Positions 1 through 64,000 of a stretch of DNA of 64,000 bases are shown piece by piece (the first letter of the stretch is position 1; each line of letters opens with the position of its first letter). The position numbers and the translations under genes are program-made. The notes below the pieces were generated by a model. The model was not told the origin of the DNA, ran no database searches, and was given only the letters and a program-made list of their open reading frames with translations. The stretch spans positions 80,103 to 144,102 of the forward strand of contig MWEK01000001.1 of assembly GCA_002070955.1 (NCBI GenBank), written 5' to 3'. The stretch is from Planctomycetes bacterium ADurb.Bin069. GTDB lineage: Bacteria > Planctomycetota > UBA8108 > UBA8890 > UBA8898.

Positions 1-53
1 AGGGGGGTGTCGTCGTGCGCGATGTCGACTCCGAGGTTCTTCAGGAGGTCGTC

Positions 54-1166
54 GTGCTGCGGTTCTTAAGAAATCTGTTTCGCCGCAAGGATACCGTCGA
101 GTATCTGCGCGAGGCATGGCGGACAAAGCCGTCGATTGCGGTGGCTGAGAAGCTGTTTCACCGTTTGCAGGACACCGGCTCCCCCGGCGCCGCGCTTGCA
201 TTCATCAGGGAGGCGGGCCGCGCCTATCCTCACGCGCAGCGTCTCCGCGACCTGCAGCACCAAGCGTTGCGCGTGCGCAGCTCCGAAGAGGTCAAATCGC
301 TTCGCGCCGCGCTGGCCGCCAACCCGCGTCCCGAGATCTACGCGCGTCTCGGCGAGCTCTATCGCTACCTCGGACATTGCGAGGAGGCCCTGGAGATCGC
401 GCGCGAGGGTATCGCCCGCTATCCCCAGAGCGGCGGCAATTACCTCGCCATCGGCCTCGTGCACTACAGCCGCTTCCTAAAGACATCCTCGGCGCACGAT
501 GGGCTTCAGACCGAAGCCTGCCTGCGCCAGGCGTATGCCCTGGACAGCGCGAGCTTCAAGTCGCTGTATTATCTCGCATGCTTGTACGTGTACGCCGGCG
601 CAAAGCCAATGGCGTCCGAGTGCATTGCGCGGCTGGCGGAGCTGATGCCGGGCGACAACCGGGTCGCCGATCTCGCGCAGCGCGCCCAAGCGCTGCCCGA
701 TTCTCCCCAAGGCACTGCAGCGGACTACTTCAGGCTCCACGAGGCGCGCGCCATGGAGGCGGCGGCCGGCGCACCCGGACGCGCCGAGCCCTTCGCCGGC
801 CTGCGGCCCGGCAAGCCGCTGAATGATCGCCTGGCGAGGATCGCCGCGCTCCCCGGGGTCGACGGCGTGTGTGTGCTCGATCGATACGGCGCCAGGATCG
901 CCGGCGCCGGCCGGAGCGGCGACACGGCGTGCAACGAGGCTGCCCTCCAAGGCATGCTCGAGGGCGCCCGCGTCAACGCCCGCCGGATGTCCATCGGCAA
1001 CTTCAGCCGCGCGGTCCTACGGTCGAAGGACTGGCAGGTATTCTTGTACGAACTCGAGCCTTACGGGTTGGCCGTCATGGGAGGGCGCACGGCCCGCCAA
1101 GACCTGGTGCAGCGCAAGGTCACCGAATTCATCGAAGAATGCCTCTGTGAGGAGCAGGGAGCATGA
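54..1166 (+). CDS. TPR-like helical-repeat protein with C-terminal Roadblock/LC7 (MglB-like) domain
   Basis: Track ORF 15..1166. An in-frame GTG at 54 lies 5 nt after AGGAGG (43-48). The N-terminal ~250 aa are helical/TPR-like (YARLGELYRYLGHCEEALEIAREGIARYP). The last ~110 aa (GVDGVCVLDRYGARIAG...WQVFLYELEPYGLAVMGG) have the Roadblock alpha-beta pattern. The stop overlaps the next start (ATGA at 1163-1166). Confidence 0.6.
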   Translation: MLRFLRNLFRRKDTVEYLREAWRTKPSIAVAEKLFHRLQDTGSPGAALAFIREAGRAYPHAQRLRDLQHQALRVRSSEEVKSLRAALAANPRPEIYARLGELYRYLGHCEEALEIAREGIARYPQSGGNYLAIGLVHYSRFLKTSSAHDGLQTEACLRQAYALDSASFKSLYYLACLYVYAGAKPMASECIARLAELMPGDNRVADLAQRAQALPDSPQGTAADYFRLHEARAMEAAAGAPGRAEPFAGLRPGKPLNDRLARIAALPGVDGVCVLDRYGARIAGAGRSGDTACNEAALQGMLEGARVNARRMSIGNFSRAVLRSKDWQVFLYELEPYGLAVMGGRTARQDLVQRKVTEFIEECLCEEQGA

Positions 1167-1543
1167 AGCGAATCCTGAAAGAACTCAATCGGACGGCGGG
1201 CATTCGCGGCAGCATGGTGATGACGCAAGACGGCATCATGGTCGCGGCCGCTCTGGGACCGGATCTTGTGGAAGACGTCGTCGCGGCGCTGGCGTCCGCC
1301 CTGCTGACGACGGTGAAACGGTCGTTCAATCAGATCGCGGCGGGAGAAAGCCTGTCCGAGCTGGTTCTGACCGCCACGGACGGGAAAATGGTCTTCCTCG
1401 ATCTGGGGAATGCCTATTTGGTGGTCGTCGCGAAGCGCGATCTCGCGCTCGCCTCGACGATGGTGGAGATTCAAAGCGCCGCGCACCGCATCAAGAATCG
1501 ACGCGCTTCGACGGTGCAACGCCAGACCGCGGCGGCGCGGTGA
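1163..1543 (+). CDS. Roadblock/LC7 domain protein (second MglB-like paralogue)
   Basis: 126 aa. LNRTAGIRGSMVMTQDGIMVAAAL...LVLTATDGKMVFLDLGNAYLVVVAKRD is a typical single Roadblock fold. Translationally coupled to the upstream gene. Confidence 0.75.
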   Translation: MKRILKELNRTAGIRGSMVMTQDGIMVAAALGPDLVEDVVAALASALLTTVKRSFNQIAAGESLSELVLTATDGKMVFLDLGNAYLVVVAKRDLALASTMVEIQSAAHRIKNRRASTVQRQTAAAR

Positions 1544-1580
1544 GGCGGAGACGCATACACAAGTACCGGAGGATACAGTA

Positions 1581-2522
1581 GTGCAGATCAACTTCGCGCT
1601 CAGGGAGGTCAACTGCAAGATCGTCTACTACGGCCCCGGCTTGAGCGGCAAGACGACGAACCTCGAGGTCATTCACTCCAAGGCGCCCGCCACCAACCGC
1701 GGAGAGTTGACTAGCATTGCCACCGAGGGGGACCGGACGCTCTTCTTCGACTTCCTGCCGCTGAATCTCGGCAATGTCTCCGGCATGAAGACCAAGTTTC
1801 AGTTGTACACCGTGCCCGGCCAGGTCTTCTACAACTCCACCCGCAAGCTCGTCCTTCAGGGGGTCGACGGCGTGGTGTTCGTGGCCGACTCGCGGCGGGG
1901 CAAAATCGAGGAGAACATCGAGAGCCTCGAGAACCTTAAGGAGAACATGGCGGAGTACGGCCTCACGCTCCAGACGACGCCGTTTGTCATCCAGTACAAC
2001 AAGCGCGATCTGGAGGACATTCACACCGTCGAGGAGCTGGACCGGGCGCTCAACAGCGTGAAAGCCCCGACCGTCGAGGCCTCGGCGCTCACCGGCGAGG
2101 GCGTGTTCCCGACGCTCAAGAAGCTCGCCGGCATGGTGCTCGAGAATCTCAACCAACGCCAGGCGTCCAGCGCCATGCGGCCCCGCATGCTGGCCAAAGA
2201 ACCCGTCGCCGCCGGCGTCCGCGAGGAGGCCCCCGCGGCTCCGCCGGCCCCACGCCGCGTTGTGCGCGCGGCGGCTGAGCCGCCGGCGGTCGTCAAGGAG
2301 CAAGTAGCGACGGGTGTGAAGCCGGTCGAGCGGCGAGCGCCGCGCGTGGCGCCGCGGCGGGAGAGCGTTTCGAGGCGTGCGGCGCCGCCGCCGAAGGCGC
2401 AGGCCAAGCGGCCCGCCGGGGGAAATCGCGCGCTGCTCTACATCGTGGTGACGTTGGTGGTGCTTGGCGGCGCGGCCGCCGCGCTGTATTACACCGGGGT
2501 GTTAGGGAGACTCTTGGGTTAG
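1581..2522 (+). CDS. mglA: MglA-family Ras-like GTPase with C-terminal Pro/Ala-rich linker and transmembrane tail
   Basis: In-frame GTG at 1581 inside track ORF 1410..2522. The protein starts VQINFALREVNCKIVYYGPGLSGKTTN (P-loop). It has TVPGQ switch II (the MglA hallmark replacing DxxGQ) and NKRD. It is collinear with Myxococcus MglA as I recall it. About 120 extra C-terminal residues end in the hydrophobic helix ALLYIVVTLVVLGGAAAALYYTGVL. Confidence 0.85.
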   Translation: MQINFALREVNCKIVYYGPGLSGKTTNLEVIHSKAPATNRGELTSIATEGDRTLFFDFLPLNLGNVSGMKTKFQLYTVPGQVFYNSTRKLVLQGVDGVVFVADSRRGKIEENIESLENLKENMAEYGLTLQTTPFVIQYNKRDLEDIHTVEELDRALNSVKAPTVEASALTGEGVFPTLKKLAGMVLENLNQRQASSAMRPRMLAKEPVAAGVREEAPAAPPAPRRVVRAAAEPPAVVKEQVATGVKPVERRAPRVAPRRESVSRRAAPPPKAQAKRPAGGNRALLYIVVTLVVLGGAAAALYYTGVLGRLLG

Positions 2523-2594
2523 GGGGGCGCGACCCGCGCCGCGCCGGCGCGAGGGCGTTCGCCGTCCCGTTGGTGGAAACGAAGGAGGCCAGCC

Positions 2595-3104
2595 ATTAGT
2601 CACGACAGCGACAACATTCGCGAGAAGCGTCTCGTCTTCTACAAGGACGACATCGATCGCATCAACGAAGTCCTGCAGGAGTTCCTGACCTTGTCGGACT
2701 CCAAGTGCATCATGCTCATCGACCGGGAAGGCTACATGGTCACCAAGACCGGCCATACCGAGGACTTCGACATGCAGGCGATCTCGGCCCTCGTTGCGGG
2801 CAGCTACGCCGCCACGCGGGAAATGGCGCGCCTTCTGGGCGAAGAGGAGTTCTCGGTCCTCTTTCATCAGGGCAAGCGCGACAGCATTCAACTGACGCTG
2901 GTCGGGGACCGCACGATCCTTGCCACCGTCTTCGATGAGCGCACGACGATCGGGATGGTGCGCCTCTATGCGAAGGAGGCCAGCCAGAAGCTCGACAAGC
3001 TCTTCGAGGACATCAGCCAGCGCGAGGACGACGGCTCCGAACACATCGGCGCGGATTTCGCCAAAACCGCGAAGGATCAGATGGATGCCGTGTTCTGCGA
3101 CTGA
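2595..3104 (+). CDS. mglB: MglB orthologue (Roadblock/LC7 GTPase-activating protein); start probably non-canonical ATT
   Basis: The track ORF starts at TTG 2691, but the upstream in-frame sequence LVFYKDDIDRINEVLQEFLTLSDSKCIMLIDREG matches the MglB N-terminal helix/strand (M. xanthus LVMYEEEFTKINAVCDRL...VVFLVDKNG). The frame is open from 2523 with no ATG/GTG/TTG. ATT at 2595 lies 6 nt after GGAGG (2584-2588). Confidence 0.75.
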   Translation: MSHDSDNIREKRLVFYKDDIDRINEVLQEFLTLSDSKCIMLIDREGYMVTKTGHTEDFDMQAISALVAGSYAATREMARLLGEEEFSVLFHQGKRDSIQLTLVGDRTILATVFDERTTIGMVRLYAKEASQKLDKLFEDISQREDDGSEHIGADFAKTAKDQMDAVFCD

Positions 3105-3164
3105 GCCGGGGAGTGCGCTCCGCCCTCCGCGCCTGACTGCCGCCGCCTTCGCGGCCGGCGCGTC

Positions 3165-3590
3165 TCAACGCGCCGAATCCGCTGGGGCGCGCGTCGAGCG
3201 CTCGTGCATGCTGTTGGCAAGCTCAGCGGCGTCGGCGAGGAGCAGCAGCGCCTCGCCGACACCCTTGAGGAGACCGTATGCGGCGAGCGCGGCGAACACC
3301 CACGCAAGCACGCGGGCGAGGGCCGCGAGCCGCGCTCCTTCGCCGCGCAGCATGACGACCGCCTCCAAGGCGGCGCCCACAGCGCCGACGGCCGCCGCGC
3401 ACAAGGCTAGCGCCAAAATGAACGCGGCCACGTGGCGAAAACGCGCGTAGCGCGCTATGCGTCGGACGCCCAGGTCCTCGGGCGCAGGAACGGACTCCCG
3501 GCCGTTTTCGGGGCCGGAAAGCCGCTCCAGCAACGCAAGCCGTTTCAAATCCCGGTCTTCACGGCGACGTACGAAGCTCATTCGGTCCAC
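3165..3590 (-). CDS. hypothetical small membrane protein (two predicted hydrophobic helices)
   Basis: 141-aa ORF directly downstream of and co-directional with the HEAT lipoprotein gene. Hydrophobic stretches VAAFILALALCAAAVGAVGAAL and LARVLAWVFAALAAYGLL. No family recognised. Confidence 0.45.
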   Translation of the reverse strand: MDRMSFVRRREDRDLKRLALLERLSGPENGRESVPAPEDLGVRRIARYARFRHVAAFILALALCAAAVGAVGAALEAVVMLRGEGARLAALARVLAWVFAALAAYGLLKGVGEALLLLADAAELANSMHERSTRAPADSAR

Positions 3591-3662
3591 ACACGAACCG
3601 CCGCCTGTCGTCTGTTGCCGCAGCGCGGTCGCGACCTGTCATTCCGGGACGGCCTGAAGCCC

Positions 3663-5933
3663 CTATCTGGACGCCGCATCCAGGCTTGAAACCACCGCAG
3701 CCGGCGCCGCGGTCTTGCTCAGCGTCCGCGCCGCCTCGACTCTGACCCCCACTTCCTCGTCGGCGAGGCAAACCTTCATTAGGTCGTCGAAATCCGCCAC
3801 GTCGGCCCTCACGGCGCTCTCTTCGAGACGCAGCCGCATCGCGATCTCCCCCAGCGCACGGATGGAGGCGATGCGCACGGGCACCGAGCCGCCCGTCTTG
3901 GCCGCCGCTCCCAACGCCTTGAGGACGCTCCTGTCGCCGATGGCGCCCAGACACGCCGCCGCGGGCACCCGCACCGCCTCGGGTCGGTTCGGATCCTCCA
4001 CCGTGTCCGCCAGACCTCTCTTCGCTCCGCCGAGGTCGTACGGCACGCGCGCCGCGATCCACGCCAGCAGGGTTTCGGCCGCCTTCTGGGCGTACTCCTC
4101 GCCCTTCGCGCGGGTGTCCTGCGCTTCCTTCACGATCGGGTCCAGCACTGTGGTGCGCAACGCGCTCGCCGTAATATCCTCGGCGACGACGAACACCTTC
4201 TGTTCGTCCCGTTGGTACAGATCGCGGCTTTCGGCCACCTTCGCCCCGGGCGACACGACGATGACGGGCGCGTCGGCGACGCCCCGGGACTTCCGGATGT
4301 ATCCGATCACCGCAGACACCCCCAAATCCTCCAAGTTCCGGTCCAGGAAGATCACATGCTTGGGCGGAAACGACACGGCCTCCAGCAGCCCTCGATCCGC
4401 TCTGTCGACCACGATCGGCATGAATCCGGCTTCGTTCAGGAGCCCGCCGAAGTAGGTTCGCACGATCTCATCAGGACTGATGACCAGCGCGACCCGGACG
4501 CCCGGGTGGGCAATGGCAAGGGCGAAATTGGTTACGATCTCCTTGGCCTGGGCTTCTTCGACGCGCGGATTGAGGGCCGCCAGGGCCACCGAGGCCTCGA
4601 AGCGCACGCGCTGCTCCCGCGCCTTCAGCGCCGCCTCCAGCGCCGCCGCGACCTTCGCGTTGGCCCCGGCGGCGGGGCTGTACGCGCGGATCTCGTCGAT
4701 CAGCTTGACAACGGGCGCCGGCGTGCCTCCGAACTCCGCCATGTCCTTGAGGGCGCACACGAGCGCCGCCGCCATGGCTTCGAGCCCCATGCGGCGCACG
4801 GACTGATCCAGTTCGTGGATCCGCGCCGTCTGCCCCTGCAACAGGGTCAGTCGGGCCTCATCCGCTCCCTGCTGCTTGGCGAGGGCCAGATTCTCTTCGT
4901 AAAGCTGAACTTGTGCGGCGCGGTTGCTGACGAACCAGGCCTCGGCCGGCGCCTCGGGTTTCGCCCCCGTCTTCATCGCGCGCACGAGCAACAGGTCGGC
5001 GATCACCCGCCGTACCTGGAACGGTTCGACCTCCTCGCCCACGAGCAAGCCGCCTTCCATGCGCCACACGTACGGCCCGCACTGCGGGCGCGGCAGTTGG
5101 TTGGCACCGTGAATGAACGTCTGCGCATCGTCCAGCAGCATCCGCCACGCGGGACGCGCAGCGCCGCGTTCCCCCGTCAAGCGATCGGCGGCCGCCGCAG
5201 CGGTAGCCCGGACCACTGCGTCCCGATCCGTTTCCGCCATATACTTCAGGCTCGACGCGGCGAGGGGGTCCCCGACGCGCGCCAGGATGCCCGCGATCTC
5301 CTCCCGCACGCGGGGCGAGGGACTGTCGATCGCGGCGAGCAGCGGAATGACGGCGTCGCGACCGAGGCTTGCGAGGGCGCGAAAGGCCATCAGGCGCTCG
5401 CCGGGCTCCTGATGGTCGAGGAGCGCGACGAGGCCCGGCGCCAGGTGCCAGCCGTGGCGGTACTTCGCCTGCTGGTAGTCCCGTTCCCATGCGTTGAAGT
5501 CGTCCTTGGAGGCGAGCAGCGCGGCGATTGCCTTTTTGATCTCGTCTTGATCCCGGCTGAAGGCCTTCTCCAACTCCGTCGCCACGTTCAGGATCTGCCG
5601 GACCACCAGGGTCAACTCGCGCCCTTCCGCCGTTCCGTCCTCTTTGCTCTTGACGAGCATTTCGACCAGATCCCTGCGGACGCTCCAGGTTCGATTCAGC
5701 TCATCCTCCCGGATCTCGTCAAGCAGCTTCACGACCTCTTGGGCCTCGGGGCTAAGGGTCTGTGCCTCGCGGAGCAGCCTGACGGCCTCGGCGTTATTGT
5801 GCTGCTTAAAGGCCGCAATCGCCCGGGTGAGCAGGGAGGAGAAATCATCCTCAGCGCCGCATGCCGTCAAGGAGGCACACAAGCACGCTGCGGCCGCACC
5901 TAGAAAACACGCCCTCACAGCTCCCATTGCCAT
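3663..5933 (-). CDS. HEAT-repeat lipoprotein with central degenerate receiver-like (CheY-fold-like) domain
   Basis: 756 aa. Signal peptide plus lipobox (AAACLCASLTAC|GAEDD). HEAT/PBS-lyase-like repeats (DAVIPLLAAIDSPSPRVREEIAGILARVGD; VPAAACLGAIGDRSVLKALG...VRIASIRALGEIA). The central segment VRVALVISPDE...HVIFLDRNLEDLG...APVIVVSPG resembles a receiver fold but lacks the acidic pair. Confidence 0.7.
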   Translation of the reverse strand: MAMGAVRACFLGAAAACLCASLTACGAEDDFSSLLTRAIAAFKQHNNAEAVRLLREAQTLSPEAQEVVKLLDEIREDELNRTWSVRRDLVEMLVKSKEDGTAEGRELTLVVRQILNVATELEKAFSRDQDEIKKAIAALLASKDDFNAWERDYQQAKYRHGWHLAPGLVALLDHQEPGERLMAFRALASLGRDAVIPLLAAIDSPSPRVREEIAGILARVGDPLAASSLKYMAETDRDAVVRATAAAAADRLTGERGAARPAWRMLLDDAQTFIHGANQLPRPQCGPYVWRMEGGLLVGEEVEPFQVRRVIADLLLVRAMKTGAKPEAPAEAWFVSNRAAQVQLYEENLALAKQQGADEARLTLLQGQTARIHELDQSVRRMGLEAMAAALVCALKDMAEFGGTPAPVVKLIDEIRAYSPAAGANAKVAAALEAALKAREQRVRFEASVALAALNPRVEEAQAKEIVTNFALAIAHPGVRVALVISPDEIVRTYFGGLLNEAGFMPIVVDRADRGLLEAVSFPPKHVIFLDRNLEDLGVSAVIGYIRKSRGVADAPVIVVSPGAKVAESRDLYQRDEQKVFVVAEDITASALRTTVLDPIVKEAQDTRAKGEEYAQKAAETLLAWIAARVPYDLGGAKRGLADTVEDPNRPEAVRVPAAACLGAIGDRSVLKALGAAAKTGGSVPVRIASIRALGEIAMRLRLEESAVRADVADFDDLMKVCLADEEVGVRVEAARTLSKTAAPAAVVSSLDAASR

Positions 5934-6110
5934 GCTTCATTCCTCCTTTTACGCCGCGGAAGCGCAGCAATTACAGCGCCGCACACGCATTCCGGCCGCA
6001 CTGTGGATCCTCGCCCACCCGCCGCAAAACCGGCCGCGACAAGGGCCGAGAACCAAACCGCGCGCAGCTTGCAGCAGGTGTGATTATTGTGCACCGCGTC
6101 TGAAATTGCG

Positions 6111-6139
6111 ATTATAACCAGGCGGCATTCCCGCGTCAA
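6111..6139 (-). promoter_or_regulatory. sigma70-type promoter (TTGACG-17 nt-TATAAT) facing the HEAT lipoprotein gene
   Basis: The minus strand reads cacTTGACGcgggaatgccgcctggtTATAATcgc. -35 at 6139..6134 and -10 at 6116..6111, in an AT-richer patch about 170 nt upstream of the start at 5933. Confidence 0.6.
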
Positions 6140-6151
6140 GTGCGCTGCGGC

Positions 6152-6179
6152 TTGACAGCCCCGGAGACTTGCATATGCT
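6152..6179 (+). promoter_or_regulatory. sigma70-type promoter (TTGACA-16 nt-TATGCT) facing larC
   Basis: TTGACA at 6152-6157 and TATGCT at 6174-6179. It sits back-to-back with the minus-strand promoter and leaves a ~140-nt leader before larC. Confidence 0.5.
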
Positions 6180-6325
6180 TGCCTAAGTGCCTGACATGAC
6201 GTTGCCTAGAGGCAAGCGCCGTCAGCGCGGGGCTCCGCGGCTCCGGTGTGCCTCCGGCAGCGGCGGGACCGGCGCCGTCCCGGACGGCAACGATACCGGC
6301 GAGCCCGCAGTCACAAGGAGGCAAG

Positions 6326-7654
6326 GTGCCCACCCATTTGCACTTCGACTGTTTCAGCGGACTCAGCGGCAACATGCTGCTGGGCGCCATGCTCGATCTG
6401 GGAGTCCCCAGGCGCGAAATCGAGGATCACCTCAGAAAGCTGCCGATCGAGCCTTGGGCTTTGCGCGTCGAGGAAGTCCGCCGAGGCCCCATTCGCGCCA
6501 CATGGTGCAGCGTCGAGGCGCTTTCGCACGCGCACGGCGCTGAGGCGCACGATCACGCACATGAACACGATCACCACGATCCCGCCCACCCTCATTCCCA
6601 CGCTCACGCCTTCTGCCGCGAGCCGGACACGTGCAGCGCCGGCCGCCACAGCCCGCGGTTCGCGGACATCCGGGCAATGCTCGTCTCCGCCTCGCTTCCC
6701 TCGCGCGCCAGGGAAATCGCCTTGCGCGCCTTCGACCTGCTGGCCCGCGCCGAAGGGCGCATCCACGGCCTGCCGCCCGAGGACGTCGTGTTTCACGAGG
6801 TGGGCGCCGTGGATTCCATCGTCGATATCGTGGGAACGGCGCTGGCCGTCGCCGCCTGCGGAGCCGAACGGTTCTCGTGCGCGCCGCTGGTCTTAGGTTC
6901 GGGCTCCATCATGACCCAACACGGCCGCCTGCCGCTTCCCGCTCCCGCGACGGTGGAGCTTCTGCGCGGGGCGCCGGTGGTTCAACTCCCCCATCCGTTC
7001 GAATTCACCACGCCGACCGGCGCCGCACTCGTCATGGCGCTTGTCGACCGCTTCGGCCCGCTCCCCGAACTGGTGCTGTCCGGCACGGGCTACGGCGCCG
7101 GCTCGGAGCGCCCCACACCCTTTCCGAACGTCCTCCGCGTGCTTGCCGGCTCCGCGCCGGCAACCGCCGATGCGCCGGCGGTCGTGTTCGAGACGAACAT
7201 CGACAACGCGGCTGGGGAAGACATCGGCCATGTGCTCGCGGCCCTCCTGGCCGCCGGCGCCCTGGATGCCTTCGCCGCGCCGGTGCAGATGAAGAAGAGC
7301 CGCCCCGCGCAGGTGCTCACATGCGTCTGCCGCCCCGCGGACCAGGCGGCTCTCGAAGAGATCGTGTTCCGGAACCTGCCCACTCTCGGCATCCGCAGCC
7401 ACGGCGTCTCGCGCCGCATCCTCGATCGCCGCCACGTGAAGGTGGCGACGCCGTGGGGAACCGTGCGAGTGAAGGAGGCCTTGCGGGGCGGCGTCGTTCT
7501 GCACGCCACTCCGGAGTACGATGACCTGCACGCCTGCGCCGAGGCGCACAGGATCGGCATTGGCCTTATTCGTCGCGCGGCCATGGCGGCCTACGCGCAG
7601 CGGCGGGAAGGACGCGGGGAAGAGCCGTCCCCCGAGCCTTCCGGCGCGTTGTGA
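6326..7654 (+). CDS. larC: nickel insertion protein LarC (pyridinium-3,5-bisthiocarboxylic acid mononucleotide nickel chelatase, DUF111 family)
   Basis: GTG at 6326 follows AAGGAGG. Starts VPTHLHFDCFSGLSGNMLLGAMLDLG and contains HEVGAVDSIVDIVG. A His-rich stretch (HAHGAEAHDHAHEHDHHDPAHPHSHAH) is typical of LarC. Confidence 0.85.
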   Translation: MPTHLHFDCFSGLSGNMLLGAMLDLGVPRREIEDHLRKLPIEPWALRVEEVRRGPIRATWCSVEALSHAHGAEAHDHAHEHDHHDPAHPHSHAHAFCREPDTCSAGRHSPRFADIRAMLVSASLPSRAREIALRAFDLLARAEGRIHGLPPEDVVFHEVGAVDSIVDIVGTALAVAACGAERFSCAPLVLGSGSIMTQHGRLPLPAPATVELLRGAPVVQLPHPFEFTTPTGAALVMALVDRFGPLPELVLSGTGYGAGSERPTPFPNVLRVLAGSAPATADAPAVVFETNIDNAAGEDIGHVLAALLAAGALDAFAAPVQMKKSRPAQVLTCVCRPADQAALEEIVFRNLPTLGIRSHGVSRRILDRRHVKVATPWGTVRVKEALRGGVVLHATPEYDDLHACAEAHRIGIGLIRRAAMAAYAQRREGRGEEPSPEPSGAL

Positions 7655-7685
7655 CGGCGTTCGCCTCAGGGGTGCGGCCGCCGGG

Positions 7686-7997
7686 TCACGGTTGCGTTTC
7701 CCGGCACACCCACGCGCCGAAAGCCGCCGTTGCCGCGCCCTCCAGGCGCACGATGCAGGGGACCTCGTATTCGTGCAGGCGCGCGACCTCCGCGCACAGC
7801 TCGTCCCATCGTTCGGGCACCGTCTTGACGATCGCGGCGGTTTCTCGGGCGCGCTCGATCGCTCCGCGCCAACGGTACCGGCTGTCGATGGGGAAAAGGT
7901 TGGCGCAGGCGATGATGCGCGCTTCCAGCAGCGCCTCCACGATACGCTCCGCGTCCTCCGCCGTGGGAAACGTCAGGTACGCCATGACAAAAGGCAT
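7686..7997 (-). CDS. cutA: divalent-cation tolerance protein CutA
   Basis: MPFVMAYLTFPTAEDAERIVEALLEARIIACANLFP.IDSRYRWRG...VPCIV is the CutA1 pattern. ATG at 7997 chosen within track ORF 7686..8018. Confidence 0.85.
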   Translation of the reverse strand: MPFVMAYLTFPTAEDAERIVEALLEARIIACANLFPIDSRYRWRGAIERARETAAIVKTVPERWDELCAEVARLHEYEVPCIVRLEGAATAAFGAWVCRETQP

Positions 7998-8033
7998 GCG
8001 GTGCTCCTCGAGCTGCACCGGGGGCGCGCGGCG

Positions 8034-8053
8034 AAAAAACCCGGCGCCGCCGG
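8034..8053 (-). terminator. candidate intrinsic terminator after the zinc-ribbon gene
   Basis: The minus strand reads CCGGCG-G-CGCCGG followed by G and TTTTTT (plus-strand A6 at 8034-8039). It lies about 50 nt after the stop at 8103. Confidence 0.5.
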
Positions 8054-8102
8054 CGCACGTCCGCGCCGTCCCCGCAGCGCCGGGTTTCCTCGCCTCGGCG
8101 TC

Positions 8103-8564
8103 TCAGTGCGTGCCGCGCTGAGACCGGTAGCAGTCCTGGCAGTACACGGGTCTGTCGGGCGCCGGCTCGAAGGGAACCTGCGCGACCTTTCCGCACGACG
8201 TGCACGTGATCTGCGTCATCTTCCGGGGCGCTTGCTCGCGGCGCCGAGGAGCACCGCGGCCATAGCCGCCGCCCCCGCCCCCGCCATAGCCGCCGCCGCC
8301 GCCGCCGCCATAGCCGCCGCCGCCATAGCCACCGCCGCCATAGCCACCGCCGCCGCCGCCGTAACCGCCGCCCCCACCACCGCCGCCGCCGCCGAAACGG
8401 CGCGGCGCCTGCCGGTGCTGCGTCCTGCGATTCTGGCGGCACTCAGGACAGCGTTTCGGCTCGGAGAAATTGCGGCTTGCGTAACGCTCCTGCTCCTCCG
8501 CTGAGAAGACGAAGGTCTGGTTGCAATCGCTGCACACCAACTCGACATCGGAATACTCGGACAT
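8103..8564 (-). CDS. double zinc-ribbon protein with glycine/tyrosine-rich low-complexity linker (CxxC-x17-CxxC family-like)
   Basis: 153 aa. N-terminal ribbon CSDCNQTFVFSAEEQERYASRNFSEPKRCPEC. About 45 aa of (G)nY repeats. C-terminal CTSCGKVAQVPFEPAPDRPVYCQDC (CxxC-x17-CxxC). Confidence 0.8.
   Translation of the reverse strand: MSEYSDVELVCSDCNQTFVFSAEEQERYASRNFSEPKRCPECRQNRRTQHRQAPRRFGGGGGGGGGGYGGGGGGYGGGGYGGGGYGGGGGGGYGGGGGGGYGRGAPRRREQAPRKMTQITCTSCGKVAQVPFEPAPDRPVYCQDCYRSQRGTH
8261..8394 (-). repeat. in-frame GGC/GGT-rich, TAT-punctuated repeat tract encoding the (G)nY linker
   Basis: The plus strand shows repeated CCATAGCCGCCGCC(GCC)n units. Coding, not intergenic. Confidence 0.8.
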
Positions 8565-8842
8565 GGGAAGAGAACCTCATGGGATTTGGACGGACGGTTT
8601 TCCCCCCCCCGAAAAACCATCGTGCGTCGGCAATTGAGCCATCGGTTGGGGCTGCGTCGCCTCACCGCGGGGAAGAAGGGCGTCTTGAGAACGGAGCAAA
8701 GTCATAACCGAGCCACGAATGCCGGAGCCTGCCCCACTAGGAAGGCTGCGTGCCACAGTCATTGTATCCGTCTTTTCGCACTTGCGCCACGCCGCCTCCG
8801 CGGCGGGGGGCAAACCTCCGGAAAGCACCGTCACCTTGCCGT

Positions 8843-9214
8843 CTACGGCGCGCTCGCCGGATCTTCCGGACGCAGCACGTACCTGTAGTCGCTTTCAAGC
8901 CTGGCGCTGAAGAAATACGGAATGATTCCGGGGAGCAGCCAAAAGAGGGACTCGTCGGCGCGGTACGAACTCTCCACGACGACGTTTTTGAGCGGCTTGT
9001 ACCCCGGTTTCTCGACCGTGACGTGGTAGACCTTCGGAAGGCCCGAACGGGATTGATAGGTCGTGGGTGTCTTTCCGATCGGCACGCCGTTGACGCTGAT
9101 GTCGGCATCGTCCGGTTCAGTGGTGAAGCGGGTGGACTGCGCGCAGCCGCTGCCGATCGCCGCGGCTGCCAGAAGTCCGATGGCCGCCCGCGCCAGAAAA
9201 GAGGTTCGAAACAT
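8843..9214 (-). CDS. PEGA-domain putative lipoprotein
   Basis: 123 aa. Signal peptide ending AAAIGSGC. ADISVNGVPIGKTPTTY...YHVTVEKPGYKP is a PEGA-like motif. Confidence 0.7.
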   Translation of the reverse strand: MFRTSFLARAAIGLLAAAAIGSGCAQSTRFTTEPDDADISVNGVPIGKTPTTYQSRSGLPKVYHVTVEKPGYKPLKNVVVESSYRADESLFWLLPGIIPYFFSARLESDYRYVLRPEDPASAP

Positions 9215-9290
9215 GGATCACATTCTCCCGTACAAAGTCAGCGCTTCCGCAACCCCGTCCCCGGACCGGGTTTCGGCCGCAACTGGGAGG

Positions 9291-9319
9291 AGAATACCTC
9301 TTCGGCGTCCGTAAGTCAA
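9291..9319 (-). promoter_or_regulatory. candidate sigma70-type promoter (TTGACT-17 nt-TATTCT) for the PEGA lipoprotein gene
   Basis: The minus strand reads gcaTTGACTtacggacgccgaagaggTATTCTcc. -35 at 9319..9314 and -10 at 9296..9291. Confidence 0.45.
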
Positions 9320-10072
9320 TGCCCGTTCTGTCATCCGGCGCGCCGGCCCTTGAGGCGGTTGAGCGGCAGCGTCGGGGACGAGGGGACTGAGCGTGGCGCC
9401 CAAGGACATTTGCCCGGACGGACACGCAACGACCGGTGGTTGACGGGCCGGCCGCCTTGCATGGCAACGCTGTCATGTCAATCAAGGCGTTGGACGCAGT
9501 CAAGGAGAAGACCGGGGCGTCGGCGGAAGCGGTCATGGCTGGGCTGACGCCTTCGCCATCGACCGGGCGACGGGCCGGGCAGGTGCGGCGCCGCGTAAGC
9601 ATTACCGGAGCGCCTGATATGCCGGGATGGCCATCGACGCGATAACGGCCCGCGTGTCCAGGGCGCGCGAGCCCGACTCGCCGGCCGGCGCGCATGCAAG
9701 ACCCGCGCTAAGGCGCGCGAGATCTCGCCGCCGAGCCGGTCGAGAATCGCGCCGGCGGTTTCGACGCTGGGCGGACATGGACCAAAGGAAGCCATCCACG
9801 CCGGTTTCCCGGCCTTGAAGTCCGCGCGACCACGCCGTCACTTGCGGAATCTCGGCCCCGACGAGCGGCAAGATCTTGCGGGACGCGACCGCTACTCTCG
9901 CGCCGGAGAGATCACTTGGGGTATGCGCGCCGTAGGCCGCGATGGAAACCTCGCGCACGCGCGCGCTTCCAAACCGCGCAGCAGCCTCCGCCCCCCTGTT
10001 GACAACCGCCCGAAAACCGTTACTGATGGAGCCGAAGTATCCGCCGAAACGGCGCGACTGGGAGGCGTTCAC

Positions 10073-10609
10073 ATGCGAGTTTTTCTCTTGAGGCACGGCG
10101 AGGCGCAGCCTGATGAGGATGTCCCGCGCGACGAGGACCGCGCCCTGACGGAGAAAGGCGAAACACGCCTCCACAAGGCGTGCCGCGGACTCCGGCGCCT
10201 GGAGGTGTTCCCGGAGCGTATCTTCACGAGTCCCGTCACGCGGGCGCTCCAGACCGCGCGGATCATTGCCGAGGAATTGGGGTTCGTCGAAGATATCGAG
10301 GCCGTTGAGGAGCTGGCGCCGGACGCCGAGCCCGAGGACATGGCCGAGGTTCTCAAGTCGCTGCGGCACGACCAGGTGATGCTCGTGGGCCATCAACCCC
10401 ATCTGGGACAGCTCGCCGCCCTCCTGATCACGGGCGAGACGCGGGGCAGGGTCGGCATCAAGAAGGGCGGGCTGGTCCGCATCGACATCGACGACTGGCG
10501 GGAAGACCCGCCGGGGCAGATTCGCTGGCTCTTGACGGTCAAGCAGCTCTCCTGGATGAAGAAGAAACAGAAGAAGGCCGGGGATGACGCGGGGGGGTCG
10601 GAAGAATAG
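10073..10609 (+). CDS. sixA: phosphohistidine phosphatase SixA
   Basis: ATG at 10073 follows GGGAGG. MRVFLLRHGEA (RHG motif), TSPVTRALQTA, LVGHQP. Short histidine-phosphatase fold. Confidence 0.8.
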   Translation: MRVFLLRHGEAQPDEDVPRDEDRALTEKGETRLHKACRGLRRLEVFPERIFTSPVTRALQTARIIAEELGFVEDIEAVEELAPDAEPEDMAEVLKSLRHDQVMLVGHQPHLGQLAALLITGETRGRVGIKKGGLVRIDIDDWREDPPGQIRWLLTVKQLSWMKKKQKKAGDDAGGSEE

Positions 10610-10624
10610 CGCCGGGGATCGTCG

Positions 10625-11248
10625 ATGACCCCGCTCGCCGCGGGCTTCGCCGTCCTGGGCGCCTATGTGCTGGGCGGCGTCCCTTTCAGCCTCCTCCTGG
10701 GATTCGTGCTCGGGCGCGTCGATATCCGCGCGCGGGGCAGCGGCAACGCCGGCGCCACGAACCTCGGCCGCGTGTGCGGCTGGCGCTACTTCCCCCTCGC
10801 CTTCGCGCTGGACTTCGGAAAAGGCTTCGCGCCCCTCGTTCTCGCCATGCCCGCCCTCGCGCAAGCGAGGATGGAGCATTCCTGGGTTCTCGCGGCGACG
10901 GTGATGCTGGCCTTGGCGCCTGTCGCGGGCCATATCTACAGCCCTTTCCTCAAGTTCCGCGGCGGCAAGGGCGTGGCGACTACGACCGGGGCGCTCGCCG
11001 CCCTGTTGCCCCTCGAGACCGCGGTCGCCGCCGCCGCCTGGTTCGCGGCGTTCGCCTTGACGCGCACCGTGGGCGTCGCCTCGTCGGTCGCCGCAGCGGC
11101 TCTCCCTCCCGCGTTCTTCCTTTGCCGCGCCCGACAGGCCGACGAAACGGCCTTCGTGGGCGGACTCTGCGTGCTTCTGTCCGCGCTGGTTTTGTACCGC
11201 CACCGGTCCAACCTCAGGGCGTATTTCAGGCGGCGAAGGTCCCGCTGA
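10625..11248 (+). CDS. plsY: glycerol-3-phosphate acyltransferase PlsY
   Basis: GSGNAGATN, FLKFRGGKGVAT and several TM helices. Confidence 0.9.
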   Translation: MTPLAAGFAVLGAYVLGGVPFSLLLGFVLGRVDIRARGSGNAGATNLGRVCGWRYFPLAFALDFGKGFAPLVLAMPALAQARMEHSWVLAATVMLALAPVAGHIYSPFLKFRGGKGVATTTGALAALLPLETAVAAAAWFAAFALTRTVGVASSVAAAALPPAFFLCRARQADETAFVGGLCVLLSALVLYRHRSNLRAYFRRRRSR

Positions 11249-11357
11249 CCAGGGCGACGGAACAGCGCTCCGCGCGCGAGCTCGCCTTCTCGAGCAGGGT
11301 GGTGTATCCTGACAAACGCCGGCCGGAGCGAGACCGAGCTCCGCGGAAAGGCAGGCC

Positions 11358-12197
11358 GTGAAGACGCGAAAAGCTTGCGCGCGAAGCTTCTACCCCGAGG
11401 CTTCAGCCCCGACGATCGAGGAATACGTGCGCGGTTTCGCGCCGCCGGCCCTTCCCGGCGCTTGCGCCGCGGTCGCGCCCCACGCCGGCTGGTTCTTCTC
11501 GGGCCGCACCGCGGCGCGGGTGTTCCTCACGCTGGCGCCGGCCGCCCCGGCGACGCTCGTCCTTCTCGGCGCCGTGCACCGCCGCCCCCTGGAAGGGCCG
11601 GCCGTCGATGCCGCCCAGGCTTGGGACACGCCGCTGGGACCAGTCGCCGTCGATACGGCCCTGCTGGCCGACCTGCGTCAGGCGGACATGGGCTTGGAGT
11701 TCGACCGCGATGCCCACGAAGGCGAGCACTCCATTGAGGTGTCGCTTCCCTTCGTGCGCCATTTCCTCCCCGAGGCGCGCATCGTGCCGATCGCCTGTCC
11801 GACCTTTCCGGGCGCGCCGGCCTTCGGCGCCGCGTTGGGCGCGGCGCTCAAAGGACGGCGCGCGGTCGTGGTCGCCTCCAGCGACCTCACCCACTACGGC
11901 GCGTCGTACGGTTCGGCCCCCCTCTCCGGCGATTCAGCGCAAACCCTCCGGCTGGTCCGCGAGAACGACGAGCGCATGCTCGCGCTGGTGCGCGAACTGC
12001 GGGACGACGCGATCCTCGCCGAGGCGCGCGCGCGCCACAACGCCTGCGGGGGCGGCGCCATCGCCGCCGCGGTGGCGGCGGCGCGAACCATGGGCGCGCG
12101 GGCCGGCATTGTCATCGAGTACCGCACCAGCCATGACAGCCTTCCGGAGCATCCGATCACCCGGATCGTGGGTTACGGCGGCGTCGTGATGGCGTGA
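11358..12197 (+). CDS. amrB: MEMO1 / AmmeMemoRadiSam system protein B family
   Basis: APHAGWFFSG, GEHSIEVSLPF, SSDLTHYG and NACGGGAI motifs. No AMMECR1 or radical-SAM partner is adjacent. Confidence 0.8.
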   Translation: MKTRKACARSFYPEASAPTIEEYVRGFAPPALPGACAAVAPHAGWFFSGRTAARVFLTLAPAAPATLVLLGAVHRRPLEGPAVDAAQAWDTPLGPVAVDTALLADLRQADMGLEFDRDAHEGEHSIEVSLPFVRHFLPEARIVPIACPTFPGAPAFGAALGAALKGRRAVVVASSDLTHYGASYGSAPLSGDSAQTLRLVRENDERMLALVRELRDDAILAEARARHNACGGGAIAAAVAAARTMGARAGIVIEYRTSHDSLPEHPITRIVGYGGVVMA

Positions 12198-12219
12198 GGC
12201 GGCCCTCCGGCCGCGGGCG

Positions 12220-12945
12220 TCAGCGCGCGAACAGCCGCAGGGCCGCGGCCGGATCGATGCGCCCCTCCAGGAGCGCCTTCCCGGCGACGACGCCCTCGAG
12301 GCCGGGGACGGCCGCGGCCTTGATCTTCTCCAGGTCCTCCATGGACCCGATGCCGCCCGCGCCCACGACGCGCATGCGCGTCTCGGCCGCCGCAGCCCGC
12401 CACAGCTCAACGTCCGGGCCCAGCAACGTTCCGTCGCGGTCGATGGCCGTCACGAGAATTCGCTCCAGACCCTGGGCGCGAAAACGCGCCCCCAGCGCCG
12501 CGGGATCCGCGTCGATGGTCGCGCGCCACGCATCGACGGCGAGCTTGCCGCCCTTGAAGTCCAGTCCCGGCATCACGCGCGCGGGCCCGGCGATCGCCAC
12601 CGCCCGCTCAAGGAACTCCGGATCCGCGAGAACCCGCGTCCCCAACAGGACCCTGTCCGCGCCGGCATCAAGGACCTCTCTCAGCCGCTCCTCGCTGCGG
12701 ATTCCCCCGCCCGCCTGCACGGGCACGCCCGCCCGCGCGATGATCGCCCGAAGCGCCGCGGTGCTGGGCGGCTCCCCGAACGCCGCGCCCAGGTCGACCA
12801 CGTGCAAGTAGCGCGCCCCGGCCTCGACGAGCATCGCCGCGTACCGGTCGGGGCTCGCCTCGTAAACGGATTCCTCGGCCAGTTCGCCCCGCACAAGGCG
12901 GACAAGGCGCCCGCCGCGCAGGTCAATTCCGGGAATGAGACGCAT
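12220..12945 (-). CDS. hisA: ProFAR isomerase HisA
   Basis: MRLIPGIDLRGGRLVRL...VQAGGGIRS...IDRDGTL. ATG at 12945 chosen within track ORF 12220..13017. Confidence 0.9.
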   Translation of the reverse strand: MRLIPGIDLRGGRLVRLVRGELAEESVYEASPDRYAAMLVEAGARYLHVVDLGAAFGEPPSTAALRAIIARAGVPVQAGGGIRSEERLREVLDAGADRVLLGTRVLADPEFLERAVAIAGPARVMPGLDFKGGKLAVDAWRATIDADPAALGARFRAQGLERILVTAIDRDGTLLGPDVELWRAAAAETRMRVVGAGGIGSMEDLEKIKAAAVPGLEGVVAGKALLEGRIDPAAALRLFAR

Positions 12946-12953
12946 GTCCGGCG

Positions 12954-13547
12954 TCACAGCGCGCCCTTGGTCGAGGGCACGCCGCCGTCCGCCGGCTCGA
13001 AGGCCCGAGCCAAACACATGCCGAGAGCCTTGAAGAGCGCCTCCAGCCTGTGGTGCGTGTCTTCTCCGGCCAGCAGGCGCGCGTGGAGCGTGATCCCTGC
13101 CGACCGGGCGAAGGCGATCAGGAACTCCCGCGCCAGACCCGCGTCGAAGTCGCGCGTCGCGCCCGCGGCGATGGCGGGATCGACATGGGCGCCGCCCCGG
13201 CCTGAAACGTCCACCACCACATGCGCGAGCGCTTCGTCCATGGGCGCCCAGGCGCTCGCGAAGCGGGCGATCCCCGGCGACGCGGCGGCCAACTGCCGAA
13301 ACGCGTCGCCGATGACGAGGCCCGCATCCTCGACGAGGTGGTGATAATCGACGTGAAGATCCCCCCTCGCATCGATCGCCAGGCCCCAGCGGCCGTGGAA
13401 GCTCGCCGCCGTAAGCAGGTGGTCGAAGAAGCCCACTCCGGTCGCCGCGCGCGTCTCGCGGCTGCCCAGGCGCAGGCGTACCTCGATCGTCGTCTCCTTC
13501 GTCGCGCGCGCCGCCTCGGCTTCGCGCGCGGATTCCGGCGTCGTCAC
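12954..13547 (-). CDS. hisB: imidazoleglycerol-phosphate dehydratase HisB
   Basis: TKETTIEVRL, GVGFFDHLL, DYHHLVED motifs. Confidence 0.9.
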   Translation of the reverse strand: MTTPESAREAEAARATKETTIEVRLRLGSRETRAATGVGFFDHLLTAASFHGRWGLAIDARGDLHVDYHHLVEDAGLVIGDAFRQLAAASPGIARFASAWAPMDEALAHVVVDVSGRGGAHVDPAIAAGATRDFDAGLAREFLIAFARSAGITLHARLLAGEDTHHRLEALFKALGMCLARAFEPADGGVPSTKGAL

Positions 13548-14614
13548 GGCCGTCCTCCCATGAGCTCGCCTATGACCGCCAGGAAGCGGTCGTTCTCTTC
13601 GCGCGTCCCGACGTTCACCCGGACCATGTGCCGTAATTCCTCGTCGCCTCCCGAGCGAACGAGAATGCCCCGTGCCTTCATCTCGGCTGCCAACGCCTCC
13701 GCGACGTAGGGGGTTTCGACGAGAAAAAAATTAGCGCGGGAGGGGAACGTCCGCACCCCCGCCATGCGGCCCAGCGCCGTCTGCACGCGCTCGCGTTCGG
13801 CGCACAGTTCTCTCACGCGTCCGCTGAAGAGATCGCGCCGCTCGAGCAGGACCTCCGCCGCGGTCGCGGTCAGAATGCCGATGTTGAAGGGCGGCACGAG
13901 TTTACGAATCTCGGCGGCCAAACCCGGATGCGCGAGCAGGTATCCGAGACGGATCCCCGCCGCGCTGAAGGCCTTGGAGAACGTCCTGGAGAGGATCACG
14001 TGTTCGCACGCGCCGAGGACATCGCGGCGATCCTCGCCCGCGAACTCCCGGTACGCCTCGTCGATCACGAGGACGCCGGGACACGCCGCCGCCACGGCCC
14101 GGACGCCGTCGCGGTCCATGAAGGAACCCGTCGGATTGTTGGGCGTGCATAGGAACGCGAGGGCGGGCCGCGCGGAAGCCATGGCCGCGCACCAGGCCTT
14201 CGGGTCGTAGGCGAAGTCCGGTCCGAAGGGAATCGCCGTCAACCGCGCGTCCGCGACGCCGGCAAGCAGCCGGTACAAGGCGAACCCGGGACGCGGCGCG
14301 CAGACCGCCTGCCCCTCCCGCACCGCCGCCGCCGCCACCGCCGCGAGCAGCAAGTTCGAGCCGGATCCGAGCACGACGCCCTCGACCGGCCAGTCGTTGA
14401 GCTCGGCCAACTTGGCGGCGACGCGGCCGGGCACCTCCTGCGCGTATCGGTTCCACGGCCGCGCCCCGAGGCGCGCGAAGATCTGCTCCTTGACCTCGGG
14501 CGGCACGTCCCACGGCGATTCGTTCTGGTTGAGCTTCACCGCCGCGGTCTCCTCCACCAGGCGGTAGGCCGGAACCGCGGCCACGGCGCGGCGCACGAGA
14601 TCCGACGGCTTCAT
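13544..14614 (-). CDS. hisC: histidinol-phosphate aminotransferase HisC
   Basis: MKPSDLVRR...KLNQNESPW...SRTFSKAFSAAGIRLGY. The ATG at 14614 overlaps the hisD stop (ATGA). The track ORF extends further upstream as an out-of-frame overlap with hisD. Confidence 0.9.
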   Translation of the reverse strand: MKPSDLVRRAVAAVPAYRLVEETAAVKLNQNESPWDVPPEVKEQIFARLGARPWNRYAQEVPGRVAAKLAELNDWPVEGVVLGSGSNLLLAAVAAAAVREGQAVCAPRPGFALYRLLAGVADARLTAIPFGPDFAYDPKAWCAAMASARPALAFLCTPNNPTGSFMDRDGVRAVAAACPGVLVIDEAYREFAGEDRRDVLGACEHVILSRTFSKAFSAAGIRLGYLLAHPGLAAEIRKLVPPFNIGILTATAAEVLLERRDLFSGRVRELCAERERVQTALGRMAGVRTFPSRANFFLVETPYVAEALAAEMKARGILVRSGGDEELRHMVRVNVGTREENDRFLAVIGELMGGRP

Positions 14615-15822
14615 GGCGCCGCCTCCGCCGCCCGCTCGGCGCTGCGCGCATGGGCCTCGAGGCCCTCGGCCCTGGCGAAGGCCGCAACGGCCCGCCCCCA
14701 CCGCCGCGCGTACGCGGCCGGCGTTTGCACGACGTGCGTGCAGCGCATGAAGTCGGCTGTGTCGAGGCCCGAACTGAACCGCGCGGTGCCGCCGGTGGGC
14801 AGCACGTGGCTCGGCCCCGCGAAGTAGTCTCCGAAACACACCGGCGTCGTGGCGCCCAGCATCACCGCGCCCGCGCGCCGGACACGGGCGAGCGCCGCGC
14901 GCGGGTCGCGCACCTTGAGCGCCAAATGCTCCGGAGCGACGGCGTCGGATGCCTCGACGGCCGCGGCGACGTCGGGGAAGCTCCGAAACGTACCCGGCTT
15001 CGCGAGCACCTGCGCGACATGGGGAGGCAGGCCTTCCCCGAGGCGCACGGCGGCGGCCTGCACCTCCGCCAGGGACGCCCCACAGGCCGCGAAGCAGAAC
15101 ACGCGGGCCTCCGGGTCGTGCTCGGCCTGGGCGAGCAATTCCGCCGCGACCGCTTCCGGCGCCGCCGTCGCGTCGAAGATGACGACGACCTCGCTCGGTC
15201 CGGCCAGAAAGTCGATGCCCACCGTGCCGTACAGCAGCTTCTTGGCGCAGGTCACGTAGGCATTCCCCGGACCCACGATCTTGTCCACCGCCGGGATCGA
15301 TTCCGTGCCGTAGGCAAAGGCGCCGATGGCTTGGACGCCGCCGACCTGGTACAGTTCATCGATGCCCGCGATGGCGCAGGCCGCGCAAACGAGCGGCGCC
15401 GCGCCCTCCGCCCCGGGCGGGCTGGCCACCGCGATCCGCGGCACGCCGGCCACCCCGGCCGGAATCGCCGCCATGAGCACGGTGGAGGGGTAGGCGGCGC
15501 GCCCGCCGGGGGCGTAGATGCCGACGCTGTCCAGGGCCGTCCACCGCCGGCCCAGGAGTTCGCCGTCAGGCCCCGTGAAGAATCCGTCCCGCGGGCGCGC
15601 TTCCTCGTGGAAGCGGCGGATGCGCTCCGCGGCCCCGTGCATTGCCGCGCGCACCGCGGGCGGCAGAGCGGCCTCCGCGCGGGCCAGAACATCGCGTTCG
15701 ACGCGCAGGCCGGCGATGCGCACGCCGTCGAACCGGAGCGTATACCGCCGCACGGCCGCATCGCCTTCGCGACGCACGGCCGCGAGGATCGCTGCGACTT
15801 CGCGTTCGCGCTCGTCGTCCAT
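14611..15822 (-). CDS. hisD: histidinol dehydrogenase HisD
   Basis: 403 aa. VGIYAPGGRAAYPSTVLM, AQAEHD, GDYFAGPSHVLPT. Confidence 0.9.
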   Translation of the reverse strand: MDDEREREVAAILAAVRREGDAAVRRYTLRFDGVRIAGLRVERDVLARAEAALPPAVRAAMHGAAERIRRFHEEARPRDGFFTGPDGELLGRRWTALDSVGIYAPGGRAAYPSTVLMAAIPAGVAGVPRIAVASPPGAEGAAPLVCAACAIAGIDELYQVGGVQAIGAFAYGTESIPAVDKIVGPGNAYVTCAKKLLYGTVGIDFLAGPSEVVVIFDATAAPEAVAAELLAQAEHDPEARVFCFAACGASLAEVQAAAVRLGEGLPPHVAQVLAKPGTFRSFPDVAAAVEASDAVAPEHLALKVRDPRAALARVRRAGAVMLGATTPVCFGDYFAGPSHVLPTGGTARFSSGLDTADFMRCTHVVQTPAAYARRWGRAVAAFARAEGLEAHARSAERAAEAAP

Positions 15823-15848
15823 CCGCGCGCCTCCCCCGCACCCGCGGG

Positions 15849-16718
15849 TCAGAGGATCACCTTATTCAAGGCGTACTCGATTATGTCGCGGGCGCCGGCG
15901 CGCTTCAGCTCCGGCACGAGATCGCGCACCTGGCGCTCCTTTAGCACCGTCTCCACCGCGTACCAGTCCTTTTCCCGCAGGCGGTTCACCGTGGGATCCT
16001 TCAAGGCGGGCAGCACCGCGAGCACCTTGGAAAGATCCGCGGCGTTCACGTTCATCTTCAACCCCACCATGCCCTGCGCCACGAGGGCGCCCTCGAGCAG
16101 CATGGCGAAGTTCTCGATCTTCCGGCGCTTGCCCGGATCCTTCAAGCTCTCCTTGCCGGCGATAAGCCGCGTGGTCGTTTCCAGGATCACGTCGATGATC
16201 CTGAGCTTGTTGGCGGCCAGCGAACGGCCGGTCTCGGTGATGTCGACGATCGCGTCGACGAGATCGGGCGCCTTCGCCTCCGTCGCGCCCCACGAAAACT
16301 CCACCTCGGCCTCGATGCGCCGCGCCGCCAGGTACCTCCGCGTGACGCCGACCAGCTCCGTCGCGATGCGCTTCCCTCGGAGATCCTCGACCGAACGGAT
16401 CGGCGAATCCTCGGGCACCGCGAGCACCCACTTGCACGCATTCATGCTCGCTTTGCTGTAGACCAGCTCCAGCACCTCCTCGACGTCGGCGCCCGTCTCC
16501 ACGACCCAATCGTGGCCCGTGATACCGATGTCGAAGACGCCCTGCACGACGTAGCGCGGGATCTCCTGGGCGCGCACCAGGCGCACCTGCAGCTCCTCGT
16601 CATCCACGGCCGGGGCGTAGGACCGCGGGCCGACGGTGAGGTTGAACCCCGCCTGGGCCAGCAACGCGAACGTCGCCTTCTCAAGGCTTCCCTTCGGAAG
16701 CGCCGCGCGAACCAGCAT
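15849..16718 (-). CDS. hisG: ATP phosphoribosyltransferase HisG (long form with regulatory domain)
   Basis: MLVRAALPKGSL...DIGITGHDW...DITETGRSL. ATG at 16718 is preceded by GGGAGG. Confidence 0.9.
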   Translation of the reverse strand: MLVRAALPKGSLEKATFALLAQAGFNLTVGPRSYAPAVDDEELQVRLVRAQEIPRYVVQGVFDIGITGHDWVVETGADVEEVLELVYSKASMNACKWVLAVPEDSPIRSVEDLRGKRIATELVGVTRRYLAARRIEAEVEFSWGATEAKAPDLVDAIVDITETGRSLAANKLRIIDVILETTTRLIAGKESLKDPGKRRKIENFAMLLEGALVAQGMVGLKMNVNAADLSKVLAVLPALKDPTVNRLREKDWYAVETVLKERQVRDLVPELKRAGARDIIEYALNKVIL

Positions 16719-16751
16719 CTGGAACCTCCCTTCGTAGCGCGGAGGGAGCAC

Positions 16752-17360
16752 CTATTCTACCGAAGGCGCCCGCCGCCGGAAGAGGCGCGCGCTCTTGGGC
16801 TCCGCCTCTTTCCAGGCCGCGATGCCCGCCCGCGCGCACAGGTTCTCCACGAAGGCGCGCCCGGCGCCGGAATCAGCCGTCTCCAATTCGATCTCGAACT
16901 CGTCGCCGCCGGGAAACGCCACCGCGTCCAGCGCCAGAAGTCCGGCGGGAAGCGCGTAGCAGCGCCGGTGCGTGCGGAGTTCGCCCGTGCAGGCCAGGCG
17001 TGCGGCCGCAATTCCGGCGAGAGCCTTGCGCGCCAGGGGCATGGACAGCGCCGCCAGGAAGCCGCCCGGGTCGGCGCGGAGCGCAGCGGTCTCGGCGGCG
17101 GTCAATTCGCGCTCCTCCTCGTCGGCGACGATGAGCCCCGCCTCGATCCGTTCGGCGATCTTGACGGCGAGCACCGCCCGTTCCGCGCCATCGAGGACCC
17201 GCAGGCGCACGAGCGCGCCGCGCCCCTGCAGGTCCAACTCCGGAGTGTCGAAGTACCAGTTCCGCTGGCGTTCGACCCGGGCCGGCGCGCCCAGAAGCGC
17301 CGCGAGCGCATCCAGCGCCCGCCGGTCGGACACGCGGTACTTGAGCTCTTCCTCACGCAT
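16752..17360 (-). CDS. CYTH-domain (triphosphate tunnel metalloenzyme) protein
   Basis: The N-terminal EEELKYRV fits the ExExK signature. About 200 aa with alternating charged beta-strands. The start overlaps the queD stop by 8 nt. Confidence 0.6.
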   Translation of the reverse strand: MREEELKYRVSDRRALDALAALLGAPARVERQRNWYFDTPELDLQGRGALVRLRVLDGAERAVLAVKIAERIEAGLIVADEEERELTAAETAALRADPGGFLAALSMPLARKALAGIAAARLACTGELRTHRRCYALPAGLLALDAVAFPGGDEFEIELETADSGAGRAFVENLCARAGIAAWKEAEPKSARLFRRRAPSVE

Positions 17361-17703
17361 CGTCGCCCTCGCCCCGATAGGCGACGAAGCACCGGTCGCT
17401 CTCCCAGACGCGCACCTCCTCCAACGGCAGGCCGTCGAGGGCGCGCCAGACCCACTGGGCGATCCGTTCCGCCGAAGGATCGGGCAGGACGGCGTTTAGA
17501 TCGGAGTGATCCAGCGTGGAAAGCACGCGCTCGCCCACCACGCGGTCCAATTCCGCGAAATCGAAGGCGATGCCGCCGGCCCGGACGGGGGCGCGCACCG
17601 TGACCCGCAACCGCCAGGTGTGCCCGTGCAGGCGCTCGCACTTGCCCCGGTACTCCGGGAGCCTGTGCGCCCCGGAGAACGTGAACTCCCTGCTGACGCG
17701 CAT
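17353..17703 (-). CDS. queD: 6-carboxy-5,6,7,8-tetrahydropterin synthase QueD
   Basis: MRVSREFTFSGAHRL...CERLHGHTW. ATG at 17703 chosen within a longer track ORF. Confidence 0.85.
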   Translation of the reverse strand: MRVSREFTFSGAHRLPEYRGKCERLHGHTWRLRVTVRAPVRAGGIAFDFAELDRVVGERVLSTLDHSDLNAVLPDPSAERIAQWVWRALDGLPLEEVRVWESDRCFVAYRGEGDDA

Positions 17704-17710
17704 GCCGCCC

Positions 17711-18637
17711 CTATTCGCGCCGCTCGATGAACCGCGAAGCGGCGATGGCCGCCATGCAGCCCGAGCCCGCCGCGGTGACGGCCTGGCGGTAGACGGGATC
17801 CTGCACGTCGCCGCAGGCGAAAACGCCCTCGACGCTGGTAGCCGTTCCGTCGCGAGTGATGATATAGCCGCCCTGATCCAGCTCGAGCTGGCCCTTGAAC
17901 AGCGCGGTGTTCGGCGTGTGCCCGACGGCGACGAAGACGCCGTCGCAGGGGGCATCCCGCTCCTCGGCGGTGCGCACATCCTTCAGGCGCACCCCCGTCA
18001 CGCGGCCTTCTTCGGCGCCGTGGATGTCCGCGATGACGGTATGCCACCGCACCGTGATCTTCGGGTGCGAGAGCACCTTGTGCTGCATGATCTTGCTGGC
18101 CCGCAGCTCTCCCCGCCGGTGGACCAGCGTGATCGCCGCGGCGAAGCGCGTGAGGAAGAGCGCATCCTCCGCCGCCGAATCGCCGCCGCCCACCACCACG
18201 AGGTTCTTGCCCCGGAAGAAGGCGCCGTCGCAGGTGGCGCAGGTGCTCACTCCGCGGGCCAAGAGGCGCTCCTCGTTGGGCAGTCCCAGCATGCGCGGGG
18301 AGGCGCCCGTGGCAATGATGAGCGTGTCGGCCTCGCGGCGCTCGTCCTCCAGCGTGATCGCGAAGGGCCGCCGGCGCAAATCGACGGAGGTCGCGTCCTT
18401 GCCGTCGATGAATTCCGCGCCGAAGCGCGCCGCTTGCGCGCGGAACTTCTCCATAAGCTCGGCTCCGAGAACGCCTTCGGGGAAGCCGGGGAAGTTCTCC
18501 ACCTCGGTGGTGCGGGTGAGCTGGCCGCCGGACAACATGCCCGCCACCACGACGGGCGCCAAGTCGGCGCGGGCCGCGTACAGCGCGGCGGTAAGACCCG
18601 CCGGCCCGCTGCCGAGGATGACTAGCTTGGGCGTCAT
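17711..18637 (-). CDS. trxB: thioredoxin-disulfide reductase
   Basis: ILGSGPAG, the CATCDG redox motif, VVGGGDSA. Confidence 0.9.
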
Positions 18638-18775
18638 TACAGTTGCTCCCTTGCGGTTCCGGAACGAGGCTGCGCCGCCTGCGGCGACGGCGGCGCCACG
18701 ATTGTACCTCAGGCGGGGGGCGCACCGCCACGGAAAGGCCGGACGGGAAGCGCGACGCCGGGGGGCAGGGAGGCG

Positions 18776-19279
18776 CTACACGTTTTCCGGGGTGCTGCGG
18801 TGCCCGCTGCGCGGCTCGTGCTCGCCGGTCTTGCGCTCGCCCAGGCAGGAATCGCGCTGGAGGGGGTAGCGGGCCATGTCCTCGTCGTTGTGATCCTTGT
18901 CAATCTCGTGCCAGTACATGACCTCCTTGTCGCCGGGCCGCCAGCACAGGAAGACGAGGCGGTTATCCTTCTCCGAGAAGAAATCGACCCAGCCGCGCTC
19001 CGAATCCTTCAGAATGCCCCCCAGGGATGCAATCTCGCGCCGGAGATCGTCGAGGTCGGTGTCCATGGCGCCGAGTTCCATCCGTATTCTCTCGACGGTC
19101 TCCTCGACCTCGCGGGACATGACTTTCCGGAAGCAGTTCCTGAAGTACGCGAACCGTTTTTCGTTGCGCTTGCGCTCCCGATGGACCGTGCGGATGTCCC
19201 GCACGATCCGCTTCACCAGCGGGAGCCGGTTATTGACCTCCACGGAGGAGAGGATCTCCAAGCGGTGCCTTTTTTTCAT
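18776..19279 (-). CDS. DUF2203-family protein
   Basis: GGILKDSERGWVDFFSEKDNRLVFLCWRPGDKEVMYWHE matches my recollection of the DUF2203 core. The gene is slightly lower in GC than its neighbours. Confidence 0.6.
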   Translation of the reverse strand: MKKRHRLEILSSVEVNNRLPLVKRIVRDIRTVHRERKRNEKRFAYFRNCFRKVMSREVEETVERIRMELGAMDTDLDDLRREIASLGGILKDSERGWVDFFSEKDNRLVFLCWRPGDKEVMYWHEIDKDHNDEDMARYPLQRDSCLGERKTGEHEPRSGHRSTPENV

Positions 19280-19560
19280 GCGAAACCTCGCTGTTCTCGG
19301 GCACTAAGCTCCATCGTAGAGGCCGCCCGGCAAAAAAGCAAAGCCTTTTTCAACCTCGCGTCCCTTTTCTACCCGCCGCCTTCGCGCCAAGACCGCCGCA
19401 CGGCGCCTTGGATCCTGTCGTGAAGCGCCGCGGCGCGAAGGAGGCGGCCGCCTTGACGTCCTGTCATTTTTTTCCGGCGGCGCAAGCTCGCGACGATCCG
19501 CTCCGCGGCCGCGCGCCGCCGGTCCGGCGGCGCGGCGCGCGAACGCGTCTAACCTCCCGC

Positions 19561-19579
19561 CGGTCTAGGCCTTAGACCG
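19561..19579. promoter_or_regulatory. 7-bp inverted repeat CGGTCTA-N5-TAGACCG just upstream of a promoter (candidate operator)
   Basis: Perfect arms at 19561-19567 and 19573-19579. It ends 17 nt before the -35 element at 19597. Confidence 0.45.
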
Positions 19580-19596
19580 TGCGCCGCGGCTGAACG

Positions 19597-19625
19597 TTGT
19601 CAGCGGCGCTGCGCGCCTCTATAAT
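19597..19625 (+). promoter_or_regulatory. sigma70-type promoter (TTGTCA-17 nt-TATAAT) for the dockerin-protein gene
   Basis: TTGTCA at 19597-19602, a 17-nt spacer, then TATAAT at 19620-19625. It lies about 80 nt upstream of the ATG at 19706. Confidence 0.6.
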
Positions 19626-19705
19626 TGACCCTTGTCGCTCATGGGTCTGTTTTACGGCCGCCGTACGCTGTAGGCACGGCGGACGGCCCCCGCACTTGAG
19701 AGAGC

Positions 19706-21817
19706 ATGTTTCGCAGAGGAGTGCACACCGTGAAACGAGCTTGGCTGTGTCTCATGGTCGGCGCGTCAATGGCGCTGGGCGCCGCGGGCGACCTGCTCGG
19801 AACGAAGTCCTTCCCGAACCAAAGGTGGAGCGATGTCGCCTTCGCCCCCGACGGCACCGTCTGGGCCTTGGGCGAAGCGGACGGTTTGATCCACCATTTA
19901 TCCGCAGCGCTCGAGCTCACGGGAACGATTCCGCATCCCTTCGGCGCGGCCGCGCCCATGCCGCCCTTCAGGCCGGTCTGCCGCGGCCTTGCCCACGACG
20001 GCGCGCAATCCAATCTCATCGTCCTCAACGGCAGCACTTTCGAGATCGCGCGGGTCAATCCCGCCGACGGCGCGCAGATCGGCGCCTACGTCCTGCTCCA
20101 GCCTCCCGCCGGGGCCGCCCTCGCTGGTCTGGCCTTCGATGCCTCGGGCAACGTGCTTTGGTCGGTGGACTCGGAAAACGACCGCGTGCTCGGCTTCGAT
20201 CCCGCGACCGGCGCGCTGCTCAAGAGCAATCCCTTCCCCGGCGATGCGCCCCCGGAGGCCTATCTGCACGGAACGGCGCTCGCTTACGTGACCCGGACCG
20301 AAGGTCAATTTCTGTACGTTCCCTGGGGCGACATCTTCGCGGGCCGCGCCGACACGGTGGCGATCCTCAACGCCGCGGACGGCGCGGCGTATCCCTTCGA
20401 AATCCCCTTGGCCGCCGCGGGCGCCGGCGCGATCCGCGGCATTGCCGTGGCCGGGAACAGCATCCTCGTTCTGCTCTCGCGCACGAACGAGACGGCGATC
20501 GCGAGTCTGAGCGGCGTTTGGCCCTCGTTCCTGCCGGTCTCCAATCTCGCCTGCCGCCCGCAAGAGAACGGCACGGTGGAGTTGACCTGGCGCAACAACG
20601 GCGCCGGGCCGGGCGGCGCCTACACGGAGCTGTCCATTCTCAGGAACGGCGCCGCCGTGGCGCAGCTCGGCGGCGGCGCCGCCGCGTACACCGACACCGC
20701 CGCGCCCGCCGGCGTGATCACCTACACCGTGCGCCCCAGGCAAGGGCTCGAACGCGGCCTCGATCGCAGCCGCACGCTGCGCAACGGCCGCGGCGCCGTG
20801 TTGAGCTGGATTCCCTTCCCCGGGGGCACCGTGTCCGGCATCGCCGTCGATCCCGACACGGGCGACGTCTGGGCGGCGGACTCCAAGGCGATCGACGCGA
20901 AGCTCTATCGCCTCCGGCATTTCACCCCGGATCTCGTCCAGGTGGGATACGTCGATGTGTCGCTCCTGTCGGGCGCGCCGTACGGACTCACCTTTTGGCC
21001 GAACGCGCCCATCGTCGATCCGCCCGAGACCTTGCTAATGCTGGGGAACGACGCCACCAACGCCGTGCAGAAGCTGCGCCGGAACGGAACGGCCGTGGGC
21101 GGCGCCGTGCCGCTGCAGCTCCCGGCGGGCGGACCCAACGACCCGCCGCCGAAAGTGGGCTCCTTGGCCTTCGACCCCGGCAACGGCGACCACTTCTTGA
21201 GCGTGCTGGATGACAATCTCCACCGCATCGTTTGGGTGGACCGCTACGGCTTCCCGCCCAACCCGGGCAACACGGAACTGCGCCGCCTGTGCACCCCGGC
21301 GGGGCTCTATCAGGCGACGCCCCACCGCGGCCTGGATCGGTGCCCCCAGAGCGGGCACTTGCACTTCGGCGTGGCCGGCGCGGCGATCCGCGAGGTCGAC
21401 TCCCATTGCAACGTCACGACCTTCGATCTCCAGGCTTATGTTCCCGCCGGACACCGCCAGGCGGACCAGATCAGGGATTTCGCCTACCGCGGGAACATCG
21501 TGTACGTGGCCAGCCCCGCCAACAACGCGATCTTCCGGATTCTCGCGTTCCCGACGGGAAGGCCGTTCGTGCGGGGCGACGCCGACGAAAGCGGAGCCGT
21601 CAACGTCGCCGACGTCGTGTCCGTCCTCATGTATCTTTTCGAGAAGGGGCCCGACATTACCTGTAAGGACGCCGCGGATGTGAACGACGACGGCAGGATC
21701 GACATCTCCGACACGGTGTACCTGCTCTTTTACCTCTTCGGCGAAGGACCGCCTCCCCCGGCGCCGTTTCCCGAGCCGGGGACGGATCCGACGTTGGCCG
21801 ATGAACTGTCGTGCTGA
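19706..21817 (+). CDS. secreted beta-propeller-like / Fn3-like protein with C-terminal dockerin module
   Basis: 703 aa. Signal peptide (AWLCLMVGASMALGAAGD). Fn3-like segment (VELTWRNNGAG...YTVRP). The C-terminus carries two EF-hand-like dockerin repeats, GDADESGAVNVADVVSVLMYLF and DVNDDGRIDISDTVYLLFYLF, followed by a PPPP linker and the ADELSC end. Confidence 0.7.
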   Translation: MFRRGVHTVKRAWLCLMVGASMALGAAGDLLGTKSFPNQRWSDVAFAPDGTVWALGEADGLIHHLSAALELTGTIPHPFGAAAPMPPFRPVCRGLAHDGAQSNLIVLNGSTFEIARVNPADGAQIGAYVLLQPPAGAALAGLAFDASGNVLWSVDSENDRVLGFDPATGALLKSNPFPGDAPPEAYLHGTALAYVTRTEGQFLYVPWGDIFAGRADTVAILNAADGAAYPFEIPLAAAGAGAIRGIAVAGNSILVLLSRTNETAIASLSGVWPSFLPVSNLACRPQENGTVELTWRNNGAGPGGAYTELSILRNGAAVAQLGGGAAAYTDTAAPAGVITYTVRPRQGLERGLDRSRTLRNGRGAVLSWIPFPGGTVSGIAVDPDTGDVWAADSKAIDAKLYRLRHFTPDLVQVGYVDVSLLSGAPYGLTFWPNAPIVDPPETLLMLGNDATNAVQKLRRNGTAVGGAVPLQLPAGGPNDPPPKVGSLAFDPGNGDHFLSVLDDNLHRIVWVDRYGFPPNPGNTELRRLCTPAGLYQATPHRGLDRCPQSGHLHFGVAGAAIREVDSHCNVTTFDLQAYVPAGHRQADQIRDFAYRGNIVYVASPANNAIFRILAFPTGRPFVRGDADESGAVNVADVVSVLMYLFEKGPDITCKDAADVNDDGRIDISDTVYLLFYLFGEGPPPPAPFPEPGTDPTLADELSC

Positions 21818-21897
21818 ACGCGGCGCCTCGGAAAGCCGGCGACCCGGACGCGGCCGTCGCCGGCGGGTCCTGTATCCGTGAAGGCTGGGGAACCGGC

Positions 21898-23265
21898 ATG
21901 ATGCGAGGAACATTGCTTTTCCTAAGCGCGATGGTCTGCGGCGCCGCGTTGTGCGCCGCCGACACGCTGCGCTTCGGCGCGGTCGCCATGGATCCCGGAG
22001 ACGAGGCCGCTCTCCCGGTCTGGGTGCGCAATGCCGAGACCATCCACGGCCTGTCGCTGGCGTTTTCCTACGACGGCAGGCAGCTCCGTGTGCGGGGCTT
22101 CGCCGTCAACGAAGAGTACGTTTCCGCCGACGCCGTCGAGTACATTCAAGTCAACGATGTTCCCGCCGAGAACCACGCCGTGATCGCCGTCCTCTTCATG
22201 TGGGGCGCGCCTTCGGCCTCCTCGGGATTTCCGGCGGCGCCCGACGGGGAGGAGCGCTTGCTCGGGTGGATCGTCTTCGGCAGCACCGAAGCCACGCAGC
22301 CGGCGCCGTACACGATCCTCCCGCGCAACAACCTCGGCGCCCCCCCCATCAGCAACACCTTCGCCGTGAACGGGGGGCACAGCGTGCTGCCGGCGCTGGC
22401 CGCCGGCGTCGTCGAGGTGCGCAATCACAACGTGTTGCGCCTGCGCACCGCCTACGCCCGCCCGGGCGGCTCGGCCCGCATGCTCATCGAGGTCGATCAC
22501 GCCCAGCCCCTGGCGGGGGTTCAAATCGCGCTCGCCTTCGACAACGACGTCCTGCGCCTCCGGGAGGATGCGCCGCAGTCGGAAAACCCCTGCGAGCGCT
22601 CCATCAACTATTGCGGCCTCGAGGTCGAGGCGCTTCTCGCCCCGCAGGTCGTCGAGCAGTTCGTGCTGCGCGTCGAGAACGAACTCCTGCCCGGCCGCGG
22701 CTGGGCCGGCTGCGGCATGGTCTTCGATTACCGCCTGCCCTACCAGGATCACGTGTTGCCCGCCGGGCGGGCCCAGAGCATTCTCGCGGCGCATTTCCTC
22801 GTGGCCGGCACGGCGCGGCCCGGCGCGCGCCTCCCCGTGGAGTTCGCCGACGGCCTGGGCGAGCCGCCCATGGACAACAAGGTCCTCGTGGCGCTGCGCG
22901 ACGACGGCGGCCGGGTCCTGGACATCGTCAGCATCGCGCCGGCGTACGAGCAAGGTACGGTGATCGTCGTCGCGGAAGAAGCGGCGTTCCGGCGGGGTTA
23001 CGTCAACGGGGACGACCGCCGCAATGTCGGCGACGTGGTCGCCCTGCTGGGATTCCTATTCGCCGACGGCAGGGAGCCCGCCTGCCTCAAGGCGGCCGAC
23101 GCCAACGACGACGGCAAGCTCAACGTGGCGGATGCCGTCCGGCTGCTCGCTTACCTATTCACCCCGGGCAGCCCGCCGCTGCCGGCGCCATCCGTCGCTT
23201 GCGGTTTCGATCCGACGCCCGACGGCCTGTCCTGCCTGGTCGGCACCCACGAATGCGCGCCGTGA
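21898..23265 (+). CDS. secreted protein with two cohesin-like domains and a C-terminal dockerin module
   Basis: ATG at 21898 (MMRGTLLFLSAMVCGAALCAAD signal). Cohesin-like signatures FGAVAMDPGDEAALPVWVRNAETIHGLSLAFSYDGRQLRV and ARPGGSARMLIEVDHAQPLAGVQIALAFDNDVLRL. C-terminal dockerin NGDDRRNVGDVVALLGFLF...DANDDGKLNVADAVRLLAYLF...DGLSC. Confidence 0.6.
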   Translation: MMRGTLLFLSAMVCGAALCAADTLRFGAVAMDPGDEAALPVWVRNAETIHGLSLAFSYDGRQLRVRGFAVNEEYVSADAVEYIQVNDVPAENHAVIAVLFMWGAPSASSGFPAAPDGEERLLGWIVFGSTEATQPAPYTILPRNNLGAPPISNTFAVNGGHSVLPALAAGVVEVRNHNVLRLRTAYARPGGSARMLIEVDHAQPLAGVQIALAFDNDVLRLREDAPQSENPCERSINYCGLEVEALLAPQVVEQFVLRVENELLPGRGWAGCGMVFDYRLPYQDHVLPAGRAQSILAAHFLVAGTARPGARLPVEFADGLGEPPMDNKVLVALRDDGGRVLDIVSIAPAYEQGTVIVVAEEAAFRRGYVNGDDRRNVGDVVALLGFLFADGREPACLKAADANDDGKLNVADAVRLLAYLFTPGSPPLPAPSVACGFDPTPDGLSCLVGTHECAP

Positions 23266-23332
23266 AATCCTAGGCATCAAACCGCGCTTGTCTGTCTCGG
23301 CCCGGGTTCGCGGCCGGGGCGCCCCGGGGGAT

Positions 23333-24082
23333 TCACGCGCCCGCGGGCGCGTCCAACACCCCCGCGGGATCATGAAGGAACCGGAGGTACTCGCCCCGCG
23401 TCCGGAGGCTCCGCACGGCGGGATGCGGCCTTTCCGGCCCGGCCGGAGGGGATGTTCGCAAAGCCCAAGTCCATACGGGCCGCAGCCCCGCTCTCAGCGC
23501 TCCCTCCACATCGACCCGGTAATCATCGCCCACATAAGCCATACGCTCTCCGCGCCCGGGGAGCCCGCGCAGAATCGCTTCGAAGCAGCGGGGGTCCGGT
23601 TTGGCGTACCCCACCTCCCGGGAAACGATGACTTTCGCGAATAGGCCGTGGACTCCGTCGCGACGGAGCACGCGGTGAATCGGTTCGGACAGGAGGTAGT
23701 TGGAGAGTAGGCCCAGGCGGCAGCGCGCCGCGAGAGCCGGCAGCGCCGCGCCGATCTCGGCGTCCACCCGCACGTGCCTGACGAAGCTTGCGACGGCGCA
23801 GGCCTCGATTTCGGCGCACAGCGCCGGCTCCGGCCCGCGGCCGGCGGCGGCGAGGACCCGCTGGAGACGCGCGCCGAAATCGTGCTCCTCGCCCGACAGC
23901 GCCGACCGCGCGAAGTCCGCTTCGCGCTCCGCGAGCCACAGAGCCGTGAACTCCGCCGCGTCGATGCCGGCGCGCCGTTCGGCGCACGCGGCGATATCCG
24001 CGGTGATCGACGCCGCTTCACCCTCGTTGAAGGGCGCCAGCGTGTTGCCGAAATCGAAGATGATCGTCCAGGATGCTTCCAT
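23333..24082 (-). CDS. HAD-superfamily hydrolase
   Basis: MEASWTIIFDFGNTL (DxG-type motif I variant), LLSN, KPDPRCF, YVGDD. ATG at 24082 chosen within a longer track ORF. Confidence 0.7.
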   Translation of the reverse strand: MEASWTIIFDFGNTLAPFNEGEAASITADIAACAERRAGIDAAEFTALWLAEREADFARSALSGEEHDFGARLQRVLAAAGRGPEPALCAEIEACAVASFVRHVRVDAEIGAALPALAARCRLGLLSNYLLSEPIHRVLRRDGVHGLFAKVIVSREVGYAKPDPRCFEAILRGLPGRGERMAYVGDDYRVDVEGALRAGLRPVWTWALRTSPPAGPERPHPAVRSLRTRGEYLRFLHDPAGVLDAPAGA

Positions 24083-24233
24083 GGGAGCCCTGCTCCGGCG
24101 CGAGACCGCGCGGCGCGCGCGCAGTCCGCGGTGGTCGTCCGCGGCGGAGTGTAGCCCACCGGCCCGCCGGCCGCAACCGCGCCGTCCGCCGAGAAAAAAC
24201 GCCGCGGCGGAGGATCGGATCGTGTCCTTGCCC

Positions 24234-25823
24234 TCAGGCCGGCGGCGCGAAACGCGCGATGACCGCATCCGCGGCGCGCTTTCCGTCCAGGGCCGAGCTC
24301 GTGATGCCGCTGGCATAGCCCGAGCCTTCCCCGCAGGGATACAACCCGGCGATGCCCGCGCTCTCCCCCGTCGCGGTTCGAAGAACCCGGAGCGGCGAGG
24401 ACACGCGCGATTCCACGCCGATGAGCACGGCGTCGCCCGCCGCGAATCCGCGGAGCAGCGTGTCGAAATGCGCCAGCGCGGCGCGGATCGACGCGCCCGC
24501 CGGCGAGGGCAGAAGCTCCGCCAGCGGCGCCGCGCGCAGCCCGAGCCGGTAGGAGGATGCTCCGGGCAGCGCGCGCGAGAAAGTCCCCGCCGTGAAATCC
24601 GCCGCCCGCTGCGCCGGCGCGCTCCAATCCCCGCCTCCCGCCTCGAAGGCGCGCGCCTCGATCCCGGCCCGGAAGGCGAGCACTTCCCGGTACGCGGCCG
24701 CGGGCGCCGCCAGCGTCGTGATCAACGCGCTGTTGGCGAAGCGTCTCCGCCGGTACGAATAGCTCATGCCGTTGGTGCCGAGCCTCCCGCGGCACGGCGC
24801 GATCGGTACGACCTCGCCTCCGGGACACATGCAGAAAGTGGTCACCCCCGGGAATCCCTTCTCTCGCCCGTGCCACGTGAGCCGATAGCTCGCGGCAGGG
24901 AGGGCGGAATGGCCTGCGCGCGCCCCATAGCGCCACCGGTCCACCGCCTCCTGGTCGTGCTCGATTCTCACGCCGATCTGGTAGGGCCGCGTGTCGACGA
25001 TGCCGCCTGCGCCGGCCACGAGGTCGTACGTCTCGTCGGCATGTTGTCCGGGCGCCCAGATGACCGCTCCGGCGGGCATCCATTCCCCTCCGGCCCTCAA
25101 CGCGACCAGACGTCCCGCCTCGACCTTGAGCCCATCGACCCGGCAGCGCCAGCGCACCTCGCCTCCCGCGGCCAGGATGCGCGCGCGCAGCTCCGGGACG
25201 ACGACCCGGAGGCGGTCCGTGCCGATGTGGGGTTGAGCGTCGACGAGAATGTCGTCCTGCGCCCCGCAGCGCACCAGCAGGCGATGCCACGCGGACACCC
25301 CCGGGCGGCCGACGCGCGTGAACAGCTTCCCATCGGAGTAGGTCCCCGCGCCGCCCTCGCCGAAGAGAAGATTGGCTTCCGGATCGAGGACGCGGCGGCG
25401 GAAGAACCGCCTGACGGCGGCGACGCGGTCGGCGAGTGCCGGGCCTTGCTCGCAGATGAGCGGCCGGTATCCGGCGACGGCCAGACAGTAGGCGGCGTAT
25501 AGGCCCGCGGGGCCGGCCCCCACCACCAGCACCCGGCCCGGGAGCGGCGTGTTCCCGGGCTGCGGCTTATCGTCGCGCGGCTCCGGCGCGGCGGAGGCCA
25601 CGCCGCGAAACCGCGATCGGAGCCGCCGCTCGTCATCGACTTCGATCTCGAGGTTGTAAAGGAACGCGAGCGGACGCCCCGGGCGGGCATCGATGGATCG
25701 CCGGCAGGGCCGCAAGGAACGGGGCGGGCACCCGCGCGCGGCGAGCCTGCGCGCGACTCGGGCCAGAAAGTCCTCTTCCGGCTCGTCGAGCGGCCGTGCG
25801 ACCTGCCGGAGAATCAGCGCCAC
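24234..25823 (-). CDS. FAD-dependent oxidoreductase (COG2509-like uncharacterised dehydrogenase)
   Basis: VLVVGAGPAGLYAA dinucleotide-binding motif. An N-terminal small domain ends in SIDARP. C-terminal CGEGSGYASGI. Confidence 0.8.
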   Translation of the reverse strand: MALILRQVARPLDEPEEDFLARVARRLAARGCPPRSLRPCRRSIDARPGRPLAFLYNLEIEVDDERRLRSRFRGVASAAPEPRDDKPQPGNTPLPGRVLVVGAGPAGLYAAYCLAVAGYRPLICEQGPALADRVAAVRRFFRRRVLDPEANLLFGEGGAGTYSDGKLFTRVGRPGVSAWHRLLVRCGAQDDILVDAQPHIGTDRLRVVVPELRARILAAGGEVRWRCRVDGLKVEAGRLVALRAGGEWMPAGAVIWAPGQHADETYDLVAGAGGIVDTRPYQIGVRIEHDQEAVDRWRYGARAGHSALPAASYRLTWHGREKGFPGVTTFCMCPGGEVVPIAPCRGRLGTNGMSYSYRRRRFANSALITTLAAPAAAYREVLAFRAGIEARAFEAGGGDWSAPAQRAADFTAGTFSRALPGASSYRLGLRAAPLAELLPSPAGASIRAALAHFDTLLRGFAAGDAVLIGVESRVSSPLRVLRTATGESAGIAGLYPCGEGSGYASGITSSALDGKRAADAVIARFAPPA

Positions 25824-25852
25824 GGCATGGAGCGGACCGCGCGGAGCCGCCG

Positions 25853-26242
25853 TCAGCGCTTCGAGAACTGGAAGCCGCGCCGGGCGCCGCGCCGCCCGTA
25901 CTTCTTGCGCTCCCGCGCCCGCGCATCGCGGGTCAGGAACTTGCCATCGCGCAGGAGTTTCTCATTCTCCGGGCTGATTCTTGCAAGCGCCCGGGCGATG
26001 CCGAGACGGACGGCGCCGGCCTGGCCGTGCAGCCCCCCGCCGTCGACGTTGATCGTGATGTCGAAGCTCTTCTCGCTCTTGGTGGACACGAGGGGGGCGC
26101 GGGCGAACTCCAGGTATTTGGCGAGGCGGAAGTACTCCGCCGCCTCGCGGTCGTTGATGAACATGCGCCCGCTGCCATCGCTCATGCGCACCCGCGCAAC
26201 CGCGTGCTTTCTGCGTCCGGTGCCCAAGTACAAGCTTGCCAT
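25853..26242 (-). CDS. rpsI: 30S ribosomal protein S9
   Basis: GTGRRKHAVARV...GGGLHGQAGAVRLGIARAL...RERKKYGRRGARRGFQFSKR. Confidence 0.95.
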   Translation of the reverse strand: MASLYLGTGRRKHAVARVRMSDGSGRMFINDREAAEYFRLAKYLEFARAPLVSTKSEKSFDITINVDGGGLHGQAGAVRLGIARALARISPENEKLLRDGKFLTRDARARERKKYGRRGARRGFQFSKR

Positions 26243-26260
26243 GCGTCACTCTCCCATCGT

Positions 26261-26701
26261 TCAGCGCACCGCGGTGTCGAGCTTCTCGAGCTTCTGCGCG
26301 GCATGCGGGTTGTCCGGGCCGGCGTACACCTTCAGCTTCCTGAGCATCTGGCGGCCGAGCACGCGCTTGGGAAGCATGCGTTTGACCGCCAGGTACAGCA
26401 CGCGCTCGGGCCGGCCGGAGGCCAGGATGGCGCCCATCGTCTGCGACTTGAGGCTGCCGTGGTGACGCGAGTCGCGCCAGTAGAGCCGCTGCGTCAGCTT
26501 ACGGCCCGTGACCTTGATCTTCTCGGCATTGGTCACGACGACGAAATCGCCGGTGTCCACGTGGGGCGAGAAGATCGGCTTGTGTTTGCCCATGAGCACG
26601 CGGGCGATCTTGACGGCCAGCCGTCCCAAGATCTTGCCCTCGGCATCGACGTGGTACCACTTGTGCACCACTTCTTCCTTCTTCGGCCAGTAGGTGCGCA
26701 T
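26261..26701 (-). CDS. rplM: 50S ribosomal protein L13
   Basis: KWYHVDAEGKILGRLAVKIARVLMGKHKPIFSPHVDTGDFVVV. Confidence 0.95.
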   Translation of the reverse strand: MRTYWPKKEEVVHKWYHVDAEGKILGRLAVKIARVLMGKHKPIFSPHVDTGDFVVVTNAEKIKVTGRKLTQRLYWRDSRHHGSLKSQTMGAILASGRPERVLYLAVKRMLPKRVLGRQMLRKLKVYAGPDNPHAAQKLEKLDTAVR

Positions 26702-26748
26702 ATCCCACCTGTCAGCGTAACTGCAGTCAAGACCGGGGAAAAGGACCG

Positions 26749-26777
26749 ATCTTAGCCTCCTTGCGACAGGCTGTCAA
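26749..26777 (-). promoter_or_regulatory. sigma70-type promoter (TTGACA-17 nt-TAAGAT) for rplM-rpsI
   Basis: The minus strand reads tacTTGACAgcctgtcgcaaggaggcTAAGATcgg. -35 at 26777..26772 and -10 at 26754..26749, about 45 nt upstream of the rplM start. Confidence 0.6.
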
Positions 26778-26913
26778 GTAGGCGCCGGCGCCGGCGCGAC
26801 GCCCTTGAAAGTACTTCGGGCGCGGAACCGGTCGGCTTGAGAACGCGCGCTACCGCCCCGGCAGGCTCTCTCGAGAGGCTTCCGCCTCGCCGGCGGGCCG
26901 CCGCCGGCGGCGT

Positions 26914-27633
26914 TCAGGCCCGCGGCCGCTTCGTCTCCCAAGCCTGCACGAGCACCGCGGCGGCGGCGGCGATCGCGGTCTCCGTTCTCAAGGTGTAGGC
27001 GCCCAGGCCCGCCGGACGGCATCCGGCCGCAAGCATGGCGGCGTGTTCTTCTTCCGTGAACCCGCCTTCAGGACCGACAATGACCTCGTACGGGGGGGCC
27101 GCCGCCGCGGCGCTCGCGCCGAGGGGATCGCCGGCACCGGTATCGGCGACGAAACGCGTCCCCCCCGGCGCATCGGTGACGAACTCCTCCAGAAGGCGGC
27201 AGGGTACGATTTCCAGCCGGCGCGCGCGTCCGCTCTGTTTGCCGGCCTCCGCGGCGATGCGCTCCCAACGTTCCGTCCTGGGCTCAAGTCCCTTGACGGT
27301 GCGCGCGGTGATCAGCGGCACGAAACGCGCGACGCCGATCTCGACCAGTCCGCGAATCGCATCGTCCAGCCCCTTCTTGACGAGCGCCGCGGCCACCGTG
27401 ATCGGCGCCGGCGCGGGCGCCTCTTCGAACCCCTCGGCCAAGGCCACCTCGACGCGCCCCGCGGCGACGGCGGCGATGACGCCCCGGCGGCGACGTCCTT
27501 CCCCGTCGATGATTTCCACGAGGGCGCCTTCCCTCAAGCGGAGCACATCTCTTACGTGATGCGCCTCGCGGGCCGGAAGCGTAATCCGCGCTCCCCAAGC
27601 CGACCCCGGAACGTGGACACGCACGCGCCTCAC
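26914..27633 (-). CDS. rsmE: 16S rRNA (uracil1498-N3)-methyltransferase RsmE
   Basis: MRRVRVHVP...AHHVRDVLRLREG...VIVGPEGGFTEEE. The GTG start overlaps the upstream stop (GTGA). Confidence 0.85.
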   Translation of the reverse strand: MRRVRVHVPGSAWGARITLPAREAHHVRDVLRLREGALVEIIDGEGRRRRGVIAAVAAGRVEVALAEGFEEAPAPAPITVAAALVKKGLDDAIRGLVEIGVARFVPLITARTVKGLEPRTERWERIAAEAGKQSGRARRLEIVPCRLLEEFVTDAPGGTRFVADTGAGDPLGASAAAAAPPYEVIVGPEGGFTEEEHAAMLAAGCRPAGLGAYTLRTETAIAAAAAVLVQAWETKRPRA

Positions 27634-30455
27634 GGCGTCTCTCCGTCCGGCAGCGCCCGCCGCCGTTCCTCCACCGCGCGCCGCTCGGCCGAATCCTCCG
27701 CGTTCGCGAGGTACGCGTCGTACGCGGCGCGGGCCTTGCCCGCGTCGCCCGCCGCCTCCCAGAGCTCGCCGCGGCGCCGGTTGATCTCGTTCGGCACGCT
27801 GCCCGCCTCGGCGGCGCGATCGTAGTGCGCCGCGGCTTCCTCGCCGGCGCCGTTCCGTTCCAACAGTGCGCCCATGGCAAGGTTCGCCTCGATCCGCGTG
27901 GCGCCGTCGGCGGCGGCGGCGGCCAGGCGCTGGTATGCCACAAGGGCCTCTTGCAGGTTGTCGAGGCTGCCCGCGTACAGATCACCGAGGTCCTTAAGGA
28001 AACGGGGGTCGTCCGGCGCCGCGGCCAGCGCGTTCCGCAGAACCGGCAGGGCCTCGACCGGCCGGCCGGCGCGCTCGAGGCTCCGCGCCAGGTACCTGAG
28101 CGCTCGGAGCGCCACCTCCTTCCGTCCCGCGGCCTCGGCGGCAATGTACGCATCCTTGAACGCGTCGATCGCGAACTCCCAGGCCCCCGCCTCGAGGTTC
28201 TCGCGTCCGACAGTCATGAGCGTGTCGGCATCGGGGGCGGTCCGGCGCCGTCCGGGCGCCTGGACCTCCAGGGCTTCCTGAAGCGCGATCTGTTTGGCGT
28301 ACGCGACGAGCACCGGCAGCGCCCCGTGGCGCGCCTCGAGCGCGGCCAGGCGCGGCTTCACGTCGCGCCAGCGCCCCTCCTTGAGCTCCAAATCCATGAG
28401 ACTGATCTCGGCGGGAAGCAGGTCGGGCTGCTCTCTCAGGAGCTGCCTAAGGAGGATGATGGCGTCGGCGCGCTTTCCCAACCGGTCGAAGATCTCCGCT
28501 CGGGCGTACTCGATCGCCAGACGCTCCTGCCCCTCGGCGTGGGGTCTGATCTCGTCGTAGATGTCCAGGGCCGCGCTCCATCGGCCCACCTTGCGGAGAA
28601 TCTCCGCCAACTGGGCCTTGTACGCGAAGGCCTCGCGCCCATCCCCCGCGTCCTGCGCCGCCCGGAGGATCTGCCGCGTTCCCAGCGTGGTCTTCCCCCC
28701 CGCGAGGGCGATCATCCCCAGCCAGAAGCGCGCTTCCCGCGCCGCCGGTCCCGAGCTCTCCGTCAGCGCGAGCACCTGCCGGTACGCGGCATCGGCCCGA
28801 TCGTACTCCTCCAGCCTGAAACACAGCGCTCCCAGGGACCGGTAGGCGCCGGCCGCGCCGGGGCCTTCGGCGAAAGGGCGGCCGTCGGCATCGATGCTCT
28901 CCAGGAGATACTCCCAGTCCGCGGCGGCTCGCGCGTAGCGCCTGCGCGCGCTATCCCTGAGGTCGCCGCGGCGAGGATCGCCGGGCGCAAGCTCGGCCAG
29001 CTCGGCCTTGAGCGCATCCCCGTAAGCCGCGTCGGCCTGGGCGCGGAACGCCCGGGCCTGGAGCGCGTTCCCGCGTTCGAGCGGGCTGGGGGACGGCAGC
29101 GTTGCGAGAATCTCGATGGCGCGATCGAGCTGCGTCGCCGCTTCCCGCCACCGGCGCGCGCCGGACAGGGCGAACCCGAGGCCGATGCGGGCCCGCGCGC
29201 ACTCCGGATTGACCGCGACGGCGCTCTCCCACAGGGACATGGAGGATCTCCAATCATCGGTCCTCACGTGCGCGCGCGCGGCAAACGCCACGAGCAGGAC
29301 AGCGGCGGCGACTTTCCCCGTCACGAGGGGGCGCAGGGCGTTGCACGCCATCGCCCCGGCCAGCAGGAGCCCCGCGAGCGGAAGGTACATGTACCGCTCG
29401 GCAAAGCGCTCGGGGTGCGGCACGATCTGCATGACCGGCGCCAGCGTCACGAAAAAGAGACACACGCCGAAGGCCCAGCACGATCGCCGCCGGAAAAACG
29501 CCCAGGCCGCCGCCGCCGCGCCTGCGGCCGCGGCGATTGCGGCCGGCAGCGTGGTCCACGGATCGAGCAGGCCGGCGGAGGGCCGGATGGCGGCGTAGGA
29601 CCAGTCCGCCGAGAGCTTCACCGGCGCGAGGGCCAAATAGACGTACCGGAAGATCGCCCGCGCCTCGGTGAGGAGCGCCGCGCAGGGCGTGCCGCCCCAG
29701 TACGGCGCGCCGCCCCCGGGATTTTTCACCCCCAGTTTGAAGGCGATGTACGCGGCGCCCGCCGCGCCGAGGAGGGCGTAGCACGCCGCCGCGCGGCGAT
29801 CGAGGCGCCTGCGCAGGAACATGTCGCTCAGCGCCATCGCCGCGGGCAGCGTCGCCGCCATCTCCTTGGTCAACAGGCCGAGCACGTAGAGGACCGCCGC
29901 AGCCCCGATCCGCCACCATTCGCGGGCCCCGCCCAGGTACAGCGCGAGGGCGCCGAGGTAACACGCCGCGAACAGCACGTCGCGGCGCCCCGACACGTAC
30001 GCCACCGACTCGGTCGCAAGGGGATGGACGACCCACGTCAGGGCGAGGAAGAGCGGCAGCCCGCCCGTGCCGGGGAGGAGGCGCGCGAACACCAAGAGCA
30101 GCAAGACTCCGTTCAGCCCATGCAGGAGCACGTTGTGGGCGTGGAACACCGTCGTGCGCAGTTCCTCCTCGTTCGGCCAGAGCCATCGGGTCAGGTTCCA
30201 ATCGATGGCGTACGAGAGGAACCGCAACGGGCGATAGTTGATGCGAACGCTCTCCCGCTCCCAGCGGTCCGAGAAGATGTTGAACGCCGCCGCGTTGTCG
30301 GCGAAGGAGCCCGCCCAAGGATTCTCTTTGATGAGCTTCGCATCATCGAAGACGAACTCCGGGCGCGCGCCGTCCTTGACGGCGAACATGCCCGCGTACA
30401 CGAGCAGCGCCGCCGCCGGGATGCTGAGGATCGCGAGATACCCGGGAGTTCTCAC
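27630..30455 (-). CDS. TMTC-like GT-C-fold membrane glycosyltransferase (DUF1736-type) fused to a long TPR domain
   Basis: GTG at 30455 follows AAGGAGG and overlaps the methyltransferase stop. N-terminal multi-TM region with FVFDDAKLIKENPW, YRPLRFLSYAID, FHAHNVLLHGLN, HPLATESVAYVSGRRD, LLTKE. The C-terminal ~500 aa are TPR repeats. The track ORF 27630..31379 over-extends in frame across two other genes. Confidence 0.75.
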   Translation of the reverse strand: MRTPGYLAILSIPAAALLVYAGMFAVKDGARPEFVFDDAKLIKENPWAGSFADNAAAFNIFSDRWERESVRINYRPLRFLSYAIDWNLTRWLWPNEEELRTTVFHAHNVLLHGLNGVLLLLVFARLLPGTGGLPLFLALTWVVHPLATESVAYVSGRRDVLFAACYLGALALYLGGAREWWRIGAAAVLYVLGLLTKEMAATLPAAMALSDMFLRRRLDRRAAACYALLGAAGAAYIAFKLGVKNPGGGAPYWGGTPCAALLTEARAIFRYVYLALAPVKLSADWSYAAIRPSAGLLDPWTTLPAAIAAAAGAAAAAWAFFRRRSCWAFGVCLFFVTLAPVMQIVPHPERFAERYMYLPLAGLLLAGAMACNALRPLVTGKVAAAVLLVAFAARAHVRTDDWRSSMSLWESAVAVNPECARARIGLGFALSGARRWREAATQLDRAIEILATLPSPSPLERGNALQARAFRAQADAAYGDALKAELAELAPGDPRRGDLRDSARRRYARAAADWEYLLESIDADGRPFAEGPGAAGAYRSLGALCFRLEEYDRADAAYRQVLALTESSGPAAREARFWLGMIALAGGKTTLGTRQILRAAQDAGDGREAFAYKAQLAEILRKVGRWSAALDIYDEIRPHAEGQERLAIEYARAEIFDRLGKRADAIILLRQLLREQPDLLPAEISLMDLELKEGRWRDVKPRLAALEARHGALPVLVAYAKQIALQEALEVQAPGRRRTAPDADTLMTVGRENLEAGAWEFAIDAFKDAYIAAEAAGRKEVALRALRYLARSLERAGRPVEALPVLRNALAAAPDDPRFLKDLGDLYAGSLDNLQEALVAYQRLAAAAADGATRIEANLAMGALLERNGAGEEAAAHYDRAAEAGSVPNEINRRRGELWEAAGDAGKARAAYDAYLANAEDSAERRAVEERRRALPDGETP

Positions 30456-31027
30456 CGCTCCTCCTTGAGGACCAGGAAAAGGAAGCTCAGCCCGAACAGC
30501 CGCGGCGCGAGCCGCGCCAGCGCCGAGCCGGCGGCGTCGGCCGCGCGGCACCAGGGGGGGATGATTCCGACCGCGCGCTCGGCGCGCACCGCCGCTCCGG
30601 CCGCAGCGAACAGCCGCCGCGCCGAACGCAGTCCGAAGTGCCGGAGATGGGGATCCTCCGCGCCGCCAAGGGGCTCGGCGCCGAGGAGCAACGCGAGGCG
30701 CCGCAGGAGGTGCCACTCGTTCGGCAGCGACACCACGATCTCGCCTCCCGGCCGCGCCCGCCGCATGAGCGCGGCGAGGGCCGTGATCGGGTCGGCAAGG
30801 TGCTCGAGCACTTCCAGGGCGATGACGACATCGAACGGCCCCGGCGGCAGCGCGTCGCTCGCCAGGTCGCCCTCGATGACCGTGATCCCGCGGGCGCGCG
30901 CCTCCCGCGCCGCTGATGGCGCGGGCTCGACGCCCGTCACGGCGAAGCCCCGCGCCGCGAAGAACTCGGCCGCGAAGCCGGGGCCGCAGCCCGCGTCGAG
31001 AAGCGCGCCGTTCCGGATCGTCAGCAT
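30452..31027 (-). CDS. class I SAM-dependent methyltransferase (true start possibly upstream, see findings)
   Basis: LLDAGCGPGFAAEFF (motif I), VIALEVLEHL, RPGGEIVV. Confidence 0.8.
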   Translation of the reverse strand: MLTIRNGALLDAGCGPGFAAEFFAARGFAVTGVEPAPSAAREARARGITVIEGDLASDALPPGPFDVVIALEVLEHLADPITALAALMRRARPGGEIVVSLPNEWHLLRRLALLLGAEPLGGAEDPHLRHFGLRSARRLFAAAGAAVRAERAVGIIPPWCRAADAAGSALARLAPRLFGLSFLFLVLKEER

Positions 31028-31119
31028 TCCATGGGCGGCGCGGGCCCGCTGCAGGCTTCGCCGGCGCAGGCGTTCCCGAAGGGCGCCTTGGCGGGACTGC
31101 CAGTACCGTTCGTACGCGG

Positions 31120-32241
31120 TTACGGCGTCGATGGCGGACCTCCTCGGACGCTTTCCCAGGCCGCGAGCGTGCGTCGAAACGACGCGGCGGTCTCCCGCGC
31201 CGCCCGCACCTCGGCGCCCCGCGCGCCCGCGCGCCCGGCCAAGGCCGCCCGCAGCTCCGGCGCATCATACAGCTCCGCGATGGACTGCGCCAACGCGCGT
31301 CCGCCCACGGGCGGCGCCAGCAGCAACCCCTCGCGGCCCGAGCGCACCAATTCCCCGACTCCCCCCACCGCGGACGCAATCACCGGAAGCCCGCGGCAGA
31401 GCGCCTCCTGGACCACCAGCGGAGTTCCTTCGGATCTGCTGGGCAGGACGAGCACGTGGCTCGCATCCATCAGGGCCGCCACGCCGGCGGCGTCGAGATT
31501 CACGCGGACCTCGAAGCCGGCGCGCGCAAGCGCCGGCCCGAGCGGTCCGGCGCCGGCGCACACCCACCGCGCAAGCCGGCCGGACCCGAGCAGCCTCCGC
31601 GCGGCGATAAGCTCGCGCACGCCCTTGGCGGGGATGAAGTCGCCGCAGAACAGGATCGTGAACGGGCCGTCGGGACGCGGCGCCGGCGGCATGTTCTTGA
31701 ATACGGAAGCGACTCCCACCGGGAGATGCGCCACCGCGGCGGCACCGAGGGCCGCCGCCTTCCGACACAGGCTTCCCGACGCCGCGAACACCCCCGAGGC
31801 CCCCCGCACGACGGCCCGCGCCGCCCCGCGCAGAAAGCCGCCTCGGGCGGCGTACACTTCCAGGTCTGATCCGTGCGCCCAGGCGTACAGCGGAATCCCC
31901 AGCCTTCGCGCCGCCCAGAGCGCCGCCGGGCCCGAGGGCAGCACCCAGTGGACCAGCAGCGCGTCGGCCGGCCGGGCGCGTCCCTCGCGCACACACGCTC
32001 CGGCGGCCGACATGACATACAGCAGTTGCAGCACGCGCGACGGCGCGGCGGCCTTCAGGCGCACCACCGGCGCGGGAAAACCGACGGCCCCCTCGACTCC
32101 GCCGCGGGCGCCGGGCGCCACGACCCGGACGTCGAAGCCCTCCGCGCGCATCCCCTGCGTCAGAACGCGGATGAACCCGCCCGCACGGGGGAAACGCCGG
32201 CTAGGCCATGCGGCCGTCAGTGTCAAAAGCCTGCGGTGCAT
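31120..32241 (-). CDS. glycosyltransferase family 4 (GT-B fold)
   Basis: LPSRSEGTPLVVQEALCRGLPVIASAVGGVGELV (E-x7-E region). N-terminal GGFIRVLTQGMRAEGFDVRVVAP. Confidence 0.85.
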   Translation of the reverse strand: MHRRLLTLTAAWPSRRFPRAGGFIRVLTQGMRAEGFDVRVVAPGARGGVEGAVGFPAPVVRLKAAAPSRVLQLLYVMSAAGACVREGRARPADALLVHWVLPSGPAALWAARRLGIPLYAWAHGSDLEVYAARGGFLRGAARAVVRGASGVFAASGSLCRKAAALGAAAVAHLPVGVASVFKNMPPAPRPDGPFTILFCGDFIPAKGVRELIAARRLLGSGRLARWVCAGAGPLGPALARAGFEVRVNLDAAGVAALMDASHVLVLPSRSEGTPLVVQEALCRGLPVIASAVGGVGELVRSGREGLLLAPPVGGRALAQSIAELYDAPELRAALAGRAGARGAEVRAARETAASFRRTLAAWESVRGGPPSTP

Positions 32242-33007
32242 GCTGCTCCGGGCCGCCCTCGGCCGTACGCGGAGGAATCACGACCCCCAGGTGATCGCGG
32301 AGCACGTCAAGGAGCTCCCAGAAGTTGCCGACGATCCAGTCCGGAGCGTACCCGGCGCCCTTGCCGACCGAGGTGCTGCCGCGGATGACATGGACCGTCA
32401 GCATTCCAATGCGTTTGGCCGGCTCGATGTCCATGGCCGCGTTGTCGCCGACATACATGGATTCCGCCGGCTTGAGATTCAGATCCGAGCACGCGCGCTG
32501 ATACATCTTAATGTTCGGTTTGTTGATCCCGAGCTGATCGGAAATGAAGATGGCTCCGGGCGAAAGCAGCGGCGCGATTCTCAGGCGCACCAGCTTTTCG
32601 GCTTGCTTGTTGGCGAGGCCGGCGGTGATCACGCCGCGGATCAGTTCGGTCCGCGCCAGATCCCGCAGCACTTCGTAGGCATCTTCGTAGGGGCACAGAT
32701 ACCGGAACTTCGTGTCGTGGTACGCCGCCACGCCGGCGGCGACGATGATGGCGGGATTCACGCCGCGGTACAGGCGCCGGGGTAGCCGCTGGAGCAGTTG
32801 ATCGAAGTGGCGTTCGTAGTTGGAGGAGAACTCCTCGACGACCTCGATCAGTTCCGCAAGCAGCGCGGAAGGATCGGCGCGCAGCCCCGCCTTGACCATG
32901 GCCTCGACGCTGTTGCGCCGGGCCCGCAGGGCGAACTCGCTGGTCGAGTAAAGCGTATCATCCAGATCGAAGAAGATCGCGCGCAGCGCGGACACGGCCA
33001 TCTCCAC
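32201..33007 (-). CDS. HAD-superfamily (subfamily IA-like) hydrolase
   Basis: AIFFDLDDTLY (DxDxT), GVITAG, NKPN, YVGDNAAMDI. The 3' end overlaps the GT4 start by ~40 nt. Confidence 0.8.
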   Translation of the reverse strand: MEMAVSALRAIFFDLDDTLYSTSEFALRARRNSVEAMVKAGLRADPSALLAELIEVVEEFSSNYERHFDQLLQRLPRRLYRGVNPAIIVAAGVAAYHDTKFRYLCPYEDAYEVLRDLARTELIRGVITAGLANKQAEKLVRLRIAPLLSPGAIFISDQLGINKPNIKMYQRACSDLNLKPAESMYVGDNAAMDIEPAKRIGMLTVHVIRGSTSVGKGAGYAPDWIVGNFWELLDVLRDHLGVVIPPRTAEGGPEQHAPQAFDTDGRMA

Positions 33008-33103
33008 ATGGGCGGGCGCCGGCGGCGGCGCCCGCGCCGAAAGAAAATCATCCGGGAGGGCACCGGCGCCCCCCCGGATGATATCGGCGCCGAGCGCGAC
33101 GCG

Positions 33104-35770
33104 CTACTGACCGAAGCGCTCGATCTCCTCATGCCGGAGATCGACCAACTTCGCGGTGAGCAGGATGATCAGGCTGCGCCGCTCGCGCAGCTCGGCCTTG
33201 CGGCTCACGAGCAGGTTCAGCAGCGGGATGTCCCCGATAATCGGGATCGAGGATTGGTACATGCGCTCCTCCAGGCTCCGGAAGCCGCCCAGGAGCACCG
33301 TGCCGCCGTCCGGGACGGTGACCGACGTCCACGTGCGCTGGATGGACATTTTCGGCAGCCCGATCGGGACCTGCATGGCGGCGGCCATGACCGTGCCGAG
33401 GTTAATGAGCACGGTGGAAATCACGCCGCCTATCAGGGTCGCGAGCGTCGGCTGGACGTCGATGGTGATGTACTTGCGGTCCGCGCTCACGCTCGGGCGC
33501 ACATCCAGCACCACGCCTTCCTCGTTCACGTGCACCACCGGGTCCGCCACTTCCGTAAGGGTGTACGTCGTGCCGCCGGACACCAGCTCGTAATCGGCGA
33601 TATACGATCGCTGTGTGATCACCGACACGTACACGCGCTGGCCGTTGTGCGCCGTGACCTCGGGCGCGATCACCGACTTGACCCCGCTCTCCTCTTGAAC
33701 CGCGCGCACGATGGCGTTGATCTGGTACGGATCCACCATGGTCAACTGCAAGCTCAAGCCGCTCAGTCCGCCGGGACCGCCGAAAATACGGTCGCCGCGA
33801 ATCAGGCTCGCGTAGCCGTCCAGGGTGTTCTGCAGGCGCCCGACCAACTCGGGGGGCTTGCCGTCCGCCTTTCTTCTCGCGATCGCTTCGATACTGTCGG
33901 TGAATCCCGGATCCTGCCCGCCCGTTCGGCTGTCGTGGATCCGGCCGTGGTACATGTTGAACCCGGTCGAGCTGCGCTGGCTGAGGTTGCGGTAGTCGAT
34001 GCCGATATCCTCCAGAAAATCGCTGGTGATATCCACGAAGCGCGCCTTGACCACCACGAAGAGATCGGAGTCCTGCCGCAGTTCCTCCAGCACGCGGGCC
34101 ACCCTCGCGTGCACCTCGGGGCTGGCTTCAACGAGGAGCTGCCCGCGGTGGATCTCGATGCGGTTGATCTCCCCGTCCCAGACGGAATCGCCGCCCGTGC
34201 TCTCTTGGACCAGCTTCTGAAGCTGCTCGGGCTCGAGCGTTTTGGATTCCTCGCCCTCGCTGAACTGGAAGCCCGTGCCGCCGGGCCCGCCGCCGGACTC
34301 GGATTCCTCGTCGGGAGATCTGATCTCGAGGCGCGGGCCGGGGAAATCCCTGATCTTGCTCAGGATGTCCGTCACCGTGTAGATCTTGAGGATGGCCAGG
34401 CCTCGCGCCCTCTCAGGCACCGTGATCGTCAGGACGTTGTTCCTGAAGGTGTAGGCCAGCCCCGTATTGAGCATCATCAGATCAAGCGCATCCTCGAGCT
34501 TCATCTGCGTGAGGTTGAGCTTGACCTTGGTCTCCTCGGGATCCACGTTCTTGTCGATGTGAATGTTGATCCCGGTGATCTTCTTAATGTAATCGATGGC
34601 ATCGGCGAGGGGCTTGTTGTCGAAGTCGATGGTGATCCGCGCGGTCGCCAGGCGCCGTTTGATCTCCCTGACCTCCTCGGACTCCTCGATGACGCCGATT
34701 TGCACGTCGGCCTCGCGCGCCCTGATAATGTCCCAGCGCTCCTCGCCGGGAAACTCGAAAACGCTCGAGGGGGGTTTGGCCGCATCCGCGAGCCCTTCCC
34801 AGGTCAGCTTCGCGTGCTCCTTGAGCGCCGCGTCGTGCTCCTGCTCCCAAAGGGTCCTGTCCTTCTTTCTGGAGTTCTTGAGAAGGGCCCGCGCCTGGAT
34901 CTGGCGCGGATTCTCCTTCAGGACCACTTCGCAGATCTGCATGCACTGCGTGTAATCCTGGCGGTGATAAGCTTCGCTCGCGGCCTCGACCAGCACCCTG
35001 ATACGCTCCCTCTTCTGTTGGTCGCGGAAGGCCGCATCCTTCGCGATCGCCGCCCGGATCGCCTCCTCTTGCTGTTCACGGGTTTCGCCCGCGCGCCGCC
35101 GCAGCAGATCGTTCGTCTCGCGCAGGAGCTCCTCCAGGCGCCTCTGGCGCCCTTGCGTCTCGGCCGAGGCCTCGAACAAAGCCAGGCGGGCTTTCCCCTG
35201 CTGGAGCATCAACTGGGCTTCCTGGAGCTGGTGCTCCCCCATGGCCTTCGCGGCATCCTCGATGAGGCGGTCGATTTCGTTCAGGCGCGCCTCGCGCTCG
35301 ACCTTCAATTCGGCGGTCCAGTCCTGCATGAAACTCCCGACGGACGCTTCGCGCTGGCCGAGCATCGTCTCGCACCGGCGCAGCTTGCTGAACGCTTCGT
35401 CGTTCTCGGGGTCGGCTTTGCGCGCCTGCTCGTAGAACTCCATTGCGGCCTTGTAATCCAACTCATCGTACTTTTTATCGCCGCGGAGGACGTACTGCGC
35501 CGCCAGTTGGCGGCTGATGCTCTTCTTCTCTTGGATCGCTTGGAGGATCTCGGCTTCGCCCTCCGCGGACCTTTCGGGCACGGCCGGCGCGGGCATGGGG
35601 GCTGCGGCGGGCGTCTCGGTCTCCCGGCGGCCCGGCTTCTCGTCGGTCTGCGCCGCCGCCGAACCCTCCTTCGAGATGTTGGTCCGCGCCGGGGGCGTCT
35701 TCTGCGGCTGCAGGCAGCCGGCGCCCGCGACGAGGGCTCCGATCGTAAGTACGGCAGTGAACCTTCTCAT
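33104..35770 (-). CDS. secretin-family outer-membrane channel (paralogue 2) with long N-terminal TPR/coiled-coil region
   Basis: ATG at 35770 follows AAGGAG. Signal peptide MRRFTAVLTIGALVAGAGC. N-domain RITIDFDNKPLADAIDYIKK. C-terminal secretin signature VPDGGTVLLGGF...IPIIGDIPLLNLLVSRK. Confidence 0.85.
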   Translation of the reverse strand: MRRFTAVLTIGALVAGAGCLQPQKTPPARTNISKEGSAAAQTDEKPGRRETETPAAAPMPAPAVPERSAEGEAEILQAIQEKKSISRQLAAQYVLRGDKKYDELDYKAAMEFYEQARKADPENDEAFSKLRRCETMLGQREASVGSFMQDWTAELKVEREARLNEIDRLIEDAAKAMGEHQLQEAQLMLQQGKARLALFEASAETQGRQRRLEELLRETNDLLRRRAGETREQQEEAIRAAIAKDAAFRDQQKRERIRVLVEAASEAYHRQDYTQCMQICEVVLKENPRQIQARALLKNSRKKDRTLWEQEHDAALKEHAKLTWEGLADAAKPPSSVFEFPGEERWDIIRAREADVQIGVIEESEEVREIKRRLATARITIDFDNKPLADAIDYIKKITGINIHIDKNVDPEETKVKLNLTQMKLEDALDLMMLNTGLAYTFRNNVLTITVPERARGLAILKIYTVTDILSKIRDFPGPRLEIRSPDEESESGGGPGGTGFQFSEGEESKTLEPEQLQKLVQESTGGDSVWDGEINRIEIHRGQLLVEASPEVHARVARVLEELRQDSDLFVVVKARFVDITSDFLEDIGIDYRNLSQRSSTGFNMYHGRIHDSRTGGQDPGFTDSIEAIARRKADGKPPELVGRLQNTLDGYASLIRGDRIFGGPGGLSGLSLQLTMVDPYQINAIVRAVQEESGVKSVIAPEVTAHNGQRVYVSVITQRSYIADYELVSGGTTYTLTEVADPVVHVNEEGVVLDVRPSVSADRKYITIDVQPTLATLIGGVISTVLINLGTVMAAAMQVPIGLPKMSIQRTWTSVTVPDGGTVLLGGFRSLEERMYQSSIPIIGDIPLLNLLVSRKAELRERRSLIILLTAKLVDLRHEEIERFGQ

Positions 35771-35897
35771 GCCCGTCTCCTTTGGATTGCTTCGTCCGTT
35801 CATATGCTTCTCGCAACGGTTCGCGCGCCGCGCGGGTGTTCGCCTTCGCGCGCCGCGACGCCGCCTCGTTCCTCCCCGCCTCCTCCTTATGCCCCGC

Positions 35898-38432
35898 TTA
35901 CGGGAACGTGAGCTTCTCTTCTTCCTTGACGATCACGATGTCCGACTTGATCAACACGTACAGGCTGCTGCGCAGCCGCGACTGGCCCTGCCGCCCGAAC
36001 AAGATGTTGAGAAGCGGGATCCGCTGAAGCAGCGGGATGCCGATGCTTTTGTCCTGCTCGATCACCTTCTTCAGGCCGCCCACGAGGACGGAGCCGCCGT
36101 CGGGAATGGTGATCGTCGTCTGAATCCGCGACAGCAGAATCACGGGCAACTCGACCTGTACCATGGTGAAGCCCTGGGCGAGGCTCAAGTCCGCGTACTT
36201 CGAATCGATATGCTTGGCCGTGGTGGGATTCACCTCAAGGATCACGAACTTGCGGTCGTGCGTCACCGTGGGGCGGATCTCGAGCAGCGCTCCCACACGA
36301 AACGAGCCGATCAGCGGGTTGATCACCGGGCTGACGCCGGTCTGGTTGACATCGACGTCCTTGATATACGCGATCTGGTCGATCACCATGGTGTGCGCCG
36401 TCTGGGAATCGAAGGCGAGGACGCGGGGGGCGCCCAGCGAGAGCATCTTCTGCTTCTTCTGGACCATGGAAAGGATGCCCTCGAGCTGGTAGTCCTCCAG
36501 CTTGTTGAACTGCAGCGCCATACCGCCCTGGGCCGTGATGTTGAACGGCGTGATTTCGGTGCCCATGACGCCGCTGTAGTCGGAAATGTTGGCGCCGATC
36601 ATCCCGTACCGCTCGCGCCGGTCGAGGAACACATACCCCGACGCCAGCGAGGTTCCCAGGCCGTTCACATCGGGAATCGGATACTCCGGCGTGCTCTCCA
36701 CCGTCCCGCCGATGTTGACGCCGATCTCCTCCAGCAGGTTGTCCTGGATGTCGATGAAACGGGCCTCGCTCGCCACCAGGACCCCGGACAGCTTGCGCAA
36801 GCTCGCCAGCAGGTCGCTGATCTTGCGATGATTCTCCAGGGACGTCCTGACGACAAGCTTGCCGGTTTGCAGCTCGGCGGTGCCGTTCTTGTCGTCCCCG
36901 CCGAGGATGCGTTTGCGAATCAGCTCGACCAACTGCTCGCCGGGAAGCCCGGTTCTGGCCGTTTCAGTCTGCTCCACATCCAGCGTGACGGCCCCGCCCT
37001 GCTCCTTCCCGCCCGCGAGGCTGACCGACAAGTCCGGCGCCGGATAGTCCGGATGCTGATTAGCGATGTCCTCGACGGAGTAGAAGGCCAGATGCATTTT
37101 CTCGGTCAGCGAGCTTCTCGGCCCGATAACCACGGCGCCGTTCTGAATCTGGTAGCCGTAGCCTTCGCCCACGGACTCCAGCACGATGTCCAGCACGTTC
37201 TTGAGCATGAGCCCCTGGACTTCCGGCAGGTTGACCTTCAGGTCCTCGGACTCCATGGCCTCGCGGGCGGCCTTGTTGGGCACGAAGCTGATGCCCGCGC
37301 CGACGCCCGGCCCCGCCAGTTGGCCCAGGTAATCGAGCACCTCTTGGAGCGGACGATCCTCGAAGCTGATCCGCGGAATCCTGGTGGTCTCCAGGCTTCT
37401 GCGCACTTCGCGGTTCGCGATGGGTTCTTCCGCCGCGACCTGCTCCTCGAGGGAGATGCGCTCCTCGCCCAGCTTTTCCCAAACCCTGCGCGGCGGAAAC
37501 TGGAAGATGTGGTGGTAGGACACCGTCGTCTCCATGATGCCGCGCAAGACGAGATCCCAGTTCCTCCGGGTCTCGCGCTCGATCTTGTCCATGGTGAACA
37601 GGTGCCGCAGATACCGCGCCCGGGCGCGGATGGCCTGGGCCTCGGCGTCGCGGGGATCGATCTCGAGCACCAGCAATGCCTGCTGCTCCGCCTTGTCGAA
37701 CCGGTTCTCCTGGAGGGCCTCCTCGGCCTGGGTCTTGTACAGTTTGATGCGGTTCTCGATGTACACCAACTCGCGGACGCGGTCGCCCTTGACGCGATCT
37801 CTGAGATCGGCCTCCAGCCGCCGCTGCTCCTCGGCCTTCTGATCGGCCCCTTTCCGCGCGCACGTGTCCATATGCGCCCGCGCGGCCTTGACCAGATCGG
37901 GCATGTTCAGGCTCCAGGGATAATGGCTGTCAATCTCCACCACGCGGGAGAATTTCTCGAGGGCCTGCTCGTACTTATTCTGGGCCATCAAGGCCTCGCC
38001 ATCGGCAAAGAGCCGCTTGAGTTGGGCCTGCGCCTGCTCGACGAGCAGGACTTGGTCATCTTCGATCTTCCGGATGGTCTCCCGCCGCTCGCCGACGAGG
38101 CGCCCCAAGAGGAACTGCACCTCGTCCAGCTCGACCTGCGCGGCGCTCAGCGTCGGATCCAGTCGGAGCGCCTCCTGGAGCTCCTTCTCCGCGAGTCCGT
38201 ATCGGAGCTTGTCCTTCAGCTCGCGAGCTTTTTCCAGGTGCCTGCGGGCGGTTTCCCGGCGCACCTCCACCGCCAACTTGGTCTCCGCGCTCACCGCCGG
38301 AATGTCGGTCGGCGCCGCGGGGTCGGGCGCCGCCTGCGCGACGGCGCTCCAGGCGAGCGCCGCCGCCAGCGCGATCGCCCGCCCGCCCGTCGGAAAGAAT
38401 CTTCCTCCGCCCAGAAGCTCATGTGCGTTCAT
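35898..38432 (-). CDS. secretin-family outer-membrane channel (paralogue 1) with long N-terminal TPR/coiled-coil region
   Basis: ATG at 38432. Signal-like AIALAAALAWSAVAQA. IPRISFEDRPLQEVLDYLGQ. C-terminal IPDGGSVLVGGL...IPLLQRIPLLNILFGRQ. Confidence 0.85.
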   Translation of the reverse strand: MNAHELLGGGRFFPTGGRAIALAAALAWSAVAQAAPDPAAPTDIPAVSAETKLAVEVRRETARRHLEKARELKDKLRYGLAEKELQEALRLDPTLSAAQVELDEVQFLLGRLVGERRETIRKIEDDQVLLVEQAQAQLKRLFADGEALMAQNKYEQALEKFSRVVEIDSHYPWSLNMPDLVKAARAHMDTCARKGADQKAEEQRRLEADLRDRVKGDRVRELVYIENRIKLYKTQAEEALQENRFDKAEQQALLVLEIDPRDAEAQAIRARARYLRHLFTMDKIERETRRNWDLVLRGIMETTVSYHHIFQFPPRRVWEKLGEERISLEEQVAAEEPIANREVRRSLETTRIPRISFEDRPLQEVLDYLGQLAGPGVGAGISFVPNKAAREAMESEDLKVNLPEVQGLMLKNVLDIVLESVGEGYGYQIQNGAVVIGPRSSLTEKMHLAFYSVEDIANQHPDYPAPDLSVSLAGGKEQGGAVTLDVEQTETARTGLPGEQLVELIRKRILGGDDKNGTAELQTGKLVVRTSLENHRKISDLLASLRKLSGVLVASEARFIDIQDNLLEEIGVNIGGTVESTPEYPIPDVNGLGTSLASGYVFLDRRERYGMIGANISDYSGVMGTEITPFNITAQGGMALQFNKLEDYQLEGILSMVQKKQKMLSLGAPRVLAFDSQTAHTMVIDQIAYIKDVDVNQTGVSPVINPLIGSFRVGALLEIRPTVTHDRKFVILEVNPTTAKHIDSKYADLSLAQGFTMVQVELPVILLSRIQTTITIPDGGSVLVGGLKKVIEQDKSIGIPLLQRIPLLNILFGRQGQSRLRSSLYVLIKSDIVIVKEEEKLTFP

Positions 38433-38518
38433 CGTCGCAACCTCTCTCCGGGACACGCGCCTCAAGAGCCCGTGCCATGCCGCTGTCTTCGCATTGGCGC
38501 CACAGGCGCGCTCTCCTT

Positions 38519-39757
38519 TTACCTGAAGGGACCGCCGCCGGCATCGTCCTCGGCGGCCCCGCCCGCTTCATCCTCCGCCGGCTCCTTCTCGGCTCCCGCC
38601 GGCTCCTCGGCCGGAGGCTCGTCGCCGGCCTCCCGGTCGGGCCCGGGCGCCTCGGAAGCCGCCTCCGCCGGAGGCGTTTCCTCCGGCGTCAAGGTCTCTT
38701 CGCCCTCCTCCTCCTGCGGCGCCGCGGGCAGCTCCCAGGCTTTGGGACACTCGATCGATTCCGGCACCCACACCCCCTGCGGAAGCTGGATCTCCCTGCG
38801 CGTGTCGATGTCCTTCAGCACCGCCACAAGGCCCTTCTCTCCCTGCTTGATGACGTTCAGGTAGTACCTCGTGCGCGGCAGGAGGTCCTTGTCCGCGTCC
38901 GGTTTGCGCATCAGTCCGAGCAGCTCTTCGCGCTTGATCATGGGCTCGGAGACGGGCGCGCCCGCCGCGTAGTCGTAGGCGTCGACTTTGAAGTACCCTT
39001 CTCCCGCGCCGGAAAGATCATCAGCGATCTTTCCCTGGACGAACATCACCCGCAGATCATCGGGGATGACGTAGCTGCCAAGATCGGCCTCGGGCGGCGC
39101 CGGCTCCCCGCTCGTTTTCGTGGGCCCCGAATCCGCCCGCCACTTCGATTTGCTCCGAGTCGCGGTGGTCGTCACCCGATAGGTGTAGCTTGAGCCCGCC
39201 TTCACATCGGCATCCACGCACGTGTAGACCTCCGTGCCATCCACATGGGGGATGGTCGCAACCACCCGCCACGCGGCGGCGCCGGCGGCGCGGCGTTCAA
39301 CCCGGGCCGTCGCGGCGCTGACCTCGCTCAGCTCGCCGAACCTGAAGGTGACCGTGGCGACGGGTTTCTTCTTCTCCGCATCCCGGGTTATGGCAACGCT
39401 GGTGATGGCGGGCTCGCCGTGCACGGAGTCTAAAGTCGCCGCACGGCTGTAGATGCGCACGACGGCCGGCTGAACTTCCATGGCGAAGGCCGTCCACGCC
39501 TCCTTCGGTATCGACGCTTTGTCAGAGCGCCGCGTGATGGCCTCCCTCGGATCGGGAGGGGCCTCCGCGGGCAGCAGCTCGGCATCCTTTGCGTGGTCGT
39601 TGATCAACTTCAGATGCTGCGCGATGCGGTCCTGGCTGGTCTTGATCTTGTCCTCGCCCGTCATGGTGACGGCGATCATAGCGACGATGATCGCCGCCAC
39701 GATGCCGAACGCGAGCCGGTCGCAATGGGCTGTAAGTCGCTCCTTAACCGACGCCAT
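38519..39757 (-). CDS. membrane-anchored hypothetical protein with Fn3-like domain and acidic Pro/Glu-rich tail (occupies the PilP position)
   Basis: 412 aa. N-terminal TM FGIVAAIIVAMIAVTM. A beta-rich segment ends in AGSSYTYRV. The C-terminal ~70 aa are E/P/A-rich. The call is positional only. Confidence 0.5.
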   Translation of the reverse strand: MASVKERLTAHCDRLAFGIVAAIIVAMIAVTMTGEDKIKTSQDRIAQHLKLINDHAKDAELLPAEAPPDPREAITRRSDKASIPKEAWTAFAMEVQPAVVRIYSRAATLDSVHGEPAITSVAITRDAEKKKPVATVTFRFGELSEVSAATARVERRAAGAAAWRVVATIPHVDGTEVYTCVDADVKAGSSYTYRVTTTATRSKSKWRADSGPTKTSGEPAPPEADLGSYVIPDDLRVMFVQGKIADDLSGAGEGYFKVDAYDYAAGAPVSEPMIKREELLGLMRKPDADKDLLPRTRYYLNVIKQGEKGLVAVLKDIDTRREIQLPQGVWVPESIECPKAWELPAAPQEEEGEETLTPEETPPAEAASEAPGPDREAGDEPPAEEPAGAEKEPAEDEAGGAAEDDAGGGPFR

Positions 39758-39779
39758 GCTTGCTCCTCACGCTCCTGCG

Positions 39780-40835
39780 TTACTGGGCGAATCCTTTGTA
39801 TTTCAACACGCTCAGGGTGAGCCGCATCGTGGCCGTGGGCAGCTTCAGCTCGAAGTCCAACGGCGCCCGCTTCGCATCGTCCAGCCTCGGGAACGGCTCC
39901 TCCGCCTTGTAGGACGCCTTGAGCAGCCGATCCTTCTGCTTGGCCAGCACACACTCCTCGACGACGAAGAACACCGGGTCATCGGCATCCGCGGCGCGCA
40001 GTTCCAAGGCGTGCAGGAACGAACCGAGGTCTTCGAACCGAATCTCGCCGGCCGCCGTCAACCGCACGCGCTCGTACAGGTCGCGCGCGTCGTACTCGGG
40101 CACGACGGCGGCCTCCGGCGTTTTGGGCGCGGCCGCGCCCCTTCTCCCGGTCCTGGCGGGGGGCGGCGGCTTGGATCCCGCCGGGGCCGACGCCTTCGGT
40201 TTCTCCTCGGCCGCCCTGGTCCCCTTCTTCTTCTCGAAAACGACCGACGTCAGTCCGCCCCACCCAGCCTCGGTCGCCGCCGTGACGAGCGCCGTCGTGA
40301 TGCGGCACATCTGCGCCGCCGCGATCAGGTCGGCTTCGTTGCTCGAGATCGTCGGGCTCAACGAAATCTTGGACTGCGACGCCTCGGGCGCCGCGGCCGC
40401 GTGGGCCGGATACACGCGCTTCACGTACTCGGCGCGCACATCGGAGTACTTCCGGTTCAGATCGTCCAGCGCCGTATTGAACGCGGAGCCGAACGCCGCG
40501 TCCTCATGCGCCGTGAACGTTTCGCCGCCCTTGACAAGCTGCAGGCGCGCGAGCTTCTCGGCCCGTTCGGCGTAGAACCGCTCGACGTCCGCAAGAATCT
40601 TCCGCAGCGTCTCCTGGAGGTCCGTGTCGGCCTCGAGTTTACGCTTCGTGGGAAGATCCTCGGGTTTCCGCTTGGCGTAGCCGGCCAGCACGCTTTCGTT
40701 CTTCGAGATCTCGCGCTGCAGGCTGTGATACTTGCTGATGCCCCAGCTCCAGGTGACGAAGTAGGCGAAGGCTCCGATCGCGGCGAGCATGGCGATCACG
40801 CCGACCAGGAATCCGTTCTTCTTCAAGCTCTCCAT
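39780..40835 (-). CDS. membrane-anchored coiled-coil protein, PilO-like / Amuc_1100-like by architecture
   Basis: 351 aa. N-terminal TM FLVGVIAMLAAIGAFAYFV, then a coiled coil, a Pro/Ala/Lys linker and a C-terminal alpha/beta domain ending TMRLTLSVLKYKGF. The layout resembles my recollection of Akkermansia Amuc_1100. Not verified. Confidence 0.45.
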   Translation of the reverse strand: MESLKKNGFLVGVIAMLAAIGAFAYFVTWSWGISKYHSLQREISKNESVLAGYAKRKPEDLPTKRKLEADTDLQETLRKILADVERFYAERAEKLARLQLVKGGETFTAHEDAAFGSAFNTALDDLNRKYSDVRAEYVKRVYPAHAAAAPEASQSKISLSPTISSNEADLIAAAQMCRITTALVTAATEAGWGGLTSVVFEKKKGTRAAEEKPKASAPAGSKPPPPARTGRRGAAAPKTPEAAVVPEYDARDLYERVRLTAAGEIRFEDLGSFLHALELRAADADDPVFFVVEECVLAKQKDRLLKASYKAEEPFPRLDDAKRAPLDFELKLPTATMRLTLSVLKYKGFAQ

Positions 40836-40841
40836 GACGAC

Positions 40842-42971
40842 CTACTCCTCGACGGCGCCGTCGGTCTCCTCCCCGGGAGAATCCGGCGGGAGCGCCTCCG
40901 GTTCGCCGGCATCCTCGTGAATCTCCGCCGGACCTCCCGCGGGCGATTCCTCGGGTTCCTCGGACGAGGCGCCCGCAGCGGCGGCCGCCGCCTTCTCGCT
41001 GACCGTCCACGTGAGACTGAACAGGTAGTACTTGTCTTCCTCGATCGCGACGCCCTCTCTGGCTCCCTGCGGCTCCCGCTTTTTCTTCTCTTGGTCCCGC
41101 AGGAACCTCGGATCGACGAGGAGCCAGTTCCGCGCGAATTGGCGGTCTTCCTCCGCCACGGGATCGGCGAGCGCCGTTTGATCCAACAGCTGGAGCCTCG
41201 GCGCCGACGTGATGTGCCCGGCGAGGGTACGATTCTTCTTCAGGGCCGCCGAAAGGGGCGCCACCACCACGGCATCCACGAAGCGACGGCTCTCGTCGGG
41301 AGTCTCGCGGGCCAGCACGGCGCCCGTCAGGGTGAAAACGTAGGCCAGCGGGGCCGGCGCGGACTTGGCCGCCTGGTCTTTGGCGGTGGTGGCAGCCCCG
41401 GTTCCCGGGCGCTCGGTTTCAACGCCCTTCAGCGACGCCTGGAGGGACAGCAACCAGGCCATCTCCTTGTGCACGGAAGCCATGCGCCTCAGGGCCTCGG
41501 CCTCGGCCTCGTTTTCGTCCTCCTGCTTGGCGATAAAGATCGTCCGCGCCCGCGGAGGCTCGGCGCCCAGCGGCGCGGTGACGCTGCCCGGCGTCTCGCT
41601 CCGGTAGGCGTTTTTCTCGATGGCGGCGAAGAGCTTGTTGACCTCGGCCAGGGATTGGGAGAAGTACGGGCGCTCCTGTCCGATCTGCGCGAGGGCCTCG
41701 ATCTTCGCCTTGAGCAGCGGAATGTCGCTCGTCTTCGCGAGCTGTTTGGCGGTGCCCTCGAGCTGCTTGACGATGTTGTCGCTCTTGTCGTTCGAGACGC
41801 GGGCGTTCTCGGCTTTCTTCGCGTAGGTCTGGCCGAGCACGACGAGCGCGCCGAGGAGGACGCCCCCGGCGATGAAAACCATCTTCCGCTTGCGGGTGAA
41901 CGCGAGCTGCACCCGCTGCTCGCGCGGCATGAGGTCGACGTTCGTGGCGGCCAGTCCCAGGCCCTGCAGCCCCGCGCCCAGCGCCGGCGCCAGCGACGAG
42001 ATTTGGGTCCTCAGCTCCGCCACATCGAGGCCATCCGCCGGCCGCATGCGGGCCAGCGCGGCCACGCGCTGCACCTTCCACCCGAGCCGCTCCTGGACGA
42101 CCTGGCCGAGCCCCAGCGTGAAGCTGCCCTGTCCAAGGAGGTACGCCGTTTCGAACTCGGTCGCGGCGATCTGGCGCCGGTAAAACGCCACCGACCGCTG
42201 CACCTCCGTGGTGAAGTCTCCGAGCACCTTCTGCAGCCCCGCGAAAATCTTGTCTTTCTGCGGGCTCTTGGCGGCCTGGCGCTTCACGCGCTCGGCCTCG
42301 GCGAAGGTCAGCCGGAAGCGCTGGCTCAGGTCGCGGGTGATCTGATTGCCGGAAAACGGGAGCGCACGGATCCAAAACGCGCCGTTGTCCACCAAGATCA
42401 GCGCGGTGTGCTCGGCGCCGACATCGAGGATCACGCTGGGCGCCTTCGGCCGCAACTCGTAAAGCACGAAATTGAGCAGCCCTAGGTCGCCGCAGATCAC
42501 CTGTTGGCCGCGGATCCCGTAACCGTCGAGTTCAAGCAAGAGATCGTCCACCGTCTCGCGCCGGGCGGCGAAGATGCCGACCTCCCGCTCCTGGCCGGCC
42601 GCGTAGTCGCGCGGCACGAGCTGCCAGTCCCAGACCACTTCCTGAATAGGGAAGGGGATCTGCTGCCGTGCTTCGAAGTTGACCAGTTCCTGGAGCTTCT
42701 TCTCATCGTCGGCGACGATCTTGATGAACCGCGGGAGAGTGTCCTGCCCCGGCAGGCAGACCACGAAGGGGTCGCGGGTCGAATTGCGGGAGGTGAAGAT
42801 CTGCAGGGCTTCCCGCGCGCCCCCGATGGAGTCGACGCCCTCCGGACCGATGTCGTATTCAATCCGCTCGGTCCCTTGGACAATCACTTGCATGCCGACG
42901 CGGCGCAAGTGAACCGCCTTGAGGGCGAACTTGCCGATATCGATGCTCCAGACCGCGCTGAAACCCGCCAT
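40842..42971 (-). CDS. pilM: PilM (actin-like ATPase fold) fused to a PilN-like TM segment and a large periplasmic extension
   Basis: ATG at 42971 follows GAGG. WSIDIGKFALKAV, ILDVGAEHTALILVDNG..IRALPFSGNQITRDL (PilM/FtsA-like). A TM segment near residue 400 (MVFIAGGVLLGALVVLGQ). About 300 further residues end in an acidic tail. Confidence 0.8.
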   Translation of the reverse strand: MAGFSAVWSIDIGKFALKAVHLRRVGMQVIVQGTERIEYDIGPEGVDSIGGAREALQIFTSRNSTRDPFVVCLPGQDTLPRFIKIVADDEKKLQELVNFEARQQIPFPIQEVVWDWQLVPRDYAAGQEREVGIFAARRETVDDLLLELDGYGIRGQQVICGDLGLLNFVLYELRPKAPSVILDVGAEHTALILVDNGAFWIRALPFSGNQITRDLSQRFRLTFAEAERVKRQAAKSPQKDKIFAGLQKVLGDFTTEVQRSVAFYRRQIAATEFETAYLLGQGSFTLGLGQVVQERLGWKVQRVAALARMRPADGLDVAELRTQISSLAPALGAGLQGLGLAATNVDLMPREQRVQLAFTRKRKMVFIAGGVLLGALVVLGQTYAKKAENARVSNDKSDNIVKQLEGTAKQLAKTSDIPLLKAKIEALAQIGQERPYFSQSLAEVNKLFAAIEKNAYRSETPGSVTAPLGAEPPRARTIFIAKQEDENEAEAEALRRMASVHKEMAWLLSLQASLKGVETERPGTGAATTAKDQAAKSAPAPLAYVFTLTGAVLARETPDESRRFVDAVVVAPLSAALKKNRTLAGHITSAPRLQLLDQTALADPVAEEDRQFARNWLLVDPRFLRDQEKKKREPQGAREGVAIEEDKYYLFSLTWTVSEKAAAAAAGASSEEPEESPAGGPAEIHEDAGEPEALPPDSPGEETDGAVEE

Positions 42972-43245
42972 GAGTACCTCGACTGCGTGGGCTTCGTTTC
43001 GCTCTCCGCCTTCGCGCGCCCGGCGCACGAAGGACATGGTCGCTCATTCGCCGGGCCGGTTGCTCGGTGCACAATCGCACCCCGGCGCAGCACACTCTAC
43101 GTCCGCGAGGGCAAGCATCGGGGAGGGACACAACAACTGATCATCCCAGCCGGACGCGCGGCATCGGGATCGAACCCATTGGGTTTCTCCTCCGTTACTT
43201 GCTTCTCGTAAACAATGTACTGCGGCTCGGTCAATACAGACTTCG

Positions 43246-43274
43246 ATTATAAGCCGTCGCCTCTTGCGGGTCAA
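43246..43274 (-). promoter_or_regulatory. sigma70-type promoter (TTGACC-17 nt-TATAAT) upstream of pilM
   Basis: The minus strand reads gcTTGACCcgcaagaggcgacggctTATAATcgaag. -35 at 43274..43269 and -10 at 43251..43246. This implies a ~270-nt leader. Confidence 0.6.
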
Positions 43275-43382
43275 GCGGGCAGCCGTATGGCCGCCCGCCG
43301 CGCGCGCGTAACTCCCGGCTCGGCCGGCAGCCTCGGAAATGCGCCCGAGGGAGCTTCCGCGAAGAGATCGATGGTTCCGTCA

Positions 43383-44114
43383 TCAGCGCGGTCCGAGGAT
43401 CGCCATGGCAGCCTGCAGGTCCTCCCAGGCTTTCCCCTTCTCTTCCGGCTTTCGCAGGAGATAGCTGGGATGGAAGGTGGGAACAACTTTTGCCGTCCCG
43501 TAGGCGTGGATGCGGCCCCTTACCCCGCCGATCGTCACCGCGCTCCCGAGCAGCCACCGCGCCGCGTGCGCGCCGAGCGGCACGATCACCTCGGGAGCGA
43601 GCAACGCGAGCTGGCGCCGCAGGTAGTCTCCGCAGGCCGCGATCTCGTCGGGCTCCGGCGACCGGTTTCCGGGCGGCCGGCACTTGAGGACATTGGCAAT
43701 GAATACTTGTTCACGCGTAAAACCCATCGCGGCGATCATGCGCGTAAGCAGCGCGCCGGCGCGGCCGACGAAGGGACGCCCTTCCCGGTCCTCGTCCGCT
43801 CCGGGCGCCTCGCCCACAAAGACGATGCGGGGGGCGCGCGCGCCTTCCCCCGGCACCACGCGGGTTCGCGAGGCCGCCAACTTGCACCGCGTGCATGCGG
43901 CCGCTTCGCGGGCAATGGCTTCGAGGGAATCGGAAGGCGCCCCGTCCGCGGGCGCCGGATCGGCGCGCTTCTCGGACGCCGCCGGGGGAACTTGCAGTCT
44001 GACGCGGCACCACGACCTTCCCGCCGCGTCCTCGGCCCACAATCTGTCGAGCAATCTGCGCGTCGCCATGCCTTGCACCGAACCTCGGGGGAGCGGCCGC
44101 CGAGCGCGGCTCAT
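43383..44114 (-). CDS. udg: uracil-DNA glycosylase, family 4
   Basis: CTRCKL, VFVGEAPGADEDREGRPFVGRAG, HPSYLLR. The ATG at 44114 overlaps the mtaB stop (ATGA). Confidence 0.85.
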   Translation of the reverse strand: MSRARRPLPRGSVQGMATRRLLDRLWAEDAAGRSWCRVRLQVPPAASEKRADPAPADGAPSDSLEAIAREAAACTRCKLAASRTRVVPGEGARAPRIVFVGEAPGADEDREGRPFVGRAGALLTRMIAAMGFTREQVFIANVLKCRPPGNRSPEPDEIAACGDYLRRQLALLAPEVIVPLGAHAARWLLGSAVTIGGVRGRIHAYGTAKVVPTFHPSYLLRKPEEKGKAWEDLQAAMAILGPR

Positions 44115-45376
44115 GCCACGATTGCACCCCACAGAAACCCCTGACGCAAGTCCTCCACGCCTACGCGGACGATTGAGCCCGTCCGGACCGCGCCCGGAGC
44201 GAAACGCACGCGGACGTACTCCGCGGCCAGGCCTTCCGCGACCTCGCCCGCGCGCTCGACGACCACCGCGAGGATGCGCCCGACCAAAGCACCGGCTTGC
44301 GCGGCAAAAAGTTCGCGCTCGAGAGCGGCCAGGCGCGCGCACCGCGACGCCGTCTCCGCGGCGGAGGGACGCCCCGCAAAATCCGCCGCCGGGGTGCCGG
44401 GACGGGGGCTGAAAGGAAACACATGCATCTTCAGGAACCCGATTTCGCGGCACAACGCCGCCGTGGCGGCGAAGTCTTCTTCCTCCTCTCCCGGGAATCC
44501 GACGAGGATGTCGCCGGTGAACATCACTCCGGGAAGCGCTGCGCGGCACCGCGCAATGCGCGCGCGGATCTCGCCGAGCCCGCACCGCCGGCCCATGCGG
44601 CGTCGAATCCGCTCCGACCCGCTTTGGAGCGAGAGGTGGAAGTGGCGGCACAGGCCGGCGTGCCGCGCCGCCGCGGCTAGCAACGGCGCGTCCAGCGCGT
44701 CCATGCCGATCGAGCCCAGCCGCACCCGCGCCGAAACGCCGTCAAAAAGGGGGCCGATGCGATCCAGCAGGGCGGGGAGCCCGCCTTCCCACTCGTCCAG
44801 ATGTGTTCCGACGATCCAAATCTCGGCGACGCCGCCCGCGATCAGGGCGCGGCACTCCTCCGCGATTTCGTCCGCGGAACGGCTGCGCGACGGGCCGCGC
44901 AGGAGCGGCACGATGCAGTAAGTGCACCTGCGGCTGCAGCCGTCCTGAATCTTCACGTACGCGCGCGTCCTGGAACCGAAGGATCGGGGCGCGGCCCCGC
45001 CCGCGCACCCGGCGATGATCCGCGCCAGGCCGTCGCGCGCCGGCGGCGGCACCACCGCGCGCACTTGCGGCAACGCGAGGTACGCGGCCCGATCCCGCGC
45101 CGTCGCGCAACCCATGACGTACAGCCGCCGCCGCGGCGCCGCGCGGCAGAGGCGCCGGACGAGCCGGCGCGCCTTGCGGCTGCCCTTCTCCGTCACCGCG
45201 CACACATTGACGATCACATGGGGCGCGTCGCCGATCGCGACTTCCCGCCACCCGGCGCCGGCCAGCGCGCCGGCTAGCGCGCGGCTCTCGTACTGGTTGA
45301 CGCGGCAGCCGAGGGACTGCACGGCGAACGCCGGCGGATCGCCGTCCCGGGCACCGACCGCAGCATCCGCCGTCAT
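44111..45376 (-). CDS. mtaB: radical-SAM methylthiotransferase, MtaB-like (MiaB/RimO family)
   Basis: SLGCRVNQYES, GCSRRCTYCIVP (CxxxCxxC), and a TRAM-like C-terminus. Confidence 0.8.
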   Translation of the reverse strand: MTADAAVGARDGDPPAFAVQSLGCRVNQYESRALAGALAGAGWREVAIGDAPHVIVNVCAVTEKGSRKARRLVRRLCRAAPRRRLYVMGCATARDRAAYLALPQVRAVVPPPARDGLARIIAGCAGGAAPRSFGSRTRAYVKIQDGCSRRCTYCIVPLLRGPSRSRSADEIAEECRALIAGGVAEIWIVGTHLDEWEGGLPALLDRIGPLFDGVSARVRLGSIGMDALDAPLLAAAARHAGLCRHFHLSLQSGSERIRRRMGRRCGLGEIRARIARCRAALPGVMFTGDILVGFPGEEEEDFAATAALCREIGFLKMHVFPFSPRPGTPAADFAGRPSAAETASRCARLAALERELFAAQAGALVGRILAVVVERAGEVAEGLAAEYVRVRFAPGAVRTGSIVRVGVEDLRQGFLWGAIVA

Positions 45377-45380
45377 GCCG

Positions 45381-45758
45381 TCACGCCCGCGCGGCTACGG
45401 CCTCGATCTCGACAAGGGCGCCCTTGGGCAGCGCCGCCGCCTGCACGGTGCTGCGCGCGGGCCGCGCGCCGTCGAAAAACTCGGCGTACACCTCGTTCAG
45501 CGCGGCGAAGTCCGCCATGTCCGCCAGGAAGACGGTCGTCTTGACGACATCGCTCCGCGTCAGCCCGGCGCCCGCCAGCACCGCATCGATGTTCGCGAGG
45601 ACCTGAGCGGCCTGGGCGCGGATACCGCCGTCGCGCATCCGCCCCGTCGCGGGATCCAGCGCAATCTGACCCGACAGGAACACGAGAGCGCCCGTGTCGA
45701 CGGCCTGGCTGTAAGGGCCGATCGCCTTCGGGGCCTTGTCAGTCGCTATCTGACGCAT
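45381..45758 (-). CDS. ridA: RidA/YjgF-family reactive intermediate deaminase
   Basis: APKAIGPYSQAV...VKTTVFLADMADFAALNEVY...PARSTVQAAALPKGALVEIE. Confidence 0.9.
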   Translation of the reverse strand: MRQIATDKAPKAIGPYSQAVDTGALVFLSGQIALDPATGRMRDGGIRAQAAQVLANIDAVLAGAGLTRSDVVKTTVFLADMADFAALNEVYAEFFDGARPARSTVQAAALPKGALVEIEAVAARA

Positions 45759-45784
45759 GCCGGTTCTCCTTCACCTCGGCGTTC

Positions 45785-46330
45785 TCAGTCACGGCGCCCT
45801 GTTGCGCCTCTGCGTTCGCCGGCCCGCCGCAGCCGGCGTGTCACGAACGCGCGCAGGAGAGCGCGCGCTTCCTCGGGGACGAAGGCCTCGGCGGCCTGGA
45901 CGTCGCCCCCGGCGATCAAGGCTCGCACGAGTTTCGAGCTTGCCTGCGCGCCGGTTCCCGTTGTCAAGAAGAAGATCGTCGGAAGTCCGGCGCCCAACGC
46001 CTCGTTTCCCAATGCGAGATCCCGCTCCGCGGCGAGATCCTCGCAGGATCGGAGCCCTCGGACGATGGCCAGGGCGCCCTCGGCGCGGGCGAAGTCCGCC
46101 GTCAATCCGGTATACGAGGCCGCCCGCACGCGCCCGAGCGGCGCGGCGATGCGCTCCAACAGCCGCACGCGTTCCTTCGCCGTGAACATCGGCCGCTTGT
46201 CCGGATTCACCCCGACCGCCACGATCAGCTCGTCGAAGAGCGGCGCCGCCTTCGCGATGATTTCGCGGTGCCCGCACGTCGGCGGATCGAAGGTTCCGGG
46301 AAAAAGCGCTTTCCGGCGGCAGGTTCCCAT
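45785..46330 (-). CDS. coaD: phosphopantetheine adenylyltransferase
   Basis: ATG at 46330 follows GGAGG. ALFPGTFDPPTCGHREII, IVRGLR, SSKLVR. Confidence 0.9.
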   Translation of the reverse strand: MGTCRRKALFPGTFDPPTCGHREIIAKAAPLFDELIVAVGVNPDKRPMFTAKERVRLLERIAAPLGRVRAASYTGLTADFARAEGALAIVRGLRSCEDLAAERDLALGNEALGAGLPTIFFLTTGTGAQASSKLVRALIAGGDVQAAEAFVPEEARALLRAFVTRRLRRAGERRGATGRRD

Positions 46331-46492
46331 CGCCACCTCCCGAAGCGCGGCGTTCGCGCCGCGCCCGTAAGGAATTTTACCGGCATACCGTCCCGACGCC
46401 AGAGCCCGGGGCGCCGCCGGCAAGTCCGGACGCCCGCCCCGGCGCCGCGGCCCGCGCACCCGCGCTCACCGTCGAAGCTTCCCCCGCGCGGA

Positions 46493-46583
46493 GGTCCGCC
46501 CGCGCGCGGCGCGGAAAAAACAAACGATGTTATGCGCTCCGAGAATAGGACTGCGGTCCGCCCGCGCGCGGCGCGGAAAAAAC
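46493..46583 (+). repeat. two identical 29-nt direct repeats separated by 33 nt (CRISPR-like minimal unit or paired operator)
   Basis: GGTCCGCCCGCGCGCGGCGCGGAAAAAAC occurs at 46493-46521 and at 46555-46583. The flanks differ on both sides. Each copy has an internal 6-bp stem, CCGCGC/GCGCGG. Confidence 0.9.
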
Positions 46584-46784
46584 GCGAAACTTCCCCGTGC
46601 CCCGGCGGCGTCTATAATAGCCGCAGCCCGATACGTTCCAGGTTGTATACTTCTCTGGTAGCGACCCGAGGGCGCTTGTCGTACGGCGGTGTTTGCAGCC
46701 GCCCCGGGCGGCCCTGGAGTTGCGGGCCGCGCCCGCGCGAGCCCCTGCGAATAGTGTTCTTCCGGAAAGGAGCCGTTGCCATCC

Positions 46785-48560
46785 ATGCGCCGATTCGTGT
46801 TCGCACTTTCCGCCTTCGTGTTGGCCCTGTCCGCCTTCTTCTTCGTCGCTGCCCGGCACCGCTCGGCCTCCGGCGCCGAGCCCCCGCCTGAAGCCCCCGC
46901 GGCCGCCGCGGATGCGGCCGCCCGAACGGCGCCTCCCGCGGAACCCCGCATCGAGAACCTTGATGATCTCAAGCGGACGGTCGCGGAGATCCCGCCCGCG
47001 TTCGCCTGCCCCTCGACGGAGAGCGATCGTTTTCGCGCCTGCGACGCCATGCGCGTCAAGGCGCGCGGCGCTCACGCCGCGGCCGCGCGCCTCCTGGCGT
47101 CGGCGGCCGACTCCGTCCAGAAGGCCGAGCTGGAGGAGATCTCTAAAACCATCGCGCTCCGGCGCGAACCAATCGCCATCGCCTACTTGCGGGCGCTGTT
47201 GGAGGGAGTTCCCTCGGCGCTCCAGGACCTTTCCGCCGAGAAGATCGAGAACCTCAAACGCAACGTCGCCGTGGGCATCGAGGAGGGCGAACACTACATC
47301 GCGGCCTATCCCCAGTCCAAGGCCATCAGCGAGGCGCGCTTTTACCTGATGCGGCTTCTGTTCCTCAACGCCGAAGTCGCGGCGAAAAACTGGGCGGACG
47401 CCTTCGAGCTTGCGCGGGGCGCCGCGCCGACCTTGGCGGAGCGCGAGACGTTCCGCGAAAGCTACTTCGCGCGGATTTTCCACCTCATCGAAGCGATCGA
47501 GAAGGACGCGGCTCTGCCCGCGACCTTCAAGGAGCGCACCCTCAAGATCAAGGCCGATGCGTTTTCGTCCACCGGCAAGGCGGCGCAGGCCGCGGATCTG
47601 TACGTGGCGCACATCGCGGCGTGGCCGGGCTCCGACGACGTCAAGAGCGGCCTCTCTTATATGGCCGCGATTCAGCATTACCTCTACGCCGAGGTTCCCG
47701 AGAAGGCCGAGGCGCTCGGGCGCCGGGCCATAGCCGCTTGCGACAACACCAAGTTCTTTCCGCACATCGTCGACTTTTACTTCAAGGCGCTGACGGCCAC
47801 CGGCAAGCTCCAGGACGCCGAGACTCTGTGGCTCAAGTACATGCCGATCTTCACGCAACGCGCGGAGGATGCGAAACGCGCCGATTTCGAACGCGCCGGC
47901 TACCGCACCTATGCGGAATGGGCCCTCTTCAGGCTCGGGTACGTGACCTTCGCGCTGCTGCGTTACGAGCAGGCCAGGGATTACTTCAGGCAGCACTTGA
48001 ATTTCGTCAAGGACTACGGCAAGCCGCTGCCGCCGCCGCTCCAAGTCCACGCCCAGCGCAGCCAATACCTCTTGGAAGTCCTGCAGTCCAAGATCATGAA
48101 TCCGGCCCCCGAGCTGCCCGCCGGCAATTGCTGGGCGGGCGGCCGGGCGTTCTCCCTCGCGGAGAACCGCGGCAAGGTCATCGCCGTTATCTTCCGCACC
48201 TACAGCTCTCCCCGCGCCGAGCCCGTGCTTCACTACCTCCAGCAGCAGTACGAGAAGTACGGGCAGGAGGCGGGCCCCTTGGCTGTCGTCAGCATAGCTT
48301 TCCCGCGAGGGACGGACAACCTCCCCGAGCAGCTTGGCGCGCTCAAGAAAGAGATGGACGAACTCAACCTGACCTTCCCTTCGGGATTCGATCCTTCGCC
48401 CGATCGCGCGCTATTCACCAAGGACTACGACGTTAACGTGGGCAGCGCCACGCTGGTTTTTGTCGATCCCGAGGGCAGACTGGCTTACTACGAGCAGGAT
48501 CCCCGTCCCAATGCCTTCGGCCTTTTCACCCGGGTGATCGAGACGCTGCTCAAGGGATAG
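46785..48560 (+). CDS. secreted/anchored helical-repeat protein with C-terminal thioredoxin-fold (TlpA/redoxin-like) domain lacking CxxC
   Basis: ATG at 46785 (alternative TTG at 46776). N-terminal hydrophobic FVFALSAFVLALSAFFFVAA. C-terminal GKVIAVIFRTYSSPRAEP...LTFPSGFDP...ATLVFVDPEGRL aligns to the redoxin pattern, with SSPRA in place of WCxPC. Confidence 0.6.
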   Translation: MRRFVFALSAFVLALSAFFFVAARHRSASGAEPPPEAPAAAADAAARTAPPAEPRIENLDDLKRTVAEIPPAFACPSTESDRFRACDAMRVKARGAHAAAARLLASAADSVQKAELEEISKTIALRREPIAIAYLRALLEGVPSALQDLSAEKIENLKRNVAVGIEEGEHYIAAYPQSKAISEARFYLMRLLFLNAEVAAKNWADAFELARGAAPTLAERETFRESYFARIFHLIEAIEKDAALPATFKERTLKIKADAFSSTGKAAQAADLYVAHIAAWPGSDDVKSGLSYMAAIQHYLYAEVPEKAEALGRRAIAACDNTKFFPHIVDFYFKALTATGKLQDAETLWLKYMPIFTQRAEDAKRADFERAGYRTYAEWALFRLGYVTFALLRYEQARDYFRQHLNFVKDYGKPLPPPLQVHAQRSQYLLEVLQSKIMNPAPELPAGNCWAGGRAFSLAENRGKVIAVIFRTYSSPRAEPVLHYLQQQYEKYGQEAGPLAVVSIAFPRGTDNLPEQLGALKKEMDELNLTFPSGFDPSPDRALFTKDYDVNVGSATLVFVDPEGRLAYYEQDPRPNAFGLFTRVIETLLKG

Positions 48561-48609
48561 CGCCGGCTCTTTCACGACGCGGCGCGGCGGCGCGTTCCGG
48601 GGCGGGGAG

Positions 48610-51600
48610 CTAATCGGAGCCCCAACTCCTGAGCACGACCTCCTGGTCTCGGTCGGCGAGGATCACCGCGAGCGGCGCGCTCCTGATTCCTCGTCCGGCC
48701 AGCGCCTGCAGCGTGTACGCGCCGGGAACGAGCCCCTCGAAGCGGAAGCGCCCCTCGCCGTCCGTTCGCGCGCGCGCCTGCTTCTCGGGGCCGCTCAGCG
48801 CGACGACGGCCCCCGCGGCCCGCGCGCCGTCGGGCAACACAACGCTGCCCGAAAGCGCGAGCCCCTTGGCAAGCTGCAACGCCACGGGCTCGGGGGGGGC
48901 GTCCTCGCGGACCGCCAGCGCCGGAGAGCGCGCCGCCGCGTAGCCGTCGTGGTGCGCCTCGATCGTGTATTCTCCCGGCGCAATTCCGCGCAAGGTGAAG
49001 GCGCCGTCCTTGTCGGAGACCCCTTGGCCGGCGGCAAGAAAGTCGAAGCCCTCCGCGCCTCTGCGATGCTCGCGGCCCGAGCCGCGTTCCGCGCCCATTT
49101 CACGATCCGCGTCGCGCGCCGGCGCCGCGCGCACGCGCGCGCCCTCGACCGGGGCACCCGCGGGCGACCGCACCGTCCCCCGGACCTCGACGCCCGGCTC
49201 CAGCACGATATCGATGCCGGCGACACGCGCCCCTTCCCCGACCCGGAGCCCCCGCAGCACGAACTCCGGAAACGCCTCGGATTCGACTCGCAGATCGTAG
49301 ACGCCGGGCGCGACGGCCTCGAGGAGAAACGCGCCGTCGGCTGCATCGAACACACGGGGCGCCTGCGGCCGCGCACCCGCGTCGCGCCCGCCGGAGAGCG
49401 TCATCCGCACCGGCCGCACCGGCGCCCGTCCCGGAAGGCCGCGCACGAAGCCGCTGAGCTCGCCGGGCAAAACGAGCGTGCACACCAGCGCCTCGTTCGA
49501 AACCACCGCGGCCCGCTCTCGAAACGGCAGGTAACCCTCCGCGCGGACCTCGATGGCGCAGCCCGCGCCGGGGCTCAGCCCCCCCGCCTCGAACCTTCCT
49601 TCCTGATCGCTGAACACGCGCCGCCTGAGCCCGGCGCCTGCCACCGCGACGGCGGCACCCACGACCGGCTCGCCCCGCGCATTCACGAGCTTCCCGCGCA
49701 TCCGCGCCTCCGCCCGCAGCGCGATCGCTAGGTCCTTGACCTCCCCCGCGGCCAACGCTGCCTCGGCGCGATAGGGGGCATACGGCGCCTGATCGATCCA
49801 GACGAGGCAGCGTCCCGCCTCCAAGCCCCCGATGCGCCAGGCGCCTTCCCGGTCCGTCACCCGCTGCCGCGCGCGGCTCCCGTCCCGCGCGGCCGGGCCG
49901 CCATCTTCGCGCCACCCCTGGCGCGCCTGCACGCGGATTCCCGCCAGTTTTCCGCCGTCCGGACCCACCACCGTCCCCTTGAGCACCGCCCCGGGCATCA
50001 TGACGATGTCCAGAGACGGCCCGTCGCGCGCCGGATCGCCGACGGTGAAGGCCGCGCTGGCCGCGGGCAGGTAGTCCGGGTGCGTTGCGCGCACCCGCGC
50101 GGCGGCCGCCGCGCTTCGAAGCGGCAGTTCCCAGGCCCCGTCGGCCGCCGACAGCACCGCTCGCCGCCCGCCGAAGGCCGCTCCGCCCGCCTCGCGGTTC
50201 CCGGCAAGCGCCAAGCTCGCGCCGGCGATGGGCTCTCCGTCCGCGCCGCGCACCTTCCCCCGCACGACTCCGGCCTTGCCGAGCACCACGGTGACGGCGG
50301 CATGCTCGCCCGGGACCAACGTGATTCTTCGATCGCCGGGAAGGCGGCCGGCGGCCTCCGCACTTAGCACATAGGCGCCCTCGGGCAGGCCGGCGAAGGC
50401 GAGCCTGCCGCGATCATCGGCCCGCGCGCTTCGGGGTCTTACCGCCCCTGGAAATCCCTTGCTCTTTTCCGACGCCGCATCCCCCGGACGGAGACTCACG
50501 AACGCCTCCGCCAGGGGACCGCCTTCTCCCCGCACCTCGACCGCGAGCATGGCGCCCCGCGCCAGAACCAGCTCCAGCGGGGTCGTTCCCGGCGCAACCC
50601 GCCTCACAAGCGGCGCGAAACCGTCGCCGGCGACCTGGAGCGTATAGGTCTCGGGGTACAGCGTCGTCAGGCGGAAGAAGCCCCGGTCGTCGCTCGTCGT
50701 CTCGATGCGGGGCACAACGGCGCCGTCGCGGGGCTTGATTCGCGCCGTGAGCGTCACCGCGGCGCCCGCCACCGGCGTTCGATCCGGCCCCAGGATCTTT
50801 CCGGCGAGCGGCAGCCCGCGGGCCAACTCGAACCTCTCCGGCGCGCGCATTGCCGCGGCGACGCGCACGCCCGGAAACACGGCCGTGACGAAATCCTCCC
50901 GGCCGACGATGGCGGTGTACGTGCCCTCGCGGAGATTCTCGATGGCGAAGGCGCCGCGCGCGTCAGTCTCTCCGCCCCAGCGCGTTGCAAAACGCTCCGG
51001 ACGCTGGTAAACCGCCAGGGACGATCGCAGCGCATCGCGCGCATCCTCGAAGGCGAGCGTGATCTCGGCGCCCGCCAGGCGCGCGCCCTTCTCGTCGGTC
51101 ACCTCGCCGTGCAGCACGGCGCCCGGCGGCAGCGTGAGGAGGAGGTCGTCGCAGGGAGCCTCGACGTCGAAGGCCGCGGCGCGGGCGTGCCCCTCCTTGA
51201 CGGCGACCAGGTCGTAGAACGCCGGCGCCGCGGCGGAGAAGGCGAACCTGCCGTCCGCTCCCGTCAACACGTCCTCGGGCGCCGCCGCGAGGGCGACCCG
51301 CAAGGCTTCGTCCGGCGGCGCGGCGGCGCCGGGAGCGCCTTCGACCCCCCCCGAGCCCCGGGCCCTTACGGCGGCGTTCGCCACGGCGAATCCGCGGGCA
51401 TCGACGACGCGGCCCGCGAGCTTCGCTCCGGGCGCCAGGGTGAGCACCGTGTCCACGGCGGCGTTCTCGGCGACGGCCAACACCGGACCGAGCCCCGGCG
51501 CATACGCGCCGCCGAACGCCGCCAGACGGCACGCCTCGCCTTCCACACCGTGAAAGGTGAAGCGCCCGTTGCGCTCCGTTGCGGTGCGCGCCCGGCTCCC

Positions 51601-51909
51601 GAGGATTTGCCGCGCGAGCCGCGCGATCTCGGCGGCGCGCTGGGGCCTGGCCGCCGGGCCTCCCGCGGGCGCTTCGCGCCCGGCCTGGGCACCCTCGAGC
51701 TTGGCATCGGCGCTCTCCTCCCACTCGCACAGAACGACGGTCGCGCCTTCGATCGGCAGCCCATCGGCATCGACCACGACGCCGGAGACCGTCGCCCCGC
51801 GCGGACCGAGCGCGTCGGCGCCGTGCGATCCGCTTGCCAGCAGCGCGACGGCGCAACACACGACCGCATGGATTCCGCCCGCGCCGGGCAGAAACGCCGA
51901 CCCTCGCAT
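48610..51909 (-). CDS. secreted protein of ~12 tandem carboxypeptidase-regulatory-like (prealbumin-fold) domains
   Basis: 1099 aa with a signal peptide. Recurring units about 85 aa long, such as GRVVDARGFAVANAAVRA, GKVRGADGEPIAGASLAL and GSVVLPDGARAAGAVVAL...TDGEGRFRFEGLVPGAYTL. GGAGGTG lies before the ATG. Confidence 0.7.
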   Translation of the reverse strand: MRGSAFLPGAGGIHAVVCCAVALLASGSHGADALGPRGATVSGVVVDADGLPIEGATVVLCEWEESADAKLEGAQAGREAPAGGPAARPQRAAEIARLARQILGSRARTATERNGRFTFHGVEGEACRLAAFGGAYAPGLGPVLAVAENAAVDTVLTLAPGAKLAGRVVDARGFAVANAAVRARGSGGVEGAPGAAAPPDEALRVALAAAPEDVLTGADGRFAFSAAAPAFYDLVAVKEGHARAAAFDVEAPCDDLLLTLPPGAVLHGEVTDEKGARLAGAEITLAFEDARDALRSSLAVYQRPERFATRWGGETDARGAFAIENLREGTYTAIVGREDFVTAVFPGVRVAAAMRAPERFELARGLPLAGKILGPDRTPVAGAAVTLTARIKPRDGAVVPRIETTSDDRGFFRLTTLYPETYTLQVAGDGFAPLVRRVAPGTTPLELVLARGAMLAVEVRGEGGPLAEAFVSLRPGDAASEKSKGFPGAVRPRSARADDRGRLAFAGLPEGAYVLSAEAAGRLPGDRRITLVPGEHAAVTVVLGKAGVVRGKVRGADGEPIAGASLALAGNREAGGAAFGGRRAVLSAADGAWELPLRSAAAAARVRATHPDYLPAASAAFTVGDPARDGPSLDIVMMPGAVLKGTVVGPDGGKLAGIRVQARQGWREDGGPAARDGSRARQRVTDREGAWRIGGLEAGRCLVWIDQAPYAPYRAEAALAAGEVKDLAIALRAEARMRGKLVNARGEPVVGAAVAVAGAGLRRRVFSDQEGRFEAGGLSPGAGCAIEVRAEGYLPFRERAAVVSNEALVCTLVLPGELSGFVRGLPGRAPVRPVRMTLSGGRDAGARPQAPRVFDAADGAFLLEAVAPGVYDLRVESEAFPEFVLRGLRVGEGARVAGIDIVLEPGVEVRGTVRSPAGAPVEGARVRAAPARDADREMGAERGSGREHRRGAEGFDFLAAGQGVSDKDGAFTLRGIAPGEYTIEAHHDGYAAARSPALAVREDAPPEPVALQLAKGLALSGSVVLPDGARAAGAVVALSGPEKQARARTDGEGRFRFEGLVPGAYTLQALAGRGIRSAPLAVILADRDQEVVLRSWGSD

Positions 51910-51993
51910 AGGTCGCTTTCACCTCCTCTGCCTGAAACCCCGGCAAAGCCCCCCGGTGGCGGCCGGCCGCCGGGCCCGTGGCGCTCGCCGCCT

Positions 51994-52692
51994 TCACCGG
52001 GGCCGGCGCGGCGGCTCGATCTCAACCTGCAGCGAACTGAGCAGGACGCGGATGTCGCGCTCGACGGCGTTCACGTTGAGCACGTTCTCCAGCACGATGG
52101 GTCTTTGCTCCGAGGCCGGAAAGAGCGTTATGCGGCCGCACCGGAGCAGAGCGTACTCGAACACGTCGGTGATCTCCAACGTCGTTTTCAGGTTCGGCGA
52201 TGGAAAGCGCCGGACCTGCCCGAGAAACCCCGTATGGTGCACGATCTCGTTGTGTTTGATTTCCCAGTAGTTGAAGCGGGTGTTCACCAGGACCCCGATG
52301 AAGATGAGGGCCAGGTACGTGAAGAGTCCCAGGTAGAACTCCGTGCTGGCGGCTATCCGCCGCCGGAGCACGAACTCCCGCAGGTACTGGATGATCGGCC
52401 AGCGCTCCCCGAGCCACAGAACCAGAAACACCGCCGCCAGGATGCCCAGCCCGATGGTCAGGGTCTTCATGCGGGAAAACTCGAAGGAAAAGACGAGGAG
52501 GTTGAGGCCGAACACCGTGAAAAACACCAGCCCGAGCGCCCAATCCCGCTCCGGCGACGGCTCGCCGGCGAAAGACTGGATGGCGCCGCACACCAGGGCG
52601 CACAACGCCAGCGGGTAGAGCAGCACCACCTTGGGATAGGGCCGGACGATGACGCTGTCGAGGTCTTCGTCCCGGGCGTGTTCTGACTTCAC
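51994..52692 (-). CDS. hypothetical membrane protein (4 TM) with C-terminal bacterial-PH-like domain
   Basis: GTG at 52692 follows GGAGG, within longer track ORF 51994..53181. TM helices, then YWEIKHNEIVHHTGFLGQVRRF...ITLFPA, which is reminiscent of YdbS/YdbT-type bPH domains. Confidence 0.5.
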   Translation of the reverse strand: MKSEHARDEDLDSVIVRPYPKVVLLYPLALCALVCGAIQSFAGEPSPERDWALGLVFFTVFGLNLLVFSFEFSRMKTLTIGLGILAAVFLVLWLGERWPIIQYLREFVLRRRIAASTEFYLGLFTYLALIFIGVLVNTRFNYWEIKHNEIVHHTGFLGQVRRFPSPNLKTTLEITDVFEYALLRCGRITLFPASEQRPIVLENVLNVNAVERDIRVLLSSLQVEIEPPRRPR

Positions 52693-52858
52693 GACGATCT
52701 CCTCCGGTCGCGCGCAACCCGCCCGGCCGGCGCTCGCCGCGGCGCGGCGCCCGCAACCGCGCTTATTTTCGCGACGCTTTTGAGACTTTGCAAGCCTGCC
52801 TGCGCCCTTTTCCGGCCGAGGGGCGAGTTCGGCAAGTCTTTTGCTACGTGGGAAAGCC

Positions 52859-54919
52859 ATGGATCCCGAGAGAAAGGGTGTTGCGCCTCCCGACGCGCAA
52901 GCGGCGAAAGCCCCGGTTCCGGGGGCGTGCGGGCCGCCCCGCGAGCTCGCCGCAAGCCCGCCGCCCGCGCGCGTGTCCGCCGCCAGGTCTCCCACTGCGG
53001 CGCGTCCCCCCCCGGCGGATCGCGGCGCTCGAATCCGGGCCGCGGCCTTCTCGCCGCCCGTTATCCTCGTCGCCTTCGCCGCCGGCATCGCCTGCGAGGG
53101 CGGCATTCCCTGGTCGGCGGCGGCGTGCGCCTTCGCCGGCGGTTTCCTTTGGGCGGCATGCGTACGCCGCGTGCCGGCCATGATGCCGCCGCTCCTTTTC
53201 CTTGCCCTCGGAGCCTGGCGCAGCGCAAGCCTCCCGGCGCGGCTTCCGCCGCCCGTGCGCGAGCCTTATCCCGCCGCGGTGCAAGGAACGGTGCTGGACC
53301 CGCCTCTACGGGATGCGGAACGCCCCCTCTGGCGTTTCAGCGTCCGGACGGACGGCATCCGCACCGACGTGCGCGCGCCCTTCCCCCCGAACCTGCGCGA
53401 GGGCGACCGAGTCCGGCTGATCGGCGCCTTCGCGCCGCACTGGTACGGCGGGAACCCCGGCGACGCCGCGCGCTTCGCGCGGGAGCGCGCTCGGTGGCGC
53501 TGCGGCGCGATGGCCCTCAAGGCTCCCGGCCAGATCGAGCTCATCGCCCGTGCGCGCGCCCCGGTACCCGTGGTCGCCGCCGCGGCGCGCGGGGCGATAA
53601 GAGAACTCTTCCCCCCTTCGTTGGAGGGGCTCGCGCTCGGGCTGTTCCTCGGCGACCGCCGCGGCATACCGCGGCGCCAGCAAGATGAATTCACGCGGGC
53701 CGGCACGGCTCACCTCCTGGCCATCAGCGGCCTCCACGTCGGGCTCTTCGCTTCGGCCATCTACTTCTTCGCCCTGCGCCTGCTCGGCTCGAGACTGCGC
53801 CGCGGCCGCCCCTGGGGACAGCGCCTCGCTCTCGGCGCCAGCGCGTCGGGCGCCCTATGTTATGCCGTCCTGTCGGGGTACTCGCCCTCGGCGGCCCGCG
53901 CCGCCATCGGCCTCATCCTGGCCGCGCTCGTCCTCCTGCTCGGGCGCCGCCCACGTTCCATGGATCTGCTGTGCGCGGTGGTCTTCACGGTCCTTTACCT
54001 CGATCCCGAGCTCCTCTGGTCGATCTCGCTGCAGCTTTCCGCGGCGGCGGTCGCCGGGATTCTGCGCTTCGGAATCCCGCCGCCCGTCCCGGCCCTCGCG
54101 CGCCGCATCACCCGGCCCACGCGCGCCGGGCGGGCGGTCGCGCTTCTGCTCTTCGCGCCGGGACGCATCTCCGCGGCGGCCTTCTTCGGCAGCCTGCCCC
54201 TCTCGGTCCATCACTTCGGCGCGTGCCACCCTTGGGGCATCGCCGCCAGCATGGCGACCTGTCCCCTCATGGCCGTGACGCTCACCTGCGGAGGCTGCGC
54301 GATCGCGTGCGCGCCGGGCTCCCTGCTCCTCGCCAAAATCCTCGCGCTGCCTTCCGCGCTCGCCCTGCACGGCATTGTCGCGTGCAACTCGCTCTTCGCG
54401 TCGCTGCCCTGGGACACCGTCCCCTTTCCCGCGACCCGATCCGCTTTGATCGGCGCCGCCGTTCTCAGCCTGCTTCTGCCCCGGGCCCGCGCGGCCATGG
54501 GCTGCATGCTCGCGGCCTTCGCGTGCGCGCTCCTCTTCCCGGCGCCGTGCCGGCTTCCCCAAGGGATGCTCGTCTGCGACTTCCCGGGGAGCCGCGCCGT
54601 CTTTTATCGCGCGGGCGACCGCATCGCGATCCAAGCGGATGGCGTGCGCGCGCGGGATCTCGCACCCGTCCTGCGCGCCCTGGCGCTCGATTCCGCCGAT
54701 GTGCTCGCGGCGCGCCGCCCTCTCCCCGGCCTGCCCCTTACGGCCCGCATTATTCTCTCGGAGCCCGGCGCCGTCAGCCTCGACGCCGACCTCCGCGTCG
54801 AGGCCCTGAGGTCCCCTTCCGGAGGGCTCGAGTTGCGCTTCACGGAAGGCGGCGCCCTCGTCGCGCCGCCGCCGCGGGCGCCGCCCTCTTCCCGCGCCGC
54901 CCGCCCCCCGTTACCATGA
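52859..54919 (+). CDS. comEC: ComEC/Rec2-family DNA internalisation channel (start uncertain; C-terminal metallo-beta-lactamase domain degenerate)
   Basis: DEFTRAGTAHLLAISGLHVG, the competence-domain TM bundle, and a DUF4131-like N-terminus (RFSVRTDG). The C-terminal ~150 aa lack an HxHxDH motif. Confidence 0.75.
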   Translation: MDPERKGVAPPDAQAAKAPVPGACGPPRELAASPPPARVSAARSPTAARPPPADRGARIRAAAFSPPVILVAFAAGIACEGGIPWSAAACAFAGGFLWAACVRRVPAMMPPLLFLALGAWRSASLPARLPPPVREPYPAAVQGTVLDPPLRDAERPLWRFSVRTDGIRTDVRAPFPPNLREGDRVRLIGAFAPHWYGGNPGDAARFARERARWRCGAMALKAPGQIELIARARAPVPVVAAAARGAIRELFPPSLEGLALGLFLGDRRGIPRRQQDEFTRAGTAHLLAISGLHVGLFASAIYFFALRLLGSRLRRGRPWGQRLALGASASGALCYAVLSGYSPSAARAAIGLILAALVLLLGRRPRSMDLLCAVVFTVLYLDPELLWSISLQLSAAAVAGILRFGIPPPVPALARRITRPTRAGRAVALLLFAPGRISAAAFFGSLPLSVHHFGACHPWGIAASMATCPLMAVTLTCGGCAIACAPGSLLLAKILALPSALALHGIVACNSLFASLPWDTVPFPATRSALIGAAVLSLLLPRARAAMGCMLAAFACALLFPAPCRLPQGMLVCDFPGSRAVFYRAGDRIAIQADGVRARDLAPVLRALALDSADVLAARRPLPGLPLTARIILSEPGAVSLDADLRVEALRSPSGGLELRFTEGGALVAPPPRAPPSSRAARPPLP

Positions 54920-56037
54920 CGCTGGTCCGATTCGCGGCCAAACTGCTTCCGGGAGACGCAATGGCGACAGTCTCGCTTCCGTTTCGAACGTTAGCGTGGG
55001 AAGGCGGCATCGATGGCCGCTTCCTTATCCTGGACCAGCGTCGCCTTCCCCGGGAGCAGAAGGAGATCGAGCTCGCCACGGTTGCGGCCGTGCGCGACGC
55101 GATCAAGTCGCTCGCGGTCCGCGGCGCTCCCGCGCTGGGCGCCGCCGCCGCGTACGGGCTGGTCATCGCCGCGCGCGCGGGCGCCGACGCCGCCGGGGTA
55201 AGACAATGCCTGCGCGAGGGGCGGGCATGCCTCGCGTCCTCCCGCCCCACCGCCCACAACCTCTTTTGGGGGCTGGACCGCGTGGCTCGCGCCGGCGACG
55301 GCGTCGAGCAGGACCGCGCGCGGCTGTTGGCGCGGCTCCTGGCGGAAGCCCGCGCCATCGAACGGGAGGATGCCGCCGCCTGCGAAGCGATCGGACGACA
55401 TGGCTTGACCCTGCTCCCCGACCCCGTGCGCGCCATGACGCAGTGCAACGCCGGCGCCCTGGCCACCTGCGGCATCGGCAGCGCGCTGGCGCCGTTGTAC
55501 ATGGCGCACGCGGCCGGCCGCGACGTGGCGGTGATCGCGCGCGAGACGCGGCCGCTCCTCCAGGGCGCGCGGCTCACGGCCTGGGAACTCGCCCAGGCCG
55601 GCATCGACGTCACGCTCATCGCCGATGCCGCCGCCGCCCACTGTCTCGCGCGCGGCAAAGCCAACTGCATCATCGTCGGCGCGGACCGCATCGCCCGCAA
55701 CGGCGACACCGCCAACAAGATCGGCACCTACGAGCTGGCCCTGGCCGCGGCGCGCCACCGCGTTCCGTTTTTCGTGGCGGCGCCCCTCAGCACCTTCGAT
55801 CCCGCCCTGCGCGCGGGCGATGCCATCGTCATCGAGGAGCGCCCCGGCGAGGAGATTTCCGTGATCGGCGGCAGCCTGCGCGTGGCGCCCGAAGGCGTGT
55901 GCTGCGCCAACCCGGCCTTCGACGTGACGCCGGCCGAGCTCATCACCGCCATCGTCACGGAGGAAGGCGTCGCGCGGCCGCCCTACGAGCGCTCCATCGA
56001 TGCGCTGTTGGCCGGCGCCGCCGGCGCGCCGGCGTGA
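54916..56037 (+). CDS. mtnA: S-methyl-5-thioribose-1-phosphate isomerase
   Basis: LILDQRRLP, VRGAPALG, TQCNAGALAT, VGADRIARNGDTANKIGTY. The ATG at 54916 overlaps the comEC stop (ATGA). An alternative ATG is at 54961. Confidence 0.85.
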   Translation: MTLVRFAAKLLPGDAMATVSLPFRTLAWEGGIDGRFLILDQRRLPREQKEIELATVAAVRDAIKSLAVRGAPALGAAAAYGLVIAARAGADAAGVRQCLREGRACLASSRPTAHNLFWGLDRVARAGDGVEQDRARLLARLLAEARAIEREDAAACEAIGRHGLTLLPDPVRAMTQCNAGALATCGIGSALAPLYMAHAAGRDVAVIARETRPLLQGARLTAWELAQAGIDVTLIADAAAAHCLARGKANCIIVGADRIARNGDTANKIGTYELALAAARHRVPFFVAAPLSTFDPALRAGDAIVIEERPGEEISVIGGSLRVAPEGVCCANPAFDVTPAELITAIVTEEGVARPPYERSIDALLAGAAGAPA

Positions 56038-56085
56038 CGCCGCGTCACCACACCGCTCGTCCGGCGGACTTGCGGGGCCGCGCCC

Positions 56086-56577
56086 TCACCCGCGTTCGGC
56101 CGGATCGCTCGCCAAGACCTTCTCCGCCTGAGCCTTCCGCGCCGCCAGCAGCTTGGCGCGCAAGGCCGGGTCGTTCAGCGCCAGGATCTGCAGCGCAAAC
56201 AACGCCGCGTTCGTCGCTCCGGCGGCGCCGATGGCCATGGTCGCCACGGGAACGCCGGGGGGCATCTGCACCGTGGCGAGCAGCGCGTCGCGCCCTCCCA
56301 GCGGGCCGGCCGCCAGCGGAACGCCGATCACCGGCAGCAGGGTCATGCCGGCCACGACGCCCGCCAGGTGCGCGGACAACCCCGCGGCCGCGATGATCGC
56401 GCGGCAGCCTTCCTTTTCGGCGCCGGCCACCAGTTCCCGCACGCGCTCCGGCGTGCGATGCGCGCTGGCGACGTGCAGCGCGTACGCCGCCCCGAACTCC
56501 TTGAGCGTCCGCGCGGCGCCCCCCACGACTTCGAGATCCGAAGCGCTCCCGCAGAGAATCAGAACCTGCATGCTCAC
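56086..56577 (-). CDS. purE: N5-carboxyaminoimidazole ribonucleotide mutase
   Basis: GSASDL, VASAHRTP, AAGLSAHLAGVVAG, PVIGVP. Confidence 0.95.
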   Translation of the reverse strand: MSMQVLILCGSASDLEVVGGAARTLKEFGAAYALHVASAHRTPERVRELVAGAEKEGCRAIIAAAGLSAHLAGVVAGMTLLPVIGVPLAAGPLGGRDALLATVQMPPGVPVATMAIGAAGATNAALFALQILALNDPALRAKLLAARKAQAEKVLASDPAERG

Positions 56578-57470
56578 CCCGTGAACTCCTTCCCGATCAG
56601 GCGGCGGTAGATCGCGGCGTACCGCGCGGCCGTGCCCTCGACCACGTCGCGGGGGAGCGGCGGCGGCGGCGGCCGCTTGTTCCAGCCGGACCGCTCCAGC
56701 CAGTCCCGCAGGAACTGCTTGTCGAAGGAAGGCTGCGCCGCGCCCGGCGCATACTCGTCGCCCGGCCAGAAGCGCGACGAGTCCGGCGTCAACACCTCAT
56801 CGGCCAGAATGCTCGGCCCGCCCGCGCCGTCGGACCCCCACTCGAACTTCGTGTCGCCCAGGATCACGCCGTGCGCCCGGGCGATCTCGGCGGCCCGAAG
56901 GTAGACCTCGATGCTCCGGTCGCGCAGCTCGCGCGCCCTGTCTTTCCCCAGCAGCGCCGTCATGGCCTCGAAGGTCATCTCCTCGTCGTGGCCCGCCGCG
57001 GCCTTGGTCGTCGGCGTGAAGATAGGCGCCGGCAGCCGGTCGGCCTCCCGCAGGCCGGGGGGCAGCGGAACGCCGCACACTTCGCCGCGGGCGCGGTACG
57101 ACTTCAGGCCCGAGCCCGCCAGGTAGCCGCGGACGACGCATTCCACCGGGAAGATCTTGAGCTTCCTCACGAGCAGCGTCCGGCCCTCGAGCGCCGCCTC
57201 GAAAGGCCGGACCTCGGGGGGCATCTCCGCCGCGCGGTCCGTGATGACGTGGTGCGGCACACCCAGCCGCTCGAGCCAGAACATCGTCAGCGCCGTCAGG
57301 ATTCTGCCCTTGCCGGGAATACCCTCCCCCATGACGACGTCGAAGGCCGAGATTCGATCGGTGGCGATAAAGAGGAGCGCGGCGCCCAGATCGTAGACAT
57401 CGCGGACCTTGCCGCGGGAGAAGAGCTTGAGGCCCGGAAGCTCGGCCTTGAGCATCACGCCGTCCGTCAT
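56574..57470 (-). CDS. purC: SAICAR synthase
   Basis: SRGKVRDVY, ATDRISAFD, LGDTKFEWG. Confidence 0.9.
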   Translation of the reverse strand: MTDGVMLKAELPGLKLFSRGKVRDVYDLGAALLFIATDRISAFDVVMGEGIPGKGRILTALTMFWLERLGVPHHVITDRAAEMPPEVRPFEAALEGRTLLVRKLKIFPVECVVRGYLAGSGLKSYRARGEVCGVPLPPGLREADRLPAPIFTPTTKAAAGHDEEMTFEAMTALLGKDRARELRDRSIEVYLRAAEIARAHGVILGDTKFEWGSDGAGGPSILADEVLTPDSSRFWPGDEYAPGAAQPSFDKQFLRDWLERSGWNKRPPPPPLPRDVVEGTAARYAAIYRRLIGKEFTG

Positions 57471-57563
57471 TGGCCACCTCGCCTGCCGCGGCGCGCGCGC
57501 CGCCGCGCGCCCATGCCCGCGAAGCGGGGATGGTACTCGATAGGGCGCGCTCCCGCCAGGCCT

Positions 57564-58067
57564 TCAGCGGGCGGCCGGGAAGGTCAGGCGATTGGCGTGG
57601 CAGAGGGCGCAGGCCAGCGCGTCGCCCGCGTCCGCCGGCCGCGGAGGCTGCGTCAACCGCAGAATACGCGCCACCATGGCCGTCACCTGGCTCTTGTGCG
57701 CCCGGCCGTTGCCCGTCACCGCCGCCTTGACCTCCGCGGCCGAGTAGCCGTACGTGGCGAAACCGCCCTCGGCCGCGGCCAGCAGGCACACGCCGCGGAC
57801 CTCGCCGATGGTGAGCGCGCTCTGGAAGTTGCGGCCGTAGAACACCTCTTCCAGCGCCACCGCGTCGGGCGCGATGCGGGCGAGAATCGCGTCGACGCCC
57901 CGCCTGATCATGAGCAGCCGCGCGCCGCCCTTCAAATCGGGCGGCACGCGCAGGGCGCCGAAAGCGACGGCGCTGAGGGCTTGCGGGCCCTCCCAGCGCA
58001 CGGCGCCCCAGCCCAGGACGTGCGAGCCCGGGTCGATGCCGAGAATCGTCGCCGGTTCACGGCGCAT
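57564..58067 (-). CDS. ruvC: Holliday junction resolvase RuvC
   Basis: ILGIDPGSHVLGWG, LEEVFYGRN, DAGDALACAL. Confidence 0.9.
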   Translation of the reverse strand: MRREPATILGIDPGSHVLGWGAVRWEGPQALSAVAFGALRVPPDLKGGARLLMIRRGVDAILARIAPDAVALEEVFYGRNFQSALTIGEVRGVCLLAAAEGGFATYGYSAAEVKAAVTGNGRAHKSQVTAMVARILRLTQPPRPADAGDALACALCHANRLTFPAAR

Positions 58068-59391
58068 CGCGCGAGGTCCTCCGCCTGAACACGAGCCTGA
58101 GCGGAATCTCGGGGAACGGGAACCGCTCCCTGAGCTTGTTTTCCACGTACCGCCGGTACGCGGGGGGGAACGACCCCGGGTCGTTGACGAAGAACACGAA
58201 GGTGGGCGGCGCCGCCTGGACCTGCGCCGCGAAGTAGATGCGCGGCAGTCCGCGCGACCGTCGCCGCGAGGGAAGCTGCGTGATGGTCTCGGCGATCATG
58301 CGGTTCAGCTCCCCGGTCCCCACCCGGACCTGGGCCTGCTCCTTGAGGGCGAAGGCCACCTCGACGACGCTGCCCACGCGCGCGCCCTCCAAGGCCGAGA
58401 TGCACACGATCGGGGCGAAAGGAAGCCCTGTCAGGCGGGCCGTGACGTACTTGTGGTAGTCTTCGGGCGTCGCTTCTTTCCGCCGGCCGCCCGCGGCCAC
58501 CAGGTCCCACTTGTTGATCACGATGACGCAGGGCTTGCAGGCCTCCACCAGGAGGCCTGCAAGCTGCTTGTCGAGGCGCGCGATCTCGCGGGTCGCATCG
58601 ATGAGGTGCAGGGCGACATCGCAGCGCTCGATGGCGGCGCGGGTGCGGTGCTGGCTGTAGAAGTCCACCGACCCGGCGACCTGCTTCCTGCGGCGCACGC
58701 CCGCCGTGTCAATCACCGTGACCGTCCGGCCGCCCCAGGCGATGCGCACGTCCACGGCATCCCGCGTCGTGCCCGGCGTTTCGCTGACAATGACGCGCTC
58801 CTCGCCGGCGAGGGCGTTCACCAGGGTCGACTTGCCCGCGTTGCGGCAGCCGACGATGGCGATCTTGAGCTCGGGCGGCGGCGGCGGCGCCGCCGGGGGC
58901 AGCGTCTCCATGACCGCATCGAGGAGGCGGTCCAAGCCGCGGCGGTGCGTTGCGCTCACGGCGATCGGGTTGCCCAGCCCCAAGATCCCGAACTCGTACG
59001 CCGCGGGCTCCATGTGCGCCGCGTCCACCTTGTTGACGACCACCGCGACGGCGGCGCCCCGGCGCCGCAGGCGGCCGGCGATTTCGCGGTCCTCGGGCGT
59101 GGGGCCGGCGGTGACGTCCGCGACGAACAGGATCATGTCGGCGCAGGCGATGGCGATTTCGATCTGGCCCTCGACATCCGCTTCCAGGTCATCGCGGTCC
59201 ACCATGCCGATGCCGCCCGTGTCGATCAGTTCGAAGGTGCGGTCGAAATCCCTGATCTCGGCGCTGACCCGGTCGCGGGTCACGCCGGGCATCTTCGCCA
59301 CGATGGCGAGGCGTTCTTTGGCAATGGCGTTAAAGAGGGACGACTTGCCCACGTTGGGCCGTCCGACGATGACCACGCGCGGGAGCGTCAT
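58057..59391 (-). CDS. der: ribosome-associated GTPase Der/EngA
   Basis: Two G domains (GRPNVGKSSLFN; GCRNAGKSTLVN) and a KH-like C-terminus. Confidence 0.95.
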   Translation of the reverse strand: MTLPRVVIVGRPNVGKSSLFNAIAKERLAIVAKMPGVTRDRVSAEIRDFDRTFELIDTGGIGMVDRDDLEADVEGQIEIAIACADMILFVADVTAGPTPEDREIAGRLRRRGAAVAVVVNKVDAAHMEPAAYEFGILGLGNPIAVSATHRRGLDRLLDAVMETLPPAAPPPPPELKIAIVGCRNAGKSTLVNALAGEERVIVSETPGTTRDAVDVRIAWGGRTVTVIDTAGVRRRKQVAGSVDFYSQHRTRAAIERCDVALHLIDATREIARLDKQLAGLLVEACKPCVIVINKWDLVAAGGRRKEATPEDYHKYVTARLTGLPFAPIVCISALEGARVGSVVEVAFALKEQAQVRVGTGELNRMIAETITQLPSRRRSRGLPRIYFAAQVQAAPPTFVFFVNDPGSFPPAYRRYVENKLRERFPFPEIPLRLVFRRRTSRDAP

Positions 59392-61205
59392 TGCGTCTCC
59401 TCCTCGGCGCCGCGGCCCTTCGTCTTGAGCGCGACGAGCAGCGCGGCGACGTCCGCCGGTCTGACCCCCGCGATCCTGCGGGCCTGCCCCACCGAGTACG
59501 GCTTCACCTTCGCGAGCTTCTCGCGCGCCTCGCGCCGCAATCCGGGCACCGCGGCGTAGTCGAAGTCGGGCGGCAGGCGCTTGCGTTCCCAGCGCGCAAG
59601 CCGCTCGACATCCTTGCGCTGGCGCTCGATGTAGCCCCCGTACTTGCCCTCAATCTCGACCTCCTCGAACACCTCGGGCGCGAGCTCCGCCAGGGCGGGC
59701 GCTTCTCCGCAGAGCGAGCGCAAGCCGACCTCCGGCCTTCTGAGAATGCTCAACAGATTCTTCCCCTCCCGGCGCGTGTTGGCAAGGGTTTGGAGCGCCT
59801 CGGCGACGGCGCGGCGTTTGCCCGCGACCCTTTCCGCGGCCTCCCGAGGCTGCAGGCCCAGCGCCGCGCCGCGGTCAAGCAGCCTGAGATCGGCGTTGTC
59901 GTGGCGCAGGAGCAGCCTGAACTCGGCGCTCGAGGTGAACATGCGGTAGGGCTCCGCCGGCGACAGCACGCAGAGGTCGTCGGCCAGAACGCCGAGGTAG
60001 GCTTCGTCGCGGCCCAGAACGAAGGGCTCCGCGCCCCGCACCTTCAGGACCGCGTTGATTCCCGCCAGCAGCCCCTGCCCCGCCGCCTCCTCGTAGCCGG
60101 AGGTCCCGCAGACCTGGCCCGCGAGGTACAGCCCCTCGACGGCCTTGGTCTCGAAGGTGGGCCGAATTTGGATCGGCGGAAAAAAATCGTATTCGACGGC
60201 GTAACCCCACTGTTCGATCGCGGCCCGTTCCAGCCCCGGAATCGAGGCCATGATCTCCGCCTGGGCGTCGCGGGGCAGACTCGTCGAGATGCCGTTCGGA
60301 TAGACCCGATGGGTGCGGCGGCCCTCGGGCTCCAGGTAGACCTGGTGCCGATCCCGGTCGGGGAACTTGACGACCTTGTCCTCGAGGCTCGGGCAATAGC
60401 GCGGGCCCGGGGCGGTGAGGGCGCCGCCGTAAACGGGCGAGCGCCCGAGATTGCGGCGCACGATGGCGTGCGTCCGCGCGTTCGTGTAGGTGACGCGGCA
60501 GGGAACCTGGCGCCGCGCGAGCCGCGCGGTCCCGTGGGAGAAGGGGCGCGGCGGCTCGTCGCCGTGCTGCGCCGCCAGGCGCGCGAAGTCGATCGTGCGG
60601 CCGTCGAGACGCGCCGGCGTGTCCGTCTTGAGCCGCCCCCGCTCAAGTCCCAGTCGGGCGAGGCTGTCGGAGAGCTCCACCGCGGATGCCTCGCCGATTG
60701 TGCCGCCGGGGGTCCGGTCGCCTCCGGTGTGCATCATGCCTCGGAGGTACGTGCCCGCCGTCACGACGACGGCGCGCGCCGCGATCAGACTCCCATCGCT
60801 CAGGCGCACGCCCCGCGCGCGGCCCGCCGCGGCCAGCACGTCGACGGCGCAGCCCCGGACCAGCGCCAGGCGCTCCTGCCGCAGAACGAGGCGCCGCATG
60901 TACGCGGAATACAGCGCCGAATCCACCTGGGCGCGCAGGGCCTGAACGGCGGGACCCTTCCCCGTGTTGAGCATCCGAAACTGAATCCCGCACGCATCCG
61001 CGGCCCGGCCCATGACGCCGCCCAAGGCATCGATCTCTCGAACAATTTGGCCCTTGGCCAGGCCGCCGATGGAGGGATTGCAGGCCATGGCGCCGATCCG
61101 GCGGTCATTGAGCGTGACAAGCACGCACGCCGCGCCCATGCGCGCCGCCGCCACGGCCGCTTCGATCCCCGCGTGGCCGCCGCCAATGACGACGATATCG
61201 GCCAT
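59388..61205 (-). CDS. mnmG: tRNA uridine-5-carboxymethylaminomethyl modification enzyme MnmG (GidA)
   Basis: ATG at 61205. DIVVIGGGHAGIEAA, MACNPSIGGLAKG, GQVCGTSGYEEAAGQG. Confidence 0.95.
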   Translation of the reverse strand: MADIVVIGGGHAGIEAAVAAARMGAACVLVTLNDRRIGAMACNPSIGGLAKGQIVREIDALGGVMGRAADACGIQFRMLNTGKGPAVQALRAQVDSALYSAYMRRLVLRQERLALVRGCAVDVLAAAGRARGVRLSDGSLIAARAVVVTAGTYLRGMMHTGGDRTPGGTIGEASAVELSDSLARLGLERGRLKTDTPARLDGRTIDFARLAAQHGDEPPRPFSHGTARLARRQVPCRVTYTNARTHAIVRRNLGRSPVYGGALTAPGPRYCPSLEDKVVKFPDRDRHQVYLEPEGRRTHRVYPNGISTSLPRDAQAEIMASIPGLERAAIEQWGYAVEYDFFPPIQIRPTFETKAVEGLYLAGQVCGTSGYEEAAGQGLLAGINAVLKVRGAEPFVLGRDEAYLGVLADDLCVLSPAEPYRMFTSSAEFRLLLRHDNADLRLLDRGAALGLQPREAAERVAGKRRAVAEALQTLANTRREGKNLLSILRRPEVGLRSLCGEAPALAELAPEVFEEVEIEGKYGGYIERQRKDVERLARWERKRLPPDFDYAAVPGLRREAREKLAKVKPYSVGQARRIAGVRPADVAALLVALKTKGRGAEEETQ

Positions 61206-61207
61206 GC

Positions 61208-62488
61208 TCACCCCACGCGGCCCAGCTCGGCCCAACGCGCGAAGAACCCCGGGAAGGACTTGTCGACCACGCCTGGGGCGGCGATGACGACGCCGGGGAT
61301 GCGCAGCCCCGCCACCGCGGCGGCCATGGCGATGCGATGATCGTTCCAAGTGTCGATCAGGGCGCCCCGGAGCCTCCGCCCCCCCTCGATCGCGAGGCCG
61401 TCGGGCCGCTCCTCGACGTGCGCCCCGAGCTTGCGAAGCTCCGCGGCGACGCTGGCGATGCGATCGCTTTCCTTGATCCTGAGGTGCGGAACGCCGCGGA
61501 TCTCGGTGCGCCCCGCGGCGAAGATCGCCACCGCCGCGATGGTGGGCACGACATCGGGAAACGCCGCCGCGTCCACCGCGACGCCGCGCAGCGGCCCGCC
61601 GCGCACGGTCGTCGCCTGAACGGTCCGTTCCGCGCGGCAGCCCATGGACACGAGCACATCCACGAAAGCCGCATCGCCCTGGCGCGTCCCGCGCCCGAGG
61701 TTTTCCACCGTCGCCGTACCGCCGGTGACCGCCGCGGCGGCGAAAAAATAGCTCGCGCTGGAGGCATCGGGCTCGATGGGATAATCGCGGCCGGCGTAGC
61801 GGCCCGGCGCGACACGGAACCGCAACGGATCCTCCCGGACCTCGATTTTGACGCCGAAGCCCTCCATGACGGCGACGGTGAGGTCGAGGTAAGGCCGCGA
61901 AACCACCGCGCCCGTCACCTCGAGCTCCAGCGCGCTCGCGCCGTAAGGCGCCGCCATGAGAAGCCCGCTTGCGAACTGGCTGCTTCGGTCGCCCGCAATC
62001 GCGACGGCCCCGCCGCGCAGGCGCGCCGGACCGATAGCCACCGGCGGGAAGCCGCGGGTGTCGCGGACATCCGCTCCGAGCGCCGTGAGCGCGGCCGTCA
62101 GCTCGCCGATGGGCCGCGCGCGCATGCGCGCCGTGCCATCGATGGTGTAACGGCCCTCGGCCACGGTGAGCGCCGCGGTTAGAAAGCGCATGGCCGTGCC
62201 GGCGTTGCCCACGAAGAAAGCGCCGCGCCGCACCGGAAACTCCCCGCCGCGCCCGCCCACCTCGGCGCCCTGATCGGTGAGCGCCACGTCCATGCCGCAG
62301 CCCGCGAGGGCTCGGGCCAGGTGTTCGGTGTCCTCGCAGCGCAGAAGCCCGGGCAGCCGGCTCCTTCCCTCGGCCAGCGCCGCCGTGATCAGAGCCCGGG
62401 CGCTGAGGCTCTTGGAGCCCGGCACGGTGCCGCGCCAGGCGATGGGGCCGGCGGGAGCGATGACAACGGATTCCTGCGAGCGCGTCAT
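61208..62488 (-). CDS. aroA: 3-phosphoshikimate 1-carboxyvinyltransferase
   Basis: VPGSKSLSARAL, GNAGTAMRFL, DHRIAMAAAVAGL. Confidence 0.9.
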   Translation of the reverse strand: MTRSQESVVIAPAGPIAWRGTVPGSKSLSARALITAALAEGRSRLPGLLRCEDTEHLARALAGCGMDVALTDQGAEVGGRGGEFPVRRGAFFVGNAGTAMRFLTAALTVAEGRYTIDGTARMRARPIGELTAALTALGADVRDTRGFPPVAIGPARLRGGAVAIAGDRSSQFASGLLMAAPYGASALELEVTGAVVSRPYLDLTVAVMEGFGVKIEVREDPLRFRVAPGRYAGRDYPIEPDASSASYFFAAAAVTGGTATVENLGRGTRQGDAAFVDVLVSMGCRAERTVQATTVRGGPLRGVAVDAAAFPDVVPTIAAVAIFAAGRTEIRGVPHLRIKESDRIASVAAELRKLGAHVEERPDGLAIEGGRRLRGALIDTWNDHRIAMAAAVAGLRIPGVVIAAPGVVDKSFPGFFARWAELGRVG

Positions 62489-62510
62489 GTCGTCACGCGC
62501 GGCCGCGCGC

Positions 62511-63434
62511 CTAGGCGCGCAGCATAGCGTCCACCTCCGCCCGCGACGGCACCGAGGCCTGCGCGCCCAGGCGCGTCACGGAGATCGCGGCCGCGCAGTT
62601 GGCGAAGCGCACGGCGGCGGCCAGGGCGGCGCCCTCGGACAGCGCCACGGCCAGGGCGCCGTTGAAGGTGTCGCCCGCCGCGGTGGCGTCGACGGCCTCG
62701 ACCTCGAAGGCCGGCACATGCCCCTCCGCCGTCCCGCCGGAGTACCACGCGCCCTTGTCCCCCAGCTTGAGGATCACGCAGCGCGGCCCCTGAGCTCTCA
62801 GGGCGGCGGCCAACCGCGGCGCCTCCGCAAGGGCCACCTCTCCGGGCGGCCGTCCCAGCAGCAGCAAAGCCTCGGTTTCGTTCGGCGTGAGGATGTCCAC
62901 GTTCCCCAGCAGCGCCCGGCTCAACGGCCGCGCCGGCGCCGGATCCAGGATCACGGTCATGCCTCGCCCGCGGGCGAAGGCCGCCGCCGCCTCGACGGTC
63001 TCCTGCGGCGACTCGAGCTGCAGCAGCACATACCCTCCGGGGGTGAAGCAGTCCCCGGCGGCCTCGATATCCGCCGGCATGAACCGGTCGTTGGCGCCCG
63101 CGGCGATGACGATCATGTTCTGTCCGCCGCTCTCGACGAAGATCAGGGCCACGCCGGTGGCTTCGCCGGCCGTGCGCGCCACGCGTCCCGTGTCGACGCC
63201 CGCCGCCGCCAGGCTCGCTTTGAGCTGCTCGCCGAAGACATCGCCGCCCACCCGGCCCAACATCAGCCCCCGGCCCCCGAGCTTGCCCACGGCGCAGGCC
63301 TGGTTGGCTCCCTTGCCCCCCGGCAGGAGCTGAAAATCCCGGCCGCGCAGAGTCTGGCCCGGCGTGGGCAACGCCTGCATCTGCACGACGAAATCCATGT
63401 TCAGGCTTCCGGCAACGACGATCGGTGTCCGCAT
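62511..63434 (-). CDS. rbsK: ribokinase
   Basis: VAGSLNMDFV, PGGKGANQA, DATAAGDTFNGAL. Confidence 0.85.
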   Translation of the reverse strand: MRTPIVVAGSLNMDFVVQMQALPTPGQTLRGRDFQLLPGGKGANQACAVGKLGGRGLMLGRVGGDVFGEQLKASLAAAGVDTGRVARTAGEATGVALIFVESGGQNMIVIAAGANDRFMPADIEAAGDCFTPGGYVLLQLESPQETVEAAAAFARGRGMTVILDPAPARPLSRALLGNVDILTPNETEALLLLGRPPGEVALAEAPRLAAALRAQGPRCVILKLGDKGAWYSGGTAEGHVPAFEVEAVDATAAGDTFNGALAVALSEGAALAAAVRFANCAAAISVTRLGAQASVPSRAEVDAMLRA

Positions 63435-63450
63435 GCCGCCGCTCCCGCGC

Positions 63451-64000
63451 TTATGCCGCGCCCAGCCGCGCCCAGATGATCAGCGCCAGCCCCACCAGGT
63501 ACGAGACGAACATGGCCGCAAGCAGCTTCCCGGTGCCGCGCGGCGCCGCCTTGAACTCCTTCCAGACGAACACCCCCCAACAGGCCGCGATCAGGGTTGC
63601 GCCCTGTCCCAAACCGTAGGAAACCGAGGGATTGGCGCACTTGGACGCCAGGATGTTCAGCGCCATGCCCACGCTCCAGATCATGCCGCCGAGCACACCG
63701 ATGAGGTGCAGCCTCGCGTTCCCCTTTCTGAAGTAATCGGCGAAGGGCACCGGCGGACCGACGAAGGGCCGGCGCATGACAATGCCGTTCCAGAGGAAAC
63801 TCGACGCGAGGAGCCCCGCGGAGAAGACCGCCACGGCGGCGTAAGGATACAATCTGCCCGCATCGACGAGGACGCCGTCCTGCTCGACGGGCATGGACCG
63901 CACCACGAGGAGGTAGAAAAGCCCCATGAGCACGCCGGCGATGATCGAGACCGCGATGCCTTTGCCGGCGGTGCGCTCGCCCTGCGCCGGCAGCCGGCGA
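63451..64000 (-). CDS. GRP/RbsU-like sugar (ribose/glucose) uptake permease, 5' end beyond the window
   Basis: The reading frame stays open to the window edge. Multi-TM C-terminal half (GVLGGMIWSVGMALNILA...GQGATLIAACWGVFVWKEF). Sits directly upstream of rbsK. Confidence 0.55.
   Translation of the reverse strand, partial: RRLPAQGERTAGKGIAVSIIAGVLMGLFYLLVVRSMPVEQDGVLVDAGRLYPYAAVAVFSAGLLASSFLWNGIVMRRPFVGPPVPFADYFRKGNARLHLIGVLGGMIWSVGMALNILASKCANPSVSYGLGQGATLIAACWGVFVWKEFKAAPRGTGKLLAAMFVSYLVGLALIIWARLGAA

Follow-up and report, generated by a model that had tools for sequence, protein, structure and literature searches.

A planctomycete MglA GTPase with a predicted C-terminal membrane anchor, encoded among Roadblock proteins

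Introduction

Characterized MglA is a soluble GTPase of 195 aa that exchanges between the cell poles through the cytoplasm. The MglA encoded in the planctomycete sequence analyzed here (the window, a stretch of 64 kb) is about 120 residues longer, appears to be anchored in the membrane, and lies in a group of four tightly packed plus-strand genes with a TPR-Roadblock protein, a small Roadblock protein, and MglB. The locus raises the question of what kind of switch is encoded and which machine it serves. The reading preferred here is that MglA and MglB form a switch resident in the membrane that probably governs type IV pili or some other envelope machine (probability roughly 0.6).

Gene cluster and Roadblock proteins

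All four genes were found where the first-pass annotation had placed them. The features are listed in Table 1.

Table 1. Positions of the genes, protein regions, and downstream neighbor in the window
Feature	Position (nt)	Strand	Basis
TPR-Roadblock protein, 370 aa	54-1166	+	GTG start, homologue lengths, AF2 and Foldseek, Pfam
Minimal Roadblock/LC7 protein, 126 aa	1163-1543	+	Pfam Robl_LC7 E 4.5e-11
mglA, 313 aa	1581-2522	+	GTG start at 1581 after GGAGG at 1569-1573
MglA G domain, residues 1-192, Group-1	1581-2156	+	PDB 5ymx match and motifs
MglA linker, residues 193-282, Pro/Ala/Arg/Val-rich	2157-2426	+	Predicted disordered
MglA C-terminal membrane anchor (predicted)	2427-2522	+	Hydropathy, AF2 helix, conservation in relatives
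mglB, 169 aa, Roadblock domain and C-terminal helix	2581-3104	+	Shine-Dalgarno GAAGGAGG at 2581-2588, probable ATT start at 2595
HEAT-repeat protein, 756 aa, lipoprotein-like N-terminus	3663-5933	-	Pfam HEAT_2 E 5e-18

The GTG start of the TPR-Roadblock gene at position 54 follows a Shine-Dalgarno sequence (AGGAGG, 43-48), and four homologues of the protein are exactly 370 aa long with the N-terminus MLRFLR. Pfam assigned TPR_14 to this protein and gave a sub-threshold match to Robl_LC7 (E 2.7e-4). In the AlphaFold2 (AF2) model (pLDDT 81), a TPR solenoid at residues 1-237 (nt 54-764) is followed by an alpha-beta-beta-alpha-beta-beta-beta-alpha domain at residues 254-365 (nt 813-1148), which Foldseek aligned with the Roadblock structures 3kye (TM 0.75), LAMTOR2 (5y3a_B, 0.81), and MglB (6hjm, 0.77); in structural terms, LAMTOR, MglB, and actinobacterial proteins match it equally well. 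The superposition of the model on these structures supports the earlier description of a TPR-like protein ending in a Roadblock domain.

The ATG of the small Roadblock gene overlaps the upstream TGA (ATGA), as had been described, coupling it translationally to the TPR-Roadblock gene, and the Pfam match confirms a minimal Roadblock protein. Its best PDB sequence matches were Asgard Roadblock proteins (1e-6) and LAMTOR2 (2e-4), not MglB or MglC. MglB was matched by Pfam Robl_LC7 (4.7e-10) and aligned over residues 12-168 with Myxococcus xanthus MglB (PDB 6h5b_B; E 1e-33, 37% identity), so that it combines a Roadblock/LC7 domain with full-length similarity to a characterized MglB, C-terminal helix included, and was rightly called a clear orthologue; it aligned with positions 3-160 of 161 in the NCBIfam MglB profile at 92.8 bits, below the curated equivalog cut-off of 200. 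The Roadblock profile searches that had been proposed for the cluster returned the small Roadblock protein and MglB, with the TPR protein sub-threshold. Taken together, Pfam, PDB sequence matches, and AF2/Foldseek place three Roadblock-fold proteins around MglA, as first described.

The start of mglB was placed at TTG 2691 by the ORF finder and was revised, as homology begins 32 codons further upstream. No canonical in-frame start precedes 2691 in mglB. Four other genomes have the same arrangement of a Shine-Dalgarno sequence followed by ATT, ATC, or ATA, and a fifth has GTG. The start is most likely ATT 2595, a conserved AUU codon after GAAGGAGG, judged from sequence comparison; the start region is identical in an independent assembly that contains a 99% identical contig (L002).

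MglA GTPase domain

Residues 3-192 of MglA were aligned with M. xanthus MglA (5ymx) at E 6e-72 and 61% identity, in agreement with the earlier call of a clear MglA orthologue, and the motifs are those first noted: P-loop GPGLSGKTT (18-26), TVPGQ (77-81), and NKRD (140-143), together with DRT (51-53). Across 69 family members, these G-domain motifs do not vary. D51-R52-T53 aligns with DRT at residues 52-54 of M. xanthus MglA, the intrinsic arginine finger. By the Group-1 definition of Wuichet and Sogaard-Andersen (2014), the domain has GxxxxGK[ST], NKxD, and TVPGQ in place of DxxGQ, and mglB lies within four genes, its start being 72 nt past the mglA stop; at 313 aa, the protein is outside the size range of that census (single-domain, 150-240 aa). 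Judged by its motifs, the G domain is that of a catalytically complete Group-1 MglA. MglB is likely to be its GAP.

The first-pass annotation held that the locus was not the classical polarity-switch module. This needs correction: both the G domain of MglA and MglB are clearly orthologous to its components, with all catalytic motifs and the C-terminal helix of MglB kept, and the locus is therefore better described as a membrane-tethered derivative of the classical module.

MglA linker and C-terminal helix

The extension that distinguishes this protein from the soluble 195-aa Myxococcus MglA consists, as first described, of a linker and a C-terminal helix. It spans 118-121 aa, depending on the choice of G-domain end, and A, R, V, and P are abundant in it. 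The linker was modeled by AF2 without secondary structure (pLDDT 55-66) and contains the conserved short motifs KEP (206-208) and GVKPVER (245-251, nt 2313-2333), the latter as GVKP[IV]ER-like sequences in 58 of 120 relatives. The median linker length among close relatives is 115 residues.

Such an extension might have arisen from a frameshift, from a stop codon that was missed, or by joining to a small gene downstream, and spurious long ORFs are common at 65-70% GC. Against an artefact, L002, with 19 mismatches to the window over 11.9 kb, encodes the same MglA (99% identical, 313 aa), the architecture recurs in 119 of 119 relatives, and GC3 is coding-like throughout (0.84 in the extension). 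An assembly frameshift is refuted by these comparative data, and the probability of any such artefact is negligible.

The hydrophobic helix covers residues 283/284-308 (RALLYIVVTLVVLGGAAAALYYTGVLG), includes the aromatic-aromatic-small-Gly sequence YYTG at 303-306, and is followed by a tail of 4-5 residues (RLLG) and the stop. Kyte-Doolittle hydropathy averaged over 19 residues peaks at 2.45 (284-302), and the next peak, within residues 1-275, is 0.86. AF2 gave a helix at 283-312 (pLDDT 84-94) after the disordered linker. The 15 residues that precede the helix carry a net charge of +4, and the charge beyond it is +1; among close relatives, the means are +3.5 (15 residues) and +0.3. Their uncharged span is 19-29 residues long, with a median of 25, and lies about 5 residues short of the C-terminus. 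No N-terminal signal peptide was found in MglA, the N-terminus being the G domain itself, and no second hydrophobic segment accompanies the C-terminal one, which falls in the last 30 or so residues. From the flanking charges and the positive-inside rule, the G domain is predicted to be cytoplasmic, with only 4-5 residues outside. The transmembrane reading of the helix rests on hydropathy, charge bias, and AF2, by which membrane anchoring of MglA is considered very likely. The tail-anchored layout of the first-pass annotation is thereby upheld at the level of prediction: the extension is conserved and carries every sequence hallmark of a tail anchor.

The hydrophobic C-terminus could also be something other than a membrane span, such as a monotopic hairpin or a partner-binding or oligomerizing helix. 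It is Gly/Ala rich (A 23%, G 15%), small-xxx-small repeats occur in 68 of 119 sequences, and an aromatic-aromatic-small-Gly motif with a short amphipathic tail follows the helix in 108 of 120, a constraint beyond what a plain anchor needs. The length of the uncharged span corresponds to one bilayer crossing, however, and the positive-inside bias is strong; classic amphipathic membrane-targeting sequences replace the segment in related lineages, and two planctomycete members carry a further 35-56 hydrophilic residues past the helix, implying a true membrane crossing. A non-spanning helix is therefore improbable. Within the preferred reading of a membrane anchor, the G-rich middle (LGGAAAA) and the conserved tail motif YF[ST]G might still point to more than a plain anchor, either a monotopic hairpin or a particular partner within the membrane.

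Distribution and anchor types

A survey of MglA homologues for transmembrane (TM) extensions and multiple Roadblock genes, suggested in the first pass, showed that both recur widely. The closest database relatives (309-364 aa) have the basic patch, hydrophobic helix, and short tail in every case (119/119), down to 51% overall identity, and, apart from those truncated at a contig end, all Planctomycetota-labeled MglAs carry the transmembrane helix (28/28, including the two with longer hydrophilic ends). Among TM-type loci, a Roadblock gene is adjacent upstream in 26 of 28, TPR-Roadblock and Roadblock genes are both found upstream in 26 of 28, MglB is downstream in 31 of 33, and a PATAN gene is upstream in 16 of the 22 with enough flank. 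This gene order is shared by most planctomycete loci examined. The family members found are all from uncultured genomes.

In Zixibacteria, Ignavibacteria, and Brocadiia, the related MglAs end instead in a polybasic amphipathic helix that is near-identical to the MinD membrane-targeting sequence; examples are the zixibacterial tails KKRGFFKRLFGIK and KPGFLKRLFGNK, against KGFLKRLFGG in Escherichia coli MinD (PMC5471200). Sister lineages resemble MinD/FtsA-type targeting, ending in KKRGFFKRLFGIK or similar, whereas the window MglA has a full hydrophobic helix. In the G-domain tree, Brocadiia-type MglAs with the amphipathic helix nest inside the TM clade. Judged from these sequences, the anchor is interchangeable, being a transmembrane helix in most Planctomycetota and amphipathic in Brocadiia, Zixibacteria, and Ignavibacteria; since anchor type swaps between lineages, membrane attachment would be the selected property.

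The first-pass annotation had allowed that a tail-anchored MglA with several Roadblock partners might prove common and already characterized. It is common across uncultured Planctomycetota; no study of the membrane-anchored form was found in the literature, and the arrangement is conserved and not rare, though apparently uncharacterized. [quoted passage not shown]

Genomic neighbors and possible output

The conserved module extends beyond the four genes first described. A PATAN/TPR/beta-propeller gene is usually upstream in planctomycete loci and here falls just beyond the window start: in L002, a 1046-aa gene product with PF14332, TPR, and beta-propeller is encoded up to 93 nt before the window start, which places a PATAN gene beside mglA/mglB. 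PATAN-associated MglA/MglB neighborhoods have been described previously (Makarova 2006; Wuichet 2014). The module is PATAN-TPR-beta-propeller, TPR-Roadblock, small Roadblock, MglA with linker and transmembrane helix, and MglB. The HEAT-repeat gene has homologues downstream of the module in L002, L003, L007-L010, and L014 and is a recurrent neighbor and candidate only, not shown to belong to the module. No RomR or RomX was found in the 64-kb window.

A pilus-related output is suggested by three lines of evidence: in other phyla the module is joined to pilB-pilT-pilC operons, cyanobacterial PATAN proteins bind PilB, and Myxococcus MglA and SofG control pili. The module stands directly before pilB-pilT-pilC in Zixibacteria, Ignavibacteria, and Brocadiia lineages, and pilB-like, pilT-like, pilC, and PilS-like kinase genes directly follow mglB in at least 15 non-planctomycete loci. 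In Synechocystis, the pilus motor is bound by PATAN response regulators (bioRxiv 10.1101/2021.06.11.447907), and MglA/SgmX are reported to stimulate pili in M. xanthus (PMC7519303). In Planctomycetota loci, no pilus motor genes adjoin the module, and all that was seen is a T2SSE ATPase gene some 11 kb upstream in three loci. For this organism, a pilus-related output is proposed only tentatively, at somewhat less than even odds. The PilM/secretin locus named in the first pass as the possible regulated machine lies at 33-43 kb of the window, about 30 kb away, with histidine-biosynthesis and other housekeeping genes between; none of 80 other loci had it within 10 kb of the module, and no evidence here ties it to the module.

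The absence of adjoining pilus motor genes in Planctomycetota would also suit a membrane-tethered polarity determinant of the planctomycete life cycle, acting on the budding pole, stalk or holdfast, or flagellum placement rather than on pili. In Myxococcus and Bdellovibrio, MglA serves as a general polarity GTPase (PMC4316618), and a HEAT-repeat neighbor recurs beside the module. The 80 loci showed no linked division or budding genes, however, and the recurrent functional neighbors in any lineage were only pilus genes, ComEC, and a PilS-like kinase, which makes this alternative unlikely.

If the locus encodes a membrane-resident switch, MglA-GTP would be fixed in the inner membrane and would recruit soluble effectors there without itself relocating, with the PATAN protein as the prime effector candidate and MglB turning MglA off. 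The TPR-Roadblock and small Roadblock proteins may pair as a heterodimer, to which we give an even chance, and the resulting Roadblock platform could serve MglA as an exchange factor, a co-GAP, or a scaffold; the TPR part would possibly bind the linker motif GVKP[IV]ER.

Comparison with known systems

The M. xanthus and Thermus thermophilus MglA/MglB polarity modules (5ymx, 6h5b, 3t12) share with the window proteins the orthologous G domain (61%) with arginine finger, TVPGQ, and NKRD, an adjacent mglB with Roadblock core and C-terminal helix (37%), and the probable link to type IV pili, but the operon here adds two Roadblock proteins and the PATAN protein. SofG, which positions PilB and PilT in M. 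xanthus, is likewise a longer Group-1 MglA-family GTPase tied to the pilus motor; unlike the window MglA, it is an orphan of 239 aa uncoupled from MglB (PMC4316618), and no transmembrane helix of SofG is reported in the literature examined. The actinobacterial conservon (CvnA-D) also places an MglA-family GTPase and a Roadblock protein in a membrane-associated complex, but its Group-2 MglA lacks the arginine finger, and it is the CvnA kinase rather than the GTPase that provides the membrane association (PMC4316618).

The first-pass annotation likened the layout to Rag/Ragulator (LAMTOR1-5), in which several Roadblock-fold proteins likewise accompany a membrane-associated small GTPase, and a platform of this kind might signal the state of metabolism or of endomembranes and have nothing to do with motility or polarity. 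One GTPase among three Roadblock-fold proteins would fit, as would the sequence similarity of the small Roadblock protein to Asgard proteins and, weakly, to LAMTOR2, closer in both cases than to MglB, a weak match between MP1/LAMTOR3 and the TPR-Roadblock homologue from an ignavibacterial locus (E 2e-3, under the cut-off), and a weak match of Pfam Gtr1_RagA to the MglA G domain (E 1.4e-5). The GTPase is an MglA orthologue, however, not a Rag, and the Roadblock matches to LAMTOR carry no structural preference over those to MglB or actinobacterial proteins. Rags occur only as heterodimers, carry Roadblock domains themselves, and are anchored through lipidated LAMTOR1; here, the MglA C-terminus is a disordered linker and helix, no second GTPase gene and no LAMTOR1-like lipidated scaffold gene were found in the four-gene cluster, the anchor is on the GTPase, and the informative genomic associations are pilus motor genes and PATAN. 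The resemblance is thus a loose analogy, and a Rag/Ragulator-like function is very unlikely.

The layout of the preferred membrane-resident MglA has parallels elsewhere. Ras, Rho, and Rab GTPases are built of a G domain, a hypervariable region, and a C-terminal membrane anchor. The MglA family has the same three parts, with a linker varying in length and sequence, a nearly invariant G domain, and interchangeable anchor types, the polybasic tail of the sister lineages being of K-Ras type, but its anchor in the window is a peptide helix rather than a lipid, so a GDI-like factor could not extract MglA; this is an analogy that does not imply homology of the tails. The GTPase is also held by its own transmembrane helix in SR-beta and in the tail-anchored Miro, neither of which is bacterial; SR-beta, of the Arf-like branch, is anchored N-terminally and paired with the longin/Roadblock-like SRX domain of SR-alpha. 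Many family members are named "signal recognition particle receptor subunit beta" in the JGI automatic annotation.

Gene content of the module

Four close-set genes on the plus strand, all running in one direction (54-3104), were found to encode a TPR-Roadblock protein, a plain Roadblock protein, MglA and MglB. By every sequence criterion but size, the module is MglA/MglB. The first-pass annotation had described this packing, and its gene complement was confirmed by Pfam and M. xanthus matches; mglB most likely starts at ATT 2595, upstream of the TTG 2691 given by ORF finding, and the module reaches beyond the window. MglA residues 3-192 gave an ungapped alignment with M. xanthus MglA (E 6e-72, 61% identity). 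With the P-loop, the intrinsic arginine beside the G2 threonine, TVPGQ and NKRD all present, the protein reads as a catalytically complete Group-1 (classical) MglA. The product of gene 4 matched Myxococcus MglB at E 1e-33, C-terminal helix included. At these values both proteins fit the M. xanthus module, against the earlier statement that this is not the classical polarity-switch module.

Coordinates of the features discussed (window positions unless a fetched locus, L-number, is named)
Feature	Location	Strand	Remarks
Gene 1, TPR-Roadblock protein	54-1166	+	GTG start five bases 3' of AGGAGG
Gene 2, plain Roadblock protein, 126 aa	1163-1543	+	Pfam E 4.5e-11; ATG overlaps gene 1 stop
Gene 3, MglA, 313 aa	1581-2522	+	GTG start after GGAGG
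Gene 4, MglB	~2595-3104	+	
mglB start regions compared	2523-2700; L001 ~9051-9100; L003 ~11097-11140; L004 ~5330-5375; L009; L010		
PATAN/TPR/PEGA/beta-propeller gene, 1046 aa	L002 424-3564		Ends 93 nt before window start
141-aa ORF	3165-3590	-	Two hydrophobic helices; convergent with mglB
HEAT-repeat protein, 756 aa	3663-5933	-	Lipoprotein-like N-terminus (..CASLTAC)
Zinc-finger protein, 153 aa	8103-8564	-	Two treble-clef domains, zf_Tbcl and zf_Tbcl_2
PilM/secretin cluster	33104-43037	-	PilM-like protein, 731 aa; two proteins without Pfam match; secretin-domain proteins, 855 and 899 aa
ComEC	52841-54919		
Pilus-linked loci	L032, L044, L052, L054, L056, L058, L063, L064, L070, L071, L074, L077-L080		

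C-terminal extension of MglA

MglA residues 193-313 form an Ala/Arg/Val/Pro-rich stretch followed by RALLYIVVTLVVLGGAAAALYYTGVLGRLLG. Hydropathy (Kyte-Doolittle, 19-residue) peaks at 2.45 in this extension, compared with at most 0.86 anywhere else in MglA. AlphaFold2 (69 sequences) predicted no structure for residues 199-282 (pLDDT 55-66) and a confident helix for residues 283-312 (pLDDT 84-94). When 5.8 billion clusters were searched, the 119 best matches, with overall identity as low as 51%, were each 309-364 aa long, and all 119 shared a C-terminus in which a basic patch precedes a hydrophobic segment and a short tail follows it. The uncharged span is 19-29 residues (median 25), and the mean net charge is +3.5 in the 15 residues before it and +0.3 in the tail, as expected for a helix whose N-side is cytoplasmic. 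At sequence level, these features show a G domain joined by a flexible tether to one C-terminal helix with a predicted N-in orientation, and the tail anchor proposed in the first-pass annotation is upheld by the hydropathy, the predicted helix and the shared three-part C-terminus. Within the family the G domain is near-invariant and the linker (86-143 residues) is poorly conserved except for a KEP motif and a GVKP[IV]ER motif, the latter found in 58/120; the helix is closed by an aromatic-aromatic-small-Gly motif in 108/120. The relatives are named in their sources only "GTPase [Planctomycetota bacterium]" (MAGs) or "signal recognition particle receptor subunit beta" (automatic pipeline).

An artefact, either a frameshift, which the first-pass annotation had raised as a possible origin of the extension, or a fusion, was ruled out by the 119 conserved relatives, by GC3 of 0.84 throughout the extension, similar to the adjoining coding sequence, and by an independently assembled contig (L002; 19 mismatches in 11.9 kb) that encodes the same 313-aa MglA at 99% identity. 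PEP-CTERM and LPXTG signals are carried by exported proteins and run in the order motif, transmembrane segment, basic tail; a C-terminal sorting signal of this type was likewise ruled out, as the basic patch is N-terminal to the helix and a signal peptide is absent.

With the G domain alone as the query, 2240 cluster representatives were obtained at E ≤ 1e-30 (exhaustive HMMER, about 15 billion proteins), and the best 150, ranked by G-domain similarity, were all 244-702 aa long. Of the 149 that were newly fetched, 55 ended in a transmembrane helix and no fewer than 25 in a MinD-like tail, at least 80 together, and about 49 had another kind of ending. These counts overstate the share of long forms, because at 50% identity variable-linker proteins are spread over many clusters and the short canonical MglAs are collapsed. 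About a third of the long MglA representatives have neither a transmembrane nor an amphipathic helix at the end (e.g., fetched proteins P0235, P0252 and P0266, among P0173-P0287), and many of these share the ending ..(I/V)VLKL.I..........RRAA after 250-400 extra residues, apparently one more uncharacterised domain at the C-terminus of MglA-family proteins.

Exchange of the anchor between lineages

The module was also found in Zixibacteria, Ignavibacteria, Nitrospinota and Brocadiia, in some cases with an extra Roadblock-containing gene. The MglAs of these lineages keep the long linker and have a different ending, such as ..KKRGFFKRLFGIK, ..KPGFLKRLFGNK, ..KKKKKRFFLFRWFSRDKD or ..PLFKKFKKFLDEK, of which the first two nearly equal the membrane-targeting sequence of E. 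coli MinD, KGFLKRLFGG (PMC5471200). A rough neighbour-joining tree built from G domains places MglAs ending in a transmembrane helix (TM type) in one planctomycete clade, with amphipathic-helix MglAs of Brocadiia nested inside it. That the kind of anchor is replaced and the G domain is unchanged is the strongest argument that the extension serves membrane attachment. Fibrobacter MglAs (312-330 aa; L041-L072) have a third type of ending, ..DDEIELRPYVPKKK, with only MglB as a conserved neighbour; their linker ends in a conserved ..DDEIELRPY[VI]PKKK motif.

Translation start of mglB

Between the mglA stop (2520) and TTG 2691 there is no in-frame ATG, GTG or TTG, yet similarity to the solved MglB structures of Myxococcus and Thermus extends 21-23 codons further upstream. 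The gene seems to start at the non-canonical AUU codon ATT 2595, which a strong Shine-Dalgarno sequence, GAAGGAGG, precedes by six bases. The equivalent codon is ATT, ATC or ATA after a GGAGG-type Shine-Dalgarno (GGGAG in L010) in four other planctomycete genomes and GTG in one. Since such a start is not ATG, GTG or TTG, gene callers truncate MglB, and automatic calls in two records give shortened products of 137 and 121 aa. A conserved start of the AUU class would hold MglB synthesis low relative to MglA, a hint that the GAP is deliberately made in small amounts.

Upstream Roadblock genes

The TPR-Roadblock protein gave TPR matches and a sub-threshold Roadblock match in Pfam (E 2.7e-4); its four closest full-length homologues are each exactly 370 aa with the N-terminus MLRFLR. 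An AlphaFold2 model from eight sequences (pLDDT 81) predicted an all-helical TPR solenoid for residues 1-237 and, after a short low-confidence stretch, an alpha-beta-beta-alpha-beta-beta-beta-alpha domain for residues 254-365. Foldseek fitted this domain to Roadblock structures with target-normalised TM-scores of 0.75-0.81; LAMTOR2, M. xanthus MglB, Asgard Roadblock proteins and one from Streptomyces were among the matches. An exact-word-seeded homologue search returned 10 matches to the TPR-Roadblock family, and HMMs built from the window proteins found it in 62 of the fetched loci. The small Roadblock protein was compared with MglC among PDB sequences, with no match at E ≤ 1. Weak sequence echoes of LAMTOR2 and MP1 were seen among the Roadblock proteins.

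Conservation of the gene neighborhood

Eighty loci, fetched from a GTDB scan in which each species was represented by one genome, were analysed using the HMMs from the window proteins. All 28 Planctomycetota-labelled MglAs free of a contig-end cut have the transmembrane helix, followed in two of them by 35-56 hydrophilic residues. Among TM-type loci with enough flank, the TPR(-Roadblock) and small Roadblock genes are both upstream in 26/28, mglB is downstream in 31/33 and a PATAN gene is upstream in 16/22. The arrangement of a tail-anchored MglA with multiple Roadblock partners is thus the rule in the planctomycete lineage. The gene order of the window is repeated in L002 and in a 7.9-Mb planctomycete genome (MglA 58% identical), both of which have an extra upstream gene whose product, ~1050 aa long, combines a PATAN domain (PF14332) with TPRs, a beta-propeller and a PEGA domain. 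As this gene is conserved upstream in most related loci, the window cuts the module.

Relation to known systems and proposed mechanism

The reference census of MglA-family small GTPases removed proteins above 240 aa and does not list Planctomycetes among the phyla with MglA (PMC4316618). Because of that cut, long MglAs and the whole phylum Planctomycetota are missing from the current classification. The same census places some Group-1 members "occasionally" near PATAN genes and couples "a small subset" of them to two MglB-like genes (PMC4316618). In a literature search with most subscription journals outside its scope, MglA was nowhere described as transmembrane or membrane-targeted, and no study of MglA in Planctomycetota was found. 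The membrane-anchored module is a new, widespread and apparently unstudied variant of the known MglA/MglB system.

The likeness to Rag/Ragulator drawn in the first-pass annotation survives only as a loose analogy, with the weak LAMTOR2 and MP1 echoes, since its defining parts are absent: here the GTPase has no Roadblock domain, and there is no GTPase heterodimer and no lipidated scaffold. Closer analogies are eukaryotic Ras, Rho and Rab, built of a G domain, a hypervariable region and an anchor, and SR-beta, which is self-anchored and has a longin-like partner.

To our knowledge, all mechanistic models of MglA come from Myxococcus, Thermus and Bdellovibrio and concern a small soluble protein that reaches the poles by diffusion. 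For an MglA locked in the membrane the diffusion model would not apply, and signalling would need the recruitment of partners, as in Ras, Arf and Rab. We propose that the G domain acts at the cytoplasmic face of the inner membrane, where its GTP form would recruit soluble partners, the PATAN protein being the prime candidate, and that MglB would end the signal. Genes 1 and 2 are translationally coupled, and their products, the TPR-Roadblock and Roadblock proteins, may pair as a heterodimeric platform that serves MglA as GEF, co-GAP or scaffold; the conserved linker motif is possibly read by the TPR domain.

A wider reading is tentative, and we would put it at roughly three chances in ten: that these proteins are a large overlooked branch of bacterial Ras-like GTPases with a eukaryote-like membrane layout, regulated by a LAMTOR-like Roadblock heterodimer on a TPR scaffold besides the MglB GAP. 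In this layout, a hypervariable linker would join the near-invariant G domain to a C-terminal anchor, which is a transmembrane helix in some lineages and a polybasic amphipathic helix of the MinD kind in others. If this reading is true, permanent membrane residence with effector recruitment, not relocation of the GTPase from pole to pole, would be a widespread mode of MglA signalling, and multi-Roadblock platforms on a membrane GTPase would be older than eukaryotes. Candidate regulators in the module are the two additional Roadblock proteins, of which one is carried on a TPR scaffold, and the PATAN protein is a candidate effector. For the origin of membrane-bound systems of small GTPases and Roadblock proteins, the module provides a comparison from bacteria.

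Link to pilus genes

In at least 15 non-planctomycete loci (Zixibacteria, Ignavibacteria and unclassified MAGs), the order PATAN, Roadblock, MglA, MglB is followed within ~50 nt of mglB by genes for a pilB-like ATPase, a pilT-like ATPase, pilC and a PilS-like kinase on the same strand, about 0.5-7 kb downstream of mglA. A ComEC gene is often ~5.7 kb upstream, and the MglAs of these loci have the MinD-like membrane-targeting helix at the C-terminus. The PilB1 pilus motor of Synechocystis is bound by PATAN-domain regulators (bioRxiv 10.1101/2021.06.11.447907), and pilus placement in Myxococcus is governed by MglA and SofG (PMC7519303, PMC4316618). Because of these three lines, a pilus-related output is the best-supported guess, indirect for this organism. 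In Planctomycetota loci, only a T2SSE ATPase ~11 kb upstream recurs (three loci), and the window genes scanned included no pilB, pilT or pilC.

The PilM/secretin cluster (33-43 kb), in which one secretin-domain protein carries TPRs and the other STN/FecR_C, had been suggested as the regulated machine. That suggestion found no support: his genes, LarC, CutA and other genes, housekeeping genes among them, stand between it and the module, and its families are absent from the 25 most recurrent families within 10 kb of the module in the 80 loci.

Other genes near the module

A consensus scan of 1-3800 for promoters and terminators gave no match, which is uninformative for Planctomycetota. The 141-aa ORF was found in one other contig only, the near-identical L002, and was for this reason not counted in the module; it may be lineage-specific or not a gene. 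The zinc-finger gene was not seen adjoining the module in the more distant locus L001; in Myxococcus, the zinc-ribbon domain of GltJ binds MglA-GTP (PMC11135422). The HEAT-repeat protein gave a weak receiver-like match below the cut-off (NCBIfam EpsW, E 2.5e-4), and at least seven planctomycete loci have a homologue downstream of the module.

Follow-up and report, generated by a model that had tools for sequence, protein, structure and literature searches.

Can two neighboring genes, one for a secreted dockerin-bearing protein and the other for a secreted protein with both cohesins and a dockerin, form an assembly system outside cellulose degradation? We addressed this question for a locus in a 64,000-nt stretch of DNA (the window) from an uncultured Planctomycetota bacterium; the nearest species representative of this host is 'Planctomycetes bacterium UBA4800'. 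A preliminary description of the window had proposed such an adjacent pair, and the proposal was borne out by Pfam, family profiles, and AF2/Foldseek, with both open reading frames correctly placed on the + strand and all quoted peptide strings found in the sequence. The two genes make up a genuine kit for protein assembly, one with precedents and with no relation to cellulose breakdown, and on balance we think it probable that this two-gene operon is a minimal non-cellulosomal cohesin-dockerin assembly system, displaying a propeller module multivalently.

Gene 1 occupies positions 19706..21817 (this and all features below are on the + strand) and codes for 703 aa, with an alternative GTG start that yields the 695-aa form found in NCBI; a protein 100% identical to its product is named 'dockerin type I repeat-containing protein [Planctomycetota bacterium]'. 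Gene 2 follows at 21898..23265. Its open frame reaches upstream to a GTG at 21811; the ATG at 21898 was taken as the start because homologues are 455 aa long and begin with MMR, so the reading frame first reported for gene 2 stands, while its size and spacing, then given as 456 aa and 81 nt, become 455 aa and 80 nt. The GC3 values of the two genes (0.86 for gene 1 and 0.88 for gene 2), in a window with a GC content of roughly 70%, are as expected of real genes. The 80-nt intergenic spacer (21818..21897) holds no terminator-like site on the + strand, and the one promoter-like match between positions 19200 and 23700 (shuffles gave a mean of 0.3) is a sigma-70-like candidate, by consensus match only, that agrees at 11/12 positions (TTGTCA-17-TATAAT, 19597..19625) and lies about 80 nt upstream of gene 1. 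With one promoter-like site ahead of the pair and nothing resembling a terminator in the spacer, the two genes are probably co-transcribed.

The gene 1 product carries a predicted Sec signal peptide at aa 1-28 (19706..19789, ending ...ASMALGAAG, with DLLGT after the presumed cleavage site), read from the sequence as a KR n-region, a hydrophobic core, and small residues, followed by a mature N-terminus that is conserved in the alignment; a lipobox is not conserved at the N-terminus in the homologue alignment. Two propeller-like regions and an Fn3 domain had been described for this protein, and profile searches support that reading. The N-terminal NHL-like beta-propeller region (aa 30-268, 19793..20509) matched designed NHL-type 'Pizza6' propellers in a PDB profile search (E=4e-6), and Pfam matches of the gene 1 family included NHL (4.7e-5), Phytase-like (9e-5), DUF6923 (5e-5), and SGL (2.5e-3). 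The second propeller-like region (aa 362-612, 20789..21541) gave weak YncE/surface-layer propeller matches (E about 0.24) and is paralogous to the first, since the N and C halves of the protein align as homologous with an hhalign probability of 95% and E=3e-8 over 214 columns. Between them lies an Fn3-like domain (aa 269-361, 20510..20788), recognized from a W...Y.Y.V pattern and a weak profile match of positions 272-353 to the chitinase A1 Fn3 domain 1k85 (E=0.04). As read from its sequence, gene 1 encodes a non-catalytic propeller protein ending in a dockerin.

That dockerin (aa 621-678, 21566..21739) comprises two Ca-loop/helix repeats, DADESGAVNVAD and DVNDDGRIDISD, and scored 25.6 bits with Pfam Dockerin_1, above the cut-off of 22.9, which confirms the original call. 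Dockerin_1 was matched by all eight gene 1 family members (8/8; best 7e-9), and PDB dockerins were retrieved in a profile search with E=3.7e-4 to 1.3e-5. Type I dockerins are recognized by a duplicated segment of about 22 residues, an EF-hand-like Ca loop plus helix, with acidic or amide ligands at loop positions 1, 3, 5, 9, and 12; in gene 1 the residues at these positions are D,D,S,N,D in repeat 1 and D,N,D,D,D in repeat 2. Outside the Pfam dockerin model there follows a Pro-rich strap with an invariant C-terminal motif, PGTDPTLADELSC (21740..21814 in all), ending in Cys703 (21812-21814). Both Cys703 and Cys653 of the dockerin linker (21662-21664) are invariant in 8/8 homologues, and Cys parity suggests that these two residues form a disulfide.

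The gene 2 product consists of a signal peptide, a pair of cohesins, and a dockerin. The predicted Sec signal peptide, read directly from aa 1-20 (21898..21957; MMRGTLLFLSAMVCGAALCA followed by ADT), coincides with a variable N-terminus and a conserved mature start in alignment A1 and with an AF2 pLDDT of about 52-55; its Cys is not conserved and is thus not a lipobox. Taken as a single sequence, cohesin 1 (aa 21-175, 21958..22422) reached Pfam Cohesin (PF00963) with E=1.1e-3 and 19.6 bits, below the cut-off of 24.1, and cohesin 2 (aa 176-363, 22423..22986), a paralogue with a loop insertion carrying Cys232 and Cys239, gave no Pfam Cohesin match. This weak call becomes solid because of a 56-member alignment, AF2, Foldseek, and profile matches to solved cohesins. 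The leading matches of the family profile of cohesin 1 (A5) were all cohesins (4dh2_A 0.02, 1g1k_A 0.08), the profile of cohesin 2 (A6) matched cohesins 5lxv_A (E=5e-5) and 3l8q_A (9e-5), and the two profiles matched each other with an hhalign probability of 99.8% and E=1e-28. Foldseek searches with the AF2 model (pLDDT 92.6 and pTM 0.82 for gene 2; pLDDT above 90 over most of cohesin 1) returned top matches that were nearly all cohesins or cohesin-containing scaffoldins, with E down to 2e-13 and PDB TM scores of 0.76-0.80 for type I cohesins (0.80 for 6kgc_A, 0.76 for 1aoh/1anu, 0.76 for 3ul4_A) and 0.73 for the Archaeoglobus fulgidus non-cellulosomal cohesin 2xdh (cohesin matches for cohesin 1, 0.76-0.80). 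Across the 56-member family, Pfam found Cohesin in 13 members (best 3e-8) and Dockerin_1 in 25. The presence of two cohesins on gene 2, as first described, is confirmed by these family-level profiles and the predicted structure.

Cohesins fold as a nine-stranded beta jelly-roll and bind dockerins in a Ca2+-dependent manner on the 8-3-6-5 sheet. The cohesin 1 and cohesin 2 sequences form clean reciprocal clades and consistently differ in the strand-3 motif (HGxS in cohesin 1 vs xGxQ in cohesin 2), and their sequences mark them as type-I-like cohesins of an anciently diverged pair. Signal peptide, cohesin 1, cohesin 2, and dockerin are collinear in the 56 aligned family representatives, which is the architecture of an adaptor scaffoldin, with a CarboxypepD_reg domain inserted between cohesin 2 and the dockerin in 19 of them. 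Linkers in gene 2 itself are very short, the cohesins abutting each other and about 6 residues preceding the dockerin.

The gene 2 dockerin (aa 364-424, 22987..23169; loop 1 YVNGDDRRNVGD, loop 2 DANDDGKLNVAD) scored 19.2 bits in Pfam, below the Dockerin_1 cut-off of 22.9, but it had been named correctly, given the matches of profile A1 to PDB dockerins (E=1e-3) and the AF2 helices at 377-388, 397-400, and 410-421. The duplicated Ca-loop/helix organization of dockerin type I (PF00404) is therefore present in both proteins, as seen in Pfam for gene 1, in PDB matches, and in the AF2 helices for gene 2. The Ca-ligand residues of the gene 2 dockerin are D,N,D,N,D in loop 2 and Y,N,D,N,D in loop 1, with Tyr at position 1, a position that is not conserved in the gene 2 family. 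The linker holds Cys396 (23083-23085), and the Pro-rich strap and Cys-rich tail (…PAPSVAC435GFDPTPDGLSC446LVGTHEC453AP, 23170..23262) hold three further cysteines. Alignment A4 shows C396 and C446 as invariant and puts the conservation of C435 and C453 at 90% or higher; among the A8 sequences, C435 and C453 are together present in 14/14 and together absent in 6/6. Disulfides C396-C446 and C435-C453 would account for this pattern.

Dockerins of this kind combine the linker Cys with either one tail Cys (the gene-1 type, 1+1) or three (the gene-2 type, 1+3). By a crude parse, 174 of 216 modules follow one of these patterns, and the Cys count is even in 185 and odd in 31; the mostly even counts fit intramolecular rather than intermolecular disulfides. 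Together with the paired gain and loss of C435 and C453, they indicate that the dockerin cysteines, rightly singled out as non-classical at the outset, are consistent with an intramolecular disulfide staple. Gene-1-type (FVRGD, 1+1 Cys) and gene-2-type (FRRGx, 1+3 Cys) dockerins separate in 6 of 7 cassettes. The Cys-stapled dockerin type is abundant, with at least 735 matches, mostly from Planctomycetota among the named ones, and its carriers are diverse (FG-GAP, NHL, metallophosphoesterase, and LTD+CotH contexts). A six-frame regex scan of the 64-kb window found three dockerin-type Ca loops, all within gene 1 or gene 2.

Beyond the window, a gene 1 homologue lies directly upstream of a gene 2 homologue in a total of eight lineages (the window, L001, L003, L006, L010, L011, L013, and L015), with identities down to about 26-33% over the full length (E=4e-44 to 8e-83). 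These cassettes occur in at least three neighborhoods (his/trxB, aspS-like, and purH), and the gap between the genes ranges from a 4-nt overlap (one case) to about 80 nt, or is filled by an inserted paralogue. Recurrence in eight lineages and several genomic contexts argues for functional coupling and strongly supports the idea of a functional pair. The further claim that the system is self-contained found no such support. Related scaffolds at L008, L009, and L016 have no gene 1 neighbor (near the last, a distant homologue, an LTD+CotH+dockerin protein is encoded), which means that the cohesins may have partners besides gene 1, and the other proteins with this dockerin type, at least 735 in number, may include many competitors. 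The absence of cellulosomal functions was correctly anticipated: no glycoside hydrolase or CBM was found by Pfam in the pair itself, in ten large neighboring ORFs of the window, or in the annotated syntenic loci, no peptidase or anchor domain in the pair or the large window ORFs scanned, and no SLH or sortase signal in either gene. A cellulosome was considered and rejected, the pair having no dockerin-borne CAZyme, no scaffoldin CBM, and no SLH/sortase anchor.

Under the two-gene assembly model that we favor, both products would be exported via their Sec-type signal peptides to an oxidizing compartment, where the Pro-rich strap of this dockerin variant would fold back and the dockerins would be locked by one disulfide (C653-C703 in gene 1) or two (C396-C446 and C435-C453 in gene 2). 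The gene 1 dockerin may plug in a Ca2+-dependent manner into one of the two gene 2 cohesins, and the second cohesin, with gene 2's own, differently typed dockerin, could link the unit onward, either to another gene 2 copy, giving a head-to-tail oligomer, or to some cohesin or dockerin partner from a separate gene. The outcome would be multivalent display of propellers, ligand-binding or structural, at the cell envelope or surface, with no role in cellulose degradation. In this pair, cohesin-dockerin binding, partner specificity, and polymerization are putative. An extended version, in which head-to-tail cohesin-dockerin contacts make a self-propagating, non-enzymatic polymer at the surface or in the periplasm, a disulfide-hardened filament or lattice bearing propellers, seems unlikely to us. 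If it were true, one gene 2 cohesin would take the gene 1 dockerin (one disulfide, canonical loop 1) and the other the next gene 2 dockerin (two disulfides, degenerate loop 1), giving a structural or adhesive envelope component that is specific to a Planctomycetota clade and made up of cohesin-dockerin contacts throughout, and its dockerins would represent a new, redox-locked subtype.

The most open of the other explanations makes gene 2 a general adaptor that recruits various Cys-stapled dockerin proteins from a large pool in the genome, with gene 1 and gene 2 docked by way of their own dockerins on a separate anchoring cohesin protein and their adjacency reflecting co-regulation rather than an exclusive partnership. 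The great abundance of the dockerin module on diverse proteins, the scaffold homologues without gene 1, and the lack of a detected anchor domain in gene 1 or gene 2 all agree with it, and cellulosomal adaptor scaffoldins work in the same mode (PMC4959524). We nevertheless consider it doubtful, if a real contender, as the two genes of the cassette stayed together in 8 of the 11 loci that could be assessed, although it had moved several times, and the flanks of cassette loci hold no third cohesin or dockerin gene, save a scaffold paralogue in L010.

Docking might also occur in cis, the gene 2 dockerin binding its own cohesin to give a compact monomer, autoinhibited or purely structural, in which one cohesin stays free for gene 1 and which neither polymerizes nor connects onward. 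The high pTM of the three-domain chain and its very short linkers would suit this arrangement; however, a rigid cohesin dyad alone can give a high pTM, the dockerin may be unable to reach the canonical binding face across so short a linker, and the CarboxypepD_reg insertion before the dockerin in 19/56 members argues against a fixed cis contact, which makes it quite improbable in our view. Slighter still is the chance that these are not plugs and sockets at all, with cohesin-like jelly rolls that are structural or bind glycan, peptide, or envelope polymer and dockerin-like modules that act as envelope-attachment or stability tags. In the literature searched, cohesin-dockerin binding has not been demonstrated experimentally with a Planctomycetota pair, Ca loop 1 of gene 2 is degenerate (the position-1 Asp is missing), and Pro and Cys abound in the tails; against this, the Cys counts are overwhelmingly even, as fits intramolecular disulfides, both module types keep canonical signatures and fold, and archaeal non-cellulosomal pairs bind, according to the passages of PMC9012536 that cite its refs 167 and 168.

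The concept is less novel than had been implied because of several precedents: earlier work had described cohesin+dockerin proteins with the potential to self-associate, as well as scaffolds outside cellulosomes, among them Ruminococcus bromii Amy4 (PMC4611034), ANME scaffolds (PMC9012536), and the proposed "planctosome" (PMC6461901). The 'planctosome' of freshwater Planctomycetes (Nemodlikiaceae; Andrei et al. 2019, PMC6461901) is a proposed non-cellulosomal cohesin-dockerin complex modeled from an LTD-anchored 2,210-aa protein, a dockerin-HYR-cohesin adaptor, and dockerin-bearing M12B/M14 peptidases. Its adaptor resembles gene 2 in having dockerin and cohesin on one chain, whereas the locus here combines Coh-Coh-Doc with propeller-Fn3-propeller-Doc. 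Membership in the 'planctosome' was rejected, as Pfam found none of its domains (LTD, HYR, M12B/M14) in either protein or in the members of the two families; an LTD+CotH+dockerin protein was, however, seen near the distant L016 scaffold homologue. Amy4 of the R. bromii amylosome, proposed to self-aggregate and bind other dockerin proteins (PMC4611034), likewise has socket and plug on a single protein. Amy4, however, is a GH13 amylase of a starch-degrading Firmicute, whereas gene 2 has no enzyme domain, two cohesins, and a conserved adjoining partner gene.

The archaeal non-cellulosomal systems (A. fulgidus 2xdh, ANME) share the use of cohesin-dockerin modules outside polysaccharide degradation. 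A. fulgidus cohesin and dockerin modules are also encoded by neighboring genes. In ANME, scaffold-like proteins that combine one dockerin with as many as 5 cohesins have been described, outside polysaccharide degradation (PMC9012536). These systems belong to another domain of life, the ANME clients are ABC substrate-binding and S-layer proteins, and a Cys-stapled dockerin is not described there. The best structural matches to the gene 2 model in Foldseek were cellulosomal adaptor scaffoldins (Clostridium thermocellum CipA Coh9-X-DocII 3kcp/4fl4; Acetivibrio cellulolyticus cohesin dyad 3l8q), which, like gene 2, are secreted and carry tandem type-I-like cohesins followed by a dockerin. Unlike them, gene 2 lacks a CBM, an X-module, and an SLH or sortase anchor, and its neighborhood is free of dockerin-bearing CAZymes; its host is a member of the Planctomycetota, and its cargo is a non-catalytic propeller protein. 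When aligned with clostridial dockerins, only those of the Planctomycetota pair have the Pro-rich strap and the one or two putative disulfides.

Gene 1, which encodes a secreted propeller-Fn3-propeller-dockerin protein, and gene 2, the cohesin-cohesin-dockerin scaffold gene downstream, lie on the same strand (forward) between 19.6 and 23.3 kb of the window, and both have the marked GC enrichment at third codon positions that is typical of real genes (window ~70% GC). Gene 1 occupies 19706-21817 (703 aa; GC3 0.86), and gene 2 has its best start at the ATG at 21898 and ends at 23265 (455 aa; GC3 0.88), a start preferred because all homologues begin MMR... and measure 455-478 aa. The open reading frames and the gene 1 length of the preliminary description are real, while gene 2 comes to 455 rather than 456 aa and the intergenic gap to 80 rather than 81 nt; every peptide string it cited was found in the sequence. 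A candidate sigma-70-like promoter, near consensus (TTGTCA-17-TATAAT) and recognized by sequence match only, lies at 19597-19625 on the forward strand, and no terminator-like site was found between the two genes. A six-frame regular-expression scan of the 64-kb window returned exactly three dockerin-type calcium loops, all within this gene pair (hereafter the cassette); loop 1 of gene 2, with Tyr at position 1, falls outside the search pattern.

Gene 2 encodes a signal peptide, two cohesins (Coh1 and Coh2) and a dockerin. Judged by single-sequence Pfam alone, the cohesin identity would be open: the first cohesin was a sub-threshold match (E=1.1e-3, aa 27-102 in a numbering one N-terminal residue longer), the second had no Pfam match, and Dockerin_1 was also sub-threshold at 19.2 bits. 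NCBIfam gave marginal matches only, to the dockerin end of CelK, with no dedicated family matched and no "GC-type dockerin" model among them. A word-indexed search yielded only four close full-length homologues, whereas exhaustive HMMER scanning, queried with the cohesin region alone (aa 22-365), gave 113 cluster representatives, most of which match gene 2 collinearly and are 430-550 aa long. In a 56-sequence family alignment, Pfam detected Cohesin in 13 members (best 3e-8), Dockerin_1 in 25 and CarboxypepD_reg in 19, the last placed between cohesin 2 and the dockerin in segments cut from the alignment. Gene 1 scores 25.6 bits for Dockerin_1 (aa 624-671; curated cut-off 22.9 bits), and the dockerin assignments of the preliminary description hold up. 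Family profiles matched cohesins 4dh2_A (E=0.02) and 1g1k_A (0.08) for domain 1, and 5lxv_A (5e-5) and 3l8q_A (9e-5) for domain 2, and the two domains are paralogous (hhalign 99.8%, E=1e-28). An AlphaFold2 run on a four-homologue alignment was unusable (pLDDT 38) and was replaced by one on the 56-sequence alignment (pLDDT 92.6, pTM 0.82), for which the top Foldseek matches in the PDB were nearly all cohesins or cohesin-containing scaffoldins (4fl4_C at 2e-13), with TM scores of 0.76-0.80 to type I cohesins 6kgc_A, 1aoh, 1anu and 3ul4_A and 0.73 to 2xdh, a non-cellulosomal cohesin of A. fulgidus. The predicted fold and the family profiles thus bear out the two proposed cohesins, rather than the unrelated beta-sandwiches considered as the alternative. 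A loop insertion in cohesin 2 carries a Cys pair (NPCERSINYCG; window 22591-22614, gene 2 aa 232-239) that is invariant in the four-sequence alignment and kept only among close relatives, possibly forming a further disulfide. Lipoprotein anchoring of the cassette proteins was rejected, the signal-peptide Cys not being conserved and a lipobox being absent.

The family of gene 1 is narrow, with six proteins in an indexed search, and its identical counterpart at NCBI is annotated as [quoted passage not shown]. Its family profile matched designed NHL-type propellers at aa ~30-170 (Pizza6, E=4e-6), an Fn3 domain at ~272-353 (1k85, E=0.04) and, weakly, YncE/surface-layer propellers at ~363-414; Pfam searches of eight homologues gave NHL (4.7e-5), Phytase-like (9e-5), DUF6923 (5e-5) and SGL (2.5e-3). 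Aligned with each other, the N-terminal half (aa 30-268) and the C-terminal half (aa 362-612) prove homologous (hhalign 95%, E=3e-8, 214 columns). No catalytic family was detected by Pfam or profile searches, and by its domain matches the propeller cargo is non-catalytic.

Comparison of loci carrying gene-2 homologues revealed that the pairing recurs. In each of the following loci a full-length gene-1 homologue sits directly upstream of the gene-2 homologue. L001/L002 (84% and 78% identity) and L003/L004 (65% and 62%) have the pair within the his/trxB...rpsI neighbourhood shared with the window. L006/L007 (46% and 42%) has it flipped with respect to the genes around it; in L010, L011 and L015 (26-32% and 31-33%) it lies downstream of an aspS-like gene; and in L013 (29% and 32%) it adjoins purH, with the genes overlapping by 4 nt. 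Pairwise E-values for the gene-1 homologues ranged from 4e-44 to 8e-83. Overall, 8 of 11 assessable lineages carry the cassette, in at least three genomic contexts (two loci were too short to judge), and this recurrence is good evidence for functional coupling of the two genes, not proof of exclusivity. The gene-1 homologue is absent beside the related scaffolds of L008, L009 and L016. The L016 scaffold (P0032, 5001-6590) is a distant Coh-Coh-CarboxypepD_reg-Doc protein, and one gene away is a 1013-aa LTD + CotH + dockerin protein (7693-10734, minus strand) whose dockerin has the same tail of 1+3 cysteines, which suggests that clients of the scaffold family differ from lineage to lineage. In L010, an extra 414-aa Coh-Coh-Doc paralogue (4449-5693) lies between the two homologues, making a three-gene cassette. 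Taxonomic breadth rests on metagenome protein searches, because a single-protein scan of GTDB representatives gave one relative only, Planctomycetes bacterium UBA4800.

Conserved cysteines mark the dockerins of both genes. In gene 1, C653 in the inter-repeat linker and the last residue, C703, are invariant in all eight homologues. For gene 2, every one of 56 aligned sequences retains C396 and C446, and conservation of C435 and C453 is at least 90%. Across an alignment of 20 dockerins, the "CG" Cys and the last Cys occur together (14/14) or are missing together (6/6), and among 216 modules 174 have the linker Cys plus one or three tail cysteines; Cys totals are even in 185 and odd in 31, many of the odd cases being parsing artefacts. 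From this covariation we infer a disulfide staple, C396-C446 in gene 2 and C653-C703 in gene 1, that would tie a Pro-rich strap C-terminal to the dockerin back to the linker, with an optional second staple, C435-C453, in gene 2. The strap lies outside the Pfam dockerin model, and aligned clostridial dockerins have no Cys at those positions, in agreement with the earlier remark that these cysteines are foreign to classical clostridial dockerins. The variant is common, since a profile of the module matched at least 735 proteins (E<1e-5); the named matches were mostly from Planctomycetota, with one from Armatimonadetes and, in a separate search, one from Anaerolineales. Literature searches for disulfide-containing bacterial dockerins gave nothing beyond fungal dockerins, engineered disulfides and non-covalent "clasps", and no account of a dockerin that combines a Pro-rich strap with one or two putative disulfides was found in the literature searched. 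If real, the stapled dockerin would be a redox-stabilised affinity module of practical interest for designer scaffolds.

Family-wide, Coh1 and Coh2 sequences fall into two clean, reciprocal clades (identity averages 30% and 28% within the classes versus 22% between; 37 of 38 nearest neighbours in the same class), so the duplication is older than the family and the two positions have stayed distinct. The strand-3 motif is consistently different, "IHGxSLA..Y" in Coh1 versus "PLxGxQxA..YD" in Coh2. The dockerins likewise separate in a neighbour-joining tree in six of seven cassettes: the gene-1 type has "F[VI]RGD", a canonical loop 1 and the ending "...P.PG.DPT...C", and the gene-2 type "FRRGx", no conserved position 1 in loop 1 and the ending "...CG.DPT.D.L.C.....C". 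Two sockets and two plug types fit, rather than prove, two distinct specificities. We consider it unlikely that the cassette builds a self-propagating, non-enzymatic polymer by head-to-tail docking of gene 2 products, a reading that would raise its interest if true. Overall, the observation in the preliminary description was confirmed and its interpretation partly supported. Since the cassette has no more than two sockets and two kinds of plug, plug-to-socket fit is directly testable using four recombinant modules.

The neighbouring genes are of housekeeping type (his operon, thioredoxin reductase, DUF2203, HAD hydrolase, rpsI/rplM, TPR protein), and ten large ORFs elsewhere in the window contained no glycoside hydrolase or CBM, as had been noted at the outset. 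About 10 kb downstream lies a pilus or type-II-secretion-like export cluster (33104-43043, minus strand), with tandem secretin-domain genes at 33104-35932 (with STN) and 35898-38567 (with TPR), two ORFs without a Pfam match and a PilM/FtsA-like gene at 40842-43043. Also on the minus strand, a 1102-aa ORF (48610-51918) has eight CarboxypepD_reg repeats (E=1e-99), the domain type seen in 19 of the 56 gene-2 family members; a LarC-type nickel insertion protein (6200-7654, forward strand; PF01969, E=5e-124) is unrelated to the cassette.

Gene 2 has the same architecture as a cellulosomal adaptor scaffoldin, but the defining cellulosome features are missing: its domain content lacks CAZymes, a CBM, and an SLH or sortase anchor, and cellulosome membership was rejected, as was membership of the "planctosome", whose published model (PMC6461901) has a domain content that is not matched. 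The general concept is already known, since R. bromii Amy4 combines cohesin and dockerin in a single protein with self-association potential (PMC4611034) and ANME archaea have non-cellulosomal scaffolds that join a dockerin to multiple cohesins (PMC9012536), and no existing concept is overturned. The cassette adds a cleanly bounded, conserved two-gene case to the non-cellulosomal cohesin-dockerin systems of Planctomycetota, most of which are still hypothetical; what is new relative to these precedents is the conserved cassette itself, its non-catalytic propeller cargo and its predicted disulfide-stapled dockerin subtype.

Follow-up and report, generated by a model that had tools for sequence, protein, structure and literature searches.

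An ordered pair of TPR-secretin paralogues in Planctomycetota points to an undescribed envelope machine

In the window, as we call the whole 64-kb stretch of DNA analysed here, from an uncultured planctomycete, two secretin genes, secA and secB, lie in tandem at the end of a pilus-type operon. Such an ordered pair occurs across the phylum and suggests an envelope machine not described before, as opposed to a one-off duplication. Taken as one joint explanation, together with the mechanism proposed below, we consider it somewhat likelier to be right than wrong that SecA and SecB belong to an envelope machine conserved in Planctomycetota, as its two outer-membrane parts, and are not the outcome of a recent or decaying duplication. 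Among secretins the norm is one gene, one homo-oligomeric pore and one system, and a 12–15-mer outer-membrane ring, stable to detergent and heat, is a trait of the superfamily.

35898..38432, minus strand: secA, the upstream secretin paralogue, 844 aa from its ATG
33104..35803 or 33104..35770, minus strand: secB, the downstream secretin paralogue, 899 or 888 aa
35771..35897, minus strand: secA–secB spacer, 127 nt, with a G+C-rich hairpin and the secB Shine–Dalgarno sequence

SecB probably starts at the second ATG, at 35770 (888 aa), which has an AAAGGAG Shine–Dalgarno sequence 6 nt on its 5' side; the gap between the genes is 127 nt with this start and 94 nt with the first ATG. A preliminary description of this DNA had reported two full-length secretin reading frames head-to-tail on the minus strand, 127 nt apart; both are found at these coordinates, the spacer fits the ATG at 35770, and every secretin peptide motif quoted there is present in the SecA and SecB translations. 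Both proteins lie above the gathering score of Pfam Secretin (PF00263; 27.5), SecA with 85.5 bits (4e-24) and SecB with 72.3 bits (5e-20), and SecB is also above that of STN (PF07660; 36.4 versus 28.4 bits). The two are clearly diverged, as had been remarked, with 24% identity over 830 columns (BLASTP, E 2e-61), and because they align end to end, the N-terminal extension is part of the duplicated unit. The SecB sequence recurs, identical, on 14 metagenome contigs, and the gene order is shared in all four of the four places displayed. The paired secretins are an observation far beyond chance.

Measured against their orthologues at locus L005, to which they are 79–81% identical, dN/dS is 0.25 for SecA and 0.33 for SecB, and 0.16–0.17 in the secretin cores of the two; SecB evolves almost neutrally over its initial ~100 residues, where the signal peptide and linker lie. 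These ratios indicate purifying selection on both copies. The near-neutral stretch is, apart from the generic expectation after any duplication, what could be said for one copy being a decaying or non-expressed duplicate, a reading that we hold to be extremely improbable: the invariant secretin motifs are all kept, both reading frames are intact, the core dN/dS is low in SecA and SecB, and the orthologues of each paralogue are retained over dozens of divergent genomes. The possibility, raised earlier, that one copy is a pseudogene is rejected on the same facts.

In AlphaFold2 models the two proteins have the same domain order. SecB consists of a helical module (residues 81–341), an STN/N0-like domain (389–476), an N3-like domain (512–593) and a beta-rich secretin core (708–888); the corresponding parts of SecA are residues 46–301, 351–457, 498–563 and 663–834, the N0 assignment in SecA coming from the alignment to SecB and the model only. 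Beta-alpha-beta-beta-alpha-beta-beta and N3-like folds are predicted in both. The full models are mediocre (mean pLDDT 64.6 and 66.1) and, with a pTM of 0.32–0.35, of medium quality and unreliable for the placement of domains relative to each other; the helical modules have a pLDDT of ~85–93. In both proteins the N-terminal helical/TPR module, of ~260–300 residues, belongs to the same polypeptide as the secretin, and it contains helices of 64–67 residues which, as modelled, would be long enough for periplasmic struts. No AMIN domain is matched in SecA or SecB (Pfam, E ≤ 0.01), and the N-terminus is all-helical in both models. The earlier idea that periplasm-spanning modules could replace PilP/AMIN-type connectors agrees with the missing AMIN domain, the lack of a recognisable PilP and the strut-length helices.

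The N-terminal modules match generic TPR models alone (Pfam TPR_19; TPR_2, TPR_11, TPR_1), neither protein matches the NCBIfam models of the PilW/TadD type, and the structural matches of the TPR part (PDB and Foldseek) are consensus TPR, Hop and P58IPK, not pilotins. Because the similarity is to TPRs in general and to no pilotin family, a pilotin-like role is an analogy and not a matter of membership. SecA has a signal peptide that by eye is of the signal-peptidase-I type (AQA-AP), with neither lipobox nor Cys. The SecB signal looks lipoprotein-type (…LVAGAG-C; MRRFTAVLTIGALVAGAG-C), lipobox-like but with Gly at position -3, and a disordered linker of ~50 residues separates it from the helical module. 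A lipobox-type Cys is present in most downstream copies (by motif or by eye) and is at least 90% conserved among 45 family representatives. The SecA clade is mostly without it. The clade to which the window belongs retains the lipobox in the downstream copy alone, and in the other major clade upstream and downstream copies alike have one.

Scored against solved secretins, the family profile gives 77–104 bits for PilQ, 72 for pIV, 62–66 for GspD, 56 for RcpA and 31–33 for T3SS secretins, and it also matches the N0 domain of N. meningitidis PilQ (4ar0, 9e-10) and consensus TPR. The best Foldseek matches of the SecB model are V. cholerae PilQ, BfpB, InvG, PulD and GspD (E 1e-15 to 1e-9), with BfpB (9u5s) and RcpA–TadD (8odn) among its structural matches. 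The secretin core of both proteins is nearest to type IVa PilQ, and their whole architecture is nearest to Akkermansia Amuc_1098. None of the curated NCBIfam cutoffs for PilQ, GspD, MshL, Amuc_1098 or Amuc_1101 is reached: the PilQ model (TIGR02515, cutoff 284.35) gives 86.3 bits for SecB and 67.2 for SecA, the GspD model (TIGR02517, cutoff 351.35) 53.7 and 68.8 bits for the window secretins, and Amuc_1098_fam (NF042912, cutoff 750) 87.2 bits for SecB, 73.2 for SecA and 74 and 116 for the two copies at locus L014. Secretin_N repeats (PF03958) are not matched in SecA or SecB by Pfam. Among the 45 family representatives the best E-value with Amuc_1098_fam is 8.6e-42, well under the cutoff; SecA residues 181–572 align to model positions 105–482 and so reach into the N-terminal region, and residues 248–910 of the L014 downstream copy align to positions 108–797 of 805, nearly the whole length.

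Amuc_1098, described in 2016 as a ‘PilQ’ of ~900 aa with an N-terminal BAM/TPR pilotin-like domain and a C-terminal secretin, was located to the outer membrane by experiment and is conserved in Verrucomicrobia and Lentisphaera (PMC4960237). SecA and SecB share this architecture, with a TPR/helical N-terminus and a secretin in one chain of ~800–900 aa near a long PilM. The preliminary description had stressed that ordinary PilQ and GspD proteins lack such an N-terminus; the module is indeed present, but the architecture is not new. What our literature search did not find is any paper describing the paired secretin arrangement or its linkage to a motor.

The window secretins are the last two genes of a five-gene unit in the order pilM-fusion, 351-aa bitopic protein, 412-aa bitopic FN3 protein, secA, secB.

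43246..43274, minus strand: sigma-70-type promoter-like site, TTGACC-17-TATAAT (11/12), ~210 nt 5' of the pilM-fusion start
40842..43037, minus strand: PilM-fusion, 731 aa, with PilM/actin-like ATPase domain, TM helix and periplasmic tail
39780..40835, minus strand: 351-aa bitopic protein, with N-terminal TM helix 6–24 and helical periplasmic part
38519..39757, minus strand: 412-aa bitopic protein, with TM helix 8–26, periplasmic FN3-type beta-sandwich and acidic disordered tail
33047..33082, minus strand: terminator-like hairpin with a 16-bp stem, 10 G-C pairs and a T-rich tail, 22 nt past the secB stop

The promoter-like site, a putative one identified by its consensus match, is the sole one in 32800–43500, where shuffles expect 0.6. 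No terminator-like site was found on the coding strand of the secA–secB spacer, whose fold is no more stable than that of shuffles (z 0.61); the ~150 nt made up of the spacer and short coding flanks (35760–35910) are 91% identical to the L005 equivalent. Because a promoter-like site precedes pilM, a hairpin follows secB and nothing terminator-like separates secA from secB, pilM-fusion to secB is predicted to be one transcription unit. The locus would thus be unlike classical pilMNOPQ and gsp loci, as the preliminary description had it, in that two intact secretin paralogues share one transcription unit with a PilM-type platform.

The PilM-fusion combines a cytoplasmic ATPase domain, one TM helix at ~383–401 (hydropathy) and a periplasmic tail of ~320 residues, and its topology is GspL-like or PilM+PilN-like. 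It scores 90.4 bits with Pfam PilM_2 (PF11104, cutoff 27) and stays below the NCBIfam cutoffs of Amuc_1101_fam (204 versus 650 bits, 4e-60) and TIGR01175 pilM (122.5 versus 133). Pfam and NCBIfam assign the 351-aa protein to no family, its GspM match (E 0.006) being below the cutoff; jackhmmer finds homologues at the equivalent position in L005, L025, L045, L065 and L021, and the protein is a positional analogue of PilN/PilO/GspM. The family of the 412-aa protein always lies directly 5' of the upstream secretin; its profile (A5) matches FN3 structures (FN3con, 6.6e-10), with Pfam fn3 in four of 16 members, and jackhmmer relates it to ‘up367’ and ‘f24’, the genes found just ahead of the upstream secretin in the two major clades. 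Sequence models recognise neither protein as PilN, PilO or PilP. Within the 64-kb window there are no gsp genes, no ExbB/ExbD homologue was found, and pilin (class III signal motif), PilB/PilT ATPase and PilC genes are absent, so that a fibre substrate is suggested only by PilM. Downstream of secB lie HAD, GT4, methyltransferase and TPR genes.

This organization recalls two known systems. The type IVa pilus PilQ/PilMNOP of Pseudomonas, Neisseria, Myxococcus and Vibrio has the best-scoring solved relatives, in core and N0, and likewise an operon headed by PilM, with bitopic inner-membrane proteins next and the secretin after these. The window differs in having no AMIN domain (TIGR02515 86 and 67 bits versus 284), in a PilM–TM fusion and an FN3 protein that fill the PilN/PilO/PilP positions, in two secretins, and in a pilotin-like TPR fused to the secretin, whereas the type IVa pilotin (PilF/PilW/Tgl) is a separate lipoprotein. 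In MUL2 of Akkermansia muciniphila (Verrucomicrobiota), made up of Amuc_1098 and its neighbours Amuc_1099–1102, Amuc_1098 and a long PilM, Amuc_1101, enclose two uncharacterised genes, which corresponds to the order pilM–351–412–secA. Among named families Amuc_1098_fam and Amuc_1101_fam give some of the best matches, the comparison being by family models and publication. The scores are nevertheless far under the cutoffs (73–116 versus 750 and 204 versus 650 bits), no Amuc_1102-like or other pilin gene was found in the window, and one secretin is described at MUL2, whereas Planctomycetota have two ordered paralogues that usually bracket a Tol/Exb-type motor block.

Of 49 informative Planctomycetota loci, 42 have at least two secretin paralogues on one strand within 10 kb of each other; a single copy is present at seven loci whose flanks extend for at least 9 kb in both directions, and L079 has three. 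In a neighbour-joining tree all upstream copies fall in clades A1/U2 and all downstream copies in B1/D2, with no exception, and the upstream and downstream subtrees mirror one another; U2 and D2 are sisters in this tree, and HMM cross-scores between copies were uninformative. The upstream paralogue follows the PilM module, and a TPR–TPR–ExbB/TolQ–ExbD/TolR–ExbD/TolR gene block usually precedes the downstream one. This block stands between the two secretins in 21 of the 42 pair loci, which represent both major clades, and from one clade to the other its genes are homologous (ExbB 44% identical); eight further loci have an adjacent pair without it. At L014 the 6-kb spacer encodes TPR proteins of 944 and 363 aa, a MotA_ExbB protein (1e-29) and two ExbD proteins (4e-18, 3e-17); the motor proteins match TolQ and TolR best in NCBIfam and the TPR proteins match YbgF/CpoB, all below the cutoffs. 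The two TPR proteins of the block are secreted, and no TolA, TonB, TolB or Pal was identified. In many loci HAD, GT2, GT4 and TPR genes come after the downstream secretin, and synteny extends over the whole region from a radical-SAM gene to rpsI.

Since the ordered pair of the relatives is usually split by the TPR–TPR–ExbB–ExbD–ExbD block, the tight secA–secB tandem of the window is probably a derived state. For the same reason two channels, each serving an inner-membrane module of its own, now seem likelier than the earlier proposal of two channels sharing one inner-membrane platform.

The other earlier proposal, a hetero-oligomeric channel, would place SecA and SecB in one ring, alternating or stacked, with SecB, as a putative lipoprotein, piloting the non-lipidated SecA. 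It would agree with the strict co-occurrence in a fixed order and the mirrored subtrees, and with the predicted co-transcription of the window genes, whose 127-nt spacer lacks a terminator; the lipobox found only in the downstream copy within the window's clade would fit a SecA that needs SecB for outer-membrane targeting. We nonetheless regard a mixed ring as unlikely. Its subunit interfaces would need to have co-evolved at 24% identity, most relatives have their copies five genes apart and beside different inner-membrane modules, both copies carry lipoboxes in the second major clade, and three copies at L079 and a single copy at some loci do not suit it. To our knowledge, moreover, the solved secretin rings are all built from a single secretin species, and our literature search found no paper on heteromeric secretins. 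We therefore favour two separate rings, for different inner-membrane modules, over a hetero-oligomer.

Separate rings might also be interchangeable, two homo-oligomeric exits for one platform that differ in conditions, fibres or substrates, unconnected in the window organism to any Tol/Exb motor. The window operon, with its PilM-type platform and both secretins only and no motor genes within 64 kb, is what such a reading would expect, as are the eight further loci with adjacent pairs and no motor block. We find it improbable even so, because conservation of order and of clade-specific position through deep divergence speaks for roles that are distinct and non-redundant, the presence of the motor block between the copies in both major clades indicates an ancestral linkage, and purifying selection on SecA and SecB is comparable.

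In the two-ring machine that we prefer, loss or relocation of the five-gene TPR–TPR–ExbB–ExbD–ExbD block would have left the tight tandem of the window. Each paralogue would form its own homo-oligomeric ring, the SecA-type ring docking on the PilM/FN3 platform as the conduit for a pilus-like fibre and the SecB-type ring being coupled via the TPR proteins to a Tol/Exb-type motor; as the 64-kb window holds no ExbB/ExbD, the coupling of SecB to a motor is, for this organism, extrapolated from relatives. The fused N-terminal module would act in cis as pilotin and periplasmic strut, and in SecB a lipid would anchor it, as in PilF, PilW, Tgl and TadD, pilotins that are separate TPR lipoproteins. SecB and most family members resemble the liposecretins HxcQ, BfpB and TcpC in their putative N-terminal lipobox Cys, whereas SecA is predicted to have no lipid anchor. 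The TPR lipoprotein ring that stabilises and targets the secretin in RcpA/TadD may offer an analogy, with a cis-acting version of it in the window secretins; the window TPR differs in being covalently fused, and its 64–67-residue helices are atypical of PilF/TadD. The machine would serve surface-fibre-dependent capture or uptake of macromolecules, by analogy with Akkermansia MUL2 and with the planctomycete model of uptake by fibres and crateriform structures.

In bracketing MotA_ExbB, two ExbD/TolR and two TPR proteins with YbgF-like repeats, the relatives' pair also resembles Tol–Pal and TonB–ExbBD systems; it differs in that no TolA, TonB, TolB or Pal was identified, the scores lie below the equivalog cutoffs, and the block is absent from the window. 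We know of no described Tol/Ton system in which secretins are the partners in the outer membrane. The locus might accordingly not encode a pilus machine at all but a Tol–Pal-like or gliding/slime-type system, in which secretin-like anchors or polysaccharide nozzles work with TolQR-type motors and a substrate supplied by glycosyltransferases. The sub-cutoff preference of the motor proteins for TolQ/TolR and of the TPR proteins for YbgF/CpoB would suit this, as would the HAD/glycosyltransferase genes found after the downstream secretin in the window and at many other loci; the synteny from radical-SAM gene to rpsI suggests a core housekeeping locus, and secretins acting as slime nozzles are reported from cyanobacteria and myxobacteria (PMC12475490). 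A non-pilus system is decidedly unlikely in our judgement, given that the first gene encodes PilM, a type IV filament platform component, that the secretin core is nearest to type IVa PilQ and the closest named relatives belong to an Akkermansia pilus-type locus, that a terminator-like hairpin lies between secB and the HAD/GT genes, and that neither TolA, TolB nor Pal was seen.

The phylum-wide, order-conserved TPR-secretin pair is linked to a PilM platform and, in most lineages, on its other side to a TolQR/ExbBD-type motor, which suggests a composite trans-envelope machine. Planctomycetes take up polysaccharides whole, into an enlarged periplasm, by players that a 2025 review calls still unknown (PMC12673574). 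As a candidate for this macromolecule uptake, the secretin-pair cluster is concrete and open to genetic testing. In Akkermansia, MUL genes, including pilus genes, are required for mucin accumulation (PMC12418764; PMC13174399). A more specific reading takes the cluster pilM–x–FN3–secretinU–TPR–TPR–TolQ/ExbB–TolR/ExbD(x2)–secretinD as the machinery of the macromolecule uptake by fibres and crateriform structures in Planctomycetota, with a second secretin that works inward: one secretin could let a pilus-like fibre out and the other could be a gated import pore energised by the proton-motive force and coupled via TPR proteins to a Tol/Ton-type motor, the cluster might be the fused counterpart of the two Akkermansia MUL loci, and the window organism could be a variant whose motor genes have relocated within its genome. 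Taken with all its parts this reading is rather improbable. The Akkermansia MUL1 locus is taken to include TPR and ExbB/ExbD genes. The listing of Amuc_0546 as a ‘biopolymer transporter’ (PMC11480725) is the only corroboration of that content.

The secretin pair also offers a natural test of heteromer formation and of the working of a fused pilotin-like module. At least the part of the locus comprising the upstream secretin, TPR and ExbBD is present in the cultured Engelhardtia mirabilis Pla133 (L049).

The two secretin genes, secA and secB, lie at the end of a compact run of five minus-strand genes, as judged by ORF calls and third-position G+C analysis; these genes, and the spacer between the last two, are as follows.

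43037..40842, minus strand: PilM-fusion protein, 731 aa
40835..39780, minus strand: 351-aa protein
39757..38519, minus strand: 412-aa protein
38432..35898, minus strand: SecA, the upstream secretin, 844 aa
35771-35897, minus strand: secA–secB spacer
35803 or 35770..33104, minus strand: SecB, the downstream secretin, 899 or 888 aa, respectively

The preliminary description had set the secretin genes 127 nt apart, and this spacing, like its coordinates, is exact if SecB begins at the second ATG, which is preceded by the Shine–Dalgarno sequence AAAGGAG. A near-consensus sigma-70-type promoter-like site is present upstream of pilM, and beyond the 3′ end of secB comes a hairpin with a G+C-rich 16-bp stem and a T-rich tail; no terminator-like site was found on the coding strand between secA and secB. 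We place both secretin genes in one predicted transcription unit with the PilM-type platform. The spacer sits in an aligned stretch, 35760-35910, that includes short coding flanks, contains a G+C-rich inverted repeat and is 91% identical to its equivalent in L005, the nearest named relative. This identity exceeds expectation from the dS of 0.34–0.39 in the flanking genes. The folded spacer RNA showed no gain in stability over shuffled sequences, and for this reason a structured RNA element is not claimed.

SecA and SecB both pass the Pfam gathering score for Secretin, and SecB also passes that for STN. They align over essentially the full length of both proteins (24% identity, E 2e-61), which argues that the helical N-terminus was part of the duplicated unit rather than being gained separately by each copy. 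Their AlphaFold2 models are of moderate confidence overall (mean pLDDT 65–66), with a confident helical module (about 85–93), and agree in their layout. A signal sequence and a disordered linker lead into an all-helical module of ∼260 residues; this is followed by two domains, one STN/N0-like (alpha/beta) and one N3-like, then by a disordered insertion of 70–110 residues and finally by a beta-rich secretin core with a helix at its C-terminus. Within the module, TPR-like hairpins are set among very long helices of 64–67 and about 40 residues. In Foldseek, the SecB model groups with Vibrio cholerae PilQ, BfpB, InvG, PulD and GspD. Pfam, the pairwise alignment and the models therefore bear out the original view of two full-length, diverged, tandem secretins with helical N-termini. 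The SecB signal is of the lipoprotein type (…LVAGAG-C); that of SecA has, by eye, the look of a signal-peptidase-I site (AQA|AP).

That one copy might be a pseudogene had been raised at the outset. Against L005 orthologues, dN/dS was 0.25 for SecA and 0.33 for SecB, falling to 0.16–0.17 in the secretin cores, and evolution was near-neutral only in the first ∼100 residues, comprising signal peptide and linker. All invariant family motifs are present in both proteins. We reject the pseudogene reading for either gene on these grounds, and regard a dead copy as extremely improbable.

We then searched for related loci with a degenerate pattern, taking a single genome from each GTDB species. This yielded 76 distinct loci, nearly all from Planctomycetota MAGs, together with the cultured Engelhardtia mirabilis Pla133. 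At least two full-length secretin paralogues lay within 10 kb of each other in 42 of the 49 informative loci, in every case on one strand. In a neighbour-joining (NJ) tree, upstream copies fell into clades A1 and U2 and downstream copies into clades B1 and D2, with no positional exceptions, and the upstream and downstream subtrees mirrored one another. We conclude from this match of clade with position, and from the mirrored subtrees, that the secretin pair is ancient and ordered.

The pair is split in 21 loci, which include members of both major clades. Here some 6 kb of intervening DNA encodes, in this order, two secreted TPR proteins (∼950 aa, then ∼370 aa), a MotA/ExbB/TolQ-family protein and two ExbD/TolR-family proteins; the ExbB and ExbD genes show homology in register across the two major clades. 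The loci share their outer flanks too: radical-SAM and UDG genes lie on one side and HAD, GT and TPR genes on the other, where in clade 1 the shared stretch reaches rplM and rpsI. The most parsimonious ancestral cluster is [PilM – bitopic protein – bitopic FN3 protein] – secretin(U) – TPR – TPR – ExbB – ExbD – ExbD – secretin(D). Tight tandem secretins were found in the window and in L005, L015, L028, L035, L037, L038, L060 and L068, and tblastn detected no ExbB, ExbD or TPR-block genes in the 64-kb window. The head-to-tail adjacency first noted here is real and unusual, but is probably a derived form of the wider cluster, given the 21 loci with a motor block between the secretins; the five-gene block has probably been lost or has moved.

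The NJ topology of the four clades was (A1,(B1,(D2,U2))). Cross-scoring with clade HMMs indicated that A1 and D2 are apparently the faster-evolving clades and gave no information on the number of duplications; synteny favours a single duplication as the origin of the pair over two parallel ones. L079 (4828-12475), from an uncultured ‘candidatus Brocadiaceae’ MAG, has three tandem secretin paralogues, preceded by PilM and followed by ExbB and three ExbD genes; its secretins branch outside the four main clades. An additional conserved gene family with no named match, ‘f33’ (about 620–650 aa), follows the ExbD genes in L031, L042, L056 and L059, and in L056 and L059 it directly precedes the downstream secretin. 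A full planctomycete-type cluster occurs in L012 (QNYK01000063, labelled ‘Bacillota bacterium’), and L044 (labelled ‘Paracoccaceae bacterium’) carries a planctomycete-type secretin that falls in clade U2. Because the secretins of both group with Planctomycetota, these bin labels are probably mis-assigned.

A family profile built from 45 representatives was compared with solved structures. T4aP PilQ scored highest (77–104 bits), followed by phage pIV (72), GspD (62–66), RcpA (56) and T3SS secretins (31–33 bits), and we therefore assign the secretin core to the PilQ class. The profile also matched the Neisseria PilQ N0 domain and consensus TPR repeats. Unlike T4aP PilQ, however, the window secretins have no AMIN domain, and neither SecA nor SecB reached the curated cutoffs for PilQ, MshL, GspD, SctC or HofQ. 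The closest named relatives are Akkermansia models: SecA, SecB and all 45 representatives match Amuc_1098_fam (NCBIfam), and the PilM-fusion matches Amuc_1101_fam at 4e-60, all of these matches lying far under the equivalog cutoffs. Word-indexed homologue searches with SecB, SecA or their alignment returned 8–15 matches, none from Verrucomicrobia.

A 2016 study described Amuc_1098 as more abundant than any other outer-membrane protein of Akkermansia muciniphila; its C-terminal secretin is preceded by an N-terminal BAM/TPR region likened to pilotin proteins, and it is found conserved in Verrucomicrobia and Lentisphaera (PMC4960237). The TPR–secretin fusion as such was therefore already known in the PVC group; the N-terminus that had been singled out as unusual is so by comparison with ordinary PilQ, but is an established PVC trait. 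The adjoining Amuc_1099–1102 form the MUL2 locus (PMC13174399), and accumulation of mucin products inside Akkermansia is reported to require MUL genes, including pilus genes (PMC12418764). In the literature on planctomycete or on paired, heteromeric or paralogous secretins, we found no description of an ordered secretin pair or of its linkage to a Tol/Exb-type motor. Secretins are nowhere mentioned in a 2025 review of the phylum, which calls the players in macromolecule uptake unknown and cites a proposal that pili from crateriform structures take part in uptake (PMC12673574). The cluster of two secretins, PilM and Tol/Exb-type genes is apparently undescribed so far.

A phmmer search of 1.84 billion cluster representatives with the SecB N-terminal module (residues 81–480) gave 388 matches at E ≤ 1e-10; of the top 150, roughly half were proteins of 850–950 aa aligned over the whole module. 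The family is moderately large and taxonomically restricted, and its lipobox Cys is at least 90% conserved in the 45 representatives. Many other matched proteins, of 300–1700 aa (P0028, P0032, P0033, P0038, P0039 and others), matched only the STN/N0-like part of SecB, covering query residues about 290–400 from three to eight times in tandem; proteins such as P0028 appear to be built of repeated STN-like domains.

In the PilM-fusion, a bona fide PilM domain is joined through a single transmembrane helix to a periplasmic tail of ∼320 residues, a topology that is GspL-like or PilM+PilN-like. The 351-aa and 412-aa proteins each have a single N-terminal transmembrane helix, and in both clades the 412-aa family always directly precedes the upstream secretin. 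Single-sequence PDB searches with these two proteins gave no meaningful match; the family profile revealed a periplasmic FN3 beta-sandwich in the 412-aa family, and family-profile searches assigned no domain to the 351-aa family. PilN, PilO, PilP and GspC/M models gave no match above cutoff to the inner-membrane partners. No PilB, PilC, PilT or pilin genes were found in the window, where Pfam searches of 20 further ORFs returned housekeeping or non-pilus genes and a scan for class-III signal motifs was empty. Classical pilMNOPQ operons likewise contain no pilin, PilB/PilT or PilC genes, so their absence here is nothing out of the ordinary.

We lean towards a composite reading, in which the ancient ordered pair would form two separate rings, each with its N-terminal module acting in cis, and would serve macromolecule capture or import. 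The upstream-type ring, docked on the PilM/FN3 platform, would let out a type-IV-filament-like fibre, and the downstream-type ring would be functionally coupled, through TPR–TPR contacts, to the TolQR/ExbBD-type motor block that the two paralogue lineages flank in most relatives. The fused helical/TPR module may act as both pilotin and strut; that of SecB would hang from an outer-membrane lipid anchor and reach N0 along the outer face of the periplasmic vestibule. A helix of 64–67 residues is about 10 nm long. The proposed role, capture and/or import, draws on two parallels: the MUL genes of Akkermansia and the fibre-uptake model for planctomycetes. The uncertainty lies mostly in the two-ring and functional parts of this reading, not in its evolutionary and anatomical parts. 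A true SecA–SecB hetero-oligomer would fit the strict co-occurrence of the paralogues and the fact that only the SecA clade has lost the lipobox, and we consider it unlikely. A non-pilus system, Tol-like or a polysaccharide nozzle, seems rather improbable, although TolQ/TolR/YbgF-like scores and conserved glycosyltransferase neighbours speak for it; that the paralogues are interchangeable exits for one platform appears quite improbable.

The window contig is metagenomic, with ∼70% G+C. The identical SecB sequence occurs on 14 JGI contigs (the longest listed being 368 kb), with the same gene order in all four places listed, and the nearest named relative is the ‘Planctomycetes bacterium UBA4800’ MAG (L005), at 79–81% protein identity. 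Housekeeping genes flank the operon: an NMN-adenylyltransferase-like gene, RidA, a MiaB-type radical-SAM enzyme and UDG upstream, and HAD, GT4, a methyltransferase, a 941-aa TPR protein, RsmE, rplM and rpsI downstream. Over deep divergence within Planctomycetota, synteny runs from radical-SAM (MiaB-like) and UDG through the secretin cluster to HAD, GT2, GT4, a large TPR protein, a spermidine-synthase-like 775-aa protein, rplM and rpsI, which suggests a core chromosomal locus. Operon G+C is 63–68%, against 70–73% in the flanks (window 32000-44000), and plus-strand AT skew is strongly negative (−0.12 to −0.26) across 34–42 kb. Horizontal acquisition, raised by the low G+C, was rejected because the locus and its housekeeping flanks are syntenic across the phylum; the coding-strand A-bias probably stems from Lys/Glu-rich helical proteins rather than foreign DNA.

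Elsewhere in the window, a Ras/Arf-like small GTPase (383 aa; Pfam Arf, Gtr1_RagA) is followed at once by a Roadblock/LC7 protein (193 aa) at 1371-3101 on the plus strand; the two form an MglA/MglB-like polarity pair. The opposite strand encodes a 757-aa HEAT-repeat protein (3666-5936, minus). A 1102-aa protein built of at least eight CarboxypepD_reg/transthyretin-like repeats (48613-51918, minus) and a 705-aa protein with a C-terminal dockerin domain (19700-21814, plus) are likely surface or secreted proteins.
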